Assembly (NCBI GenBank): GCA_963693055.1
Contig: OY843751.1
Coordinates: forward strand, 192,001-256,000
Direction: 5' to 3'
Origin: a bacterium
Lineage (GTDB): Bacteria > Zhuqueibacterota > Zhuqueibacteria > Residuimicrobiales > Krinioviventaceae
DNA length: 64,000 nt
The notes beneath the pieces were generated by a model that saw nothing but the letters and a program-made list of their open reading frames with translations, had not been told where the DNA came from and ran no database searches. Shown here piece after piece: positions 1-64,000 of this stretch. The stretch's first letter is position 1, and every line of letters begins with the position of its first letter. The position numbers were made by a program, and so were the translations under genes.

Positions 1-1473
1 TCTGATATCCCCTACAAAGGTGAGAAAAATACTGATGGTTATTATGCTTATGGTTCAGGTTTGACCTGGGACCGTACATATTGGTCAGAAAACAAATCTA
101 CAAACTATGGTGTAAAGTTTGATATTGAAAGCCAGGTTAACGCCAACCATAATGTTCGTACGGGTGTTGATCTTAAATATCGTGAAATTTTCAATTATGA
201 TGCAACCGACCGTTATGGATATGGTGAAAATTTTACTGTATTTCCAAATAGTGGTGCGTTCTATGTTCAGGATAAAATGGAATATCAGGGTATGATTCTG
301 AATGTTGGTGTTCGTTACGATTATTTTGATGCCAACTGGAATGATTATCCTAACAACCTTTATGATCCTACCTGGACTTATGATGATGATGGTCATGAAG
401 ATCTGAATGGAAACGGAACACTGGATACAGGTGAAGATGCCAATGGTAATGGTTATCTTGACCAGGCTTGGGACCCAGATATTTACAATTACGAAGGTGC
501 TCCCAAGGTTAATGATATCAAAGATCCACAGTCCATCCAATTTAAAGACTATTGGAGCCCCCGTTTTGGTATTGCTTTCCCAATTACTGAACGTGATGTA
601 ATGCACTTTAGTTATGGAAAATATTTCCAGGAACCCCTTGGAAATTACTTGTTCCGTAACCTCGAGTTCGATCTGGGTGGTGGTTTCCCTGTAATTGGTA
701 ACCCAAATCTTGAACCTGAAAGTACTACTGCTTATGAAGTAGGTTTGAACCACCAGATTTCTAACTCTATGAAAATCAAAGTTACCGGTTTTTATAAAGA
801 TATTTCAAACCTGACAGACAGTAAACCGATTTATTATACGGTACGTGACTGGTATGGTTTCTATTATAACGCGGATTATGGAAATGTTCGTGGTTTTGAA
901 TTTGAATTTTTAAGACGTCCTGAGCGTATTGCATTTTTGTACCTGAGTGGTCGTTTTAACTATACTTATCAAGTTGCTAAAAACAAAAGTTCCACGGTTG
1001 GTCAAGGTTATTCAACCGAATGGGCTGGAAATGTTTTACCGCGATTTGAATCCTATACTGATTGGGATCAGCGTCATACTGTTAATGCTAACCTTGATCT
1101 TAGAATACCGAGAGATCAGAATTTGTTTGGCACTCCAATACTTAATGATTTGGGTGTAAACTTTTTGTGGTACTATGGCAGCGGAACCCGCTGGACACCT
1201 CCAAAAGGCCAGGACAAAGCTGCTCCGGATAATACAGAGACATTGCCGTACAACATGACCCTTGATATGCGTATTACCAAACGCTTCCATGTTGGTCGCC
1301 TTGTACCTCAGATCTTTGTTGATGTCCGTAACCTGCTGGATCGTCAAAACATCATCGCTATTGATGATGAAGAGTGGTATTATGCTAAGGGTGATCCTGA
1401 AGGTAAATATGGCAACCCAACTGTTTATGACAGAGGTCGTTTGACCCGTATCGGTTTCAGGGTTGATTTCTAA
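1..1473 (+). CDS. TonB-dependent outer-membrane receptor (FCB-type), C-terminal part; 5' end lies outside the window
   Basis: Frame is open from position 1 (SDIPYKGE...). Barrel motifs FYVQDKMEYQGMILNVGVRYDYFD, SPRFGIAFPI, HFSYGKYFQEP, GNPNLEPESTTAYEVG and DWDQRHT are present, and the protein ends in Phe (GFRVDF). Confidence 0.93.
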   Translation, partial: SDIPYKGEKNTDGYYAYGSGLTWDRTYWSENKSTNYGVKFDIESQVNANHNVRTGVDLKYREIFNYDATDRYGYGENFTVFPNSGAFYVQDKMEYQGMILNVGVRYDYFDANWNDYPNNLYDPTWTYDDDGHEDLNGNGTLDTGEDANGNGYLDQAWDPDIYNYEGAPKVNDIKDPQSIQFKDYWSPRFGIAFPITERDVMHFSYGKYFQEPLGNYLFRNLEFDLGGGFPVIGNPNLEPESTTAYEVGLNHQISNSMKIKVTGFYKDISNLTDSKPIYYTVRDWYGFYYNADYGNVRGFEFEFLRRPERIAFLYLSGRFNYTYQVAKNKSSTVGQGYSTEWAGNVLPRFESYTDWDQRHTVNANLDLRIPRDQNLFGTPILNDLGVNFLWYYGSGTRWTPPKGQDKAAPDNTETLPYNMTLDMRITKRFHVGRLVPQIFVDVRNLLDRQNIIAIDDEEWYYAKGDPEGKYGNPTVYDRGRLTRIGFRVDF

Positions 1474-1524
1474 CATTGGCATATGATTATTGATTGCTAT
1501 TTAAATTAATTGGAGGTGGCTTTG

Positions 1525-3810
1525 TTGCTAAAAAAATACAAGCTGGAGATAGTTCTGGTCCTTTTAATGGTTTTCTCTTTTTCCGTTGCGCATGCTGAAA
1601 GGCATCCGGAAAAAACAGACCAGCGTCGCGATTTTAAATTGCGCAAAACAAACAACCGCCCTGCACAGGAATTCAAGGCACATACTATTGGTACCATGTG
1701 GAATGTTATAACCAACTATGGTAGTTTTGGTGATCCTAACTTTGATTCCTCAGGTCGTCCTTCTGTTGAATGGCCGGGTGCATCGAACAACAGTTATTTG
1801 TATGATGCAGCTATTTGGGTTTCAACAGTATTGAATGGTGAAAAATTATGTTCAAGTTATTTTTATACATTTGAAGAATGGGAACCCTCTGATGGTTCCC
1901 AGTTTTTAATGGGTAATGAAGAAGTGGTTGCTGTAGCAACTCCTAAATCTATCAATGACAGTTACTGTGTATTTGATGATCTTGAACCAAAGACTGAGCA
2001 TGTGCCCCTGGGTATCCAGGTTGTTGAACGTGGACTCTCCTGGAGCATGCCGGAATATGATGACTTTATTGCATATGAATTTGATATTATTAATACCGGT
2101 ACAAACGGTTTTCTCAAAGAAGTATATGTAAGCTGGTGGTATGATGTAGACGTTTCTTCTATCGACGTTACCGATAAACATATCGATGACCTTGTAGACT
2201 GGGACGGATACGATGGTTCAGATACCAACACTGACAAAGTCGATATAGTTGACCCCCTTGATCTTGATCAGGATGGCATTTCCGGTTATGATGATTATGG
2301 TATCCCTTATGGTCTCCCCATGGGCGGATTTAATGACAACTATGATCTTGAACAGGTTGAAGGTGATGGTGTTTTTGATGAATATACTCTTATTGAAGAT
2401 GAACGTGGTGATGCTATAACAGCAGATGTTGCCGTTACTATTGGTGATTATGAAATTGCTGCCGGTGATCCACTTGTAAAAGCTGACGGAACTCCATTGA
2501 TCGGTTGGAAAGTGTCACGTAATATGTCTTACATTTATGATGGCGATAACCCCAGTTCTTCTGAGAACGATTTTGGTGAACGTACTCTGAGTCCTGATTG
2601 TTCAGGTTTCATGGGTGGGCGTGTACTGTATGCAGATGCTGCATCTCCAGACTATGTGTTTGACGTACAAGATTCTTCACATTCCCGTATAACCCGCGCT
2701 TTTTCACACCAGTGGTGGAACTGGGAAAGTGATCCTGACACTGATATCGAGCAATATGACTATCAAAAAGGTCAGCACGAATTTAGTAAAGGTTATCACT
2801 TTTTGCCAAACCCATTGGATGTAGGTGCACCTACATTTGACTATCGTTTTTTAATTACCGTAGGGCCGTATGATATGGAAGCCAATGACACCGTACGTGT
2901 GGTTTGGGCAGAAGTTGTCGGTCAAGGTCTTGAAGGTATGCGCGCAAATGCTGATAAAGCTTTGGAAGCGTATTATACTGGTAGTGAGTTCAGCAGTCCA
3001 TATAATCCTACTCCGCCACATCAGGATACACACTGGCTGTTGCCTGCACCTCCTCCTACACCAAACCTGCGTTACAGTCCGAATGATCGTTCTGTGAATT
3101 TGGTATGGGATAATATTGCAGAAATTACACCCGATACAAAAACCAAAGAAATCGATTTTGTCGGTTATAAAATTTATCGTGCACAATATACTCCAAGCAA
3201 CTGGACACTCATTGCTGCATTTGATAATGTTGATGGACCCGTCAAAGTTGTAAATACAGAACGCGATTCTTTGGGTTATGTTGATCTGGATGATATTGCA
3301 AATGAATTTGTTGACGTTGGTGGTACTACACCATGGGGCACAACGATAGAAGCGCCTATTAATGGTATTCCTTATTTCTATACAGTTGTTGCTTATGATA
3401 CCGGTGATGAAACTATAAATTTACCGCCATCTGAAAGCAGTAAATCCAATTACAGCAAAACCGAAGCAGGTGCACCACTTGCTGTAATACCGAAACGTAT
3501 GTATGAAACTGAAGAAGTAGTTGATTTACAGAAAGTTAAAGTTGTTCCCAATCCATACAAGGCAACAGATGTTTTTGAAGACATTTATGAAAACGCAATA
3601 CTTTTTACAAACTTGCCTCCTGTATGTAAAATTACTGTTTTTACTCTTGCTGGTGATATGGTTATTTCCCTTGATCATACAGATGGCAGTAGTGTGGAAA
3701 CCTGGGATTTAATATCCAGGAACACTCAGTCAGTAGTAAGTGGATTGTATGTGTATGTGGTTGAAACGGAAAATGACAAGTTTGTCGGCAAGTTTGTAAT
3801 TATGATGTAA
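1525..3810 (+). CDS. Secreted acidic protein: unnamed N-terminal domain, FN3-like domain and variant T9SS-like C-terminal domain (VKVVPNPY); conserved partner of TBDR/PorV
   Basis: SD GGAGGT at 1512-1517 favours TTG 1522/1525 over 1510. Signal peptide ends ...VAHA. FN3-like region PPPTPNL...VNLVWD...GYKIYR...YFYTVVAYD. Tail KVKVVPNPY...ILFTNLP...WDL...SGLYVYVV...GKFVIMM. Confidence 0.8.
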   Translation: MLKKYKLEIVLVLLMVFSFSVAHAERHPEKTDQRRDFKLRKTNNRPAQEFKAHTIGTMWNVITNYGSFGDPNFDSSGRPSVEWPGASNNSYLYDAAIWVSTVLNGEKLCSSYFYTFEEWEPSDGSQFLMGNEEVVAVATPKSINDSYCVFDDLEPKTEHVPLGIQVVERGLSWSMPEYDDFIAYEFDIINTGTNGFLKEVYVSWWYDVDVSSIDVTDKHIDDLVDWDGYDGSDTNTDKVDIVDPLDLDQDGISGYDDYGIPYGLPMGGFNDNYDLEQVEGDGVFDEYTLIEDERGDAITADVAVTIGDYEIAAGDPLVKADGTPLIGWKVSRNMSYIYDGDNPSSSENDFGERTLSPDCSGFMGGRVLYADAASPDYVFDVQDSSHSRITRAFSHQWWNWESDPDTDIEQYDYQKGQHEFSKGYHFLPNPLDVGAPTFDYRFLITVGPYDMEANDTVRVVWAEVVGQGLEGMRANADKALEAYYTGSEFSSPYNPTPPHQDTHWLLPAPPPTPNLRYSPNDRSVNLVWDNIAEITPDTKTKEIDFVGYKIYRAQYTPSNWTLIAAFDNVDGPVKVVNTERDSLGYVDLDDIANEFVDVGGTTPWGTTIEAPINGIPYFYTVVAYDTGDETINLPPSESSKSNYSKTEAGAPLAVIPKRMYETEEVVDLQKVKVVPNPYKATDVFEDIYENAILFTNLPPVCKITVFTLAGDMVISLDHTDGSSVETWDLISRNTQSVVSGLYVYVVETENDKFVGKFVIMM

Positions 3811-3871
3811 CGTATTGCTGCCTTTGTTTTTCTATTGTAGAATGCAAATCATAATAAAGAGGTTATTACTA

Positions 3872-4903
3872 ATGAAGAAAAAATTTACTGCTTTATTGTG
3901 CATCACCTTAATGTTTGGATTGGTTCATGTTTTACCCGCCCAACAATTTGCCAAGGTTGGTACAGCTGGTTCTCAGTTTCTGAAAATTGGCGCCGGCGCG
4001 AGAAATGTTGGGCTTGGAAATGCATGTGTCGCCGTTGTTGATGATGCGTCTTCCATGTTTTGGAATCCTGGCGGTTTAGCCATGGTTAAAAATTATAATG
4101 TGTTGATTTCTAATGTTCAATGGTTCGCTGATATTCAAATGAATGTAGTGGGTATTGCAAAAACTTTTCCTTCTCTGGGCTCTTTTGGTTTGAGTGCCAT
4201 GGTGCTTGGTTCCGGAGATATGGATATTACTACATATAAATTTCAGGATGGTACCGGCGAACAATTTTCTAAAAATGATATGATGGTTGGTTTGAGTTAT
4301 GCAAGATATCTGACTGACAAATTTTCATTTGGTGGTACTATAAAATATATTCGTGAAGATTATGGCTCTGTAAATGATTATACCGGTGAAGATGAAATTG
4401 CTTCCGCATGGTCTTTTGATTTAGGTGCTATTTATCAAACAGGTTTCAAGTCTTTGCGTTTAGGTATTGCTATTATGAACTTTGGTCCTGAAATGCAGAT
4501 TCCTGGTCAATATGCTGATATTGTTGGTTTCGATTCTGATACTCAACAATATATTACTGAGCCATATGATGATTATCGCCCCTATCATTTGCCTTTGATC
4601 TTTAGAGCAGGTTTTGCTTATGACCTGTTTGATTCTCCTCTGAACAAGTTTACTGTTTCCGGTGACCTGGTTCACCCCAATGACAATGTGGAACAGATAA
4701 ATCTGGGAGGTGAATATTGGTTTAAAAATAGTATAGCCTTCCGTGGCGGTTATATCGGAAATCATGATTCTGCCAACTTTTCAGTTGGTGGTAGTTTGCG
4801 TTTGAGTTTGAGTGGACTGGGTGCTGCAAGCATCGATTACAGTTATACCGATTTTGGTGTGCTGGATTTGGTCCACCAGATGGCTTTTTCTTTGGAATTC
4901 TAA
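3872..4903 (+). CDS. PorV/PorQ family outer-membrane beta-barrel (FadL-like, T9SS shuttle/anchor type)
   Basis: ATG 3872 follows AGAGG. Signal peptide, then the hallmark KVGTAGSQFLKIGAGARNVGLG...DASSMFWNPGGLA. Ends in Phe. Confidence 0.9.
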   Translation: MKKKFTALLCITLMFGLVHVLPAQQFAKVGTAGSQFLKIGAGARNVGLGNACVAVVDDASSMFWNPGGLAMVKNYNVLISNVQWFADIQMNVVGIAKTFPSLGSFGLSAMVLGSGDMDITTYKFQDGTGEQFSKNDMMVGLSYARYLTDKFSFGGTIKYIREDYGSVNDYTGEDEIASAWSFDLGAIYQTGFKSLRLGIAIMNFGPEMQIPGQYADIVGFDSDTQQYITEPYDDYRPYHLPLIFRAGFAYDLFDSPLNKFTVSGDLVHPNDNVEQINLGGEYWFKNSIAFRGGYIGNHDSANFSVGGSLRLSLSGLGAASIDYSYTDFGVLDLVHQMAFSLEF

Positions 4904-4959
4904 TTTAGTTGATAATGATTATTTCCTGATCTCTTGAAAGACCTTTACCGGAGGGATAT

Positions 4960-7900
4960 ATGTTTAAAAAATTATCTGTAATTTTCCTTATGCTTTTATT
5001 TATGGGAAATGCATTATATGCCCAAACAGTTGGCGAGTCCAGATTGTTGTGGGTACATAATTATCAGTTTTTCCAGTATGATTACAAAATTGGTGCAACT
5101 TTGGCCGCAACTGGTGAAAATTGTGATGTTTGGGTAGAAAACAACCTGATCACTGCTATCACAGTTGATGAAACCAATGGTGTTGTTTATGCGGGCACCA
5201 AACGAACGGGTATTTTTTCAAAAGGATTGAACGAAACAACCTGGACCAGCCTGAGCGATGGCCATCCAAACAGTTCAAGAACTTTTGGGAAAAGCCCGGT
5301 TAATACAATGTTTGTCACATCTGACGGTACTGTTTTGGCTGGTCTGGACGATGGTATTTATCGTTGGGATGTTGAAGGCGCTCGCTGGAGACGTGCTACT
5401 GTTCGTACTCCTGTCTTTTGTTTCGCTGAAGCAAATGGCATTGTTTATGCCGGTCTTGGCGGTTATGTTTGGGCAGATGATGGCGATGAAGATAGTGACA
5501 TCGATATTGATGCTGGTGTTTATGCCAGTGACAATGGCGGTACTTCATGGGACCGTATGTCAAACGGTTTACCCAAAGATGGCGATGACGAGTATTTACC
5601 AGTAAACGCACTTTCAGTTGTAGATGGTTCTGTAATGGCTGCTACTGAAGCCGGTGTATTTTTGACAAAAAATCAAGGCGCTTACTGGCAGGGTGTTGAA
5701 CGTAAAATTACAGCAACCAAAGCGAATACGGTTGTAAATGTTTTCGAATCTACTCTTGATGAAGCCAAACTTGCTGAACTGGGCCGCGCGTTGTGGGACC
5801 CCAATACAGGTGAAATTTACGATAACTGGTTTGCGGTAGATGGCATTAGCCGCGAAGACAAAGTTGTTCTCGTTGAATATGACAGTTTGGATCAACCCTA
5901 TAGAAAATTTATTTGTCCACCCAATGATATTGAAACCACAAATTGGTTGTATGAACAAAGAAATACTGAAGGTATTGTGGGTGATGAAGGTTTGTGGAAT
6001 ATTAAAATTAATGATAATACACAAGACTTTACAACATACACTGGTTATGGCCCTTTTCCTGGTATTGATGTAAATGATTTCAAATTTCATGGCGAATCGG
6101 CAAAAGCTACAATAATTGATCCTCTTGCTGAGATATTGATTGTTGTTTCTTATCCTGAAGATCCCAATTTTGAAGTGGGTGGTAAATTTATCAATGTTAA
6201 ATATACTGATGGAACCAACACCTGGGTTTGGACCGCAAAATCTACTTCTTTACGCGGTTTGAACAATGAGAAAAAGGGTATTATAATTAATAATGATAAC
6301 CTGGTTTCTGGTGAAGAAATTGAAAATTATGATGAATTCAATACCACTGAAATAATTGGCCAGATGGAACTTTATACCTCCAGTGGCCTGGTGTTTAATA
6401 AAATGGCATATGCCGGTAATGACCAGGTTGTTTATGCCGGTAATGAAAACGGTGTTTATAAAACATCGGATATGGGACTTTCCTGGGACCTCGTTGGTTC
6501 TGTAACTGAAGGTCTTGAGAATATTGACATTCAAAGTTTGACAGCATTAGCAGACGGTTCTCTCTATGCCGGTACAATGGATAATGTTTTCAAAAGCACA
6601 ACAGGCGGAACCTCCTGGGAAGCGCTGGGAACCATTGATGCTGAAACAGAAGTGTTTAGTGTTAATGTTATCAATAACACCTTGTATGCAGGAACACCTT
6701 ATGGTTTTTATGAAACTGCAGACAATGGTGCAACATGGACAGGTTCAAACTTTGGAATGCCTGCTTATGTAAATGAAGAAAATATCCAAACTTTGATTAA
6801 TTATTTTGACAATTCTACTCCTGCAAATCCTTCAATGGGTGTTTATGATGTAATTGCGCAGCAGTTTGGTGAAGAAAACATCCCTGACATGGACAAGAAT
6901 AACAAAATAAGCATCCTTTTGCATAATATTGAAGATATAGGTTACGAAGAAAATCTGACATCTAACGGTTTGAGCGGAACAACCAATATTGCCGGTTATT
7001 TCCGTCCTGAAGATCAGAACCTGATTGGAAATACCAATAAAGGCGAGTTCCTTTATATTGATTCCCGTCAGGCAACAGATGCTCAACGTGCTGCGGCTTT
7101 GGGACATCAATTGCTTCGACTGATGCACTGGAACAATGATTATGATGAGCAAAGATGGGTAACCGAAGGTATTGGTTTTATGGCAGAACGCCTTTGTGGA
7201 TTTCCCTTACCATCATCAATGCCCGATTTTCAGACTTTGACAGGTGCAGCCAATGTTTACAGTCTTGTTGCGGGTACTGCATTGAGTCCATGGTCTGTAA
7301 GTCCTGATGATGGTGACATGAATAACCGTTTCACCCAGGTTTCCATGTTCTTTACATATCTTTTTGAAAACTTTGGCGGATTTGACCTTTTCAATAAAAT
7401 TATTGCTGATGAAGACAATGGCTGGGAAGGTATTCAAAATGTATTGCAAGCCGAATATGGCAAGAATTTCGATGATGTTTATGCTGCCTGGGTAATTGCA
7501 AACTGTATCAATGATGTAAATCAATCTGACCCCATATCTGGTGCTAAATATGGATATCAGGATTCTTTATATTCTGCAGTTTTGAACAATTATATGGATG
7601 AAAAAGGTCTGGGTATGAATTATGGTAACCTTTTTGGTCATAATAGTTCAATGTCTGAATATAAAGAATATAAAGTTTTACAGGAATATGGACAAGGACT
7701 GAATAACTGGGCATATACTGTTCGCTATTTGTTCCCTGATCCCAGTATCTTTGCAGACAATCCTGTACAATCCGTAATAAATTATTGGGACAAAGATCTC
7801 AAAACCGGTGAACCCATTAATATGAAAATCAATGCCAGTGATTATGCAAATCTGCGGGTGCACCTGATCAAAGTTAAACCAGATGGCTCCAAAGATGTAG

Positions 7901-9117
7901 AAAATATTACTTCTTTGTTTAATGAGGAAAAAGAGTTATCTTTTAACGTCTTGGATAAATATGAACCCAACGCAGACAAGACATCTTTAAAGTACCATGA
8001 AATGTATGTAGTTGTCAGTAACCAGGATTCTTTGGGACGTGGTGTTAAATATTTGCAACTCAAAGATGTAACACCACCAGAAGTTGATTATCAGATTGTT
8101 CATAACCCATTGTATCCTGAATTTGTTGATATTTTAATATCAGCCAATGAACATACTTTTTCAGACATTGGTACTGAATTTGAAAACCCAACAGTAGAAA
8201 TGGTTTATTTCACTGATACAACAGCAGTAGATATTTCATTGTTTGACAACATTGATCCAAAATCAAGTGGAAGTGGTGCAGATATACAAAGTGAATACTT
8301 TGTTTACAAAGGCCGCTATCATTTAACTGAAGAAGGTCAGGTAAGCCTGGTTATTCGTAAACTTCAGGATTGTGCGGGTAATGATAATGATGAAATTGTA
8401 GCACCATTATCAGTTTCAAAAGCATTACCCAAATTTTCAACAACCCTGGTAACAGATGATGAAAATGCTTCTATGGTTATTCCTGCGAATACATTTTTGT
8501 CTGAAACATATTTGACACTGTTTACAAACAAACCCGATACAAGGGTTGGATTGCAAAAGTCAGATGCCGATGATTATGAATTTGTAAGCGATCTTTATCA
8601 ATTCGGACCTGTTAATAAAAGTTTGAATAATAATGCGGCTTTAAGCATCAAATATTCAAAAGATGCTGTGTCAAATGACTTTGGCTTGTATCGTCTGCAA
8701 AATGATGAATGGATATCAGTGCCAGCTATGATTAACGAGAAACAAGGTACAATTTCTGCCAGTGTAAATGAACTGGGTGTATTTGCTGTAATTTCTGGTA
8801 ATGTTGCTAATCAGAGCATTGAAACAGAACAAGTACCAACAACCTATGCCGTTTATCAGAACTACCCTAATCCGTTTAATCCCACCACTGAAATTAAATA
8901 TCAGGTGCCTCAACAGGAACGTGTTGTTATTCGTATTTACAACATGAATGGTCAATTGGTAAATACTCTGGTTGATCAGAATATGAGTGCCGGTTATTAC
9001 ACTGCAAAGTGGAATGGATTGAATGCAAGAGGTGCCAGAGTAAGTAGTGGCGTTTACGTATATGAAATGCGTGCTGGCAGCTATGTAGAAACACGGAAAA
9101 TGGTTCTGATAAAATAA
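4960..9117 (+). CDS. Large secreted T9SS-CTD protein: degenerate M30/hyicolysin-like metallopeptidase domain interrupted by a BNR beta-propeller, plus ZU5-like and FlgD-Ig/CTD domains
   Basis: SD GGAGG and a signal peptide. Asp-box/BNR repeats SDNGGTSW, TSDMGLSW, STTGGTSW, TADNGATW. Peptidase-like motifs DMDKNNKISIL, IAGYF, GEFLYID and HQLLR...WVTEG. CTD QNYPNPFNPTTEIKY...RKMVLIK. Confidence 0.8.
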   Translation: MFKKLSVIFLMLLFMGNALYAQTVGESRLLWVHNYQFFQYDYKIGATLAATGENCDVWVENNLITAITVDETNGVVYAGTKRTGIFSKGLNETTWTSLSDGHPNSSRTFGKSPVNTMFVTSDGTVLAGLDDGIYRWDVEGARWRRATVRTPVFCFAEANGIVYAGLGGYVWADDGDEDSDIDIDAGVYASDNGGTSWDRMSNGLPKDGDDEYLPVNALSVVDGSVMAATEAGVFLTKNQGAYWQGVERKITATKANTVVNVFESTLDEAKLAELGRALWDPNTGEIYDNWFAVDGISREDKVVLVEYDSLDQPYRKFICPPNDIETTNWLYEQRNTEGIVGDEGLWNIKINDNTQDFTTYTGYGPFPGIDVNDFKFHGESAKATIIDPLAEILIVVSYPEDPNFEVGGKFINVKYTDGTNTWVWTAKSTSLRGLNNEKKGIIINNDNLVSGEEIENYDEFNTTEIIGQMELYTSSGLVFNKMAYAGNDQVVYAGNENGVYKTSDMGLSWDLVGSVTEGLENIDIQSLTALADGSLYAGTMDNVFKSTTGGTSWEALGTIDAETEVFSVNVINNTLYAGTPYGFYETADNGATWTGSNFGMPAYVNEENIQTLINYFDNSTPANPSMGVYDVIAQQFGEENIPDMDKNNKISILLHNIEDIGYEENLTSNGLSGTTNIAGYFRPEDQNLIGNTNKGEFLYIDSRQATDAQRAAALGHQLLRLMHWNNDYDEQRWVTEGIGFMAERLCGFPLPSSMPDFQTLTGAANVYSLVAGTALSPWSVSPDDGDMNNRFTQVSMFFTYLFENFGGFDLFNKIIADEDNGWEGIQNVLQAEYGKNFDDVYAAWVIANCINDVNQSDPISGAKYGYQDSLYSAVLNNYMDEKGLGMNYGNLFGHNSSMSEYKEYKVLQEYGQGLNNWAYTVRYLFPDPSIFADNPVQSVINYWDKDLKTGEPINMKINASDYANLRVHLIKVKPDGSKDVENITSLFNEEKELSFNVLDKYEPNADKTSLKYHEMYVVVSNQDSLGRGVKYLQLKDVTPPEVDYQIVHNPLYPEFVDILISANEHTFSDIGTEFENPTVEMVYFTDTTAVDISLFDNIDPKSSGSGADIQSEYFVYKGRYHLTEEGQVSLVIRKLQDCAGNDNDEIVAPLSVSKALPKFSTTLVTDDENASMVIPANTFLSETYLTLFTNKPDTRVGLQKSDADDYEFVSDLYQFGPVNKSLNNNAALSIKYSKDAVSNDFGLYRLQNDEWISVPAMINEKQGTISASVNELGVFAVISGNVANQSIETEQVPTTYAVYQNYPNPFNPTTEIKYQVPQQERVVIRIYNMNGQLVNTLVDQNMSAGYYTAKWNGLNARGARVSSGVYVYEMRAGSYVETRKMVLIK

Positions 9118-9157
9118 TGTTGTTTATTTAATTTGCTATAGATTTAAGGAGGCATTG

Positions 9158-10474
9158 ATGATTCAGATTACTCGAAACAAAGACCTGGCGGCAAGATCGG
9201 TTTTTGTTCTCATTGCAATCGTTACTTTGATGGTCTTGTTTGGTTGTTCTGACAAATCAGATAATATACCTACAACCGCACAGTCTGTTGAAGGTTTAAT
9301 AGTAGAAGGCTGGACAGCCTACCAAAATGGTGATTATGAAGCTGCTGTGGCAAACTTTGAAGCTACTTTACAAAGAAACGTTTCACCTGAACTTTCTATT
9401 GATGCATATAGAGGTTTAGGCTGGACCTATAGCAGACTTGAAAAATATGCTCAGGCAATAACAAACTTTAGTTTTGTTATTAGTCTTGAATCTGTTAGCA
9501 GCAGCCGGTTTCCGGTTGTTGCTAAAGAAGGAGTTGAAGCTTATGCCGTGCCAGATACTCAATATGTAGATGTGAACGGTGAGCTGCAGCTTATGACAGA
9601 TGAATATATTGTATCAATTGACGATATTGACAGTTATAGTGCACGTGTTACCCAAAAAATGGGAGCTTCACCTGCTTTTGAACTTGACCCGGGAACGCGT
9701 GTGATCAATTTACCCAAATCAGAGCTCAGTAATGCATCTTCAACAGCACTGGGTAATGCATTGGATAATTCTCTGAGTTTTAATCCTGCAACATTTACTA
9801 CTGCTGTAGCTTCTGAAGAAGAGTTGACTGCTTTGGATCAATATTACATTGATACACAAACGGGAGTTCTTTCTATTGTACCGCGTGTAGAAACCCTTAA
9901 GGAAATTGAAGCTATTTTTACGTATCATGAAAAAGGCTATCTTATTGACAGATATACCAATCGTTTTATTGTTTTAAATGAAGAACTTGAAGATTTAAGT
10001 GATGCTCCTAAAGATGAACCAGGTGATATCTATTATATCAAGGGTGATTTTTACAATAAATACGATGCCAATAATCCTCAGAGTGGTGGTACATATATGC
10101 AAGCCGATGCTTATGCAGGCATGTCTGCAGCTTATCTTGCACAAGGTGATTATGCTTCGGCACTTGAAGCAAGCCGGGCTTTGATGTACATCAACCAGGA
10201 TTTAAAAGCCCTGGATAGTGGTAATTATCCATATCAACGTAATCTGTTCGACGGTGATACAGACTATAATATGTGGGATTTTTACAAAGTAATGGCTATT
10301 TGTTATTATAATATTAATGATTATTTAAGTGCTGAAGAATGTTTAGAGGTTTATCTGGGTCAGGGAGATGTAGTTGATAATACCAGAACTGATTTCTCAT
10401 TCAACTTGATTTCTTTGATTAATGGCCTGAGTGATACTCCTCCAGCGGATTGGAGTCCTAAAGATATTTTTTAA
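9158..10474 (+). CDS. TPR-containing lipoprotein
   Basis: SD AAGGAGG at 9146-9152 favours ATG 9158. Lipobox LFGC. TPR-like helices GWTAYQNGDYEAAVANF, DAYRGLGWTY and DAYAGMSAAYLAQGDY. Confidence 0.8.
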   Translation: MIQITRNKDLAARSVFVLIAIVTLMVLFGCSDKSDNIPTTAQSVEGLIVEGWTAYQNGDYEAAVANFEATLQRNVSPELSIDAYRGLGWTYSRLEKYAQAITNFSFVISLESVSSSRFPVVAKEGVEAYAVPDTQYVDVNGELQLMTDEYIVSIDDIDSYSARVTQKMGASPAFELDPGTRVINLPKSELSNASSTALGNALDNSLSFNPATFTTAVASEEELTALDQYYIDTQTGVLSIVPRVETLKEIEAIFTYHEKGYLIDRYTNRFIVLNEELEDLSDAPKDEPGDIYYIKGDFYNKYDANNPQSGGTYMQADAYAGMSAAYLAQGDYASALEASRALMYINQDLKALDSGNYPYQRNLFDGDTDYNMWDFYKVMAICYYNINDYLSAEECLEVYLGQGDVVDNTRTDFSFNLISLINGLSDTPPADWSPKDIF

Positions 10475-10521
10475 TATAAATTTAGCAGGCATTCAATGAA
10501 GCATTTAAAAAAAGATCAGGA

Positions 10522-10532
10522 AAAGGAGGTGA
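10522..10532 (+). promoter_or_regulatory. Extended anti-16S (STAB-SD-like) element AAAGGAGGTGA about 80 nt upstream of the next start codon
   Basis: 11-nt complement of the canonical 16S 3' tail. The downstream gene has its own SD (GGAGG 10601-10605). Confidence 0.4.
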
Positions 10533-10609
10533 GCGAGCAAAAATTTTGTTGTAATACTTAAACTTGTTGGTAAGAGTTAATTCACTGATTTTTTAAATTG
10601 GGAGGAATT

Positions 10610-13369
10610 ATGAAAAAGGTAAATTCCTTATTGTTACTGTTTGTTGTATTTTCTTTAATTATGGCTTCCGGAGCAAGTGCTCAGTTAAAATTAGCAAAAA
10701 TTGCTGATCCTGATCCTGTATCCGAAGTTAGTGTAACTGCTTTTACAAAACCCGGTGGTATTGATGTAGGTGATGCTATGCCGCGTGCATTCCACTATGG
10801 TGGTCGTCACTCTGCTCGTACTTCTGATGGTCTGCTCCACACTACATGGGAAGATCCTGGTTACGATTTCCCATACTATGCACATTCAACAGATGAATTG
10901 GGCCTGGAATGGACTGAACCTATGAACATCCCTGACGCCATTGGTTATACCGGATGGAGCCGTAGTTTAATGGCTAAATTGTCTATTGATCCGACCAATG
11001 ACGATATCTATCTGTTGCCTGCTATTCAGATTACAGGTGGTGTATGGCGTACCCAGTTGACCCGTTCTACTGATGGCGGTGCAACATGGACACCTTTTAT
11101 GGACCTGGGTAACAAAATCAATGTTCCTACTGCTGAAGTATCTTGGGCAACTATGACAATTGGTTCAGACCGTGTTGTTCATATTACTTATGCTAAACAA
11201 AATCAGGACATGTTCTATACCAAAGCTGATCTGTCTGCTGCAGATGGTGCTGCTGATTTGGAAAATCTTGTATTTACCAAATCTGACGGTTCTATTGGTG
11301 CAGAAGCTATCAGTTTTGTTCCCAGTGGTGTTGTATTCCAGGGAACTGTTTTACTTGATCGCAACAACGATCCCCACATCATCTTTTCTGGTGACGGTGG
11401 TTCTGATACATTTGGTGATAAAACTCCTTATCACATTTATTACAAATCAGCAGCCCAGGCATGGGGCCCCATTCCTCCAACCCGCTTGAGAGCAGAATTG
11501 GAAGACTGCTGGGGTATGCCTGAAATGGTTTTTGATAAAAATAACCGTGGTTACTATTTCATGGATGGTTATGAAGCAGAAACCGTATGGTTTGGTACCT
11601 GGGAACCCCCAACGGATGCTACAAGTGCAACCGATTTTGGTTCATTGAACAATGGCGAAGGTTACGAAGGTGCTGTTCAGTTTAATTCTGACAACTATGC
11701 CAACATTCCAGTTGTTAACGATGATCATCTGTATCTGCCAAACGCAGATGTTGATGATGTAAACGACATTGTTTATGTTGTAATGAATACCAACTGGTAC
11801 GAAAACTTTGTTGGTGGTGGTGGCGATATTGTTGCATTGAAACTTGTTGATGCTACCAGCTATGCTGGTTCTGGACCTGCTGATATGGATTGGGAATTGC
11901 ATCGTTGGATTACCCAGGATGGTAACTCTCCTTTGGGTGATCAGGGTTGTGATGTTGTTTACGATCCTTCAAGAACTACTCTTGATGTTTTCTGGTCTGC
12001 TGCAGGTGCTCCTTTCAATAAAGCACAGTTTATTGATGCTACAGCAGTTATTCCTGAAATTGATGCAAAACCACAAACTCTTGATTTTGGTTTGACTGTC
12101 AACAACCCAATTAACAAAGGCGAAACTATTGTAATGACCGGTACGGTTAAAAACAATGGTACCAGTTCTTTGGGCCCTGTACCTGTATCATTGGTTATTA
12201 CCAATGAATCTGGTGATACTTTGTACACCAAATCTGATCAAACTCCTCCATTGTTGGCAGGCGCGGAAAGCCGTCAGTTAACATTGGGTGAATTTACCGT
12301 TCCTACTGAAAAAGAATTCTATAACATTTATTTTACTTCTCTTTACAATGGTGACGGTGCTGCTTATAACGATGTTGTAAGCTCTGGCTTTTACGCCTAT
12401 CCTTCATTGGATGAAGTAACTGTTTTTGAAACTTTCCAGGAATTTCTGAATCCTGATGAAGATGGTGATCATAACTGGTTCCCATTCCCAACCTGGTCTG
12501 AAAAAGCAACTTATAGTGATGACCTGGATCTTGGCGGTTGGACTGCAGTTGACAGTGCAAACGGCGAAGAGTTTGACTGGTTAAACACCTGGTTTGTAAA
12601 TGACGAAGATGAACCCAATAACATTGGTGGTTACATCCGTCATATGTCTGGTATTCGTAATGATAGCTTGTATGGTGACATGCCTACTGGTACCATTCCA
12701 CAACCACAAAACGAATTGTTGTACAGCCCGGTTTATGATCTCGATACTCCTGATGGTTACGGCACTTTTCTGGAATTTACCAGTAAAATTGGTGGAACCG
12801 ATGGTGATGACAATTACCCAATTCATGCTTGGGTAGATGTGTCTGTAGACGGTGGTGAAACTTGGCAAGAAGTAATTCATAGAGACAAAACTGTTGGCGG
12901 TGCTACTGAAGCTATTTCCCACAGTATTGAATATACATCTTATGATATTACAAATGCTGTTGGTAATGCATCTTCTGCACAGTTCCGTTTCTGGTGGAAA
13001 AACCTCAACAATGACGGTGGCTTTGCTACCTGGTTTGTTGATAACGTAACTGTTATTGCTCGTCCAGTTGATGGCATTATTAGCTCTGATAATGATGCTG
13101 TTATTGATGGTTACAAACTGTCACAGAACTATCCGAATCCATTCAACCCAACTACTGACATTCAATTCACCATGCCGGCTAGTGGTAAAGCAAAACTGAC
13201 CATTTACAATGTAACCGGTCAGCAAGTTGCTAAATTGATCGATGGTACTGTAGCTCAAGGTACTCATACCGTTCGTTTTGACGCTCAAAATCTGCCTACT
13301 GGTGTTTATTTCTATAAATTCCAGACAGAAAATTTTGAATCCGTTAAAAAGATGGCTTTGATGAAATAA
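10610..13369 (+). CDS. Secreted T9SS-CTD protein: BNR/sialidase-like propeller, CARDB/Ig-like and MAM/cleaved-adhesin-like jelly-roll domains
   Basis: GGAGG-aatt-ATG start. Signal peptide ...ASA/Q. Asp-boxes RSTDGGATW and SVDGGETW. Jelly-roll end QFRFWW...WFVDNV. CTD QNYPNPFNPTT...KKMALMK. Confidence 0.8.
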   Translation: MKKVNSLLLLFVVFSLIMASGASAQLKLAKIADPDPVSEVSVTAFTKPGGIDVGDAMPRAFHYGGRHSARTSDGLLHTTWEDPGYDFPYYAHSTDELGLEWTEPMNIPDAIGYTGWSRSLMAKLSIDPTNDDIYLLPAIQITGGVWRTQLTRSTDGGATWTPFMDLGNKINVPTAEVSWATMTIGSDRVVHITYAKQNQDMFYTKADLSAADGAADLENLVFTKSDGSIGAEAISFVPSGVVFQGTVLLDRNNDPHIIFSGDGGSDTFGDKTPYHIYYKSAAQAWGPIPPTRLRAELEDCWGMPEMVFDKNNRGYYFMDGYEAETVWFGTWEPPTDATSATDFGSLNNGEGYEGAVQFNSDNYANIPVVNDDHLYLPNADVDDVNDIVYVVMNTNWYENFVGGGGDIVALKLVDATSYAGSGPADMDWELHRWITQDGNSPLGDQGCDVVYDPSRTTLDVFWSAAGAPFNKAQFIDATAVIPEIDAKPQTLDFGLTVNNPINKGETIVMTGTVKNNGTSSLGPVPVSLVITNESGDTLYTKSDQTPPLLAGAESRQLTLGEFTVPTEKEFYNIYFTSLYNGDGAAYNDVVSSGFYAYPSLDEVTVFETFQEFLNPDEDGDHNWFPFPTWSEKATYSDDLDLGGWTAVDSANGEEFDWLNTWFVNDEDEPNNIGGYIRHMSGIRNDSLYGDMPTGTIPQPQNELLYSPVYDLDTPDGYGTFLEFTSKIGGTDGDDNYPIHAWVDVSVDGGETWQEVIHRDKTVGGATEAISHSIEYTSYDITNAVGNASSAQFRFWWKNLNNDGGFATWFVDNVTVIARPVDGIISSDNDAVIDGYKLSQNYPNPFNPTTDIQFTMPASGKAKLTIYNVTGQQVAKLIDGTVAQGTHTVRFDAQNLPTGVYFYKFQTENFESVKKMALMK

Positions 13370-13379
13370 ATTATTCATG

Positions 13380-13410
13380 GGGCGATACAAGACATGTATC
13401 GCCCTGTTTT
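13380..13410 (+). terminator. Intra-operon stem-loop (weak terminator or mRNA stabiliser)
   Basis: Perfect 10-bp stem GGGCGATACA/TGTATCGCCC with loop AGACA, followed by an interrupted T tract TGTTTT, 10 nt after the stop codon. Confidence 0.7.
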
Positions 13411-13458
13411 CTCTCCTTTAAAAAAAACTGAACAAATTGTATTCACAAGGAGAACAAT

Positions 13459-16400
13459 ATGACAAAAAATAAATTGGTTGTGCTGTTTTTATCTTTGGTA
13501 TTGTTGTTAACGTTTACAACAATGTCATTTGCAAAAAATACTGGTCCAAAAAAAGTTGTAGAAAAAAATACTGTTAGAGACGGGAATTTTAAAGTTTTTT
13601 CAGTGCAAGCTGACACTCCTGAACAATCCCGTTATTTATCAAAAAAAGCTGCTAAAGAAAGTCGTCTTTCCAAACAATATGTAATCAATAGTAATCTGGA
13701 AAGAAGTTACCTTAATTCTACTGAAAAATTATCCATCCCTCTTCTTAATGAAGTCCCTGGTGGCGGTGCTATTCATTCTGTATGGAATGTTTCATTTGAT
13801 TATGAAGATGATTTTAATACCTTTACACCTGTTGACTTGAGTGAAAATGGCGCTGGTAATGATTGGTTCTGGTTGGATTACGTTGGTATGTTTGGATGGC
13901 CAGAAAGTGACCGCGGTTCAAACTCTGCATTCGCTCCAGAACCCGGTGGTGATATTGGCGGTGATGTTGTTTCCAAAGATGAAGCAATCGACATCAAAGT
14001 TGGTATCCCTAAAATGAGTAGTGAAGGTGAAGCTTATCGAGTTTCTAATTTAATGTTAGAACTTTATATCGGTGAACCTGATCCTGATGACTTTTTGAGT
14101 GTTGAAATTCTTGAAGCACCAAAATGGCATGTTACTGATGATGCTGTTTGGACAATGAATTCTGATCAGGTTTATGCGGAAGAAGGCGCAGCTGGTTATG
14201 ACAATGCGTTTGTTGAAAATTTGGTTTCAACACCCATTTCTGTACCTGCAGGTGCTACCTTGTCATTTCAACATATGATTAATTCAGAAGGTGAGTGGGA
14301 TGGAGCCAATGTTAAAGTTTCAGCTGACAATGGCGAAACCTGGGAAGTAATTACACCCGCTGAAGGTTATGATATTGATAATCTTTACTCATTTTCATAC
14401 CATGGTGGCATTGCAAATGGTGTAGATGCTGATCCTGATGTTGCATATGATTGGGATGAACCTGGTTTTACTGGTCATTATGACTGGACACCTGTGAGCT
14501 TTGATCTTTCTGCCTACGAAGGCCAGACAATCATTATCAAATGGCAGTTTACTTCTGACGGTATGACTGTTGAAGATGATGGTGGTTGGTGGATTGATGA
14601 CATTGTTGTTACTGACGGCACAACTGCTGTTTTTGAAAACGATGGTGTTGATGATGGTTCATTAATTGCTGAAAGACAAGGTCCCGGATATATTGGCGAA
14701 CCTTGGGTTACTTTGAGTAAATGGTCTGCTATTGGTGGTGGTTCTAATGGCGTTGTTTCTGCAAACCTGAATCTTACTTCTAATATCATCGGTGCACCTG
14801 GCGATTCTGCAACTTTTCGTTTCCGTGCTTATTTCGATGATAATGATGAAGGTGATGGTGCTGACCCGAACTGGGGTTTTGAAGTTTCTGATGCCATTCT
14901 TGAAGTTTATACCCGTTACTCTGTTGATTTGGGTGTATCTTTTGTTGACCTAGATTCTACTTTTTCTAAAAATGAATTTATCACTGTTGGTGAAACACTT
15001 GATCCTCAACTCGTTGTTTCTAATTATGGACTAAGTGATGTAACTATTTATAATACGTTTGTAAAAATTGTAAACAATTTTGGTAGCACAGTTTATGAAC
15101 GTTACCTTTATACATATGCTCCTGCACAGGGTGATACATTGGATCTTTATCCTGGAACTCAGGAATTTGGCGAAGGTATGGGATTTTATGATTTCCCGGA
15201 TTGGACACCGGAATATCAGGGTGATTATACTTTGATCGCTTATACCGAGATTTTTGGTGGTGATGATGAACCTGCTGATGATTCATTAGTAGTCGATTTT
15301 CATGTTTACGGTGAAGATCCTGCAATTGCAGAGAATTTCAATACCATGACAAGCGATGAACTTTATGCTAACTGGGAATTTGAAGGTGCTCTTGATCAAG
15401 CTAATTCATGGTATATTGGCGATTCCTTTGGCAAAGGTGATAATGAACTCTGGATCCTCAAATATGGTGATGACCTGTCTTTTGATGAACAGATCGTTAC
15501 ACCTGTAATGGACTGCTCAGAAATGACAGATGTTGCATTAAAATTGGAACATCATATTAGTGGTAGTGTTACTGATCCTTTTGAAGCTAAAATTATTATA
15601 TCTACCGATGGTGGTGCTACTTTTCAAGACTTTAAGGTCTTTACAGAAGCGACACCTGTTGCTGAAAGAAGAGGCATTTTTACATATGATGTCTCCAGTA
15701 TTGTAGATGGTAAAGCCGCTGTACAAATTGGTTTTACATACAAGACTGATGCCAAACTTGCTGCTGCTGGTGGATATTTGTATTTCACCGTTGATGATCT
15801 TTCTGTTTATCCAAGCGCTAGTTTAGACATAACAGATCCTGGTACTCCTGTTAATTTCGCAGGCGTAGCTGGTGATATGCAAGTTGATTTGACCTGGTCT
15901 GGTCTTGAAACTGCTTCTTATTACTCTATTTTGGCTGCCGACACCAATGATGTTGCTGTAGCTGAAGTTGTAGCTGAAGTATCTGATTCTATGGCTACTA
16001 TTGATGGTTTGACCAATGGTGAAACCATGTATTTTTGGGTTACCAGTACAGATTTTAATGACAATGAATCTGCTCCATCAGAATCTGTTGAATTGACCCC
16101 TGCAGACGTTACTGCTCCTACTCAGATCACAGATTTGCATGCTGCTGACGTTGATGGCGAAACTGCAAAACTGTTGACCTGGACTGCTCCGGTTGAAACT
16201 GCTCCAGCAGAAGGTACTGTTTACGAGATCCGTTATGCTTATATGCCCATTACCCCTGCAACATGGGATGATGCAATGGCTCTCGATGAAGTTCCAGAAG
16301 TTGCTGCTGCCGGCACAGAACAGTCTTTGACTGTACCTGTAGATCGTTTGCAAGATTACTATTTTGACGTATACTTTGCAATTAAAACTACTGATGAAGT

Positions 16401-17106
16401 TGGTAATGTTTCTGAAATGTCTAATCCTGCACATGCTGATGATATTCTTCCTGGAAACGTTGTTGACCTTACTGTAGTTGATGTTACTGAAGAAGATGTT
16501 ACTCTGTCCTGGACAGCTCCTGGTGATGATGGTGTTGTCGCTGGTGGTCCTGTTTGGGGATATCAGGTTCGCGTTGCTTATGATTCTTTAGGTGACGAGT
16601 TTACTGGTTGGGAATCTGCTCAGATTTTGACTGACGTTCCTGCTCCTTCAGCTCCTGGTGAAACAGAGTATTATACCGCTGTAGAATTTGTTTATACTGA
16701 TTACGGCCAGACTTTTGGTATCGTTGCAATTGACTGGAATGGTAATGTTTCTGAAGTTATTGGAATGGCTTATGCTCCTTCATGGGACAATTTCAATCCA
16801 CAAGCTGTTGAAGAAAACACAATTCCTGAAACTTTTGCTTTGAACCAGAACTATCCTAACCCGTTCAACCCAACTACTTCTATCTCTTACCAATTGCCCA
16901 ATACTACCCACGTTAAACTGGAAGTATTTGGAACAAATGGTCAAAAGATCAGAACTTTGGTTAACGGTACAATGTCCGCTGGAAATCACAATGTACAGTG
17001 GGATGCAATGGATGCACGTGGCATGAAAGTAGCCAGTGGTATCTATTTCTATCGCCTTGAAACCAGTGCTTTCACAAGCGTTAAAAAGATGACCTTGATG
17101 AAATAA
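13459..17106 (+). CDS. Secreted T9SS-CTD adhesin-like protein: several MAM/InhA-type jelly-roll domains, CARDB-like domain and three FN3 repeats
   Basis: SD AAGGAG and a signal peptide. Jelly-roll motifs WDGANVKVSADNGETW and GWWIDDIVV. FN3 motifs LTWSG, LTWTAP, LSWTAPGDDG. CTD QNYPNPFNPTT...KKMTLMK. Confidence 0.8.
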   Translation: MTKNKLVVLFLSLVLLLTFTTMSFAKNTGPKKVVEKNTVRDGNFKVFSVQADTPEQSRYLSKKAAKESRLSKQYVINSNLERSYLNSTEKLSIPLLNEVPGGGAIHSVWNVSFDYEDDFNTFTPVDLSENGAGNDWFWLDYVGMFGWPESDRGSNSAFAPEPGGDIGGDVVSKDEAIDIKVGIPKMSSEGEAYRVSNLMLELYIGEPDPDDFLSVEILEAPKWHVTDDAVWTMNSDQVYAEEGAAGYDNAFVENLVSTPISVPAGATLSFQHMINSEGEWDGANVKVSADNGETWEVITPAEGYDIDNLYSFSYHGGIANGVDADPDVAYDWDEPGFTGHYDWTPVSFDLSAYEGQTIIIKWQFTSDGMTVEDDGGWWIDDIVVTDGTTAVFENDGVDDGSLIAERQGPGYIGEPWVTLSKWSAIGGGSNGVVSANLNLTSNIIGAPGDSATFRFRAYFDDNDEGDGADPNWGFEVSDAILEVYTRYSVDLGVSFVDLDSTFSKNEFITVGETLDPQLVVSNYGLSDVTIYNTFVKIVNNFGSTVYERYLYTYAPAQGDTLDLYPGTQEFGEGMGFYDFPDWTPEYQGDYTLIAYTEIFGGDDEPADDSLVVDFHVYGEDPAIAENFNTMTSDELYANWEFEGALDQANSWYIGDSFGKGDNELWILKYGDDLSFDEQIVTPVMDCSEMTDVALKLEHHISGSVTDPFEAKIIISTDGGATFQDFKVFTEATPVAERRGIFTYDVSSIVDGKAAVQIGFTYKTDAKLAAAGGYLYFTVDDLSVYPSASLDITDPGTPVNFAGVAGDMQVDLTWSGLETASYYSILAADTNDVAVAEVVAEVSDSMATIDGLTNGETMYFWVTSTDFNDNESAPSESVELTPADVTAPTQITDLHAADVDGETAKLLTWTAPVETAPAEGTVYEIRYAYMPITPATWDDAMALDEVPEVAAAGTEQSLTVPVDRLQDYYFDVYFAIKTTDEVGNVSEMSNPAHADDILPGNVVDLTVVDVTEEDVTLSWTAPGDDGVVAGGPVWGYQVRVAYDSLGDEFTGWESAQILTDVPAPSAPGETEYYTAVEFVYTDYGQTFGIVAIDWNGNVSEVIGMAYAPSWDNFNPQAVEENTIPETFALNQNYPNPFNPTTSISYQLPNTTHVKLEVFGTNGQKIRTLVNGTMSAGNHNVQWDAMDARGMKVASGIYFYRLETSAFTSVKKMTLMK

Positions 17107-17122
17107 GTACTGATTTGATTAT

Positions 17123-17163
17123 AAAAAAAAGGGCGCTGGTTTTAAACCGGCGCCCTTTTTTTT
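17123..17163. terminator. Bidirectional intrinsic terminator between convergent transcription units
   Basis: A8-GGGCGCTGGTTT-T-AAACCGGCGCCC-T8, lying between stop codons at 17106(+) and 17183(-). Confidence 0.93.
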
Positions 17164-17182
17164 GCTTTTACTAAATTCTGGA

Positions 17183-18196
17183 TTATTGAACAATCACCCA
17201 CAAGCTTCCATAACCGTCAAATGACATGTCATATATTTTTTCTATATTATCTTGTGTGTGTTCCAAAACAATGTTATAGCTTTTCTCTGGATTGATATTT
17301 TCATCATATTCTCGTAAAATATATGACTCGTTATCAAAAGCATACAATTTTCTGTAATAAGCAAGTGACCTGAGATTGGTAAAATTTGTATCAAATTCAT
17401 TTAAAATTTGTGTGGGATCTATTAAATCATGTTCATGTATTTTATCTTCAAAACAGGTGAACAATGTTTTTCTGCCAATATGAAGCGAAACTCCTTTCAT
17501 TGTGGTACCCACTTTGATTTTATTAGAAAAAGTACCATCCTTCAGATTTATAACATATAATGAATCTCTGTTAACGCAAGCATAAATGCCATCACGACCA
17601 AACGCCATTCCACTTATAGCTAAATGTGACAATGTCTTGAATATCCTTTCGTCTTCAACCCACTTTTCTTTCATTGCAAGTGTATATACATGAAAAAGAT
17701 CTTGAAATACTTTAGTTCCATCCGGGAGAAATCCTTTAAACATCCAATTAATAGACCAACATTCAGTACCAACGATTGCAATGGCTTGATTGGTAGCACT
17801 AGATTTTGGAAAAATTTTGGCAATAAACACATGAGGTATTTCTAATGTGAGCGTAGTATCGCTATGGGGATATGAAATTTAACTTTTTTTAATAAAGTAA
17901 CCATCTCGCTCCATGCTTAAATAGTAATCACCGGGATATACTGAATCAAATTTAAAATAAACCGTACTGTCCGCGGTAATAATTTATGTGCCAAATTTCA
18001 CTTCGTATAGAATATTAATTTCATCCAGTTTGATCTGTGCGTTTGGCATGGGCTCAAACGTATCCATGTCGACAGCTTGGCCATCGAAAACTTAAGTAGG
18101 AATCAATGGACGAGTAATATCATGTTCCTGCTTGTTCCAGCAGTGAACAAGCAAAGAGCATGAGAGGACTAGTAGAATCATCCGTACTTTACACAT
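17183..18196 (-). pseudogene. Pseudogene of the third tandem lipoprotein paralog (carboxypeptidase-regulatory-like domain + beta-propeller)
   Basis: ATG 18196 follows AAAGGGGTGA. Manual translation MCKVRMILLVLSCSLLVHCWNKQEHDITRPLIPT*VFDGQAVDMD...KFGT*IITADST...DGYFIKKS*... is colinear with the 18257-19255 protein and in frame with the 17830-17183 ORF. TAA stops at 18094, 17986 and 17881. Confidence 0.9.
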
Positions 18197-18256
18197 TCAG
18201 TCACCCCTTTTTTAATTTCCCCTCAATATTGGAAATTATTTTATCATGTATAAACC

Positions 18257-19255
18257 TTATCTCGTAAACAGCAGATTCCCATATCCGTCAAAACTCATGT
18301 CAAACAAGTCTGTGATTTGTACACCTGAATCAGTCATTAATGCATAATGGTTTATTGTGTTGGTATCAGAGTCGAATTTTTCAAGAATAGCCTTGTCATT
18401 ATCAAAAGCGTAAAGATTTTTGTAATATGCCAGGGCAATATAATTATTTTGACCGGGTGAATAAACCGCATCTGTAATTGTAAAATCATCTGCATTATGC
18501 TTGTATAGCTTGCCACCTGAACAAGTATAAATGCATTTATTAATAATATGAAAAGCGACGCCACGTGCAATATGATCAATTTTGAATTGACCCGCTTTTG
18601 TACCATCCCAGCGATTCATCTGGTACAATGTATCCGTGTTCATACAAATTATTAATCCATCCCGAATATAGGTCATTGACGATAACAAACGAGGATTATA
18701 GGGAGAAGCGAACTTGCTTTCGTTGAACCAACTCCTGTTTTCATATTTATATTCCGCAAACATGTCTGAATTGATAAACGGCGGTGTGTCGCCAGCACGC
18801 CAATAAATGTTTACTAACGCTGTTGAGCCGCTACAAGAAAACGCTGGACTTTTTGAATAACTGTGTAAAAATTCCTGAACAAAATAGAGTTGCGGTACTT
18901 CGAGTGCTGTGCTGGTATCGGCATGTTCTACCTGAAATTTGGTTTCATTAATGAAATAGCCATCTCTTTCAACGCTCAACAGGTATTTACCGGGATATAC
19001 AGAATCGAACTGAAACATGCCGGTACTATCTGCAGTGACGATCTGTGTGCCGAATTCAACCTCATAAAGCATTTCATTTTCTACCAGTTTAACCTGAGTC
19101 CCTGGCAATATTTCATAGGTATCCATATCTAACACCTGGCCATTAAAAGTATAGAATGGAATTACCGGTTTTGTAATCTCGTTGTCCTGAGGACTCCAGC
19201 AGTTTAATAGAAAAAATAATGATACAAGAATGAGAATTGTTAATTTTGATTTCAT
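18257..19255 (-). CDS. Lipoprotein, carboxypeptidase-regulatory-like (transthyretin-like) domain + beta-propeller
   Basis: ATG 19255 overlaps the upstream TGA (ATGA). Lipobox LLNC-WSPQDNE. Motifs FNGQVLD...ADSTGMFQFDSVYPGKYLLSVERDGY and C-terminal DMSFDGYGNL. Confidence 0.8.
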   Translation of the reverse strand: MKSKLTILILVSLFFLLNCWSPQDNEITKPVIPFYTFNGQVLDMDTYEILPGTQVKLVENEMLYEVEFGTQIVTADSTGMFQFDSVYPGKYLLSVERDGYFINETKFQVEHADTSTALEVPQLYFVQEFLHSYSKSPAFSCSGSTALVNIYWRAGDTPPFINSDMFAEYKYENRSWFNESKFASPYNPRLLSSMTYIRDGLIICMNTDTLYQMNRWDGTKAGQFKIDHIARGVAFHIINKCIYTCSGGKLYKHNADDFTITDAVYSPGQNNYIALAYYKNLYAFDNDKAILEKFDSDTNTINHYALMTDSGVQITDLFDMSFDGYGNLLFTR

Positions 19256-20319
19256 TGGGTTAACCACAAATTATTATATGAATCGAAATGAATATCATAT
19301 ACATCCGTAATATGATAGTTGTTTAATTTATGAACAATAGCAAATGTTTCCTGAATTTTAAAATTAGGAAGCATTTTGTGATAAAGGTGGGTTGAAGAAT
19401 CATAAATATAAAACATTTCTTTATGAAAAGTTAACGCACCACATGATTTAATCGGCATATCAGTTAATTTGTGTATTTCGAATGATTCTGTATTAATCTG
19501 AAATAGCACTGAATCATTACATGCCAGTAAAGAGTTACTGTATGGTTCAAATATAATATCCTCAAGATTAAAATCAAAAGGTATTGATTGTTTTAGATAA
19601 AATTGCCATTTATCAATTACCAGCAAGGTGTCAGGTTTTTTTAATGCGTATATGTTTTTGTTATCAACTGTTAATTGATAAATATCATCCAGATTTGCAG
19701 AACTCGGTTGAGCTGAATAAAAGGTAGTGTTATTATTATCAAGAGAGGTTTTGCAAAAATAATAACCAACGCTTGATGCTCCGAATGATTCGAATTTGTT
19801 GGATGCAAATGTACCTGAATTTCCTGATATATAAAATGCAGGAGATTTTGAATTTACCATAACAAAACGAGAAGAGCTTGTATGCTTGCCGGTTGGATCA
19901 AAATCATCATATACAACATTTGGATGAATATTGCCGAATATGATGTGAGGGACCCTCACATCCATAACTCTATCTTCATGTTCTATGCTTAGGCGTTCGC
20001 TTTCTAACCATATATTATTGGAATTTACAGAGAACTGATAGCTGCCGGGTATCAAGCCAGATACAGTAAAGAGACCGTTGCTGTCAGATTCGACGGTTTT
20101 GGAATTAAACTCTGCATCATAAAGCAATTCTACTGCTGTGACCTTGATTTGTGTCTTGGGTAAAACATCATTGGTGTTATACTCTATGGTTTGACCCGAC
20201 AAGGTATATTGGGGAACATTCGGTCCATTAACATCATTGTCTTGTTTGTTCCAACAGTTTGTCAGAAATAACAGGACAGTGATCAGGATGTATTTATAAT
20301 ATTTGACTATGATTTTCAA
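19252..20319 (-). CDS. Lipoprotein, carboxypeptidase-regulatory-like domain + beta-propeller (paralog 1)
   Basis: Lipobox LTNC-WNKQDND. Motifs LSGQTIE...SDSNGLFTVSGLIPGSYQF and C-terminal DIHFDSYNNLW. The exact start (TTG 20319) is uncertain. Confidence 0.78.
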   Translation of the reverse strand: MKIIVKYYKYILITVLLFLTNCWNKQDNDVNGPNVPQYTLSGQTIEYNTNDVLPKTQIKVTAVELLYDAEFNSKTVESDSNGLFTVSGLIPGSYQFSVNSNNIWLESERLSIEHEDRVMDVRVPHIIFGNIHPNVVYDDFDPTGKHTSSSRFVMVNSKSPAFYISGNSGTFASNKFESFGASSVGYYFCKTSLDNNNTTFYSAQPSSANLDDIYQLTVDNKNIYALKKPDTLLVIDKWQFYLKQSIPFDFNLEDIIFEPYSNSLLACNDSVLFQINTESFEIHKLTDMPIKSCGALTFHKEMFYIYDSSTHLYHKMLPNFKIQETFAIVHKLNNYHITDVYDIHFDSYNNLWLTQ

Positions 20320-20340
20320 GCTCCAAAAAATTTAAAAGAT

Positions 20341-22830
20341 TTAAAACAGATTCATATTAATACCGACTCTGTATCTGAACCGCATATCATATGCACCCGG
20401 ATCACCATAAATACCACCAGCCAGTCCATTCGAGTCGTACCACAGGGTATTTTCTCTATCCAATAAATTTAAAAATTCACCAAACGCAGAACAGGGTATA
20501 CCCAGCAAATTAAACTCTTTGTTCATTCGCAGATCAAGGGTTATATTTTCATCCATTCGGGAATTGTTGGGTTCTGTTGCAGCACCCTCGTTTTTGGTGT
20601 ATGGCAGGGGACTGTTCCAACGCCAGAGGATATTAATACCCCAATTGTTTGGTTTGCGAATATCGATGTTGGTGACCAGCGTGTGGCGTTGGTCCCAACT
20701 CAGATAGTATTCGTTTATTGGCACAAGCGTTTGCCGGGTGATCCAACTAAATTTTTGAGTGGTTTCTGAACCGGTACCTTTTGCTGTCATAAAGGTATAG
20801 CTGATTTTACCGGATAAAAATTGACTCACATCTCGTTTTAAAAAGACTTCACTACCCCAAACATTCACATTTTCAAGGTTCACGTATTGGGTGTAGCCGG
20901 AGCCGGATAATGAATTGTCTGATTCGTTCAAATAGGTGTTATTGTCTACGAGGTTACTGATTTCTTTGTTGAAAACGGTAAAGTCGAACAGTGTTTTGTT
21001 TCCAATCTGATTTTTATAACTAATCTCGTAAGAAATAGTTTTTGCGGGTTCAAGATCAGGATCGCCCAGGGGTGAGAAACCTTCAGACAAATTCAGGTTT
21101 GCGTTTGTATACAAATAGTCAAACAATGGCATTTGAAAGAACCATCCATAGTTTACATGCAATTCCTGCTTGGGGCCCATGGGAATGGCGAGTCCAACTC
21201 TGGGGCTAACCTGATGTTTAATATCAGCGTCAACTGTCTGGTCGTGATTTACAATCCACTCGTGTCGTTTGCCATATATTTTTTCTTCAATAGCAGGACG
21301 TGAAGCTTTGGGGTCCAAAAAGTCGTAACGAATACCAACATTAACAACCATGCCTTCATAATCGATCTTGTCCTGAATATAAGCTGCGCCACGTGTTGGA
21401 AAGTATCTGTAATCTGTGTCATATGAAATGTATTGAGGAAATTCAGGATCATAGGTCAAAATCTCGAGACGTTGAACGTTCTTTTTATACAGATCATAAT
21501 AGACGTATTCGATACCGGTTTTTAATTGGTGATGGTGTGTAACCTGGGATGTGAAATCAAATTTACCGGTTGTATGTACTTCCTGATGGTCAAGCCACCA
21601 GGGGTAATCGCCGGCAACAATCCAATGGCCTGTTTCGTCAAATTCAGGGTTATACAGTTCTATGGATGATGCGCCATAAATTGATTTTAATACGTTGTAC
21701 TGACTAATACGTAATTCCCAAAATGTTTTGGGACTAATTGTATGCACTGCTGTTGCACTAAAACGATAACTTTTTTTTGAACGGTCTGGCAAACCTTCGA
21801 GGTTCATTTTCCAGTTGTGGACATATTCATTCCAGTCCCAAAGAGACAAGAGTCCCTGAAATTTTAGTTTAAAAGAATTCGTAATGTAATAAGAAAGCTT
21901 GGCATTAAAGTTCATATTGTTACTGGATTCACTATTGTAAATGCTCAGTTTTTGACCAAATTCTTCACGTTTCCAACGGGTGTTGGGAGTTCTAAAGTCT
22001 GCTGCCACGTAGAATTTTAATTTTTGTGTAAAGAGCGGTCCACCCATAAACATTTCAGTGATATAATCTATATCCGGACTTTTGTCAATATAGGGATTAC
22101 TAAATGACGCGTAATTCAGTCCTGAAAACTCTAGAACAGAATTCATATCATCTCCACCATCCTGAGTTAAAATATTTACTACACCAGACATGGCATTACC
22201 ATATTCTGCATTAAAACCACCGGTTTGAACGGTCATGTCGATGATTGAATTCATGGGCAGTTCGTTACCAACTTTACCTTCAATAACATCCTGAATTGGG
22301 AACCCGTCAACAAGATAAAGTACTTCTTCCTGACGACCACCGCGGATGTGCCCTGCGGCAACACCGGGTTGAATGTCAACCACTTCGGTAAAGGATTGTA
22401 CCGGCAGGTGGGTTATTTCCTGTCGGTTGATAAAATGGGTTGTAGCTGTTACGTCTTTTTTGATCATGGAAGCATCCGCAGTAACTGTAACTTCCTGCCC
22501 CTCCAACACTTTGGGTTCCAACTCTATAGTCAATGAGGTTCGAAGGTCCATCAGGATGGTAACTTTTTCAATAATCAGTGTATTGTAACCCATCATTGTG
22601 GCCTTGACTGTAAATGTACCTGCCGGAATATTGTTAACCAGGAACTGTCCTTTTTCGTTTGAAGCAGAGCCAAAGTGACTGTTCACGATGATCACATTGG
22701 CGCCTGGTAACGGTTGCCCTGTACTTTTGTCAAGAACTTTACCTGCAAGTGTTCCTGAAATTCCTGCAAAGACATAATTTGCTGTAAATAAAAAACAATA
22801 GACCAAAATGGTTATTGACCCTTTTTTCAT
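20341..22830 (-). CDS. TonB-dependent outer-membrane receptor with N-terminal carboxypeptidase-regulatory-like domain
   Basis: Signal peptide. GTLAGKVLDKSTGQPLPGANV. Plug HIRGGRQEEVLYLVDG and GGFNAEYGNAMSGVVNI. Barrel YIQDKIDYEGMVVNVGIRYD. Ends in Phe. Confidence 0.93.
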   Translation of the reverse strand: MKKGSITILVYCFLFTANYVFAGISGTLAGKVLDKSTGQPLPGANVIIVNSHFGSASNEKGQFLVNNIPAGTFTVKATMMGYNTLIIEKVTILMDLRTSLTIELEPKVLEGQEVTVTADASMIKKDVTATTHFINRQEITHLPVQSFTEVVDIQPGVAAGHIRGGRQEEVLYLVDGFPIQDVIEGKVGNELPMNSIIDMTVQTGGFNAEYGNAMSGVVNILTQDGGDDMNSVLEFSGLNYASFSNPYIDKSPDIDYITEMFMGGPLFTQKLKFYVAADFRTPNTRWKREEFGQKLSIYNSESSNNMNFNAKLSYYITNSFKLKFQGLLSLWDWNEYVHNWKMNLEGLPDRSKKSYRFSATAVHTISPKTFWELRISQYNVLKSIYGASSIELYNPEFDETGHWIVAGDYPWWLDHQEVHTTGKFDFTSQVTHHHQLKTGIEYVYYDLYKKNVQRLEILTYDPEFPQYISYDTDYRYFPTRGAAYIQDKIDYEGMVVNVGIRYDFLDPKASRPAIEEKIYGKRHEWIVNHDQTVDADIKHQVSPRVGLAIPMGPKQELHVNYGWFFQMPLFDYLYTNANLNLSEGFSPLGDPDLEPAKTISYEISYKNQIGNKTLFDFTVFNKEISNLVDNNTYLNESDNSLSGSGYTQYVNLENVNVWGSEVFLKRDVSQFLSGKISYTFMTAKGTGSETTQKFSWITRQTLVPINEYYLSWDQRHTLVTNIDIRKPNNWGINILWRWNSPLPYTKNEGAATEPNNSRMDENITLDLRMNKEFNLLGIPCSAFGEFLNLLDRENTLWYDSNGLAGGIYGDPGAYDMRFRYRVGINMNLF

Positions 22831-22893
22831 GAGGTTTTCCTGAATTTTATGTTATGATATGGAAATAAAGTGAGTTAATGCGCCTGTTAATCT

Positions 22894-22922
22894 AGAATAA
22901 TTATAATTTTAATAAATGTCAA
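22894..22922 (-). promoter_or_regulatory. Putative sigma70 promoter for the TBDR-lipoprotein cassette
   Basis: Minus strand TTGACA (22922-22917), 17 nt spacer, TATTCT (22899-22894). Confidence 0.6.
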
Positions 22923-22947
22923 TTAAAATCTTAAAATATTGTTTGTT

Positions 22948-22976
22948 TTGATTGAAAATTTTTGTATTAATAAAAT
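22948..22976 (+). promoter_or_regulatory. Putative sigma70 promoter for the protease operon
   Basis: TTGATT (22948-22953), 17 nt spacer, TAAAAT (22971-22976), 23 nt before ATG 23000. Confidence 0.55.
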
Positions 22977-22999
22977 GGAAAGAATTTATTGAACTGATT

Positions 23000-25777
23000 A
23001 TGAAATATTTAATAAAAATTTTATTATTCTTTGCATTGCCAGTTTTTGCTATCGTTCCTCCTCAAGATCCGTTAGCAACTTTTCCGCTGGATATACAGCA
23101 AGTGCTGAGTGAGAATCCGGTTTTATTTTCAAGTCCCAAACATCCCTTGTCTGCTCACAAAACCTTAATATCTGACATTCAATCTAACCGGACACAAGAT
23201 GTTAGCAATCCCACCAACTTGTACATTCCCGTCTTGTGTGCGCAATATTCGGATGTTTATGAAAAAGAATGGGAACCCTGGCAATTACAACAAAAGTTTT
23301 TTGGCGAGTGGGAAACCGGATCTCTAAAAGATTATTATCTTGAAAATTCTTATGGGCAATTGAATATTGAGGGTCAGGTTTATGGATGGAGCCAGGTGTC
23401 TCATCCTGGCCCATATTATGACAGAGAAAATTCCAACATGGGTGAGCTGTTGACTGAATTGTTTACCATGATGGATGATTCTGTTGATTTTGGTATGTAT
23501 GATAATGACGGACCAGATAATTTACCCAATTCTGGCGACGATGATGGGTTTGTTGATATAGTTATTGTTGTGCATTCCGGAAAAGGAGCAGAGCAAACCG
23601 GGGGACCTGAAATATGGTCTCATTTTTTAAATTACAGCTTTTATACCGGAGAACCTTTTGAAACAAGGGATACCGGTGCTAATAGTAAGCCGATTTTTAT
23701 TGATGATTATTTGATCATTCCTGCGGTGCAGAGTGATGATATGGTAGAGATAGGTGTTGTGGCGCATGAATTGGGACATGCTTTTATGCTTCCGGATCTT
23801 TACGATCTGGATTACAGCTCAATGGGTGTAGGTATTTGGTGTTTAATGGGTAGTGGTTCATGGGGTGGTGACAGGCGGTCTCCTGAGCATCCGGTACACT
23901 TGAGCGCATGGTGCAAAGAACGTTTGGGTTGGCTTGAGCCGGTAGTACTGGTGGAAAATGTTTATGATCAGACTATACCTCCCATTGAAGAATATCCTGT
24001 CGCTTACAAGTTGATGAACAATGGCGAGTTGGAAAACTTTGTTTATGAAAATCATCTGGGCTATTATGAAAATGTGGATAAAGAATATTTTTTAATCGAA
24101 AACCGACAGCAAATAGGATTTGATAGCGGTTTACCGGAAAACGGATTGCTTGTTTGGCATATTGATCATACCGTTTCCGATTATTATGGAAATGCCAATG
24201 ATGAACATCGGCTGGTCGATCTTGAAGAGGCTGATGGTTTAGACCAGCTTGACAATAAAGATAGTGACGGTGATGGGGGAGATCCCTTTCCCGGAAACCG
24301 GGGAGTAAATTCTTTTACCCGCTATACATATCCCAATAGCTTATTGTATGATGGTAATACCAGCCGTACAGCGATCTATAATGTTTCTAAAGATGGAAAA
24401 GATGTTGTAGCGGATTTGCACACACTAACTCCTGATCTGACATTTGATCATTATGATTTATCCGAAAAGTCGGATTTGGATAATATATTACTTCCGGGCG
24501 ATGAAAATGTCGGTTTAATTGTATACCTTCAAAATAACGGTATGACAGTAGAATGGGTTGCCGCAACTCTTTCTACAAACGATCCCTATGCAACCGTGCA
24601 TGACGAAACAGGTCGTTATACCCGTATTTTAAAAGATGATGTTTTAGGTAACAAACTGAATTATTTTACTGTTTCGGTAGCCAAAGATTCTCCTGTGCAT
24701 CCAATTCAGTTTATCCTGGATTTTGAAACCAGTGACGGCTATACATCGCAGTTGAGTTTTACTGTCAATATGGAAAAGAGACGCATTTTCCTGGTTGATG
24801 ACAGTAGCGACGAGATAGATGTCGAAGGTAATCGGATACTCGATTATTATACGGAAGCGTTGGATCAGATGGGTGATGTTGAATATGATGTTTGGAGTGT
24901 ACTGGAGCTAATGAATCCTACTCGCATGGTGATGTGGGAATATGATATTGTCATCTGGTTTACCGGCACAAAGGGATTTACGCTGACATCTTATGAAATG
25001 GCTAATTTTAGAAACGTTATGTATTTGGGTGGAAAAGTATTCCTTTCCGGGGAGAATTATGGTACGCATCTTTTGTCAGAGCTTGATCCATTGGCAACCC
25101 AATTTTTCACTGACTGGATGCATGCATCTCTGGTGAGTGAATCGGTCCCTGATACGACAGGGTTGCGAATTGAAGGCATTCCCGGAAATTCTATTTCGGG
25201 GGATTTTCCATATCTAAATCTTGCTTCCAATAATCTGGAATCTCCCAGTATTGTTCGGCCGGATTCATTGGCAAAACCTTTGTTTTATTACAATAATCCA
25301 TCTTTTCCTGAGGGGTGCTCGGCAATTGCCTATGACGGACAGTACCGTTTGGTGTATCTTGCTTTTGGATTTGAAGCAGTTGGAGTTGGAAATAATGCAG
25401 CAGAACATAGAGCGCAATTGATGAAAAATATTGTTGATTGGCTAAAAAGTGGAGATGAACCAAAAACTGATACGCATGTGACAAACAATGAAACCATTAA
25501 AAGATTCAAGTTGTATAATAATTATCCAAATCCTTTTAATGGGGGAACACAAATTCGCTATCAAATAAGCAATACCAGTTTAATAAATTTATCAATTTAT
25601 GATGTGACAGGAAAAAAGGTCCGCACTCTTGTTCAAACCCGTCAACCCCCCGGGGAGTATTCAATTCAGTGGAATGGTCGAAATGATCAGAACAAAGTTT
25701 TGCCAACGGGAGTGTACTTGAGTGTTTTAAACATAAACGGGGAAAGGATAATAAAAAAGATGACATTGGTTAAATAA
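23000..25777 (+). CDS. M6 family (immune inhibitor A-like) metalloprotease with T9SS CTD
   Basis: Signal peptide from ATG 23000. GSLKDYYLENSYGQL, DNDGPD...DGFVD, IGVVAHELGHAFMLPDLYD (HEXXH 23765-23779), WCLMGSGSW and EYFLIENRQ. CTD NYPNPFN. Confidence 0.92.
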   Translation: MKYLIKILLFFALPVFAIVPPQDPLATFPLDIQQVLSENPVLFSSPKHPLSAHKTLISDIQSNRTQDVSNPTNLYIPVLCAQYSDVYEKEWEPWQLQQKFFGEWETGSLKDYYLENSYGQLNIEGQVYGWSQVSHPGPYYDRENSNMGELLTELFTMMDDSVDFGMYDNDGPDNLPNSGDDDGFVDIVIVVHSGKGAEQTGGPEIWSHFLNYSFYTGEPFETRDTGANSKPIFIDDYLIIPAVQSDDMVEIGVVAHELGHAFMLPDLYDLDYSSMGVGIWCLMGSGSWGGDRRSPEHPVHLSAWCKERLGWLEPVVLVENVYDQTIPPIEEYPVAYKLMNNGELENFVYENHLGYYENVDKEYFLIENRQQIGFDSGLPENGLLVWHIDHTVSDYYGNANDEHRLVDLEEADGLDQLDNKDSDGDGGDPFPGNRGVNSFTRYTYPNSLLYDGNTSRTAIYNVSKDGKDVVADLHTLTPDLTFDHYDLSEKSDLDNILLPGDENVGLIVYLQNNGMTVEWVAATLSTNDPYATVHDETGRYTRILKDDVLGNKLNYFTVSVAKDSPVHPIQFILDFETSDGYTSQLSFTVNMEKRRIFLVDDSSDEIDVEGNRILDYYTEALDQMGDVEYDVWSVLELMNPTRMVMWEYDIVIWFTGTKGFTLTSYEMANFRNVMYLGGKVFLSGENYGTHLLSELDPLATQFFTDWMHASLVSESVPDTTGLRIEGIPGNSISGDFPYLNLASNNLESPSIVRPDSLAKPLFYYNNPSFPEGCSAIAYDGQYRLVYLAFGFEAVGVGNNAAEHRAQLMKNIVDWLKSGDEPKTDTHVTNNETIKRFKLYNNYPNPFNGGTQIRYQISNTSLINLSIYDVTGKKVRTLVQTRQPPGEYSIQWNGRNDQNKVLPTGVYLSVLNINGERIIKKMTLVK

Positions 25778-25838
25778 ATTATTATATTATAAATTCCGTA
25801 GAATTGTCTGATTATGTCAATATAAAGGTAACGAACGA

Positions 25839-28646
25839 ATGAAAAAATTAACTGTACTTTTTTTAGCCATGTTTACAGTGGCTGCTTGGGCAATTGCTCC
25901 ACCTAAAAAAGGTGTTCAGATTCCTGCAGATATGTTGAGTAATATCAAGAGCAACCCATCATATTATATGCCATCCAAAGGCTTTGTTCCACAAGTTGAA
26001 AGATTTAAAAAACAAAAAGAACTGGCAAAAACGCAACGGACGGACGATTACACTGCTCCATTTTTGCATGCCAGTATTCCGGTTTTATGTGGTCAATATT
26101 CTGACGCAACGCTCGAATGGGATGCTGCTGACATGCAGAACCAGTTGTTTGGCGAGTGGGATACCGGTTCAATGCGAGACTATTATAACGAGATTTCTTA
26201 TGGTCAGTTTGATCTGACCGGACAGGTTTATGGTTGGTACCAGGTTAGCGGGACCTTTAGTTATTATGAAAGAGATAATAATCACACTGGCGAGTTTTTG
26301 CTCGAATTGTTCCAGGCGTCTGATGATTCCGTTGATTATGGCCAGTTTGACAATGATGGTCCGGATGGCATTCCCAATTCAGGTGATGATGATGGCTATG
26401 TAGATACCATTGCTATCATCCATTCCGGAGCTGGTGGAGAAGCCGGCGGCCCGGGAATCTGGTCACACTCCTGGTCTTATCAATACTATGGAAATGGTCC
26501 CTTTGTGACTAACGATGCTTCTGCAAATGGCGGCTCTATTCGCATTAATGATTATATCATTCAACCCGCGGTTTCGAGCGGTAATATGATAGAGATTGGT
26601 GTTTTTTGCCACGAGTTTGGTCACGCATTGGGATTGCCTGACTTGTATGACCGCGATGAAGAACCCGCGGAAACCTCTGAAGGTGTTGGTAACTGGTGTT
26701 TAATGGCTGGTGGATCATATGGTGGCGATGGGAGTTCTTCTTACTCTCCCGCACATATGTGTGCCTGGTGTAAAGAGGTGATGGGTTGGATTGAACCCAT
26801 CATGATTGAAGAAAATGAGTATAATAAATTGATCCCTGCGGTTGAAGATACCGATGTTGTATATAAACTCTGGACCAAAGGTGAGGTTGAGCCTTATGTC
26901 TATTCTTCTGCTCAGGGTGGCGGGGGAAATATTGGTAAAGAATACTTTTTAATTGAAAATCGCCAGCAAAAAGGTTTTGATGGTACATTAGAAGGTTCTG
27001 GTATTCTGGTTTGGCATGTAGATAATACTGTATTCGGCCAAAATGATGATGAATTTCACAAGCTGGTTGATCTTGAATCTGCTGATGGTTTATTTGATTT
27101 GGATTATGGCAGAAACCGGGGTGATGCCGGTGATATTTATCCCGGAACATCTAACAACCGTACATTTAACCGTACAAGTGATCCGAACAGTCTGGATTAT
27201 GATGAAGCCATTACCAAAGTAGCTGTTTCGAATATTAGCGATCCCGGTGATTCAATGTATGCTGACCTGGAAGTTAACGCCCGGGATATTGCTTACATTA
27301 CCTATACTTTGGATGATGCCACCGGTGACGGAAACGGATTTCTTGATCCGGGTGAAACCGGTTCTTTGACTTTTAAACTTGAAAACTATGGTGAAACTGC
27401 AAATAATGTAACCATTGTTTTGAGTACAGATGATCCTGATATTACTATATCTGATTCAACTGCAATATATCCGTTGATTCTGGAAGATGATGCCATTGAA
27501 AGCACAAATGACATGATGACAATATCTGCATCTGAGGATGCAAGAGTTCATCCTGTGAAATGTAGATTGAGTCTGACAGCTGACAATGGATATACAAATC
27601 AGTTCGACATTGTGATCATGATGGAGAATATTTATATATTGCTGGTTGATGATTCAAGAGGTGAAATGGATGAAAATTTAGTTCGTATTAATGAATATTA
27701 TAAAAATGCGCTTGATGCACTTGATATCAACTATTATGATACCTGGCAGGTATATACCTCCGGTGTGCCTGGCCAAGAGGTGCTGGCAGAGTATGGCACT
27801 GTTATCTGGCTTACCGGTAGTCAGGCAAATACGTTAAATGCCGAAGAGCAACAGGCACTGGCCTCTTTTATGGATATTGGTGGCGATGTTTTTCTGGTCA
27901 GTCAAAATGCCGGTTTTGATTTGGTGGAAGCCGGAACAGAAGACTCTAAAACTTTTTATGAAACATATTTGCATGCCAATTATGTTCAGGATGTTGCAAC
28001 TGATGCACCTCAAAAATTGATGCGAGGTGTGAGTGATGAATTTATTTCACAGGATTTTACACCCTACTTTTTTGCATCGGAAGGAGATGGTGCAAATAAT
28101 AATACTTCTCCGGATATCATTGCACCCATTGATCCGGCAAGTAATGTTTTTGAATATTTTGGTACCGGTCTAATGGGCAAGTCTGCCGGTATTAAATATG
28201 AAGGTGATTACAAGCTGGTTTATTTGTCATTCAGTTTTGAGGCGATAAACGAGTTTGGTACAGATAATGTTACCCGTAAAGAAGTCATGGGAAATGTTAT
28301 CGACTGGCTGCAGGGAGCTGTAAGTAACGTACCGGTCAGTGTTGCGGATAATGATGCAAAAATAGTTTCCAATTACAAATTAATGCAGAATTACCCCAAC
28401 CCGTTCAACCCGGAAACGACTATTACTTTTGAATTGGCTAAACCTGGCAAAGCGACTATCAAGATTTATAATATTCTGGGTCATGAGGTTGCTACATTAA
28501 CCGATACAGAATTGCAGGCAGGCCAACACCAAACAATATGGGATGGTCGTGACCAATATGGCAATAATGCAGCATCCGGTGTATACTTTTACAAGTTGCA
28601 ATCGGGTTCATTTAATGAATTGAGAAAAATGATACTAGTTCGATAA
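25839..28646 (+). CDS. M6 family (immune inhibitor A-like) metalloprotease with T9SS CTD (paralog)
   Basis: GSMRDYYNEISYGQF, IGVFCHEFGHALGLPDLYD, WCLMAGGSY and EYFLIENRQ. CTD QNYPNPFNP. Confidence 0.93.
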   Translation: MKKLTVLFLAMFTVAAWAIAPPKKGVQIPADMLSNIKSNPSYYMPSKGFVPQVERFKKQKELAKTQRTDDYTAPFLHASIPVLCGQYSDATLEWDAADMQNQLFGEWDTGSMRDYYNEISYGQFDLTGQVYGWYQVSGTFSYYERDNNHTGEFLLELFQASDDSVDYGQFDNDGPDGIPNSGDDDGYVDTIAIIHSGAGGEAGGPGIWSHSWSYQYYGNGPFVTNDASANGGSIRINDYIIQPAVSSGNMIEIGVFCHEFGHALGLPDLYDRDEEPAETSEGVGNWCLMAGGSYGGDGSSSYSPAHMCAWCKEVMGWIEPIMIEENEYNKLIPAVEDTDVVYKLWTKGEVEPYVYSSAQGGGGNIGKEYFLIENRQQKGFDGTLEGSGILVWHVDNTVFGQNDDEFHKLVDLESADGLFDLDYGRNRGDAGDIYPGTSNNRTFNRTSDPNSLDYDEAITKVAVSNISDPGDSMYADLEVNARDIAYITYTLDDATGDGNGFLDPGETGSLTFKLENYGETANNVTIVLSTDDPDITISDSTAIYPLILEDDAIESTNDMMTISASEDARVHPVKCRLSLTADNGYTNQFDIVIMMENIYILLVDDSRGEMDENLVRINEYYKNALDALDINYYDTWQVYTSGVPGQEVLAEYGTVIWLTGSQANTLNAEEQQALASFMDIGGDVFLVSQNAGFDLVEAGTEDSKTFYETYLHANYVQDVATDAPQKLMRGVSDEFISQDFTPYFFASEGDGANNNTSPDIIAPIDPASNVFEYFGTGLMGKSAGIKYEGDYKLVYLSFSFEAINEFGTDNVTRKEVMGNVIDWLQGAVSNVPVSVADNDAKIVSNYKLMQNYPNPFNPETTITFELAKPGKATIKIYNILGHEVATLTDTELQAGQHQTIWDGRDQYGNNAASGVYFYKLQSGSFNELRKMILVR

Positions 28647-28651
28647 GGCGT

Positions 28652-31600
28652 ATGAAAAATTTAATTCTGGTTTTATTTTTGACGGTAACACCGTTGCTGG
28701 TTTGGGCTGCAAACAGTGCTGGTTTGACTAGCTCACAAGAGCAGCCCCTCTATGCACCTGGTAAAATTGTAGTGAAATTCAAAAGCGGGAGCAGTGAGTT
28801 TAATTATGATCCTGCGAAATCTGTCAGGAGTAAAACTGAATTTGCTTCAATAAACGCAAAATTGTATAAATGGGATGTTCAGCAGGCAGATAAAACCTTT
28901 GCGAAGGCTAAACGTCCCTTTGATACATCAAAAACTGATTTGTCCTGTGTTTACGAGTTGTCATTTGCTGCTGATGTTGATGTTGCGGCGATTGCGGCAG
29001 ATATTGCAGCATGTGAGAATGTAGAGTATGCAGAGCCTGTGTATTTGTACAAACAGTTTGAAATCCCCTATGATCCCAATTTTGGTTACCAAAATTATTT
29101 ACAAACAGTAATGCTTGATAAAGCCTGGGATGTAGGCAAAGGTTCCAAAGATATAATTGTTGCTGTTATAGATGACGGTGTAGACTGGCACCATGAAGAC
29201 CTGGCTGAGAATATCTGGAATAATTTGGGCGAAGATGTTAATGGTGATGGCCAGATTACAGATGCAGATGTGAACAATTTTGATGATGATGGTAACGGCT
29301 ATATAGATGATTTCAGGGGATGGGATTTTATCCATGTGCCCGATGACTGGTCAACTTATTTGCAGCCCTTGGACGATTCGGATGGCAAGATACCAGATAA
29401 TGATCCTTATGGGATGGGCGGTCACGGAACACATGTTGCAGGTATCGCGGGAGCTGTCAGTGATAACGGGATAGGTATCGCCGGGGCAAGTTGGGGCTGC
29501 TCCATTATGCCATTGAAATGTGGTTGGGTAGCACAGGGATATTTGGAATCCTTTATTTACGAAGGTTATAAAGCTATTTTTTACGCCGTAGACAATGGCG
29601 CAAATATAATTAACATGAGTTGGGGCGGTGAAGGTTATAGCAAGTTACACCAGGACCTGGTGAATTATGCCTGGGAACATGGTGTTTTTGTCATTGCTTC
29701 CGCGGGGAACTATGCATCAGATACCCCGATTTACCCCGGTGCTTATAACCATGTGTTTAATGTTGCAGGGACAGGCAATGATAACGATCAGGTTTATTCT
29801 TTTACAAACTATGGTGACTGGATTGATATTAGTGCACCAGGTGTAACTATTTACAGTACCTTGAATGACAATAACTATGGTTACAAATCCGGAACTTCCA
29901 TGGCGGCACCTCTTGTTGCCGGTATAGCAGGTTTACTATGGTCACAGTATCCGGATTGGAGTCTTGACCAAATAACGGACCAACTGATCGCAACAGCAGA
30001 CAATATAGATGATGTGAACCCGGATTATAGGGGCTTGTTGGGTGCCGGACGAGTGAATGCTTTTCGTGCGTTAACGGAATCGCCTTCTTTGATAAAAATT
30101 GAATCTTTAACCATTGATGATTCAAAAGGGAATGCAAATGGTGTGTTTGATGCCGGGGAAACAGTAGAATTGTTTGTGGCCCTGAAAAGTATTTATAAAG
30201 ATGTTGAGAATGTTCTGGTTAGCATCACCACGCAGGATATTTATGTTTCTATTGATGTTTCAGATATAAACTTTGGCAATCTCGACAGAAACGTATCTGT
30301 ATCCAATTTGATGACCCCATTTGTTTTGACAGCCTCACAGGATACTCCGGAGGATTATCCTGTTTTATTAGAGGTGCAGATTTTAGGCAATGATGGAGCA
30401 TATGTAAGAACAGAGAGCCGAAAAATTACAATTAATCCTCTGTATAAAACGCATAATATAAATAATATCAAATTTTCAATTTCAGGTTTTGGTATTTACG
30501 GTTACTATGATGGTACCAATACACATACGCAGCAGGGTGAAGGATTCCAATATCCCAAGGGAAGCATGAATGCATTGCGATCGGGTTCCTTTTGGGCGGG
30601 TACGAGTTCTGAAAATGTTGCCGACTGTTCCAGTTCAGGCAGTTCTTATGACTGGATTACTGTTGATGGCGGTGAATTAGAGTTTAATGAAACCAACTTT
30701 TCTGATCAGGATGGAAATGCGCTTTTTAATGATTCAGGTAATAGTTCTTCAATGGGGTTGATAGTATTACAACAAAGTTTTGCCTGGAATGATCCTGCTG
30801 ATGAAGATTATATTATTTTAGAATATACCCTTGTCAATACCAGTGATGAAGAGTTGTCTGACCTTTATGCGGGTCTCTATATGGATTGGGATATTATGAC
30901 AAAAGCCGGAAATTTTAATTCCGTGAATTACGACTATGAATCCGGCTTTGGATATATGACTGCTGAAGGTGCAAATAATTACGGAACTTGTGTTTTGTAT
31001 CCTGAAACCGCAGGATTCAGAGCAATTGATCTTGGTCAAGACCAATATACTGTGCTGCAAGATGAAAAGAAATATCAATATTTATCACAGGGCTTTAGTA
31101 TCGTATCAAGTAATGAAGCACATGATTGGGCAAATGTGATTTCTGCCGGGCCGTTTACATTGGCTCCGGGAAAAGTTCAAAAAGTGGCTTTTGCGGTATT
31201 GGGAGGTAATGATTTAAGTGATATAAAAGCAAATGTTGCCGCTGCCAGGCAAAAGCATTTCTCTGGCTGGTTAAATGATATAATGATTGATTTTTCACCC
31301 TTGCCTGATACCGAGAATATTGATAATCCCTATCCTGTTCAGGCAGACATCTCTAGTGTTACGGAAAATATTACTGCTGCAGCGTTGTATTGGAGAGTTG
31401 AAGGAGAAACACAATTTGAAACGCTGCCCATGGAGTTGAAAATCGGAAAAACATGGTATGCAGAAATTCCTGCTCAAAACGATAAAGAAATCGAATATTT
31501 TTTCAGTATTAACAATGATAATGAACAATCGGCTTTTTCACCTGCAACAGCTCCGGCACTACCCTATCACTTTTATGCTGGAGCGGATACCATACGGCCA

Positions 31601-32680
31601 GTTATTAATGAAATGACACAGTTGGAAAATACCCTGTTTAAAGGACCTTTTGTTATAGAGTCAAATATATCTGATAATTTTGGTGTTGATACTACCAATG
31701 TTCAATTGATTTACTACCTGAATGATGAGGGTCCGTTTACTAAAAAAATGAATAAAGCGGCAAATGATATTTTTTCTGCTGAATTAGCTTTTGACAGGGC
31801 TTTGGAAATTGGAGATCGGATCAGTTATTATATCTCTGCTTTTGATATATCAAATGCTGCCAATAATGCATTGAGCGATATCATTACTTTTGATATTGTT
31901 GATTTTTTACTGGTAGATGACTTTGAAGATGATCGGGATATATGGGATTATGATAATGGATATGTTTGGGATTATAGTTATACTGCGTATGAAGGCTATT
32001 ATTCCTATGCTTATACATATGCATATGCCTTGATGTCCAATTATACTGAAGATGCTGCTTTGACGGCTGGGTATGATTTTTCGCAAAATATGGATCTTGC
32101 ATTACAATATTATGTTAAATCTGGTCTTGAAGATGGCGATTCATGCCTGCTTCAGGTTACCCGTGACGGTATAGAATGGCAAACTTTTAAATCTTATACT
32201 GGCCAGGGTGGCGATGAATGGATCAAAGAGTCCTTTTCTATGACAGAATATACCGGTCCGGGAAATGATAATGTTCGTTTCCGGTTCAGGCTTGTACTGG
32301 ATGATGATGATGTTTCGGATGATGGAATTTATATTGATTATATTGGTTTTAAAGTAAATTCAACGTCCGGGATAGATGATATTGATAAAGATCGCATTCC
32401 AACAGTATTTCGCCTGGAACAAAATTATCCGAATCCCTTTAATCCGGAAACGGTTATATCTTTTGATTTACCCCAGCCAGAATATACGGAATTGACTGTA
32501 TTTAATGTATTGGGTCATAAAGTAGCAACACTGTTAAAAACTCCCATGAATGCGGGCTCGCATCAAATTGTCTGGAATGGCAAAGATGCCAATGGAAACC
32601 AGGCTGCATCCGGAGTGTATTTTTACCAATTAAAATCAGGAACCTTTAACAAAATAAAGAAAATGATATTATTAAGATAA
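28652..32680 (+). CDS. S8 family subtilisin-like serine protease, multidomain, T9SS CTD
   Basis: Catalytic triad VIDDG, GHGTHVAG, SGTSMAAP; oxyanion SAGN. CTD QNYPNPFNP. Confidence 0.93.
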   Translation: MKNLILVLFLTVTPLLVWAANSAGLTSSQEQPLYAPGKIVVKFKSGSSEFNYDPAKSVRSKTEFASINAKLYKWDVQQADKTFAKAKRPFDTSKTDLSCVYELSFAADVDVAAIAADIAACENVEYAEPVYLYKQFEIPYDPNFGYQNYLQTVMLDKAWDVGKGSKDIIVAVIDDGVDWHHEDLAENIWNNLGEDVNGDGQITDADVNNFDDDGNGYIDDFRGWDFIHVPDDWSTYLQPLDDSDGKIPDNDPYGMGGHGTHVAGIAGAVSDNGIGIAGASWGCSIMPLKCGWVAQGYLESFIYEGYKAIFYAVDNGANIINMSWGGEGYSKLHQDLVNYAWEHGVFVIASAGNYASDTPIYPGAYNHVFNVAGTGNDNDQVYSFTNYGDWIDISAPGVTIYSTLNDNNYGYKSGTSMAAPLVAGIAGLLWSQYPDWSLDQITDQLIATADNIDDVNPDYRGLLGAGRVNAFRALTESPSLIKIESLTIDDSKGNANGVFDAGETVELFVALKSIYKDVENVLVSITTQDIYVSIDVSDINFGNLDRNVSVSNLMTPFVLTASQDTPEDYPVLLEVQILGNDGAYVRTESRKITINPLYKTHNINNIKFSISGFGIYGYYDGTNTHTQQGEGFQYPKGSMNALRSGSFWAGTSSENVADCSSSGSSYDWITVDGGELEFNETNFSDQDGNALFNDSGNSSSMGLIVLQQSFAWNDPADEDYIILEYTLVNTSDEELSDLYAGLYMDWDIMTKAGNFNSVNYDYESGFGYMTAEGANNYGTCVLYPETAGFRAIDLGQDQYTVLQDEKKYQYLSQGFSIVSSNEAHDWANVISAGPFTLAPGKVQKVAFAVLGGNDLSDIKANVAAARQKHFSGWLNDIMIDFSPLPDTENIDNPYPVQADISSVTENITAAALYWRVEGETQFETLPMELKIGKTWYAEIPAQNDKEIEYFFSINNDNEQSAFSPATAPALPYHFYAGADTIRPVINEMTQLENTLFKGPFVIESNISDNFGVDTTNVQLIYYLNDEGPFTKKMNKAANDIFSAELAFDRALEIGDRISYYISAFDISNAANNALSDIITFDIVDFLLVDDFEDDRDIWDYDNGYVWDYSYTAYEGYYSYAYTYAYALMSNYTEDAALTAGYDFSQNMDLALQYYVKSGLEDGDSCLLQVTRDGIEWQTFKSYTGQGGDEWIKESFSMTEYTGPGNDNVRFRFRLVLDDDDVSDDGIYIDYIGFKVNSTSGIDDIDKDRIPTVFRLEQNYPNPFNPETVISFDLPQPEYTELTVFNVLGHKVATLLKTPMNAGSHQIVWNGKDANGNQAASGVYFYQLKSGTFNKIKKMILLR

Positions 32681-32714
32681 ACAACTAAACTCTAACCTAA
32701 TACAGGGGAACTGT

Positions 32715-35700
32715 ATGATGAAAAAAACAAGACTATTATTAGTAGCTGTTCTTGCATTACTGGTAGTTGGTGTTTTGCCGCTGTCAGCCGCAAAGAATAT
32801 GAAACTGAACAATCGTAATTACACACAACCAGTGTGGGAAGTGAATACGACACCCCAGGATGTTGAATACATGCCGGGTAAATTGATGATTAAATTCAAG
32901 TCAGATGTGAGTTCTGCTTTGTATCGTCAGGGAGTTAGCGGTCCATCTGTGGGCATTCCAACAATTGATGCCAAAATGAATAAATGGAATGTCCAAAAAA
33001 TTGACAAGGCATTCCCCAATAAAACTGCTCCTGTTGATGCAAGTCATACAGACTTGTCTCGTATCTATGAAATTCAATTTTCTGCCGATCGCAATGTTGT
33101 TGACCTCGCTCAGGATTTTTCATCTGATCCTGCCGTTGAATACGCGGAACCGGTTTTCATTCGTTATACCCAGGTGGAACCGAATGATCCCAATTATTCT
33201 CAACAATTTCATTGGGATATTGTGAAAATGGAAGAAGCCTGGGACCTTAGCCAGGGTTCGAGTGATATTGTTATTGGCATTATTGATACCGGTGTTGACT
33301 GGAACCATGAAGACCTTGCTGATCACATCTGGGAAAATATGGGCGAAGATGCCAATGGTGATGGTATGATCACCGCTGCCGATATAAACAATGTTGATGA
33401 TGATAACAATGGTTATATTGATGATTTCCGCGGATGGGACTTTGTTGATGTACCCGCAAATTATGATGAAGATAATCAACCCGCAGATGGTGAAGATGGT
33501 ACCGTTCCAGATAATGATCCTACAGATTTTGATGGTCACGGCAGCCATGTTGCAGGTATCTCTTCTGCGGTTACCAATAATGAGATTGGTGTTGCAGGTG
33601 CCGGTTGGGGCTGCTCTATTATGGCCCTTAAAGCGGGTTACCAGAATCAGGGTGGTAACGGTTCAATCGGTTGGGGATACCCAGCTATAGTTTATGCTGT
33701 TGATAATGGCGCTAATATCTTGAACCTGAGCTGGGGTGGCGGCGGTTACAGCCAGTTTGAACAGGATGTAATGGATTACGCCTGGCAGCATGATGTACTT
33801 GTTATCACTTCGGCGGGTAATGATGATACAGATCAATTACCTTATCCCAGTGGTTATGACCATGTAGTAAATGTTGCTGCTACTATTCATGATATTGATA
33901 TTAAATCCAGTTTTTCCAATTATGGTGAATGGGTAGACATTTGTGCTCCCGGAACTACTATTTACAGTACTTTACCGGGCGACCGTTATGGTTACTTGTC
34001 TGGTACATCTCAGGCATGTCCTGTTGTTGTAGGTATTGCCGGTTTGGTTTGGGCAAATAATCCCGGGTGGAGCAGTGATCGCGTTGCTTTGCAGCTGTTA
34101 GAAACTGCTGATCCGGTAGATGACCGTAATCCTGATTTTCAGGGACTGTTGGGTTCGGGACGTGTTAATGCTTACCGTGCATTGACAGAATCTCCTTCTT
34201 CTGTACAGGTAGAGTCTTATTCTTTTACAGATCCTACTGGCAACAATGATGGTATACTTGACATTGGTGAGACTATCAATATTTTTGTTGAATTGAAAAG
34301 TTATCTTGACAACGTTTCAAATGTAAGCATAAGCATGAGTACCGAAAATGAATATGTGACGTTGAGTAATTCAACGGTTTCTTATGGTTCAATAATGAAA
34401 GATCAAATTGTTACCAATACTTCAAGTCCATTTGTAATGACTGCAAGTTCTGATGCTCCCATTGGTGAATATGTATCACTCAAACTGGATATTACCGGTA
34501 ATGATGGAGCATACAAAAAAACAAAGTTTATTAATGTGACAATTCAACCCTTGTATAATAATCATAATATAAATAATGTAGATTTTACAGTAACCAGTTT
34601 TGGTATTTTCGGTTATAACGATTATGCAGAGACCGGCCAGCAATTTGGGACTGGTTTTCAGTATCCCAAAGGCACTGAAAGTGCATTATATATGGGTGCA
34701 TTTTGTGTGGCTGCTGCACCTGATCAGGTATCGGACTGTGCATATGGTAACGCGACTTATGATCATTATGACTGGATAACCAGTGATGGGGGAAATCTAA
34801 GAATGGGCAGCGCCGATGTTTCTGATCAGGATGGTGTGGCCATGTTTAACGATTCCCGCGCTGAAAATCCCATTGGTCTGGATGTTGTCCAAAAAAGTTA
34901 TGCATGGAACAATCCTACTGATGAAGATTATGTTATTGTTGAATACACCTTGATGAACAATACCAGTGAGACCATGGAAGATCTGTACGCAGGTTTGTTT
35001 ATGGACTGGGACATTGATATTGCAGTGGATAATTTGAACACTGTAGGTTATGATGCTGAAACCAGCTTGGGATACATGACATCTTCTGGTGCAAATTATT
35101 ATGGCATAAGTGTATTATACCCCGAGATAGCAAGTTATAGAGCCATTGATCATAGTCAGTATTTATATGACAATGCTTTGACAGATGCATTAAAATATCA
35201 GTTTATGACCGAAGGCATGGTTGTTACTGCAAGTGATTATGCGTTTGACTGGTCAAACTTGATCTCTGCCGGGCCTTTTACTTTAGAACCGGGAGAACTG
35301 CAGGTTGTTTCTTTTGCGGTACTGGGTGGCGATGATCTTGCTGACATTAAAGCCAATGCGCAGGCAGCACATACAAAATACAATGTTTTGGCACCATCTT
35401 CTATTGTGATAAATCACTCTCCTTTAAAAGATACAGAAGATGTAGCTAATCCTTATGTTGTTACTGCAGATCTTACCAATAGCGAAGGTCAGGTTGTTTC
35501 TGCCGATCTGTATTGGAAGACTGAAGGCGATGAAGAATTTAGTGTTGTTAGCATGTCTGCTGCTATTGAAGATGCATGGACTGCCAATATCCCCGCACAA
35601 TCTGAAAAACAGGTTCAATACTATATTAAAGCAACGGATGAAGTGGGCCGTTCAAGCCTGTCTCCCAATACGGCTCCGGTTCAATCATACGGCTTTTATG

Positions 35701-36797
35701 CCGGTGCAGATGATGAAGCACCCGTTATTTCCGAGATGACTGAAATTCTGGATACGTTTAACGCAGAAGGCCCGTTTACTGTAACCGCAACCATTACAGA
35801 TAACCTGGGTGTTGATGATGCCACTGTTGTTGTTGATTACCAGCTGAATGAAGAAGAACCTCAGCAAGTTGCCATGACCGCTAATGGTGATGAAACCTAT
35901 ACAGCAGATATGTCTTTTAGCCGTGATTTAACCAGTGGTGATCAGATAAGTTATACTGTAACTGCCAAAGACCTTTCTGCATCTGCAAATAGTGTTACCA
36001 GTGAACCGGTAGCATTTTCTATTGTCAGTACTTTACTTGTTGATGATTTTGAATCAGAACTCACAAAATGGGACCTTGGTTCAGTTTGGGAAACCAATTT
36101 CTTTTCTCATCAGGGTAACAATTCACTAACTGACAGTCCTTTGGGATTTTATGAACCCAATAGCCAGTCTGTTTTGACACTGGCAGATGGTTATGATTTC
36201 TCTGCAAGAAGCGAAATTACGGTTTCTTTTTACATGATATACATCCTGAGTGATGGCGATGCTCTGTATTTTGAAGCGTCCCGTGACGGCACCAACTGGC
36301 AAACATTGAAAACCTACACAGGTGAATCTGGCTACTCTTGGATTGAAGAACAGGTTTCGTTGAATGATTATGTTGGTGCAGGAAATGAAAACGTACAGTT
36401 CCGTTTTAATCTGGTAGCGGATGGAGATAATAATGTTGGTGACGGTGTTTATCTTGACGACATTTATATTCTCGCTGATGGTGTAAACGCTATTGATTCT
36501 CAAGAAGAATCTGTTCCTACAGAATACAGTTTAATGCAAAACTATCCGAATCCTTTTAATCCTGTAACGACTGTTGCTTATGAACTTCCTAAAGCAGGTC
36601 AGGTAAGTATTGAAATTTACAGTATTTTGGGTGAACGCATTGCAACACTTGTTGATCGCGAACATCAGGCTGGACGATACAAAGTAGTCTGGAACGCGTT
36701 GAACGATAATGGCGTTAAAGTATCATCCGGTGTTTATTTTTACAAAATTAAAACCGAATCATTTGTAAATGTGAAAAAGATGATATTGATAAAGTGA
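32715..36797 (+). CDS. S8 family subtilisin-like serine protease, multidomain, T9SS CTD (paralog)
   Basis: Catalytic triad IIDTG, GHGSHVAG, SGTSQACP; oxyanion SAGN. Colinear with the upstream S8. CTD QNYPNPFNP. Confidence 0.93.
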   Translation: MMKKTRLLLVAVLALLVVGVLPLSAAKNMKLNNRNYTQPVWEVNTTPQDVEYMPGKLMIKFKSDVSSALYRQGVSGPSVGIPTIDAKMNKWNVQKIDKAFPNKTAPVDASHTDLSRIYEIQFSADRNVVDLAQDFSSDPAVEYAEPVFIRYTQVEPNDPNYSQQFHWDIVKMEEAWDLSQGSSDIVIGIIDTGVDWNHEDLADHIWENMGEDANGDGMITAADINNVDDDNNGYIDDFRGWDFVDVPANYDEDNQPADGEDGTVPDNDPTDFDGHGSHVAGISSAVTNNEIGVAGAGWGCSIMALKAGYQNQGGNGSIGWGYPAIVYAVDNGANILNLSWGGGGYSQFEQDVMDYAWQHDVLVITSAGNDDTDQLPYPSGYDHVVNVAATIHDIDIKSSFSNYGEWVDICAPGTTIYSTLPGDRYGYLSGTSQACPVVVGIAGLVWANNPGWSSDRVALQLLETADPVDDRNPDFQGLLGSGRVNAYRALTESPSSVQVESYSFTDPTGNNDGILDIGETINIFVELKSYLDNVSNVSISMSTENEYVTLSNSTVSYGSIMKDQIVTNTSSPFVMTASSDAPIGEYVSLKLDITGNDGAYKKTKFINVTIQPLYNNHNINNVDFTVTSFGIFGYNDYAETGQQFGTGFQYPKGTESALYMGAFCVAAAPDQVSDCAYGNATYDHYDWITSDGGNLRMGSADVSDQDGVAMFNDSRAENPIGLDVVQKSYAWNNPTDEDYVIVEYTLMNNTSETMEDLYAGLFMDWDIDIAVDNLNTVGYDAETSLGYMTSSGANYYGISVLYPEIASYRAIDHSQYLYDNALTDALKYQFMTEGMVVTASDYAFDWSNLISAGPFTLEPGELQVVSFAVLGGDDLADIKANAQAAHTKYNVLAPSSIVINHSPLKDTEDVANPYVVTADLTNSEGQVVSADLYWKTEGDEEFSVVSMSAAIEDAWTANIPAQSEKQVQYYIKATDEVGRSSLSPNTAPVQSYGFYAGADDEAPVISEMTEILDTFNAEGPFTVTATITDNLGVDDATVVVDYQLNEEEPQQVAMTANGDETYTADMSFSRDLTSGDQISYTVTAKDLSASANSVTSEPVAFSIVSTLLVDDFESELTKWDLGSVWETNFFSHQGNNSLTDSPLGFYEPNSQSVLTLADGYDFSARSEITVSFYMIYILSDGDALYFEASRDGTNWQTLKTYTGESGYSWIEEQVSLNDYVGAGNENVQFRFNLVADGDNNVGDGVYLDDIYILADGVNAIDSQEESVPTEYSLMQNYPNPFNPVTTVAYELPKAGQVSIEIYSILGERIATLVDREHQAGRYKVVWNALNDNGVKVSSGVYFYKIKTESFVNVKKMILIK

Positions 36798-39700
36798 GAA
36801 ACGTTTTATTCTACATATTTTTGCTAGTATTTATTGGAAAACCCGGCGATGTTTTTGCTCGCTGGGTTTCCCATTTAAAGACTGGTACAGAACAGACATC
36901 TTTTGATTTTCAGAAGAATGGTACTGTTTTTAATGCAAGTATGTCCGGCTTTGAAATAACGGACCAACGTGCTCAAGATGTAGACTGGTATAAAGTAGCG
37001 ATCCCTGGTACGGATTTGAGTAAACAGCCTGGATTTCCCCAGTTGCCAGTTATGTATCGTTTATTAGAGGTACCGTTTGACGGAGATGTGCATATTGAGA
37101 TACATCCCGGATCAATGGAGCTGGTGGATCTTGAAAAGAGCGGGTTTACTCGTCCCATCATTCCGGTTGCATCCTATAACACAACAGATGCGTCACAGCC
37201 CCCTGTTTTTGATAAAGGGGATGTGTACCAAAACAATGAATTCTTTCCTGCTGAACCGGTTGTTGTGGGTGGTTTTGCCCGAATCCGGGGCAAACGTTAT
37301 GTGAGGATTGATTATTATCCATTGCAGTACAATCCTTTTACCGGGCAGGTTCGCTATTATCAGGATTTATCATTCGAGGTGCAGCATGGTTCTGCTCCTG
37401 TAATCAATAAATACCCTGTTTCAGGTTTTGATTCCGTATTGGATGCTTTTGTTTCCAGTGCCGAATCAACATTTGAAAAGGTCCAAGCTCCACCTGTGTT
37501 GCTGATCATTACCCCCGAATCTTTTGTAAATGCAATAACTCCGTTGGTGACATGGAAGCGGCAAAAAGGGTTTGATGTTTCAATTGCTACACTTGCAGAA
37601 ACCGGCAGCGATACCACATCCATTCGTCAATATATTCAAAATGCTTATAATTTATGGGAGCATCCTCCACAGTATGTTTTGCTTGCAGGAGGGACCGAGG
37701 TGATACCTGCATTTGACGGTGGGCATACGCTGAACCCATATGTTACGCATACCACAGATCTGTATTATGGCGAGATGGATGGTGACGGAGATGTGTTTAC
37801 CGATCTGTTTGTTGGGCGTTTCCCCGCATCCTCAGCGTCCGAGTTGGCTATTATGGTCACCAAAAGCCTCTCGTATGAGCAGTTGAATGCCCCAGACCAG
37901 AGCTGGCTGGAGTATGCTACATTTATAGCAACACAAGATGAAAATTTTTATAATTTTGTTCAAGACGGGCATCGTAAAAGCATTTCAAGATATTTTAAGC
38001 CCAATAATGTATCAAGCGATTCTATCTGGACGTTTGATTCGCCCGACAAAGCCCCACTGAACCAGGCTTTTGAGCGCGGTACTGCCAATGTGGTATATTC
38101 CGGTCATGGTAATATTGGGAGCTGGAGTGACTTGGGCACTGCTGTTGAACCATTCAATTTGGTGGATGTTTATTATTTTAATAATATTGATCGGTATCCC
38201 CTGGTGTTCAGTTTTGGTTGTAATGCCGGTGATTATGCACAGGTTGAATGTTTGGGCGAAAGCTGGTTAAAATATGAAAATACAGGTGCTGCTCTGTTTT
38301 TGGGTTCTTCAGATCTTTCCATGTGGTATCAGGACTATTATTTGCAGGACCGTTTGTTCAATGCCATCGAAAATGGTGGGTTTTCGACTATATCCGAGAG
38401 TGTTATGGCTGCAAGGTTTGACCTGTTTGCACGCGGATATGCCTATTACGATATTTATCAGGAAATTTATAATATATTGGGTGATCCCACCCTTCCGGTT
38501 TGGATTGGCCAACCCGCAATGCTTACTGTATCCGCACCCGATACTTTACCGGCAAATATTGACAGGGTTACGGTATCTGTTTCATCGGGCTCCACCAGCA
38601 ACGCTTTGGCTGCTATCAGTGCGCAGGGAGAATTTCTGGGAAGCGCATATACCCAACAGGGTGTTGCAGAAATAGCCATTGATGGTGATTTGGCATTATA
38701 TGATAATGTGCTTTTGACTGTTAGCCAGCCCGGCAATGAAACTGTGATAAAATCCATATATATTGATCCCGATATAACCATTACTACAAATCCCCAATAC
38801 CTGACAGCAAATGCAAGTCAACAGATAGAATTTCATGTTGAACAGGCTGGCATAGGTCCCGTATCGGATCTTGAGCTCCATGTTTCTGGTGTTGGAGTAT
38901 CAGGTACTCTAAATTGTATTACCGACGAAAATGGTAACACAAGCCTGGGATTACTTTCATTGTACGGACAGGATCTGATAATAAACGGCAACAGAGTCGG
39001 AGATGATAATCTTTTGTATTCCGGTGTGCTCCCCGTACAATCCGGTTCAGCATTCACAGAATTTGCAGTAACCGCAGGCCCTGCTATTGCGCTTGACAAT
39101 ATTTCGTTTCTTCCCGGAGTGCTTACAAGCGTTGTAGTTACAGCAATTCCCGAGGCTGATTCGTTTTATGTATCGGGTTGTGGTTTAGATACGGTGTGCG
39201 CAAATGCTGATTTTTCTGTTATCCCCCAATCTGATGGCGAATTGACAATCATAGCCGCCAAGGCCGGTTATGAGATCCAGTCCCAATCCTTTGCCGTAGA
39301 CTCGGAATTTGCCGGGATTTCCGGCAAGGTTACACAGGGAGAGGGAGCTGTCCCGAATCCTCTTGTAGAACTGAATGCACTGTGGACAGAGTATGCACTG
39401 TCTGTTGCAGGCGATGAAAACGGATTGTTTGAAATTCTCGATCTACCCTTTGGAAAATATATTGTGCAGGTGAGCGCAAACGGATATGGCGTACAGATGG
39501 ATACTGTTACAATCAATGCAGAGGAGCTGGTATTCGACTATGATCTTGAACTTGTGGACCCCGTTTCTGTACAGGGCCATGTCTTTGATGATTCAGGCGC
39601 ACCTCTGCAGGATGCAGTAATTATTCTTGTAGATCAAAATCAAAAAACGTTTTCGGGGAATGATGGCGTTTTTCAGTCGAGTTCGGTTCTGCCGGGCAAA

Positions 39701-40651
39701 GTCAGGTTTTATGTGAATGCCCCGTCATTGAGTTTTCTGGATACCCTGGTTGCTATACCGAAAGCGGGCAATAGTGATTTGAATTTCACCTTAACATCCG
39801 GAACCGATGGTTTTTTTGCAGATTTTGAATCTTGCCCTGGCTTGCTGCAAACGGATGGTTTGTGGCAATGGGGCGAGCCCGGCCCCGGTTTACAGTTCAG
39901 AGGCCCTGAAACTGCATTTTCCGGTTTGAATTGCTGGGGAACCGTGCTGGACGGAGACTATACCGCAAATGCTGATAATTCAATAACAACTCTGCCTGTG
40001 GATCTTTATGGTATGGCTGAACCTTTTCTCGAGTTTCGGCAATATTATCAAATGGATTATCTCAATAGTGGCTTTGATGGCGGCAATATCAAGATCTCTA
40101 TTGATGATGGTGAAACCTGGACGGTATTACAGCCACAAGCGGGTTATGATAGTGAAAGCTTGACAGCATTGCCTAACGAGCCTGCATTTAGCGGGGCTGT
40201 TTCTACATGGCAGCTTGCGACTTTTGACCTGACAGATTATATCGACAAAACCGTACTCTTCCGTATCCATTTTGTCAGCACGACCCAAACAGAAGACGCG
40301 GGTTGGTATATTGATGATTTTAAATTGTACGATAAATCAACTTCTGATATTGAAAACAACGTCTCCACACCTCTTGACTGGAATTTAAGCAACAACTATC
40401 CCAATCCGTTTAATGCAGGTACATCACTGGAATATACTGTGCCGAATAGTGTCATTGTAAATATTGCCGTGTATAATGTACTGGGTCAAAAAATCAGAAC
40501 GCTTGCGCACGGGTTGGCTCAGCCCGGTGTGCATCGGGTCCACTGGGATGGACGCACAGACGCTCTTGATGAAGCAGGTTCCGGTATGTATTTGATCAAA
40601 ATACAATCAGATGATTTCTCACGGGTTACCAAAGTTTTACTGCTGCGGTGA
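36794..40651 (+). CDS. C25 family (gingipain-like) cysteine protease with propeptide, carboxypeptidase-regulatory-like and jelly-roll domains, T9SS CTD
   Basis: GTGA overlap with the upstream stop. Propeptide PGFPQLP and YPLQYNP. LVTWKRQKG, TDLYY, DLFVGRFP. Catalytic YSGHG (His 38105) and SFGC (Cys 38219). YNILGDP. CTD NNYPNPFN. Confidence 0.9.
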   Translation: MRNVLFYIFLLVFIGKPGDVFARWVSHLKTGTEQTSFDFQKNGTVFNASMSGFEITDQRAQDVDWYKVAIPGTDLSKQPGFPQLPVMYRLLEVPFDGDVHIEIHPGSMELVDLEKSGFTRPIIPVASYNTTDASQPPVFDKGDVYQNNEFFPAEPVVVGGFARIRGKRYVRIDYYPLQYNPFTGQVRYYQDLSFEVQHGSAPVINKYPVSGFDSVLDAFVSSAESTFEKVQAPPVLLIITPESFVNAITPLVTWKRQKGFDVSIATLAETGSDTTSIRQYIQNAYNLWEHPPQYVLLAGGTEVIPAFDGGHTLNPYVTHTTDLYYGEMDGDGDVFTDLFVGRFPASSASELAIMVTKSLSYEQLNAPDQSWLEYATFIATQDENFYNFVQDGHRKSISRYFKPNNVSSDSIWTFDSPDKAPLNQAFERGTANVVYSGHGNIGSWSDLGTAVEPFNLVDVYYFNNIDRYPLVFSFGCNAGDYAQVECLGESWLKYENTGAALFLGSSDLSMWYQDYYLQDRLFNAIENGGFSTISESVMAARFDLFARGYAYYDIYQEIYNILGDPTLPVWIGQPAMLTVSAPDTLPANIDRVTVSVSSGSTSNALAAISAQGEFLGSAYTQQGVAEIAIDGDLALYDNVLLTVSQPGNETVIKSIYIDPDITITTNPQYLTANASQQIEFHVEQAGIGPVSDLELHVSGVGVSGTLNCITDENGNTSLGLLSLYGQDLIINGNRVGDDNLLYSGVLPVQSGSAFTEFAVTAGPAIALDNISFLPGVLTSVVVTAIPEADSFYVSGCGLDTVCANADFSVIPQSDGELTIIAAKAGYEIQSQSFAVDSEFAGISGKVTQGEGAVPNPLVELNALWTEYALSVAGDENGLFEILDLPFGKYIVQVSANGYGVQMDTVTINAEELVFDYDLELVDPVSVQGHVFDDSGAPLQDAVIILVDQNQKTFSGNDGVFQSSSVLPGKVRFYVNAPSLSFLDTLVAIPKAGNSDLNFTLTSGTDGFFADFESCPGLLQTDGLWQWGEPGPGLQFRGPETAFSGLNCWGTVLDGDYTANADNSITTLPVDLYGMAEPFLEFRQYYQMDYLNSGFDGGNIKISIDDGETWTVLQPQAGYDSESLTALPNEPAFSGAVSTWQLATFDLTDYIDKTVLFRIHFVSTTQTEDAGWYIDDFKLYDKSTSDIENNVSTPLDWNLSNNYPNPFNAGTSLEYTVPNSVIVNIAVYNVLGQKIRTLAHGLAQPGVHRVHWDGRTDALDEAGSGMYLIKIQSDDFSRVTKVLLLR

Positions 40652-40721
40652 GATTTTACCTGCTTTTTATTTGAATTTATTCTATATTAATATAAACGAT
40701 GACATAATCCCGGAGTATTGA

Positions 40722-43700
40722 GTGGCACGCAACAAGAACAGACGCGAAAAAGAGTCGATTCAAACAGAAAAAAGAACACAACTGGTTCCCTTATTTTGGA
40801 ATTATAAAATACAAATCCTCGTACTTTTTCTATTTCTATTTTCAGGCATCAGCGGGCTGGTTTACCAGGTTGTATGGATGCGCATGCTTAAACTGATTTT
40901 TGGAGTTACCGCATTTGCGGCAAGTACAGTTGTTTCCGCGTACATGGCAGGATTGTCGGTTGGCAGTTGGTATTTTGGTAAAAGGGCAGACCATTCCAGC
41001 TCTCCCTTGCGTTTATATGGGTATCTGGAAGTGGGCGTAGGGCTATACGCGCTTGCTTCTCTGTTTATCTTCAAACTGCTCGATCAGCTATATACCCTTA
41101 TCTATGTGGCTTTTTCTCCCAACTTTGCCGTCTTTTCGATTATCAGGTTTGTGGTTGCGTTTATTATAATCTTGATACCTACCGTGTTAATGGGTGGAAC
41201 GCTGCCCATTTTGATCAAATTCTTTGTGAACAAAAAAGGACACGTGGGTAGACTTGCCGGTTATTTGTATTCTTTTAATACGTTAGGCGCGGTGATTGGT
41301 GCGTTTGTGACCGGTTTCTTTTTGATTAAATTGTTTGGTGTACAAAATACTATTTTTATTGCAGCTGCTATTAATATACTGGCTGGCGCGGGTGCTATTC
41401 TGATTGGTCAGTTTATGCTCAAAAGTGCCAAACCGGTTCCCGAGAGTGAAATTGTTGAAGAACAGAAAATTACAGACAAGAGTGAAAAGCGGGTTTTTCG
41501 TCTGCTGCTGTGGGGTTTTGGCTTTTCCGGATTGGCCTCACTTGCTTATGAAATTTTGTGGACGCGTTCACTGCTTTACTTTCTTGGGCTTACAACCTAT
41601 ACTTTTACCACAATTCTAACAACATTCCTGGTAGGTATTGCACTGGGTAGTTTTTTTACCTCACGGTTTGTGGACAAGGTCAAAGACCATTTAAAATTGT
41701 TTGCAGTTATAGAGGTTTTGATTGGTTTGTCTGCGCTGGCGGTGATTCCGTTGATTGGTAACATGTATGATATTAGCAACAACCTGCGAATGAGTCTGGG
41801 CTACAATGACTGGTGGTCTAATGTGGGTGTTAAATTTTTATTGTCTTTCCTGGTTATGCTTGTCCCTACATTGTTAATGGGTGCTACCTTTCCTATAGTT
41901 GTCAAGAGTTATAACAAAAGCATAAAGGGTATTGGTGAAAATGTAGGTAAAATTTATGCCGCTAATACAATCGGTTCTATTGCGGGATCGTTCGCTGCGG
42001 GATTTATATTGATACCTTTTGCCGGACTCCGGTTAAGTATTGCAATTGTGGTCATGATCAACCTGCTTGTGGGTTTGACCGTTTTTCTTAATCATCCGGA
42101 TATTAAACGTAACAGTCGTTATGTCTGGTCTGCTATTGCTATACTGGCTATGGTGCTGGTTGCTTTTAATGCCAAAAGAGATCCCATCGTTCTCTCTAGT
42201 GTAGAGTTTGAAGGTTCAATGAAGCGTTATGATCTTTTGCACTATAAAGAGGGTATTGATGCTTCAATAGCAGTACTTGAGGACCGTATAACCGGTGAAC
42301 GGGAATTGAATATCAATGGAGAATCTACTGCTTTTACTATATATCAGGATATGCAGGTTCACAAACTGCTGGGCCATTTGCCGCTGCTGATTCATCCCGA
42401 TCCTCAGGATGTTTTGGTTGTGGGTTTTGGGTTTGGAAGTACTTCATGGGCGTCTGTATTGTATCCTGATGTTCAGGTGGACTGTGTGGAACTGGTTAAA
42501 GATGAGATTGATACCGCACCCTTTTTTGAAAAGCAGAACCATAATGTTATTGATCATCCCAATTACAATCTGATTATTGCAGATGGGCGGGAATATATAA
42601 AGGGTACGAACAAAAAATATGATGTGATTTCTTTTAACGCTATTCATCCTAAAATCAGTCCCAATCTGTATACACTTGAATTTTATGAGATGTGTAAAGA
42701 AATTTTGACAGATGATGGCATTATTATCGCCTGGCTGCCACCCAATGCTATTACCGAACTGGAATACCAGTCTTTGATTAATACCTTTTGCCATGTATAT
42801 CCCCATAGCTCCCTGTGGTATGTAAACCCCTCTCACATGTTGTTAATGGCTACCATGCAGCCCTTTGAAATTGATTACGAAAGGTTGCTGGCGCGGTTAT
42901 CTATACCGGAAGTCAATAAAGATCTGCGTGAAGTCAATATGGAAGATCCGTACGAATTGTTGAGTTGTTTTTTAATTGCTGATGAAAACTTGTACGAGTA
43001 TGGTGAACCTGCGCCCATCAATTCAGATGATTTGCCGTTCATCGAGTTTTCACGGGAAATGAGTGTGTCTGTAAATACAGAAGTGATGACAAGTTTAGGA
43101 TACCTTAAAGGCTCCGCTTGGCCGTATTTATACAATGTGGCTAATCCGGATACCGTGCAGGAAAACCTGAAACGTATGGATGAAACCAAATCGCTGGTTT
43201 CAAAAGGACAGGTGATGGCCTGGATGGGTGAGTATGACAAAGCGCACGAGTTTTACAATCAGGCGCTTGAAAAAAGTCCCGGAAACCGGAACACCTTATA
43301 TCTGGATGGGCTGATTGATCGCCGCAAAAGCGAGCTGGAAAAAATGGTCCAGTTGAATCCGCGTAATGCACGAGCGCACCAGGCACTGGGTGAGATTTAT
43401 ATGGATGAGCGGAATGTACAAGCGGCATTTCAGATGTTTAACAAGGCAGTACAGCTTGATCCGCAATACGCTCAGCCGCACCATCATTTGGGTGTGATCT
43501 ATTATATGCAAAATCGCCCGGATATTGCCTTGCGGGAATTGGAACAGGCCCAGCAGCTTGACCCTGGTTATGGTGCTTCATATTTTTATGCCGGAATGTG
43601 TTACTGGAAAATGGGCAAACTTGATCCGGCATTTCGAAATTTCAAAAAAGCAACAGAAGTAGATTTTGACTTTGTACCCGCACATTTTTATCTGGCCCAG

Positions 43701-43817
43701 GCTTATGAAATGAAGGGGATGATTAAAGAAGCTGTTACTGAACTGGACCGTGCATTGTTACTGGATCCCGATTATGAACCTGCCAGGAAAAAACGAGACC
43801 AGTTGAGCGGTCGTTAA
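40722..43817 (+). CDS. Fused multi-TM (MFS-like)/spermidine-synthase-like SAM-fold protein with C-terminal TPRs
   Basis: Duplicated membrane repeats LFSGISGLVYQVVW and GFSGLASLAYEILW, PTVLMGGTLP and PTLLMGATFP, LYSFNTLG and IYAANTIG. Soluble domain VLVVGFGFG, VELV, DGREYI, LYTLEFY. Several TPRs. Confidence 0.88.
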   Translation: MARNKNRREKESIQTEKRTQLVPLFWNYKIQILVLFLFLFSGISGLVYQVVWMRMLKLIFGVTAFAASTVVSAYMAGLSVGSWYFGKRADHSSSPLRLYGYLEVGVGLYALASLFIFKLLDQLYTLIYVAFSPNFAVFSIIRFVVAFIIILIPTVLMGGTLPILIKFFVNKKGHVGRLAGYLYSFNTLGAVIGAFVTGFFLIKLFGVQNTIFIAAAINILAGAGAILIGQFMLKSAKPVPESEIVEEQKITDKSEKRVFRLLLWGFGFSGLASLAYEILWTRSLLYFLGLTTYTFTTILTTFLVGIALGSFFTSRFVDKVKDHLKLFAVIEVLIGLSALAVIPLIGNMYDISNNLRMSLGYNDWWSNVGVKFLLSFLVMLVPTLLMGATFPIVVKSYNKSIKGIGENVGKIYAANTIGSIAGSFAAGFILIPFAGLRLSIAIVVMINLLVGLTVFLNHPDIKRNSRYVWSAIAILAMVLVAFNAKRDPIVLSSVEFEGSMKRYDLLHYKEGIDASIAVLEDRITGERELNINGESTAFTIYQDMQVHKLLGHLPLLIHPDPQDVLVVGFGFGSTSWASVLYPDVQVDCVELVKDEIDTAPFFEKQNHNVIDHPNYNLIIADGREYIKGTNKKYDVISFNAIHPKISPNLYTLEFYEMCKEILTDDGIIIAWLPPNAITELEYQSLINTFCHVYPHSSLWYVNPSHMLLMATMQPFEIDYERLLARLSIPEVNKDLREVNMEDPYELLSCFLIADENLYEYGEPAPINSDDLPFIEFSREMSVSVNTEVMTSLGYLKGSAWPYLYNVANPDTVQENLKRMDETKSLVSKGQVMAWMGEYDKAHEFYNQALEKSPGNRNTLYLDGLIDRRKSELEKMVQLNPRNARAHQALGEIYMDERNVQAAFQMFNKAVQLDPQYAQPHHHLGVIYYMQNRPDIALRELEQAQQLDPGYGASYFYAGMCYWKMGKLDPAFRNFKKATEVDFDFVPAHFYLAQAYEMKGMIKEAVTELDRALLLDPDYEPARKKRDQLSGR

Positions 43818-43873
43818 TGGATGGAACCCTGATGGAATATTTGCGTATTTATTTATAAACATGCAGGTGTTAT

Positions 43874-46105
43874 TTGAAAAAATATATAATTCTAGTATTG
43901 ATATTATGTACCCAGTTATGGGCGGGAATTGAAAAACTTGGACCCCAATTGGGTTTACTGACACTTTATCCACAGCGGGCTGAAGGTTTGCAGGAGCAGG
44001 GTTTGAAAAAGACCGCGTCAGGCTGGCAGGTTGAAGCCATTGTAGCGTTTGATGGCAATGTTGCGGAACTGGCCAAACTGGGCCATGTTCGCTGTGTTCA
44101 TCAACAGTGGGCTATACTCGAACTATCTGTGGACCGGTTGAATGATCTGGCATCGCTGGACAATGTTCAGTATGTGCAAATGTCTGTTGCAGACAAGCCC
44201 TTGCTGGATAAAAGCACTGCATACATTGGTGCGGTAAACGCACGTGAGCAGTTGGGTTATACCGGTAAAGGTGTTTTGATTGGTATTATTGATTCCGGTA
44301 TTGACTGGACACATCAGGATTTTATTGACGCAGAGCAGAATACCCGTATCAAATATCTATTGGATTTCAGCAAAAATGGCCCTGTATATGGAGGTACATT
44401 CTATACCGAAGATGATATCAATAATGCGCTAAAAGGGGCGGGCACAGTTGCGCAGCGGGATTATTCAGGCCATGGAACGCATGTGGCGGGTATCGCTGCC
44501 GGTGATGGAAGCGATGGTGTGGGATTTGGTAAATATTGTGGTGTAGCGCCAGAGGCCGATCTGGTCATTGTTAAAGCTACCCGTGATCAATTGAGCAGCG
44601 AGTTTTTAACTGCCGATCAAATAGTGGCCCTGCATTTTATTGACAGTCTGGCAACCTATTTGGATATGCCTTATGTTGTGAATATGAGCTTGGGTGGTCA
44701 TTGGGGTGCTCATAATGGAACTTCCAGCGTTGAGCGTGTAATAGATGGTTTGGTTGGTCCGGGCAAGCCAGGCAAAGCGGTTGTAAATGTTGCCGGTAAT
44801 GATAGGGATATGAACATTCACGGACAAGCTGTATTTAGCGCTGGTACTACCAGTAAAGAAATTACATTTAATATCTCTCCATACTCGGCAAATCTGGGTA
44901 ATGCCAATGATTTTGTGGGTCTGGATATTTGGTATGATGGTGATCAGGATGTGTCAGTAACGGTTGTTACACCAGGGGGAAGAGCAATTGGTCCAATTCG
45001 TAAAGGCGATGTTATGGAAGACCAGACGGATGACGGCACTGTATATGTTTGGAATGGTTTCTATGAACAGCAAGGTGGTTATGTGATGGGTGCTTCGCCT
45101 ATTATTGGCAGTTACGAGATCTATGTAGAAGTAAGCGACGAGAACATGACCCAGCCTCCTGCCGAGGGTGAATGGAAACTCCGTTTCAGCGGAACAGAGG
45201 GCACATTAGATGCCTGGATTGCAAATGCAACCATGTCTGTCGAATTTTTAACAGGAGCGGTAGATGATGGCAAAATATCTGTACCCGGTACTTCTAAAAA
45301 TGCAATAACCGTTGGCGCCTATGTGAGTAAGAAAAACTGGACAGATCTGGATGGGAATTATTTAACATTTGATACCACTGGCCTGGTTAAGCTTGAGGAT
45401 ATTGCCTACTTTTCCAGTCCGGGGCCAACCCGCGATGGTCGTGTTAAACCCGATTTAACAGCTCCGGGGCACATTATTGAGAGCAGTTATTCAATAGATG
45501 CGCCGCCCACCAACTATTCCAGTATTTTTTATGGATCAGATGTTGAACTGCCTAATGCATTAGTGTCGGAATCGGGTGTACAGGCTCTTTCCAGTGGTAC
45601 CAGCATGGCTGCTCCGCATGTTACCGGTGCGGTTGCGCTAATTTTCGAGAAATATAAAGATTCTACCAATGTATCTGCAACAGCAACTGTAATTAGAGAT
45701 CTTTTAACCAATTCAGCAACCGGCAGTAATTTAACCGGTAGTCTGCCCAATGCTGACTGGGGTTTTGGCAAACTCAATATTTTTACAGCACTGCAAGGTT
45801 CGTTGGGAGAGGAAGAGGATTATGATTATGTTTTAGAAACGTATCCGAATCCTTTTAAAGAAAGCGTGAATATATTATTCGAGCTTCCTGTTAAAACCAA
45901 TACCCAGCACGTAGAAATGGCGATATATAATATTCTGGGTCAACGGGTGCGAAATATTCTAGAGGCACCCAGAACCGCTGGTCCGCACCAATATGTTTGG
46001 GATGGACGAGACGATCTGGGTTATCGGCTTGCTAGTGGTGTCTATTTTCTTAAATTTAAATCCGGTGATTTTGAGAAATATCATAAAATGTTATTATTAA
46101 ATTAA
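43874..46105 (+). CDS. S8 family serine protease (CspA/B-like, jelly-roll insertion in the catalytic domain) with T9SS CTD
   Basis: GIIDSGID, GHGTHVAGIAAG, VAGND, FSSPGPTRDGRVKPDLTAPG, SGTSMAAPHVTG, WGFGKL. CTD TYPNPF. Confidence 0.92.
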   Translation: MKKYIILVLILCTQLWAGIEKLGPQLGLLTLYPQRAEGLQEQGLKKTASGWQVEAIVAFDGNVAELAKLGHVRCVHQQWAILELSVDRLNDLASLDNVQYVQMSVADKPLLDKSTAYIGAVNAREQLGYTGKGVLIGIIDSGIDWTHQDFIDAEQNTRIKYLLDFSKNGPVYGGTFYTEDDINNALKGAGTVAQRDYSGHGTHVAGIAAGDGSDGVGFGKYCGVAPEADLVIVKATRDQLSSEFLTADQIVALHFIDSLATYLDMPYVVNMSLGGHWGAHNGTSSVERVIDGLVGPGKPGKAVVNVAGNDRDMNIHGQAVFSAGTTSKEITFNISPYSANLGNANDFVGLDIWYDGDQDVSVTVVTPGGRAIGPIRKGDVMEDQTDDGTVYVWNGFYEQQGGYVMGASPIIGSYEIYVEVSDENMTQPPAEGEWKLRFSGTEGTLDAWIANATMSVEFLTGAVDDGKISVPGTSKNAITVGAYVSKKNWTDLDGNYLTFDTTGLVKLEDIAYFSSPGPTRDGRVKPDLTAPGHIIESSYSIDAPPTNYSSIFYGSDVELPNALVSESGVQALSSGTSMAAPHVTGAVALIFEKYKDSTNVSATATVIRDLLTNSATGSNLTGSLPNADWGFGKLNIFTALQGSLGEEEDYDYVLETYPNPFKESVNILFELPVKTNTQHVEMAIYNILGQRVRNILEAPRTAGPHQYVWDGRDDLGYRLASGVYFLKFKSGDFEKYHKMLLLN

Positions 46106-46137
46106 TATTTGGGGAAATCAATAAAAAGGAGAGCGTT

Positions 46138-46581
46138 ATGGGAACTTTGTTTGAAGATATTCGTGATGGTATTCGTGACGGTATTGAACTTGTTGTGGAC
46201 AAAACAGAAGAATATGGCAAGATTGGCAAACTGCAACTAGATATTCTAACAATTAAACGTAATATAGAAAAATTATTTTCAGAGCTTGGCGGTCATACTT
46301 ATGAATTGCTGAGCAGCGATGAGAATGCAAACCTGGCTGAAGATGCTGAAGAAAAACGGCTTGTTGCAGAATTAAAAGAGCTTGAACAAAAACTGGATGA
46401 TAAAAAGAATGAGATAAAAACGGTCAAAGAAGAAAAAGAAAAAGAGAGAAAAGACCGTGGAGAAAATCGTAAAAAAGATGCTGAAACGGAAAAAGTCTCT
46501 GTTGAAGATGATAATCTGAGTTCAGGAATCGGCAATGATGACATTGAAGACGCAAATATTGTAGAAGACGATAATAAATAA
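46138..46581 (+). CDS. Hypothetical coiled-coil protein with acidic tail
   Basis: SD AAAGGAG, clean ORF, helical N-terminus (KTEEYGKIGKLQLDI...ELGG), followed by a terminator. Confidence 0.75.
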   Translation: MGTLFEDIRDGIRDGIELVVDKTEEYGKIGKLQLDILTIKRNIEKLFSELGGHTYELLSSDENANLAEDAEEKRLVAELKELEQKLDDKKNEIKTVKEEKEKERKDRGENRKKDAETEKVSVEDDNLSSGIGNDDIEDANIVEDDNK

Positions 46582-46591
46582 ACTAGAACCT

Positions 46592-46617
46592 GGCCGTAGC
46601 AATACGGCCTTTTTTTT
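46592..46617 (+). terminator. Intrinsic terminator
   Basis: GGCCGTA-GCAA (GNRA loop)-TACGGCC followed by T8. Confidence 0.9.
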
Positions 46618-46632
46618 CGTTTTGGGGGTTAC

Positions 46633-48045
46633 ATGAAAATTACCGAACCGGCAAGGGAAGCCTTTCTATATCGTATCTGGCAGAAGAAAGATATTGAATC
46701 ACAAACAATACATACAATTAACGGTCAGGAAATTATAATACGGGAAAAGGGTGTCCGTAATTTTGATTCCGGGCCTGATTTTTTAAATGCATTAATAGAA
46801 TATCAAGGTGAAATAAAGCGGGGAGATGTGGAAATTCATCCCATAGCGGGAGACTGGTATGCGCATGGACATCATCGGGATCCGCGTTATGATCAGGTTA
46901 TTTTACATATAGTTACCATGGATTGCCCTGCAGATTTTAGAACCAAAAGTTTAAATGGAACGCATATACCTACCATAAATCTGGACTCATTGCTGGAAAC
47001 AAAAGCAGAAGACCTTGAGAAACAGCACAATTTTGATCAGGATAGTATTTCAGGGGAATGTGCACTGTCTTTATGCAGCAGTTTGCAAATTCAAAGTGTT
47101 TTAGAAAAGGCAGGCATTGCCCGATTTTTAGTTCATGCTCAACAATTTTCAGAACAAAGCATGTCAAACAGTTGGGACCAGATTTGCTATCGGTCGTTAC
47201 TTGAAGCACTGGGGTATGCTAAAAATCAGGTGGCTTTCAGGAATCTTGCAGACCATTTGCATGTTGAAATACTGTGGAAACATATTTGGCAAGATGTTCC
47301 CTCATTGGCGGTTTTGAAATGTGAGGCGTATTTAATGGGAACCGCAGGTCTGTTGCCCTCGCAATCGGTAGTGCCGGTCAATATATTTGACGCGGAAATA
47401 TTGGAATATACCAGAAAGCTTGAAACAACTTGGCAGGAATTTCCGTATCGTAAAAAGCTGTTTGTTTTAAAAGCAGAGATGTGGAAGTTTTTTAGATTAC
47501 GACCACAGAATTTTCCTACAAGAAGAATTGGTGCCGCCGCCCGGCTTGTTGTCCGGTTTCTTGAGGATGGTTTTGTTGACTCTTTTTTCAAAGTGTTGCA
47601 AAGGAATGAAAATCAATTGAAAGCGGTATATAAAGAACTTGAAGAACTCTTTGATGTTAAAGAACAAGGATTCTGGGCTGAACATTATCTGTTTGAGCCA
47701 GTTAAAAAGTCAAATGCCCATGCATTGCTGGGTAAAGACAGAATCCGTGATATTTTGGTAAATGTCATTTTCCCTGTTATGTATGCATATGCTAAAGAAG
47801 TAGATGATCATAAATCTCAAAATTTAATTTTAGAATTGTATAAAAATTACCCATGTCTTGCTGAAAACCATTTAATTCGTAACGTTAAAAAGCGTGTGTT
47901 AAAAATGCAAACCCAGCACAAATTGGTCAACAATGCATGTGTTCAACAGGGAATTATTCATCTGGGAAAGATATTTTGTGAACCACAAGCGTGCAGACAA
48001 TGCCTGGATGGAGGCGTCTCTTACCAACAATCGGCTGGAAATTGA
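46633..48045 (+). CDS. DUF2851 family protein
   Basis: NFDSGPDFLNA, GDVEIH, WYAHGHHRDPRYDQVILHIV, LGYAKN, WKFFRLRPQNFPTRRI and C-terminal Cys cluster. Confidence 0.85.
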   Translation: MKITEPAREAFLYRIWQKKDIESQTIHTINGQEIIIREKGVRNFDSGPDFLNALIEYQGEIKRGDVEIHPIAGDWYAHGHHRDPRYDQVILHIVTMDCPADFRTKSLNGTHIPTINLDSLLETKAEDLEKQHNFDQDSISGECALSLCSSLQIQSVLEKAGIARFLVHAQQFSEQSMSNSWDQICYRSLLEALGYAKNQVAFRNLADHLHVEILWKHIWQDVPSLAVLKCEAYLMGTAGLLPSQSVVPVNIFDAEILEYTRKLETTWQEFPYRKKLFVLKAEMWKFFRLRPQNFPTRRIGAAARLVVRFLEDGFVDSFFKVLQRNENQLKAVYKELEELFDVKEQGFWAEHYLFEPVKKSNAHALLGKDRIRDILVNVIFPVMYAYAKEVDDHKSQNLILELYKNYPCLAENHLIRNVKKRVLKMQTQHKLVNNACVQQGIIHLGKIFCEPQACRQCLDGGVSYQQSAGN

Positions 48046-48059
48046 ATGTATGCTTTTTG

Positions 48060-48088
48060 TTGACTTTTTGAACATTTTTTTGTAAAAT
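48060..48088 (+). promoter_or_regulatory. Putative sigma70 promoter of the rsmI-...-S41 protease gene run
   Basis: TTGACT (48060-48065), 17 nt spacer, TAAAAT (48083-48088); SD GAGGAG at 48127-48132. Confidence 0.65.
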
Positions 48089-48139
48089 GATGGTTTGAAA
48101 ATACAAGAGTTATATGGTTTTTGTTAGAGGAGTAGATTT

Positions 48140-48883
48140 ACGGACAATTCGGAAGCGGGTATAAAACCCGGAACATTATATCTCGTCAGTACGCCCATTG
48201 GAAATTTGCGTGATATAACACTACGCGCACTTGATACTTTGAAATATGTGGATGTAATAGCTGCGGAAGATACCAGACAAAGTTCCGTTCTGTTAAACCA
48301 TTATAACATTCAAACTCCCCTGACACGTTACCATGATTTTAATAAAGAAAAAGTTACACCTGTTTTGATCGAAAGGTTAACAGCCGATGAAACAGTAGCT
48401 GTAATCAGCGATGCCGGAACACCAGGTATTTCCGATCCGGCTTTTTATCTGGTGAGAGAAGCAATAAAGCGGGATATACACATAGAGTCTGTTCCCGGAG
48501 CAACTGCTCTGATTTCGTCGTTGGTGATATCAGGATTACCAACAGACAGATTCGTTTTTGAAGGTTTTCTTCCTGTGAAAAAAGGCAGGCAAACGCGATT
48601 ATTGGAGCTTAGTACCGAACCCCGAACGATATGCATATACGAATCGCCAAATAGAATCCAGCGAACCATTGCCGACCTTTACGAAGCCTTGGGAGATCGT
48701 AAAGCCGTCTTAGCGAGGGAATTGACTAAAAAGTTTGAAGAATTGATTCGCGGCAGCTTGTCTGATCTTTTGCAGCAAATGGACCAGTTAACCCTGAAAG
48801 GAGAATTTGTGATTCTTGTGGAAGGGTTTACACGGGAACATCGGCGTAACGCAAAATATAAAGGGACAAAATATGAAGTTTGA
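48140..48883 (+). CDS. rsmI: 16S rRNA (cytidine1402-2'-O)-methyltransferase; start codon non-canonical or uncertain
   Basis: In-frame KPGTLYLVSTPIGNLRDITLRAL lies upstream of the called TTG 48206. AAEDTR, SDAGTPGISDP, FEGFLP, YESP and ARELTKKFEE are present. Confidence 0.93.
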   Translation, partial: TDNSEAGIKPGTLYLVSTPIGNLRDITLRALDTLKYVDVIAAEDTRQSSVLLNHYNIQTPLTRYHDFNKEKVTPVLIERLTADETVAVISDAGTPGISDPAFYLVREAIKRDIHIESVPGATALISSLVISGLPTDRFVFEGFLPVKKGRQTRLLELSTEPRTICIYESPNRIQRTIADLYEALGDRKAVLARELTKKFEELIRGSLSDLLQQMDQLTLKGEFVILVEGFTREHRRNAKYKGTKYEV

Positions 48884-49535
48884 GGTGATCTCTGACAATG
48901 TAAAGGAAAGATCAAGAAGCATCTTGCAGCCATTGATCGACATGCTGGTTAAGTTTAATATCAGCCCTAATGTTTATACCACTCTTTCGTTGGTTTTTTG
49001 TGGTATTTCTGGTATTTACTTTAGCAAAGGATATTTTAAAACCGGTGCATTAATCATGTTGTTGGGTGGATTGTTTGATATTTTTGATGGACAAATTGCA
49101 CGTACCAGCAACCGCGTTACAAAATTTGGGGCATTATTTGATTCAACACTTGACCGTTATGCCGAGTTTTTAATTTTTCTGGGTATTGGTGTTTATTTTG
49201 TTCACAGCTTTGTGGATGGAAACCCAATGGGCTTGCTGGTTGCTTTGACTGTTTTTGTTGCTATATTTGGTTCTCTTATGGTCAGTTATGTACGGGCAAG
49301 GGCCGAAGGATTAGGATTTGATTGCAAAGTTGGATTGCTGCAACGTCCGGAGCGAATTATTCTTGTGGGCCTGGGTGGTCTGATTTCAGAAGTAACCCTG
49401 ATTCTTGCAATGATCATAATTGCTGTTTTTGCCAATATAACCGCCATTCAAAGAGTCTATCATATCTGGTATATTGAAAACTCTCCCAAATGGAAAACCC
49501 CGGCGGCAGATGTTGAACACGATGAATTTGCATAA
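48873..49535 (+). CDS. CDP-alcohol phosphatidyltransferase, phosphatidylinositol-phosphate synthase-like
   Basis: ATG 48873 overlaps the rsmI end. SPN; signature DIFDGQIAR...FGALFDSTLDRYAE; SYVRARAEG and GLLQRPER typical of PIP/AIP synthases. Confidence 0.85.
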   Translation: MKFEVISDNVKERSRSILQPLIDMLVKFNISPNVYTTLSLVFCGISGIYFSKGYFKTGALIMLLGGLFDIFDGQIARTSNRVTKFGALFDSTLDRYAEFLIFLGIGVYFVHSFVDGNPMGLLVALTVFVAIFGSLMVSYVRARAEGLGFDCKVGLLQRPERIILVGLGGLISEVTLILAMIIIAVFANITAIQRVYHIWYIENSPKWKTPAADVEHDEFA

Positions 49536-49560
49536 TTAAGGTTCTGAAATTGGTGATTTG

Positions 49561-49923
49561 ATGCAGAGAATAATGTGCAAAGCGAAAATTCATCGGGCAA
49601 GGGTGACAGATGCCGATCTCAACTATGAAGGCAGTATTACAATTGATCCGGTTCTGCTGGAAGCAGCAGACATGTTGGAATACGAAAAGGTCCAGGTTTT
49701 AAATATAAATAATGGATCAAGAGCCGAGACGTATATTATTAAAGGCGTGCGTGGCAGTGGTGAAATATGTATAAACGGTGCATTGGCACGATGGACCCAT
49801 AAAGACGATCTGGTAATTATTATTACATACGCACAACTAGAAGACGCTGAACTGGAAAATTTCAGTCCAACAATTGTGCTTGTGGATGAAAATAATAGTA
49901 TAAAAAAAATCATTAACCACTAA
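49561..49923 (+). CDS. panD: Aspartate 1-decarboxylase (pyruvoyl)
   Basis: [32 protein letters not shown] and ICINGA. Confidence 0.95.
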
Positions 49924-49972
49924 GGTTAAATCACTAAAAGGTATACTGTAACACAGTAGAAAGGAGTTTACA

Positions 49973-51289
49973 GTGATTGAAAAGGGTGTAGATATTAAAG
50001 CTCCCCAAGGAAAATTAGGCATTCTGCTACCCGGTTTGGGCGCTGTTGGTACAACAGTGATCGCAGGTACGGAATTGGTCCGTAAAGGCCTGGCAAAACC
50101 TATTGGTTCTTTAACACAAATAGGAACCATTCGTATTGGTAAACGTACCGATGATAACACACCAATGATCAAAGATTTTGTACCTTTGACCGATCTGAAT
50201 GATATTGTATTTGGCGGATGGGATATTTTCCCAGATAATGCTTATGAATCTGCGGTAAATGCCAACGTTTTATCCAAAGAAGATTTGGAAAAGGTAAGAC
50301 CGGAACTGGAAGCGATCAAGCCCATGAAAGCTGTATTTGATCCCAAGTATGTAAAACGTCTTGATGGACCAAATAAAAAATCCGGTGCCAACAAAATGGA
50401 ACTGGCTGAACAATTGATGGATGATATGAAAAATTTCATCAAAGACAATAACCTTGACCGTTTGGTAATTGTTTGGACCGGAAGTACAGAAACATATTTG
50501 GAATATGATCCTATTTGGGAAACTATTGAAAGTTTTGAAAAAGGTCTTGTAGAAAACCACGATGCAATCTCTTCCAGCATGATTTATGCGTATGCAGCTA
50601 TTAAAATGGGAGTTCCTTATTTTAATGGTGCACCACACATGTCTCATGATATTCCTGCATTGGATGCATTGGCGAAACAGAACAAAGTGCCAATAGCTGG
50701 TAAAGATTTTAAAACTGGTCAAACTTTTATGAAAACCATTCTTGCCCCGGGAATCAAAGCCCGTATGTTGGGTGTTAAAGGCTGGTTCTCTACCAATATT
50801 TTGGGTAACCGTGATGGTGAAGTTTTGGATGAACCTCTTTCTTTCCGTTCAAAAGAAATCACCAAAAGCTCAGCGTTGGATTATATTTTTCAACCTGAAA
50901 AATACCCTGATCTGTATAAAGACCTGTATCACAAAGTCCGTATCAACTATTATCCACCAATTGGTGATAATAAAGAAGGTTGGGACAATGTTGATCTGGT
51001 TGGCTGGTTAGGTTACCCCATGCAGATTAAGATCAATTTCTTGTGCCGTGACAGTATTCTTGCTGCACCGGTTGTTCTTGATCTTGCACTGTTTATGGAC
51101 CTTGCAAGTCGGGCTGGTATGTACGGCATTCAGGAATGGTTATCATTCTATTGCAAGAGCCCCATGGTTGCAAAAGATCTCTATCCCGAACATGATACAT
51201 TCATTCAATTGATGAAATTAAAGAACACCCTTCGTCATATGAAAGGTGAAGATTTGATTACTCATTTGGGACTTGATTATTACGACTGA
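49973..51289 (+). CDS. ino1: myo-Inositol-3(1)-phosphate synthase
   Basis: GLGAVGTT, FGGWD, GKDFKTGQT, WFSTNILGNRDG, GDNKEGWD, CRDSILAAPVVLDL, SFYCKSP. Confidence 0.95.
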   Translation: MIEKGVDIKAPQGKLGILLPGLGAVGTTVIAGTELVRKGLAKPIGSLTQIGTIRIGKRTDDNTPMIKDFVPLTDLNDIVFGGWDIFPDNAYESAVNANVLSKEDLEKVRPELEAIKPMKAVFDPKYVKRLDGPNKKSGANKMELAEQLMDDMKNFIKDNNLDRLVIVWTGSTETYLEYDPIWETIESFEKGLVENHDAISSSMIYAYAAIKMGVPYFNGAPHMSHDIPALDALAKQNKVPIAGKDFKTGQTFMKTILAPGIKARMLGVKGWFSTNILGNRDGEVLDEPLSFRSKEITKSSALDYIFQPEKYPDLYKDLYHKVRINYYPPIGDNKEGWDNVDLVGWLGYPMQIKINFLCRDSILAAPVVLDLALFMDLASRAGMYGIQEWLSFYCKSPMVAKDLYPEHDTFIQLMKLKNTLRHMKGEDLITHLGLDYYD

Positions 51290-51341
51290 TAATTCTAAAA
51301 TTTGTTAATGTGCCGCTGAATAAAAAGTTGATAGGATACTC

Positions 51342-52679
51342 TTGAAAACTTCACCAATTAAAACCCTGTTAAAGACATCGTTGCCTGCTGTAATTGATCT
51401 TGCATCGCAAACCCTTATGTGGACCATTGAAGCTATCTTTATTGGTAAACTGAGTGCTGCAGCGCTTGCAGGACACAGTATGGCTATTCAGGTGATTTTG
51501 GTGTTTTTTGCGGTCATGTTAACCTTTGTTGTTGGCGCCAGTTTGATCATTAATCGTCATCTTGGCGCCAAAGATTATTATCAGGCAAACCATATTTTTG
51601 GCCAGGCCATGATGATGGGTGTCATCATGGCCTTTGCTTTTGCATTAATATGGTATTTTGGTGCTATACATATATTTAAATTTATTAAAGAGACAGGAAC
51701 GTTCTCAGCTCAAGAGGCGGGTATTACATATTTACGTACAGTATCTTATTTTGCCCCTCTTTTTGTAACTCAATTTGTAGCAATTGGAATTATTCGAGCT
51801 GTAGGAGATACCCACTATTCCATGATGGTCAATTTGAGTGTGAATGGTTTTAATCTTGTATTGTCTCCTATTCTTATCTTTGGATTGTTTGGTTTTCCGC
51901 GACTTGAAGTTCAGGGTGCTGCACTGGCTGTAGGAATTTCGCACAGTCTGGGCTTTATTGCCACTTTTATTTTATTACGAACGCGCAAGTGTCAACTGTT
52001 TTTATCATTTAGGGAAATGACAACGCCCAACTGGGAGAGTTTTAAACAGCTCTTCAAGGTGGGGTTGCCAACTACTATTGAACAAATGACCTGGGCATTG
52101 GGTCAACTTGTTGTTACCAGTTACGCCGGTAGTATTTATGTTACCGTTTTAACTACACACGCTATTTTTATGCGTATCCAATCTATTCTCTCTATGGTTT
52201 ATATGGGTTTTTCTCTTGCTGCCATGAGCATGATGGGTAAAAATTTAGGTGCATCTGATAATGCGCTTGCTGAAAAAATGGCAAAAACTGCACATTGGGT
52301 GATGGCAATTTTTGTTGTTTTTATCGGTTTGGTAATGGTCTCTTTCTCCAAGCATATGATTCTCATTTTTACAACTGATCCGGCTACTGTAGCTTTGGGA
52401 CAAAAAGCGATGATTGTTTTTGCGCTGGCCCAACTTCCCAAGGCAATGAATAATGTTTTGGCAGGAAATATGCGGGGTATTGGTGAATTGCAGTGGTTAA
52501 TGTGGACCACATTAATATTTGTAATCGTTTTTGAAATTGGTATCAATTACTGGGTAGCATTTGGTTTAGGTTGGAGTATTTATGGGCTTTGGGGTGTCCA
52601 ATTTACAGATGAAACTATTCGGTTTTGTATGAGTTATATACGTTTTCATCGGGGTAGCTGGAGGGTCAAGGCATCTTGA
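51342..52679 (+). CDS. MATE family transporter
   Basis: About 12 TM segments; IFIGKL...ALAG, IRAVGDT, PILIFGLFGFPRLEVQGAALA and MGKNLGA. Confidence 0.9.
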   Translation: MKTSPIKTLLKTSLPAVIDLASQTLMWTIEAIFIGKLSAAALAGHSMAIQVILVFFAVMLTFVVGASLIINRHLGAKDYYQANHIFGQAMMMGVIMAFAFALIWYFGAIHIFKFIKETGTFSAQEAGITYLRTVSYFAPLFVTQFVAIGIIRAVGDTHYSMMVNLSVNGFNLVLSPILIFGLFGFPRLEVQGAALAVGISHSLGFIATFILLRTRKCQLFLSFREMTTPNWESFKQLFKVGLPTTIEQMTWALGQLVVTSYAGSIYVTVLTTHAIFMRIQSILSMVYMGFSLAAMSMMGKNLGASDNALAEKMAKTAHWVMAIFVVFIGLVMVSFSKHMILIFTTDPATVALGQKAMIVFALAQLPKAMNNVLAGNMRGIGELQWLMWTTLIFVIVFEIGINYWVAFGLGWSIYGLWGVQFTDETIRFCMSYIRFHRGSWRVKAS

Positions 52680-53311
52680 TGAAAGTTGATTATACAGGCA
52701 AGCTTATTACTTTTGAAGGTATCGATTATTCCGGTAAATCGGTACAGGCAAAGCAGCTATTTGAAAAATTGAAATTGCAGAATATTCCGTGTACGGCGTT
52801 TAGGGATCCTGGTGCAACCCGCATATCTGAAAAGATACGCGGCATACTTTTAGATAATGATCATGATGAAATGACAAAGTGGACGGAATTGTTATTATAT
52901 GAAGCAGCGCGTGCGCAAATGGTTGAAGAGTCTATAATACCTGCCCTAAAAAAAGGTGAAATTGTAGTATGTGACAGGTTTTATGATTCTACCAGTGCGT
53001 ATCAGGGCTTTGGCAGAGAGCTTGATTTGGAAATGGTTAACCGGGCCAATAGTATTGGTTCTGTTGGCTTGGTTCCTGATTTGACATTTTTGATTGATAT
53101 TGATGTAAAATCGGCTCTTGAGAGACGTTTACGAGTGAACGAAAAAGCGGACCGTTTGGAAGCGCAGGGAGATGCGTTTCAGGAGCGGGTACGTAAAGGC
53201 TATCTGGCAATTGCGGAACAGGAAGCTGATCGGTTCCGGGTTATTAACGGAAATGATACGATAGAAAATATTGCCAGGGATATTTTTAAAGAGTTTATGC
53301 GTATAATGTAA
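52679..53311 (+). CDS. tmk: Thymidylate kinase
   Basis: ITFEGIDYSGKS P-loop, ELLLYEAARAQ, CDRFYDSTSAYQG, PDLTFLID. TGATG overlap with the MATE stop. Confidence 0.95.
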   Translation: MKVDYTGKLITFEGIDYSGKSVQAKQLFEKLKLQNIPCTAFRDPGATRISEKIRGILLDNDHDEMTKWTELLLYEAARAQMVEESIIPALKKGEIVVCDRFYDSTSAYQGFGRELDLEMVNRANSIGSVGLVPDLTFLIDIDVKSALERRLRVNEKADRLEAQGDAFQERVRKGYLAIAEQEADRFRVINGNDTIENIARDIFKEFMRIM

Positions 53312-53339
53312 TGTTGGTAACAATCTGAGGTATGTAAAT

Positions 53340-55058
53340 ATGGGAACAAGAAAAAGACTTTTAGTATTATCATTGATTACTGTTTTATTGCTGACAGTAG
53401 GTGTATTTACCCAGTTGTATAGTGACAGCAATAAAGACATGTACTACTCTGTGCTTCGCTCAACAGATATATTTGGTCAGATCTATAAAGAAGTATTAAA
53501 TAATTATGTACAGGAAGTGGATCCCGAAAAGTTTATTGAAGCGGGCATTCAGGGAATGCTGGACGAGTTGGATCCTTATACCGTTTATCTTGAAGATGAA
53601 GGAAAAGATGAACTGGAAATTATGACCCGCGGAAAATATTATGGTGTGGGTATGCGGATATCCAACCGGAATGGGTGGCCTACTGTTGCTGAGCAGCCTT
53701 TCCCCAATAGTCCTGCCGCACGTGCTGATATCCGCGAAGGTGACCAGGTCATTGAAATTGATGGTGTGGAGACCAAAGGTGACAACCTTTCCAAAACCGC
53801 AGCTCGTTTACGTGGTACGCAAAAGGGCAGTGAAGTTCGTATCAAGATCAGACGTGTTGGTGTTGAACAACCCATTGAACTGACATTGATACGTGACGAG
53901 ATTGTTGTTTCTGAAATTGAATTTGCCGGATTTGTAGAACCAGGTGTAGGTTTGATCCGTTTGACACGTTTTAATCGTGGTGCGGGCAAGCAGGTAAAAC
54001 AGGCAATTGAACAGCTGCGTGATCAGGGAATGGAGTCTTTGATTTTTGATTTACGCGGTAATCCTGGTGGTCTGCTAGATGTTGCCGTATCTGTGCTTGA
54101 AAGTTTTGTACCCAAGGGTGAATTGGTTGTTTATACACAAGGCCGTAACGAAGAACAACGTCAGGATTTTCGAACACGTCATGAACCGGTTTTGGGCGAC
54201 CTTCCTTTGGTGCTGTTGGTAGATGAATTCAGCGCTTCTGCTTCGGAAATTGTTGCCGGAGCCGTGCAAGATCTTGACCGCGGAGTAATAGTAGGTGCCG
54301 AGACTTTTGGCAAAGGGCTGGTGCAGACTGTAGTAAATCTGGATAACAAAGGTGAAGCAAAATTAAAAATCACAACGGCCCAATATTTTATGCCAAGCGG
54401 TCGTTTGATTCAACGTCCTAAGGTTTTTAATCGTAAACGTGGTTCCGTTTTGTTGGACACAGAAGACGAAGATGAATCTAAAGAAGTAAAAGAAGAAATA
54501 CCTGAACAGTTTTACACACGTAACGGACGTAGTGTGTATGGTGGCGGTGGAATTCGCCCCGAAATAGAGTTGGAAAATGACCATACTACAAAATATGTTG
54601 CAGAGTTGCGACGCAATTCCATGTTTTTTAACTATAGTTTAAATTACGCAATTGATCATCAGAATCTATCAGAAGACTTTGATGTGACAGATGATATGGT
54701 ATCCGATTTTTTCAAGTTTACTGAAGAGAAAGACTTTGATTATGAGCCTGATGGTTTGTCTGAGCTTGAAGGCCTGGAAGAAATTGCCCGCGAAGAAGGC
54801 TATTACGATCAAATGAAAGCCCATTTTGATGCAATGCGTAAAGAGTTTGAGCAGGTCAAAGTTGCAGAGCGGGAAAAATCTTTAGGTGATATCAAATTCT
54901 TGATAAAACGCGAACTTGCCGGAAAGAAATTTGGAAATGATGCTGCATATAAAGCAGGCTTTGAACGCGACAAGGTATTATTAAAGGCTGTTGAAATATT
55001 AAATGCACCTGAAGAATATAAAAAGATATTGGATGTGAATCTGGCCTCGAAAAATTGA
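53340..55058 (+). CDS. ctpA: S41 carboxyl-terminal processing protease (PDZ)
   Basis: LDPYTVY, PDZ region GVG...GDQVIEIDG, DLRGNPGGLL, catalytic SASASEIVAGAVQD and TFGKGLVQ. Confidence 0.9.
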   Translation: MGTRKRLLVLSLITVLLLTVGVFTQLYSDSNKDMYYSVLRSTDIFGQIYKEVLNNYVQEVDPEKFIEAGIQGMLDELDPYTVYLEDEGKDELEIMTRGKYYGVGMRISNRNGWPTVAEQPFPNSPAARADIREGDQVIEIDGVETKGDNLSKTAARLRGTQKGSEVRIKIRRVGVEQPIELTLIRDEIVVSEIEFAGFVEPGVGLIRLTRFNRGAGKQVKQAIEQLRDQGMESLIFDLRGNPGGLLDVAVSVLESFVPKGELVVYTQGRNEEQRQDFRTRHEPVLGDLPLVLLVDEFSASASEIVAGAVQDLDRGVIVGAETFGKGLVQTVVNLDNKGEAKLKITTAQYFMPSGRLIQRPKVFNRKRGSVLLDTEDEDESKEVKEEIPEQFYTRNGRSVYGGGGIRPEIELENDHTTKYVAELRRNSMFFNYSLNYAIDHQNLSEDFDVTDDMVSDFFKFTEEKDFDYEPDGLSELEGLEEIAREEGYYDQMKAHFDAMRKEFEQVKVAEREKSLGDIKFLIKRELAGKKFGNDAAYKAGFERDKVLLKAVEILNAPEEYKKILDVNLASKN

Positions 55059-55117
55059 TTGTTGTAATTATAAAATTAATTGTTTAAATTACTTACTGTT
55101 TAATTCATAACATTTAC

Positions 55118-55126
55118 TGTTATAAT
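55118..55126 (+). promoter_or_regulatory. Extended -10 promoter of ppdK
   Basis: TGtTATAAT, 46 nt upstream of ATG 55173, which has SD AAGGAG. Confidence 0.6.
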
Positions 55127-55172
55127 ATACTGATCGGAAGTATCGGTCAATTAAATAACCAAAGGAGATAGT

Positions 55173-57893
55173 ATGTCTGACAAGTATGTTTATCAATTCG
55201 GTGGCGGAAAAGCGGAAGGCCGCTCCGATATGAAAAACCTGTTGGGTGGTAAAGGAGCCAACCTGGCAGAAATGAACCTGATTGGTGTTCCTGTACCTGC
55301 AGGTTTTACCATTTCTACCGAAGCATGTATATTTTATAATCAAAAAGGTCGCGAAGCCAGTATTGAATTGTTGAAAAAAGAAGTTGAAGCAGGAATTGCT
55401 TCTATAGAAGAAATGATGGGTGCGAAATTTGGTGACAAAGAAAATCCATTACTGGTTTCAGTTCGTTCAGGTGCACGCGTTTCTATGCCTGGTATGATGG
55501 ATACTGTATTGAATCTGGGTATGAATGATGACGCTGTTGCAGGTTTGACTGAAAAATCTGGTAACGAACGTTTTGCATGGGACTCTTATCGTCGTTTTGT
55601 TCAGATGTATGGCGATGTTGTTATGGGAATGAAACCTGAAAGCAAAGAAGATATTGATCCTTTTGAAGAAATTATTGAAAAAGCTAAAGACGCTAAAGGT
55701 GTTGAAAACGATACCGATTTAGATACAGCAGATTTGAAAAAACTGGTAGGCGATTTTAAAGCTGCGGTTAAACGCGTTACCGGTAAAGATTTTCCGGCAG
55801 ATCCCTGGGAACAACTCTGGGGCGCGGTTATGGCTGTTTTTGACAGCTGGATGAATGAACGCGCTATTGTATACCGTCGTTTGAACAAGATTCCTGAAGA
55901 ATGGGGAACAGCTGTAAACGTTCAGGCTATGGTTTTTGGAAACATGGGTGAAAATTCAGCAACGGGTGTTGCTTTTACCCGTGATGCAGGTACTGGAGAA
56001 GATATTTTCAACGGTGAATACCTGATCAACGCACAGGGTGAAGATGTGGTTGCCGGTGTTCGTACACCACAGCAGATTACAGTAGAAGGTTCAAAACGCT
56101 GGGCTGAATTGGCAGGTGTTTCTGAGGAAGACCGTAAAGCAAAATTCCCATCTCTTGAAGAAGCTATGCCAGTAGTTTACAAAGAATTGGCTGAAACTGA
56201 AACCAAACTTGAAAATTATTTTAAAGATATGCAGGACCTCGAGTTCACCATTCAGGATGGTCGCTTGTGGCTGCTGCAAACCCGTAACGGTAAACGTACC
56301 GGTGCCGCAATGGTCCGTATTGCAATTGAAATGTTGCAACAGGGTATGATTGATGAAAAAACCGCAATCAATCGCGTTGAAGCAGAAAAACTGGACGAAC
56401 TGTTACACCCTGTATTTGATGGCGATGCTATCAAATCTGCCAAAGTACTTGCCAAAGGTTTGCCTGCATCTCCGGGTGCTGCAACCGGACGTATTGTATT
56501 TTTTGCTGATGAAGCAGTAGAATGGAGAGCCAGAAAAGAAGAAGTGATTCTTGTACGTATTGAAACTTCTCCTGAAGATTTGGCTGGTATGGATGCAGCA
56601 AATGGTATTCTCACCGCTCGCGGTGGTATGACCTCTCACGCAGCTGTTGTTGCCCGCGGTATGGGTAAATGCTGTGTTTCTGGTGCCGGTTCTTGTAAGA
56701 TTGATTATAAAAAACGTATTATGGTTATTGACGGTGTAGAACTCAAAGAAGGTGATTGGATCTCTTTGAATGGCTCTACCGGTGAAGTTTACAATGACAA
56801 AATCTCTACCAAAGATCCTGAATTGTCAGGTAACTTTGGAGAATTGATGGACCTTTGTGAAAAACACACCAAGGTATTGGTTCGTACCAATGCAGACACT
56901 CCACACGATGCTAAAGTTGCACGTGATTTCGGCGCACAGGGTATTGGCCTTTGCCGTACCGAGCACATGTTCTTTGAAGGCGAACGTATCAAAGCTGTTC
57001 GTGAAATGATTCTGAGCAAAGACGAAGCTGGCCGTCGTGCTGCTTTGGTTAAATTGTTGCCCATGCAACGTGGTGACTTTGAAGGTATCTTTGAAGCTAT
57101 GAACGGATTGCCAGTAACTATTCGTCTTTTGGATCCACCATTGCATGAATTTGTTCCACACGAAGAAGAAAACCAGAAGGAAATGGCCGATGAAATGGGA
57201 ATTACTGTAGAAGATGTTAAAGCTACAGTTGAAGACTTGGCTGAATTCAACCCAATGTTGGGTCACCGTGGTTGTCGTTTGGGTAATACCTATCCGGAAA
57301 TTACTGAAATGCAGGCACGCGCTATTATTGAAGCTGCTTTGAATTGTAAAGCCAAAGGTATTGATGCAAAACCAGAAATTATGGTTCCATTGATTGGTAC
57401 AATTGAAGAATTCAAACTGCAGGAAACCATCATCCGTGCAACTGCTGATAAAGTATTTGAAGAAAAAGGCGCAAAATGTGAATACATGGTAGGAACCATG
57501 ATTGAAATTCCACGCGCGGCTTTGACTGCAGATCAGGTTGCTGAAGCTGCTGAATTTTTCTCATTCGGTACTAATGACTTGACCCAGATGACTTTTGGTT
57601 ACTCTCGTGACGATGCTGGCAAATTCCTGCCTGTTTACCTTGAAAAAGGTATCCTCAAAGTAGATCCTTTCCAGGTTCTGGATCAGACTGGTGTTGGTCA
57701 ATTGGTTGAAATGGGTACTCAAAAAGGTCGCAGCGCTCGTCCAAACCTCAAAGTTGGTATCTGTGGTGAGCACGGTGGTGAACCCAGTTCTGTTAAATTC
57801 TGCTGTAAAGTTGGTATGAATTACGTATCCTGTTCTCCGTTCCGCGTACCTATCGCACGCGTAGCTGCAGCACAGGCTGCTATTGAAGGATAG
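55173..57893 (+). CDS. ppdK: Pyruvate, phosphate dikinase
   Basis: LLGGKGANLAEM, LLVSVRSGA...SMPGMMDT, phospho-His GGMTSHAAVVARG, GIGLCRTEHMF, SFGTNDLTQ, GICGEHGG. Confidence 0.98.
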   Translation: MSDKYVYQFGGGKAEGRSDMKNLLGGKGANLAEMNLIGVPVPAGFTISTEACIFYNQKGREASIELLKKEVEAGIASIEEMMGAKFGDKENPLLVSVRSGARVSMPGMMDTVLNLGMNDDAVAGLTEKSGNERFAWDSYRRFVQMYGDVVMGMKPESKEDIDPFEEIIEKAKDAKGVENDTDLDTADLKKLVGDFKAAVKRVTGKDFPADPWEQLWGAVMAVFDSWMNERAIVYRRLNKIPEEWGTAVNVQAMVFGNMGENSATGVAFTRDAGTGEDIFNGEYLINAQGEDVVAGVRTPQQITVEGSKRWAELAGVSEEDRKAKFPSLEEAMPVVYKELAETETKLENYFKDMQDLEFTIQDGRLWLLQTRNGKRTGAAMVRIAIEMLQQGMIDEKTAINRVEAEKLDELLHPVFDGDAIKSAKVLAKGLPASPGAATGRIVFFADEAVEWRARKEEVILVRIETSPEDLAGMDAANGILTARGGMTSHAAVVARGMGKCCVSGAGSCKIDYKKRIMVIDGVELKEGDWISLNGSTGEVYNDKISTKDPELSGNFGELMDLCEKHTKVLVRTNADTPHDAKVARDFGAQGIGLCRTEHMFFEGERIKAVREMILSKDEAGRRAALVKLLPMQRGDFEGIFEAMNGLPVTIRLLDPPLHEFVPHEEENQKEMADEMGITVEDVKATVEDLAEFNPMLGHRGCRLGNTYPEITEMQARAIIEAALNCKAKGIDAKPEIMVPLIGTIEEFKLQETIIRATADKVFEEKGAKCEYMVGTMIEIPRAALTADQVAEAAEFFSFGTNDLTQMTFGYSRDDAGKFLPVYLEKGILKVDPFQVLDQTGVGQLVEMGTQKGRSARPNLKVGICGEHGGEPSSVKFCCKVGMNYVSCSPFRVPIARVAAAQAAIEG

Positions 57894-57919
57894 TTCCTGT
57901 ACCAAATACATACATACCT

Positions 57920-57954
57920 GGGCACCCGTTTACCCGACGGGTGCCCTTTTTTTT
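57920..57954 (+). terminator. Intrinsic terminator after ppdK
   Basis: GGGCACCCGT...ACGGGTGCCC stem followed by T8. Confidence 0.93.
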
Positions 57955-57985
57955 AGTATCTGAAACGGTAAAGTAAAAAGGTGAT

Positions 57986-58633
57986 ATGAAAAAGCTGAGA
58001 ATATTTTGTGATTTTGATGGTACCATTGCTCAGAACGATGTGGGCAATGTTTTGATAACAACATTTGGCGACGCAGACCATTGGTGGGACTTGGTAGATA
58101 AATGGAAACGTGAGGAACTGGATGGCCGGGACCTTTGGCGGAAACAATTTGCTATTACCCCCATTACCCCAACTCAAATGGATGAATTTGCCGCTACTCA
58201 GAAAATTGACCCAAATTTTCCCGTTTTTGTACAATTTTGCCGTGATAATCACATCCCTGTCTATGTAGTGAGTGACGGCATGGATGCTTATATTAAAAGA
58301 ATATTAAAAAACAATGGGTTAGGTGATCTTGAGGTACGCGCCAATCACCTTGAAATGCACGATGATGGTACGCTTTTTGTAGAATATCCTTGGTATAAAG
58401 AGGGTTGCTGTAATTGCGGCAACTGCAAGGGTACCCATGTGCGTCAGGAAACAAAAGACGATGAATTGTCCGTTTATATTGGTGACGGTCATTCGGATGT
58501 TTGCGGTATGCGAGAAGCAGATATAACCTTTGCCAAAGATGCTCTGGCTGAACTATGTGAGCAAACTGGCAAACCATACCGGCCATTTAAAAATTTTGCT
58601 GATGTTTTAGAGGGTATCCGCGAGCTATTATAA
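57986..58633 (+). CDS. HAD-IB phosphatase, MtnX-like
   Basis: FCDFDGTI, VVSDG, CGNCK and IGDGHSD...FAK. Confidence 0.85.
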   Translation: MKKLRIFCDFDGTIAQNDVGNVLITTFGDADHWWDLVDKWKREELDGRDLWRKQFAITPITPTQMDEFAATQKIDPNFPVFVQFCRDNHIPVYVVSDGMDAYIKRILKNNGLGDLEVRANHLEMHDDGTLFVEYPWYKEGCCNCGNCKGTHVRQETKDDELSVYIGDGHSDVCGMREADITFAKDALAELCEQTGKPYRPFKNFADVLEGIRELL

Positions 58634-58650
58634 AATATGTGAGCGGTGCT

Positions 58651-59343
58651 ATGAAACGGATTTACCCCATTTTATTAGTGTTTATGATGGTATGTGCAGT
58701 TTGGGAAACAGCGTATGCCCAGTCTTTACGGGACGTTTTTAAAAAATGGACCTATGAAACAACCTTGAACGATTTTAACAGCCTGCAATGTGATATTCAC
58801 TGTACTTATCTTTCTCCTGAATTATTACAAGCCTGGCAGCAGTCAGAAACAAACCAGGATGTTGTGAACCGTGTCAATACCCTGATAACCACCATACAAC
58901 AGCAAAATGTTGCAATTTATATTCTGGATGTGGACCCCGGGCAGTCGGGACTCTATTCACTCGATTTCAAGAAAATTCATAAAAAGTCAAAACTGTTTAT
59001 TACAGATAAAAAATCCAAGGGATATAAACCCAAACGTGTTACGTCGAACCTGAAACAGAAACTGGTTGCGCGCCAGCCCTATTTAGGTGCAATGGCTTTT
59101 CAGGTTGAATCTGCCAACCCCATGTTTCAGACCCTGAAAATGGAAACCAAATTCGAGTACTTTGAAAAGTTTGATATACCCGACGAGGAAGAAGAAAAGA
59201 AATTCGAGCTGCAATTCCATTTTCATGCAAGCGGGGCTCCGCAGAACGAGCAGTTACAATCTGTGCCCGGCACCCAGGAAATTTTGGGACGCTTAAAAGT
59301 GGCGTTCTCTCTGGTGAATTTGGTGACCAATCAGAATATTTAG
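58651..59343 (+). CDS. Hypothetical secreted protein
   Basis: Signal peptide MKRIYPILLVFMMVCAVWETAYA/Q; closely packed with its neighbours. Alternative GTG start at 58639. Confidence 0.65.
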   Translation: MKRIYPILLVFMMVCAVWETAYAQSLRDVFKKWTYETTLNDFNSLQCDIHCTYLSPELLQAWQQSETNQDVVNRVNTLITTIQQQNVAIYILDVDPGQSGLYSLDFKKIHKKSKLFITDKKSKGYKPKRVTSNLKQKLVARQPYLGAMAFQVESANPMFQTLKMETKFEYFEKFDIPDEEEEKKFELQFHFHASGAPQNEQLQSVPGTQEILGRLKVAFSLVNLVTNQNI

Positions 59344-59345
59344 CC

Positions 59346-60053
59346 ATGAAGGTTAGAATTGTAATTTTAGTATTGTTTCTCTGTGCTGGCGTATTCGCGG
59401 CAGAAGAGGTCATTACCGGACGGTATTGCTACCAGTATGGCGATAACGAAACCCTGTTGGAAGCACGGCAACTCACGCGTACGCTTGCTTTGCGTAATGC
59501 AATTGAATCTTATCATGTTTTTGTTGAAGCTGCGGCAATTGTAGATAACTTTCAGATTACCAATGATATTGTACAAAGCCTGACCGGTACCTATATCAAG
59601 AATATACAAATTGCTGAACAAACCGAAACCGATCACAAGGTGTGCATGACGGTCATTGGCAGCATTGATCCTGCGGTGTTTGATACCATATTAAAGAACC
59701 AGGTTCGCAGGCGGATTCAACTGGTCCAGCAAATGGGCATCGATAACAATGGCGCGCTCAAGGTGCTGAGTGTATCACCCATCAAATTCAATGACAAGGG
59801 GCAAAAGGTTATTGAAACGGTGGTCAAGGTGCTGGAGCATACGGGGCGCCTAGATAGTGTGCAGTTTCGCAACAGCAAACCCGAGTTCAAAGTATGTATT
59901 ACCTATTTTGATCGTTCCGGTACCGAGATGAGTGGGGACTCGCAGTTTATCCATACTCAGGCAGACGGACTGGCATCTGGCGAGATCCGAACAGTTGCGT
60001 TCAAAGATCCGCCTATTGGTGCGGTGACCTGGCGGGTGTGGCTGATAAAGTGA
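59346..60053 (+). CDS. Hypothetical secreted protein (N-terminus reminiscent of LPP20/FlgT-like domains)
   Basis: Signal peptide ...GVFA/A. EARQLTRTLALRNAIE helix pattern. Starts 2 nt after the previous stop. Confidence 0.6.
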   Translation: MKVRIVILVLFLCAGVFAAEEVITGRYCYQYGDNETLLEARQLTRTLALRNAIESYHVFVEAAAIVDNFQITNDIVQSLTGTYIKNIQIAEQTETDHKVCMTVIGSIDPAVFDTILKNQVRRRIQLVQQMGIDNNGALKVLSVSPIKFNDKGQKVIETVVKVLEHTGRLDSVQFRNSKPEFKVCITYFDRSGTEMSGDSQFIHTQADGLASGEIRTVAFKDPPIGAVTWRVWLIK

Positions 60054-60194
60054 GTATTTTTTAGTATTCATTATTTCTCTTTCCTATTGTGCAATTTTTA
60101 GCATTTTAAAAATGTTTTAATTATATTCTAATTCAATTATACGTGCCGGGGTGTTTACCGTCTACTATTTTTCATGTTTTTAATAGGGGTTGAA

Positions 60195-61484
60195 ATGAGA
60201 AAAACACTGGTAGTTTTTGCAGTAGCAGTTTTGTTGGTTTTCAACTTGATGCGGTGTGAAACAGACAAATCCATTTTGTCACCAGCGGGAGAGCTTGAAT
60301 TCAACAGCAGTGCAACACCAAACAGTATTGCATCTTTTGATGCTTACAGCAACGAGTCTGTGGTTAAACTGTATTGGACCGCGGGAGCGTCTATCCTCGA
60401 TCCGGGGCCAATGCCCCCCAAAGTTGGAATCGTGAGGCTGTATGTCTCGGATGATGGTCCGGAAGACGGATTTGTACAGATTTTTGAAACACATAATGTG
60501 GGTGTGGATTCCACAACAATTGGTTCTCTGGCTTCCAATACCAACTATTATTTCCGTCTTGGAGTATTTACACCGGGAGATACGCTGATAGGTGTATCTG
60601 CTCCTTTAATGATTTCGCTAGGCAAGAATAAAGTAGAGCATTATTCCATTCCTGTACCGGACAATGACAGTCCCGGTGATTTTTCAAAAATGTCATGGTC
60701 ACCGGATGGTGATAAACTGGCAATAGTAATGGTGAATGGAGCATTGGTACAGAATATTTATCTGTTGGATGTACATTCACAGACGCAACAACCGTTGACC
60801 TCTTTTAATGACAGTGAGGGCAGAATGGGGAGTTTGGCTTTTTCTCCCAATGGTAATCAGATCGCTTTTACCTATTCACCCTCCAGAACGATATATAAAA
60901 TTAATTACCAAATCTGGACGATGGCGGTGGATGCTACGGATCCTGCACCCGCATCCTCAGGAAGAGTAGACGACAACCCTGGATGGTTTTCTGAGGAGAA
61001 AGTGGTTTTCTGCAAAGGAACTTTTGATCCCCCAAACATTCCTGAACTTTATAGCCTGGATTTAAATACCGGGATAGAAACTGCTCTCACACAAGATCAG
61101 ACCATTTACAAATATACGCCATCTGTTTCTTTAGAGAATAGTCAGATTGTATATTCAGGCAGAATGTCTAATAAAAAAGAATTGCTTTACCTCATATCCC
61201 TGACCGGAGAAAACAATACACCGCTGACAACCGGTAAATACTGGAGGGATATTCAACCGGCATGGTCAGGTGACGGGCAATGGATCTATTTTTCATCTGA
61301 CCGGAGCGGGCATTATGAAATTTGGGCAATTGATGCAGGCTCTGGTGCATGTCGTCAAATTACATTCGGGCTTGAACGAGGAGTAGATCGTTTGGAACCC
61401 AAACCCAACCCGGTGAACGGATTGGTTGCAATAAAGGAACAATTGCCACCTGATCCCCCACGGTTGATTATGCTGCCCATGTAA
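60195..61484 (+). CDS. Lipoprotein with FN3-like domain and TolB/PD40 beta-propeller
   Basis: AGGGG SD then ATG 60195. Lipobox LMRC. VKLYWT...YYFRL. PD40 repeats SWSPDGDKL, FSPNGNQI and PAWSGDGQWIYFSSDRSG. Confidence 0.85.
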   Translation: MRKTLVVFAVAVLLVFNLMRCETDKSILSPAGELEFNSSATPNSIASFDAYSNESVVKLYWTAGASILDPGPMPPKVGIVRLYVSDDGPEDGFVQIFETHNVGVDSTTIGSLASNTNYYFRLGVFTPGDTLIGVSAPLMISLGKNKVEHYSIPVPDNDSPGDFSKMSWSPDGDKLAIVMVNGALVQNIYLLDVHSQTQQPLTSFNDSEGRMGSLAFSPNGNQIAFTYSPSRTIYKINYQIWTMAVDATDPAPASSGRVDDNPGWFSEEKVVFCKGTFDPPNIPELYSLDLNTGIETALTQDQTIYKYTPSVSLENSQIVYSGRMSNKKELLYLISLTGENNTPLTTGKYWRDIQPAWSGDGQWIYFSSDRSGHYEIWAIDAGSGACRQITFGLERGVDRLEPKPNPVNGLVAIKEQLPPDPPRLIMLPM

Positions 61485-61885
61485 TTGATTCTGTTCATCA
61501 TTTTGGCCTCAAAATAGGAATAAAAGAGGCAATATTGAGCAGGCAACCACGGATATAGGCATGTGCTGTTATAGCGTTTGATTGTAAGGATTGAACACTG
61601 CGGTCTCTTTTATGGGGGCCGCTAATTAAAGAATTGAAAAGCCGTCCGTTTGGATTTTTATTTAACCATGTTCCATGGTTCCAGCTTTAATTTTTGTACA
61701 ATTTTTTTATTCTTGCAATAGTCCCTAATTATACATTTATTAATAAATACATATAATTTTAGGGGAATTAAGGGAAGCTAATTAAAAGCCTGATAATTTT
61801 TGCAATTCTCAAATACTGTTAATTTGTTCAAATTTTACAAGAATTCTAATTTGGTAGGGAATTTAGTGTTTTGAGGGAGATTCTC

Positions 61886-63463
61886 ATGTTATCAAAGAAA
61901 AAGAAAAGTTTAAAAGAACTTGAAAGCCAATGGGGCAAACCTGTTTCAAGAACCCGGAATATGGATTTTATCTCTATTTATTATGATAATATGAGACCCC
62001 AAAATGAAAACGATTTTGTAGATGATAAAACCTGGTCCGATTTAGAGTTTGATGCTGTTTTTACAAAAATGGACAGGTGTGTGTCTGGTCCTGGTCAACA
62101 ATATTTATATTATCTGCTGCACAAGTATGAAAGCAAAGAGGCAGTCTTAAAAGACAGGTTTGGTTTAATTCACTATTTCATCAAAAATAAAACTTTTCGA
62201 TTCTCGACCCAAGTATTGTTGAAAAAATTATCAACTTTTAAGGCGTATTTTATACCCAGCTTGATAGTACACAACATTCCACCTCGCTCCAATTTGTATT
62301 ATTTGTTGATTTTTTTATCAGTGTTATCAATGGTCTCAGTCTCACTGATTTATTTTTATCCCATTTGTTTATATAGTACAGTGGGGTTGTTGCTATTGAA
62401 TATTTTTATAAATAAGAAATTAAGCGCTAAAGTGTACGCGTATTTTGCAGGATTCTCGAGTTTAAATACATTATTGATAATTGCAGGTCAAATGTGCAAA
62501 CTTGAAACTGACTATAATATCCCACAATTAGATAATCTAAGAAAACAAAAAGATGAAATTAAAAAGCTGAAAAAGAAAATTGGCAGATTTGTGATGGAAA
62601 AAGAAGGCTTGAATGATTTGCTCTTGTACCTCATAGAATACTTTAATCTTTTTTTCCTGTTTGACCTGATAGCATATTATGGATCTGTAAATGAATTAAA
62701 CAAGTATCAGGCCAGAGTTTGTGACATTTTTGAAAACGTTGCCAGTCTTGATGCGCATATCTCTGTTGCTTCTTATCTAGCTGATACGGAGAGGTATTCG
62801 AGTCCGACATTTAATGATGAAAAGAAAATCAGTTTTACGAATCTCTATCATCCCCTGTTGGAAAAACCTGTTGCCAACAGTCTTGAGCCGATAAATAAAT
62901 CCATGCTGATCACGGGTTCCAATATGTCGGGCAAGACAACATTTATTAAAAGTGTAGGTATAAATGCAATATTGGCCCAAACCTTTTATTTTTGTCATGC
63001 AGAAAATTTTGCATTGCCAAAATACCAGGTTAAAACCGCGATTAATAGAGAAGAAGATTTGGAACATTCCAAAAGCTATTTTTTTGTAGAGGTTGAGGGG
63101 TTGAAAAAATTTATTCAAATTGCAAACGAGCAAGAAAATACTATATTCCTGATTGATGAGATCTTTCGGGGGACCAATACGGTTGAGCGATTGGCAATTT
63201 CAACTTCGGTTTTGGAGCATTTGGGACAAAACGGACAGGTCTTTGTTACAACGCATGATATTGAATTGCAAAGTCTGTTAAAAGATAGCTATGAAATGTA
63301 TCACTTTGGGGATAATATAAAAAATAATGAGTTTTACTTTAGCTATAAAATTCAAAAAGGTCCCTGTTTTACTGGCAACGCAATAAAATTGCTTGAAATT
63401 CAAGGGTATCCTGAAGCTATTATCACAAAAGCACAAAAAATAAAGGACCAGGAATCCTTCTAG
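61886..63463 (+). CDS. MutS-related protein (TM segment + MutS domain III/V ATPase only)
   Basis: DDKTWSDL, hydrophobic segment, LYHPLL, LITGSNMSGKTTFIK, SYFFVEV, LIDEIFRGTN and TTHD. No mismatch-binding domain I. Confidence 0.88.
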   Translation: MLSKKKKSLKELESQWGKPVSRTRNMDFISIYYDNMRPQNENDFVDDKTWSDLEFDAVFTKMDRCVSGPGQQYLYYLLHKYESKEAVLKDRFGLIHYFIKNKTFRFSTQVLLKKLSTFKAYFIPSLIVHNIPPRSNLYYLLIFLSVLSMVSVSLIYFYPICLYSTVGLLLLNIFINKKLSAKVYAYFAGFSSLNTLLIIAGQMCKLETDYNIPQLDNLRKQKDEIKKLKKKIGRFVMEKEGLNDLLLYLIEYFNLFFLFDLIAYYGSVNELNKYQARVCDIFENVASLDAHISVASYLADTERYSSPTFNDEKKISFTNLYHPLLEKPVANSLEPINKSMLITGSNMSGKTTFIKSVGINAILAQTFYFCHAENFALPKYQVKTAINREEDLEHSKSYFFVEVEGLKKFIQIANEQENTIFLIDEIFRGTNTVERLAISTSVLEHLGQNGQVFVTTHDIELQSLLKDSYEMYHFGDNIKNNEFYFSYKIQKGPCFTGNAIKLLEIQGYPEAIITKAQKIKDQESF

Positions 63464-63708
63464 TCGTTTGATTTATGCAGGTCTTGTTCTTCTTGGGGCG
63501 CAAATGTTCAGGCTTTTGGGCTATCTTTACACACGTTTACAATCTGGAAGAAGAAAATGTCTCGTTTGGTGAGAAAACTCGCTTGGTTAAAGGATTGATT
63601 GTATTGTTGATTTTTATTAAGTTCAAGTTAGCTTTACAAAAGTAATTTACCATCCGTTTATTTCCTTGAAAAATGTTTAGTACATTTATAACACCGGAGA
63701 AATTGGAT

Positions 63709-64000
63709 ATGAAAAAATTTAAAAATATACTCCTTTTAGCTTTAATCTGGCAAATTTTTACCGTGAATTTGAAAGCACAGGTTCCTCAGCAAATTATAAA
63801 TGTGTCATCAGATAAACAGCTTTTCATTGATGACAAGTGTATAGAAACGAGCAGCGGAATAACTCGAACAATGAACACGCCTCATCAATATAACGAGATA
63901 TTGTTGACCAATGACCAGCCCTGGGAAAAGAGTGCGACAAAATATATACCCGTTTATTGTAGTGTGTTAAAAGATGAGGGGAAAATTAAGCTGTGGTATG
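63709..64000 (+). CDS. Secreted protein, probable five-bladed beta-propeller glycoside-hydrolase-like fold; truncated by the window end and absent from the ORF track
   Basis: GGAG SD. Manual translation MKKFKNILLLALIWQIFTVNLKA/QVPQQIINVSSDKQLFIDD...DQPWE...SVLKDEGKIKLWY, open to the window edge. Confidence 0.7.
   Translation, partial: MKKFKNILLLALIWQIFTVNLKAQVPQQIINVSSDKQLFIDDKCIETSSGITRTMNTPHQYNEILLTNDQPWEKSATKYIPVYCSVLKDEGKIKLWY

Follow-up and report, generated by a model that had tools for sequence, protein, structure and literature searches.

A predicted proteolytically dead M30-like domain in a T9SS cargo protein encoded in a TonB-receptor operon

Introduction

Pseudo-metallopeptidases have, to our knowledge, been documented almost solely in eukaryotes. 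A 2024 review of pseudopeptidases (PMC11266112) describes alpha-MPP, of the M16 mitochondrial processing peptidase, as an inactive paralogue retained to recognise substrates, and its table sets HxxDR of alpha-MPP against HxxEH of beta-MPP; in this review M30 has 0 occurrences and bacteria are mentioned twice. The limited literature collection that we searched contained no published dead M30 domain, no published receptor-PorV cassettes and no structure paper for lugdulysin, the solved Staphylococcus zinc peptidase of this family (PDB 7bb8 and 7bb9). Lugdulysin is a secreted Gram-positive enzyme of ~400 residues that carries HExxH, the Glu and Tyr315. Its crystal form 7bb9 carries the changes E242Q and Y315F, and usual practice suggests that this double mutant is inactive.

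Two further known systems resemble the locus described here. SusC/SusD-type outer-membrane uptake systems work with surface binding proteins. NF052323 is a family of T9SS-dependent, M6-like inactivated metalloproteases. In this work we analysed a 64,000-nt stretch of bacterial DNA (the window), which encodes a 1385-aa protein, P0001, with an M30-like domain. We predict that this domain has lost proteolytic activity, and it may well serve a TonB-receptor operon in binding or as a scaffold, without catalysis.

Results and discussion

The operon and its surroundings

P0001 is encoded in an operon with the order TonB-dependent receptor, 766-aa protein with a T9SS C-terminal sorting domain (CTD), PorV-family barrel, P0001, TPR lipoprotein and two CTD proteins. 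Intergenic gaps measure 4-123 nt, and no strong terminator-like hairpin was found in the operon upstream of 13377. Apart from P0001 itself, the features are as follows.

1..1473, + strand: TonB-dependent receptor, 3' part, full length 1061 aa with CarbopepD_reg_2, Plug and barrel (domain matches)
1510..3810, + strand: 766-aa protein, cassette partner "X", whose sole known domain is a marginal T9SS CTD (domain scans)
3815..4903, + strand: PorV/PorQ-family outer-membrane barrel, likely start ATG at 3872 (NF033709)
9155..10474, + strand: TPR protein bearing an LFGC signal that resembles a lipobox (domain scans)
10598..13369, + strand: BNR/Reelin-subrepeat protein with a T9SS CTD, without HExxH (domain scans)
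13459..17106, + strand: InhA-like MAM and fn3 protein with a T9SS CTD, without HExxH (domain scans)
17122-17164: strong terminator-like hairpin after the InhA-like gene

An earlier reading of the DNA, made from sequence only, had placed P0001 directly downstream of a TonB-dependent receptor and PorV. Both belong to the operon and the PorV-like gene is indeed adjacent, but the receptor gene is separated from the PorV-like gene by that of the 766-aa CTD protein. The barrel scored 205 bits with NF033709 (cut-off 90) and fell under the cut-offs of PorV, PorQ and PorV2 proper. For the 766-aa neighbour, a search of the PDB gave no relative, and the nearest ESM Atlas clusters were annotated merely as "hypothetical". 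HExxH was absent from all seven proteins of the operon, four of which are CTD proteins. Active T9SS proteases with CTDs (two M6, three S8 and one C25) are encoded at 22952-46105, starting ~6 kb downstream of the operon. The C25 protein at 36794-40651 was considered as the sortase PorU and rejected (118 bits vs a cut-off of 420).

An RNA library yielded a single 341-nt contig over the gene (6438-6778, 5 differences) and a few contigs elsewhere in the operon; these contigs are from a close relative, may be DNA carry-over and give no evidence for transcription.

Architecture of P0001

The gene and the regions of its product were delimited as follows.

4960..9117, + strand: gene for the pseudo-M30 T9SS cargo protein P0001, 1385 aa (ORF list, translation, colinear orthologues)
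4960..5022, + strand: predicted Sec signal peptide, aa 1-21, MFKKLSVIFLMLLFMGNALYA followed by Q (read from the sequence)
5032..6759, + strand: N-terminal beta-propeller-like region plus an inserted segment, aa ~25-600 (orthologue profile A1)
6760..7659, + strand: M30-like (lugdulysin-type) gluzincin domain with a degenerate catalytic site, aa 601-900 (profile, model, Foldseek, VIA-align, dN/dS)
7105..7167, + strand: degenerate zinc-site motif H716-Q717-L-L-R720 ... E736 (translation and alignments with intact relatives)
7330..7332, + strand: codon of Phe791, aligned with a Tyr that is 99% conserved in intact members and is Y315 in lugdulysin (alignments)
7660..8061, + strand: beta-rich subdomain that follows the peptidase-like core, aa 901-1034 (model secondary structure; included in the family profile)
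8062..8859, + strand: Ig-like or beta-sandwich spacer without a family assignment, aa 1035-1300 (colinear with the clade-B relative P0014)
8863..9105, + strand: T9SS type A C-terminal sorting domain, aa 1302-1382 (PF18962, TIGR04183)

The ORF is uninterrupted over its 1385 aa, as had been claimed for it, and is colinear with orthologues of 1231-1388 aa. Read by eye, its N-terminus is hydrophobic and ends in LYA before Q. Searched against the PDB, profile A1 matched a BNR-repeat propeller (3b7f, E 4e-8) and also the sensor-kinase propeller 3ott/3va6 and GH74 propellers, and NCBIfam F510_1955 matched partially at aa 534-596. The CTD scored above the curated cut-offs of both TIGR04183 (37.2 bits, cut-off 23) and PF18962 (31.2 bits, cut-off 27).

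Fold of the M30-like domain

Searched as a single sequence against the PDB, P0001 gave no match, and the orthologue-only profile A1 returned propeller and CTD matches only, with lugdulysin absent. Profile A2, which combines the window protein with more distant, intact relatives, matched lugdulysin with an E-value of 4.5e-25; at the level of sequence, the link to lugdulysin depends on these intact intermediates. An AlphaFold model of the domain reached pLDDT 81.3 and pTM 0.85 (an earlier structure model based on a 10-row alignment, with pLDDT 44.4, was discarded). Foldseek with this model returned 7bb8_A as the sole strong match (E 8.5e-10, prob 1.00), in agreement with the zincin fold that had been presumed. 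Alignment of the model with lugdulysin by VIA-align gave Z 23.8 and an rmsd of 3.0 Å over 276 residues, the next-best family being the M1 aminopeptidases with Z 11.7; since the model's alignment consisted mostly of intact enzymes, this fold match is not wholly independent of the sequence evidence.

The sequence-only reading had called the domain M30-like. A gluzincin fold nearest to lugdulysin upholds that description but not membership of M30 itself, as the Pfam M30 model PF10460 was silent on P0001 in a Pfam-A scan. A search of this genome with PF10460 also gave nothing, but control genomes were equally silent. Pfam and NCBIfam scans of P0001 and of aa 601-1047 revealed no peptidase family; NF045524 (MXAN_6640 family putative metalloprotease) did not match the window domain at E<=10, and NF052323 did not match P0001 at E<=0.1. 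The likeness to the lugdulysin/hyicolysin M30 enzymes comprises the fold, the motifs GYF...SN...Y.D, the zinc-site helix and W.NEG, whereas P0001 has HQxxR and Phe and carries the domain embedded at aa 601-1034 of a T9SS cargo protein.

The degenerate zinc site

The segment AALGHQLLRLMHWNNDYDEQRWVTEGIG lies at aa 712-739 of P0001, and nucleotides 7105-7167 correspond exactly to H716..E736. It aligns column for column with AHE[FL]QH[LM]IH ... E..W.NEG of 137 intact relatives and, in the profile alignment, with the zinc-site helix of lugdulysin, and on these grounds we regard the motif match as beyond chance. Translation and alignments confirmed the replacement of HExxH by HQLLR that had first been noticed, with Glu changed to Gln at 717 and the second His to Arg at 720, and likewise the retention of the distal Glu, E736. 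A further loss, missed in the first reading, is Phe791, where 99% of the 137 intact rows have Tyr; the Glu-to-Gln and Tyr-to-Phe changes are the same as those in the lugdulysin crystal form 7bb9. Conservation among the intact rows is 92-100% at the HExxH Glu, the second His, His723 and the Tyr, every one of which is replaced in P0001.

The motif is conserved in its degenerate form, as a comparison of orthologues proposed at the outset revealed. In the HQ subclade, which has 11 rows, H716 and E736 (the Glu of W.NEG, which we take to be the third zinc ligand by analogy with M1 and gluzincins) are present in 11/11, and D727 and E730 are also invariant. Position 717 is Q in 10 rows and N in one; position 720 is R in eight, K in one and N in two. 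The sister degenerate subclade has lost His716 in 8/9 rows. The degenerate rows were compared with the 137 intact ones at the 42 positions where conservation among the latter reaches at least 80%. Scaffold positions kept in both degenerate subclades include G627, G637, D645, G679, N693, Y699 and D701, together with D727, E730, G747, Y800 and G806, and the conserved positions lost include E717, H720, H723, Q719 and Y791.

We predict the domain to be proteolytically dead because of the Glu-to-Gln, second His-to-Arg and catalytic Tyr-to-Phe changes; H716 and E736 are retained, however, and could still form a weakened metal site. P0001 fits the general notion of a pseudopeptidase, a relative of active enzymes whose catalytic residues have been exchanged and whose gene selection preserves, and the pseudo-protease reading is well supported.

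An old degenerate clade within a wider family

By sequence, P0001 is a member of an uncurated HE[FL]QH...W.NEG putative metalloprotease family with 5842 representatives at E<=0.001, part of which is covered by NCBIfam NF045524. It differs from the family at large in belonging to a degenerate clade, in its long N-terminal extension and in the silence of NF045524, with which the intact relatives themselves score 43-52 bits, under the 140-bit cut-off. Neither Pfam nor NCBIfam captures the degenerate clade, and public records name these proteins just "T9SS type A sorting domain-containing protein". P0001 matched intact HEFQH relatives from the same order by tblastn (E 1e-26), and the intact members of that order are 25-29% identical to it over ~250 aa. 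Many members of the wider family also bear T9SS CTDs.

The H-E-H-E set is kept in 137 of 158 domain rows, 99% of them with the catalytic Tyr, and the remaining 21 are degenerate. Twenty of these 21 fall into one group (FastTree support 97), which was also recovered when the motif columns were left out (SH-aLRT 82; IQ-TREE, 67 rows); the trees suggest that the catalytic set of this 20-row clade was lost in one old event. The clade carries an N-terminal extension of 570-725 aa, whereas the domain lies ~100-140 aa from the N-terminus in intact rows and similarly near the N-terminus in the 11 intact relatives that were fetched. P0001 and the clade-B relative P0014 align colinearly from aa 604 through the C-terminus; their N-terminal ~600-700 aa differ and the dead domain is common to both. 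The clade spans at least three families of the order, with relatives labelled KSB1, Calditrichota and Neomarinimicrobiota, and the degenerate forms occupy the same operon slot in 7/7 other genomes fetched. A dead copy and an intact one coexist in genomes of one genus (g5); a search of the present genome with profile A2 gave 1 match and no intact M30-like paralogue.

Selection on the domain

In a Nei-Gojobori comparison with a congener (G001), dN/dS was 0.016 in the domain (aa 601-900), compared with 0.055 across aa 101-1385, 0.08 in the propeller part and 0.12 in the Ig-like spacer, the least constrained region; all of these values come from this single genome pair. Codons of R720, E730 and F791 (TTC/TTT for the last) show synonymous changes between the two genomes. 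Among orthologues, all of which have an intact reading frame, the M30-like core is 59-63% identical vs 49-57% overall. The dead domain is thus the most constrained part of P0001 and is under strong purifying selection. That an inactivated peptidase had been retained was part of the original proposal, and the dN/dS of its domain bears this out: a dead protease homologue has very probably been kept by selection. In distant lineages, P0001 is 24-29% identical vs 41-47% for its operon neighbours; given this faster divergence and the absence of its N-terminus from clade B, the ligand may vary by lineage, or it may be the propeller that binds.

T9SS components and PorV cassettes of the genome

The genome encodes SprA (661.7 bits) and two copies of PorU (882.6 and 876.3 bits). 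A PorV-family search gave 22 matches above cut-off, and the best PorV candidate scored 242.6 bits with NF033710. Directly after it lies a near-member of NF052323 (558 bits) that has a CTD and no HExxH. A CTD gene occurs within two genes of a PorV-family gene in 17/26 cases, vs a random mean of 4.0, and 0/5000 draws reached 17.

Cassettes of receptor, partner and PorV hold 12/26 PorV-family genes of the genome. An M30-like protein is found in the present cassette alone of the 12.

Proposed function and alternatives

As the catalytic residues are lost and the domain is nevertheless strongly conserved, we predict that it binds instead of cuts. Whether P0001 serves in a capture or scaffold role is close to an even question, and we would place it slightly on the doubtful side; the reading as a whole, a dead homologue with such a role, we consider somewhat more likely than not. 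In the mechanism that we propose, P0001 would be exported by the T9SS, displayed on the cell surface and possibly tethered there by the PorV-family barrel of its operon. The place of the lost zinc, facing the retained Glu736, would be taken by Arg720 (Arg or Lys in 9/11 close relatives), and the retained cleft would bind a polypeptide or other polymer and pass it to the receptor. Cutting would be left to the active T9SS proteases (M6, S8 and C25) whose genes lie 6-30 kb downstream. Capture fits this context of four operon CTD proteins without HExxH and active T9SS proteases 6 kb away; the case for a peptide as the ligand is weakened by the nearest solved relatives of the propeller, which are glycan-directed.

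A more far-reaching version, tentative and rather unlikely as it stands, would make the dead M30 domain the substrate-capturing arm of an undescribed outer-membrane uptake machine, in which a TonB-dependent receptor works with partners that the T9SS delivers and that a PorV-family barrel specific to the cassette keeps at the surface. Such a machine would be a T9SS-dependent counterpart of SusC/SusD, present as 12 cassettes, this one using a protease scaffold to hold polypeptides for import. As in SusC/SusD, a TonB-dependent receptor whose N-terminal domain is carboxypeptidase-regulatory-like heads the operon, followed by predicted surface-exposed, non-catalytic proteins; the operon differs in having no SusD homologue, in carrying T9SS CTDs instead of lipoprotein signals and in including a PorV-family barrel in the cassette.

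The neighbourhood can also be read differently, with P0001 as a structural part of a PorV-linked sorting or anchoring complex, similar to PorZ or to the inactivated M6 proteins, which is held by the operon's PorV-family barrel and assembles or attaches the cassette's further CTD proteins. The genome's best PorV candidate likewise directly precedes a dead M6-like CTD protein, as the PorV-family gene here does a dead metalloprotease CTD gene, and CTD genes cluster near PorV-family genes well above the random mean. P0001 resembles NF052323 in being T9SS type A cargo on a dead zinc-protease scaffold; the latter, however, derives from M6 and is not M30-like, its near-member stands beside canonical porV whereas P0001 belongs to a TonB-receptor cassette, and P0001 has no NF052323 or PorZ match outside the CTD. 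A receptor heads this operon and 11 other PorV cassettes, which points to transport and not to secretion machinery, and an M30-like protein in 1/12 cassettes argues against a general machine part. We consider a sorting or anchoring role unlikely but a serious alternative. A quite improbable option is that the N-terminal propeller is the functional part, a glycan or cell-surface adhesin, with the dead M30-like domain an inherited rigid spacer. The matches to BNR, GH74-type and glycan-sensor propellers agree with this, as does clade B, which swapped the N-terminal 600-700 aa and kept the dead domain as if the N-terminal module set specificity. A spacer would not, however, be expected to be the slowest-evolving part, as the M30-like core is by both dN/dS and identity.

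That P0001 is still an enzyme, with His716, Glu736 and D727 or E730 holding a metal for chemistry without the canonical general base, could draw on the invariance of all four residues in the HQ subclade and on the very strong selection on the domain. Against it stand the replacement of all four of the Glu, second His, His723 and Tyr, the coincidence of two of these changes with those engineered in the presumably inactive lugdulysin mutant, and a sister subclade that mostly lacks even His716; we regard residual catalysis as very improbable. It is equally hard to see P0001 as a decoy or regulator that binds substrates, inhibitors or pro-forms of active protease cousins. Pseudopeptidases often control active relatives, according to the review (PMC11266112), and the g5 genomes with both copies would suit such a role, but the present genome has no intact M30-like copy and the dead form is linked to the receptor operon, not to the locus of the intact paralogue. 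This also separates P0001 from alpha-MPP: the table of that review gives alpha-MPP the same His-to-Arg change at the second zinc ligand, yet alpha-MPP has an unrelated inverzincin fold, is eukaryotic and forms a heterodimer with an active cousin, which the genome of P0001 lacks.

The clade to which P0001 belongs is an old and diversified bacterial group with a dead M30-like domain, which is very strongly constrained and has a constant place in a TonB-receptor operon. If the proposed binding role is true, it would show the reuse of a protease scaffold for substrate capture and would connect T9SS cargo with import through TonB-dependent receptors. Beside the intact paralogues of sister genera, the naturally occurring Glu-to-Gln, His-to-Arg and Tyr-to-Phe changes make a ready test system.

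Identification of the domain

The forward strand of the window carries an unbroken ORF (4960-9117) encoding a protein of 1385 aa, P0001. The degenerate motif quoted in the sequence-only reading was found in its translation where that reading had placed it, with H716 to E736 encoded by bases 7105-7167, inside AALGHQLLRLMHWNNDYDEQRWVTEGIG. Scanning against Pfam and NCBIfam assigned a T9SS type A sorting domain (CTD) to aa 1302-1382 (PF18962, 31.2 bits; TIGR04183, 37.2 bits) and gave one further, propeller-like match that was only partial (aa 534-596). Neither library reported a peptidase family, even when the excised region was searched with E values as high as 10, and the label 'M30-like' therefore required an independent test.

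A profile of the domain and its relatives, intact ones included (A2), matched the lugdulysin chains 7bb8 and 7bb9 (E 4.5e-25, profile positions 28-244), entries titled in the PDB as Staphylococcus lugdunensis M30 zinc metallopeptidase. Lugdulysin was reached neither by the single sequence of P0001 nor by an orthologue-only profile (A1), and the link is therefore transitive, via intact relatives; these align with the window protein at a tblastn E value of about 1e-26. A first structure model from a 10-row alignment was useless (pLDDT 44). A second model of the domain, from 56 rows, reached a pLDDT of 81.3 and a pTM of 0.85. Its only strong Foldseek matches were 7bb8_A (E 8.5e-10) and 7bb9, the next standing at E 2.7e-3, and VIA-align superposed it on lugdulysin with Z 23.8 and an rmsd of 3.0 A over 276 residues, compared with Z 11.7 for M1 aminopeptidases and about 9 for thermolysin-type enzymes. 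Because of these Foldseek and VIA-align results, the modelled domain is assigned a gluzincin fold with M30 nearest. The description 'M30-like' is thus upheld by the A2 profile and both structural comparisons but does not extend to curated M30 membership, the Pfam M30 model PF10460 giving no match to P0001. The NCBIfam model NF045524 (MXAN_6640 putative metalloprotease) was matched by intact relatives below its cut-off only, and not by the window protein.

Relatives and loss of the catalytic residues

Apart from the query's own cluster, a word-seeded search yielded nine full-length relatives, of which eight are orthologues with 55-63% identity over aa 600-1000 and the remaining one stands at 37%. 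In the alignment of these ten rows H716, E730, W733, E736 and G737 never vary. Nine rows have Q at position 717 and the tenth has N; at position 720 eight rows have R, one K and one N, and H723 is variable. The domain is the most conserved part of the orthologues (59-63% identity, versus 49-57% over full length).

Matches were obtained in 24 of the 41 genomes searched (the window's own and 40 relatives). The stronger ones (59-99% identity) are orthologues, while the weaker ones (28-34%) are of two kinds. In one, some 120 aa separate the domain from the N-terminus, and the motif is intact (AHE[FL]QH[LM][IL]H ... W[VI][ND]EG ... DY) in 11/11 fetched loci (L007, L009, L010, L014-L021); in the other, proteins of 1376-1385 aa carry the domain at about aa 600-700 with differently degenerate motifs (ADNFQR...WLVEG in locus L008, ATYFTN...WLTQG in L011/L012). 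The window's own genome (G000) has a single M30-like copy, the dead one; genomes of genus g5 hold dead and intact copies together. The intact HEFQH paralogues from the same order (L014-L021, and proteins P0019 and P0022) are T9SS cargos of about 1270-1460 aa built of an N-terminal peptidase, a purple-acid-phosphatase-N-like domain, a BNR propeller and Big_5 domains; the propeller thus comes after the domain in live proteins and before it in dead ones.

Searching with profile A2 returned 5842 representatives at E<=0.001, of which 619 reached E<=1e-30. The best 150 of the 5842 were aligned with the orthologues (158 rows): H-E-H-E occupies the four zinc-site positions in 137 rows and is absent in 21, 13 of the degenerate rows being among those best 150. 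At 42 positions one residue is shared by at least 80% of the intact rows (137); among these, the degenerate rows keep the scaffold positions and show losses at E717, H720, H723, Q719 and Y791, with H716 additionally lost in the sister subclade (clade B). Arg or Lys stands at the second-His position in 9 of the 11 rows of the window protein's own HQ subclade, and Arg in 4/9 rows of the sister subclade. In the alignment to lugdulysin, position 717 corresponds to E242 and position 791 to Y315, the pair substituted in the deposited mutant 'E242Q Y315F', presumably to abolish activity; the window protein naturally has both replacements (Q717, F791), plus H720R.

FastTree (158 rows) placed 20 of the 21 degenerate rows in one group with local support 97. 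The same group received an SH-aLRT of 82 in IQ-TREE (67 rows: all 21 degenerate and 46 of the 137 intact, motif columns taken out), and its two internal subclades received 100 and 99. Both trees are unrooted, and the direction of loss is inferred from the 137 intact rows and lugdulysin. P0001 and the clade B protein P0014 align colinearly all the way from aa 604 to the C-terminus (24% identity, E 3e-51), their N-terminal 600-700 aa being unrelated, and degenerate forms from both subclades occupy the same operon slot; this colinearity and shared slot, which are independent of the trees, agree with a single old loss of the catalytic set. The 21st degenerate row, P0148 (HQxxH), falls apart from the group. 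This metagenome protein of 808 aa reads AHQYQH, Glu to Gln being the sole change while the two His, the distal Glu and the Tyr are retained, and is nested among intact members as an independent, minimal inactivation in the M30-like family.

Genomic context

The operon comprises seven genes separated by gaps of 4-123 nt, with strong terminator-like hairpins in the region at 13377 and 17122.

Genes of the operon, in order
Gene 1: TonB-dependent receptor, 1061 aa (CarbopepD_reg_2, Plug, barrel)
Gene 2: 766-aa protein with a marginal CTD
Gene 3, 3815-4903: PorV/PorQ-family barrel (NF033709, 205 bits; below the PorV, PorQ and PorV2 proper cut-offs)
Gene 4, 4960-9117 (+): pseudo-M30 gene
Gene 5: TPR protein, lipobox-like signal
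Gene 6: BNR protein with CTD
Gene 7: InhA-MAM/fn3 protein with CTD

None of the seven proteins contains HExxH. Synteny extends over all seven genes in four genomes from three other genera, where the neighbours are 44-80% identical, and the core is kept on the stretches fetched from three more distant genomes. Common to all three are genes for the 766-aa protein (46-47% identity), the PorV-like barrel (41-42%), the degenerate M30-like protein (24-29%) and the TPR protein (33-36%); the receptor (44%) is found in the two whose contigs extend that far. A battery of genes for protein degradation occupies 20341-46105, all of its peptidases carrying a CTD.

Protease battery (motif in brackets where given)
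20341-22830 (-): second TonB-dependent receptor
22952-25777: intact M6 peptidase with CTD (HELGH)
25839-28646: intact M6 peptidase with CTD (HEFGH)
28652-32680, 32715-36797 and 43874-46105: S8 subtilases with CTD
36794-40651: C25 peptidase with CTD

The C25 protein was considered as PorU and rejected (118 bits, cut-off 420). At 40722-43817 lies a 1031-aa ORF, an unusual fusion with MFS transporter-like, spermine/spermidine synthase-like and many TPR matches.

Across the genome, 26 PorV/PorQ-family matches were found, 22 of them above cut-off. Their neighbourhoods were counted on a crude set of 5013 ORFs with a phmmer receptor screen (43 matched) and a home-made CTD profile (239 ORFs), that is, on rough gene calls and rough profiles rather than proper annotation. 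A receptor lies within three genes of 12/26 (random mean 1.3) and a CTD gene within two genes of 17/26 (random mean 4.0), neither number being reached in any of 5000 draws. The order receptor, partner, PorV-family gene recurs in 10 of the 12 receptor-associated cases, and the partners divide into two sets of paralogues, one with seven members (685-732 aa) and one with four (766-1280 aa), the window's among them. The window operon thus represents a single copy of a repeated cassette, and the only copy in the genome with an M30-like protein. The PorV-family expansion is possibly a T9SS-linked uptake module; no description of a T9SS-linked receptor-partner-PorV module was found in the literature searched.

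Proposed role and alternatives

Nei-Gojobori comparison with a congener (G001; one genome pair, 1285 codons) counted 186.5 synonymous and 44.5 non-synonymous differences, giving a dN/dS for this single pair of 0.055 overall and 0.016 for aa 601-900; the propeller part stands at 0.08 and the Ig-like region at 0.12. At R720, E730 and F791 the two genomes use different, synonymous codons. P0001 keeps a zincin scaffold without the catalytic set, is strongly conserved, bears predicted secretion signals and is fixed in a receptor operon. That it is a dead protease homologue under selection we regard as very probable; a function as a capture module is put forward tentatively, and the two blended into one reading we somewhat favour. 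P0001 would be exported by the T9SS and then displayed at the surface, where the Arg/Lys at the second-His position may replace zinc opposite Glu736. The retained cleft could hold a polymer, most simply a polypeptide, for the receptor, with cleavage left to the neighbouring active proteases.

The most serious rival makes P0001 part of a PorV-linked anchoring complex. It is favoured by the arrangement around the best PorV candidate of the genome (NF033710, 242.6 bits, cut-off 250), which is directly followed by a dead M6-like protein, a 964-aa near-member of NF052323 (558 bits, cut-off 600) without HExxH.

3064398-3068411 of the genome's contig G000:C1 (8396-12490 of its fetched stretch L030, - strand): PorV candidate and NF052323 near-member

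Next to the near-member is a 1000-aa TolB-like propeller protein. P0001 could instead be a propeller-based adhesin with the dead domain as a spacer, could retain residual or have gained novel catalysis, or could act as a decoy for active proteases; our preferred reading remains that of a dead protease homologue with a capture role.

P0001 is a pseudopeptidase in the accepted sense. Dead metalloproteases as T9SS cargo are already curated as an M6-like family, NF052323, named 'T9SS-dependent M6-like inactivated metalloprotease' in NCBIfam, whereas the source family of P0001 is M30-like. The novelty lies in this source family, in how large and how old the dead clade is, in its association with a TonB-receptor cassette and in the lack of annotation: public records, under the labels KSB1, Calditrichota and Neomarinimicrobiota, name the clade proteins no further than 'T9SS type A sorting domain-containing protein'. 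The pseudopeptidase review PMC11266112 makes no mention of M30, and the limited literature collection searched held no description of a dead M30-like clade.

T9SS components of the genome

The window's own genome encodes SprA and two PorU sortases, the latter as tandem full-length genes at G000:C1:6252356-6259881 (876 and 883 bits, cut-off 420). Partial PorU-like matches occur in another three long proteins, two of which adjoin PorV-family genes (4294945-4300055, and 5656747-5661283 near SprA). The home-made profile, built from ten window CTDs, recognises a T9SS-CTD-like domain at the end of about 239 ORFs; if this profile is sound, the predicted T9SS cargo would be very numerous for a genome of 6.5 Mb.
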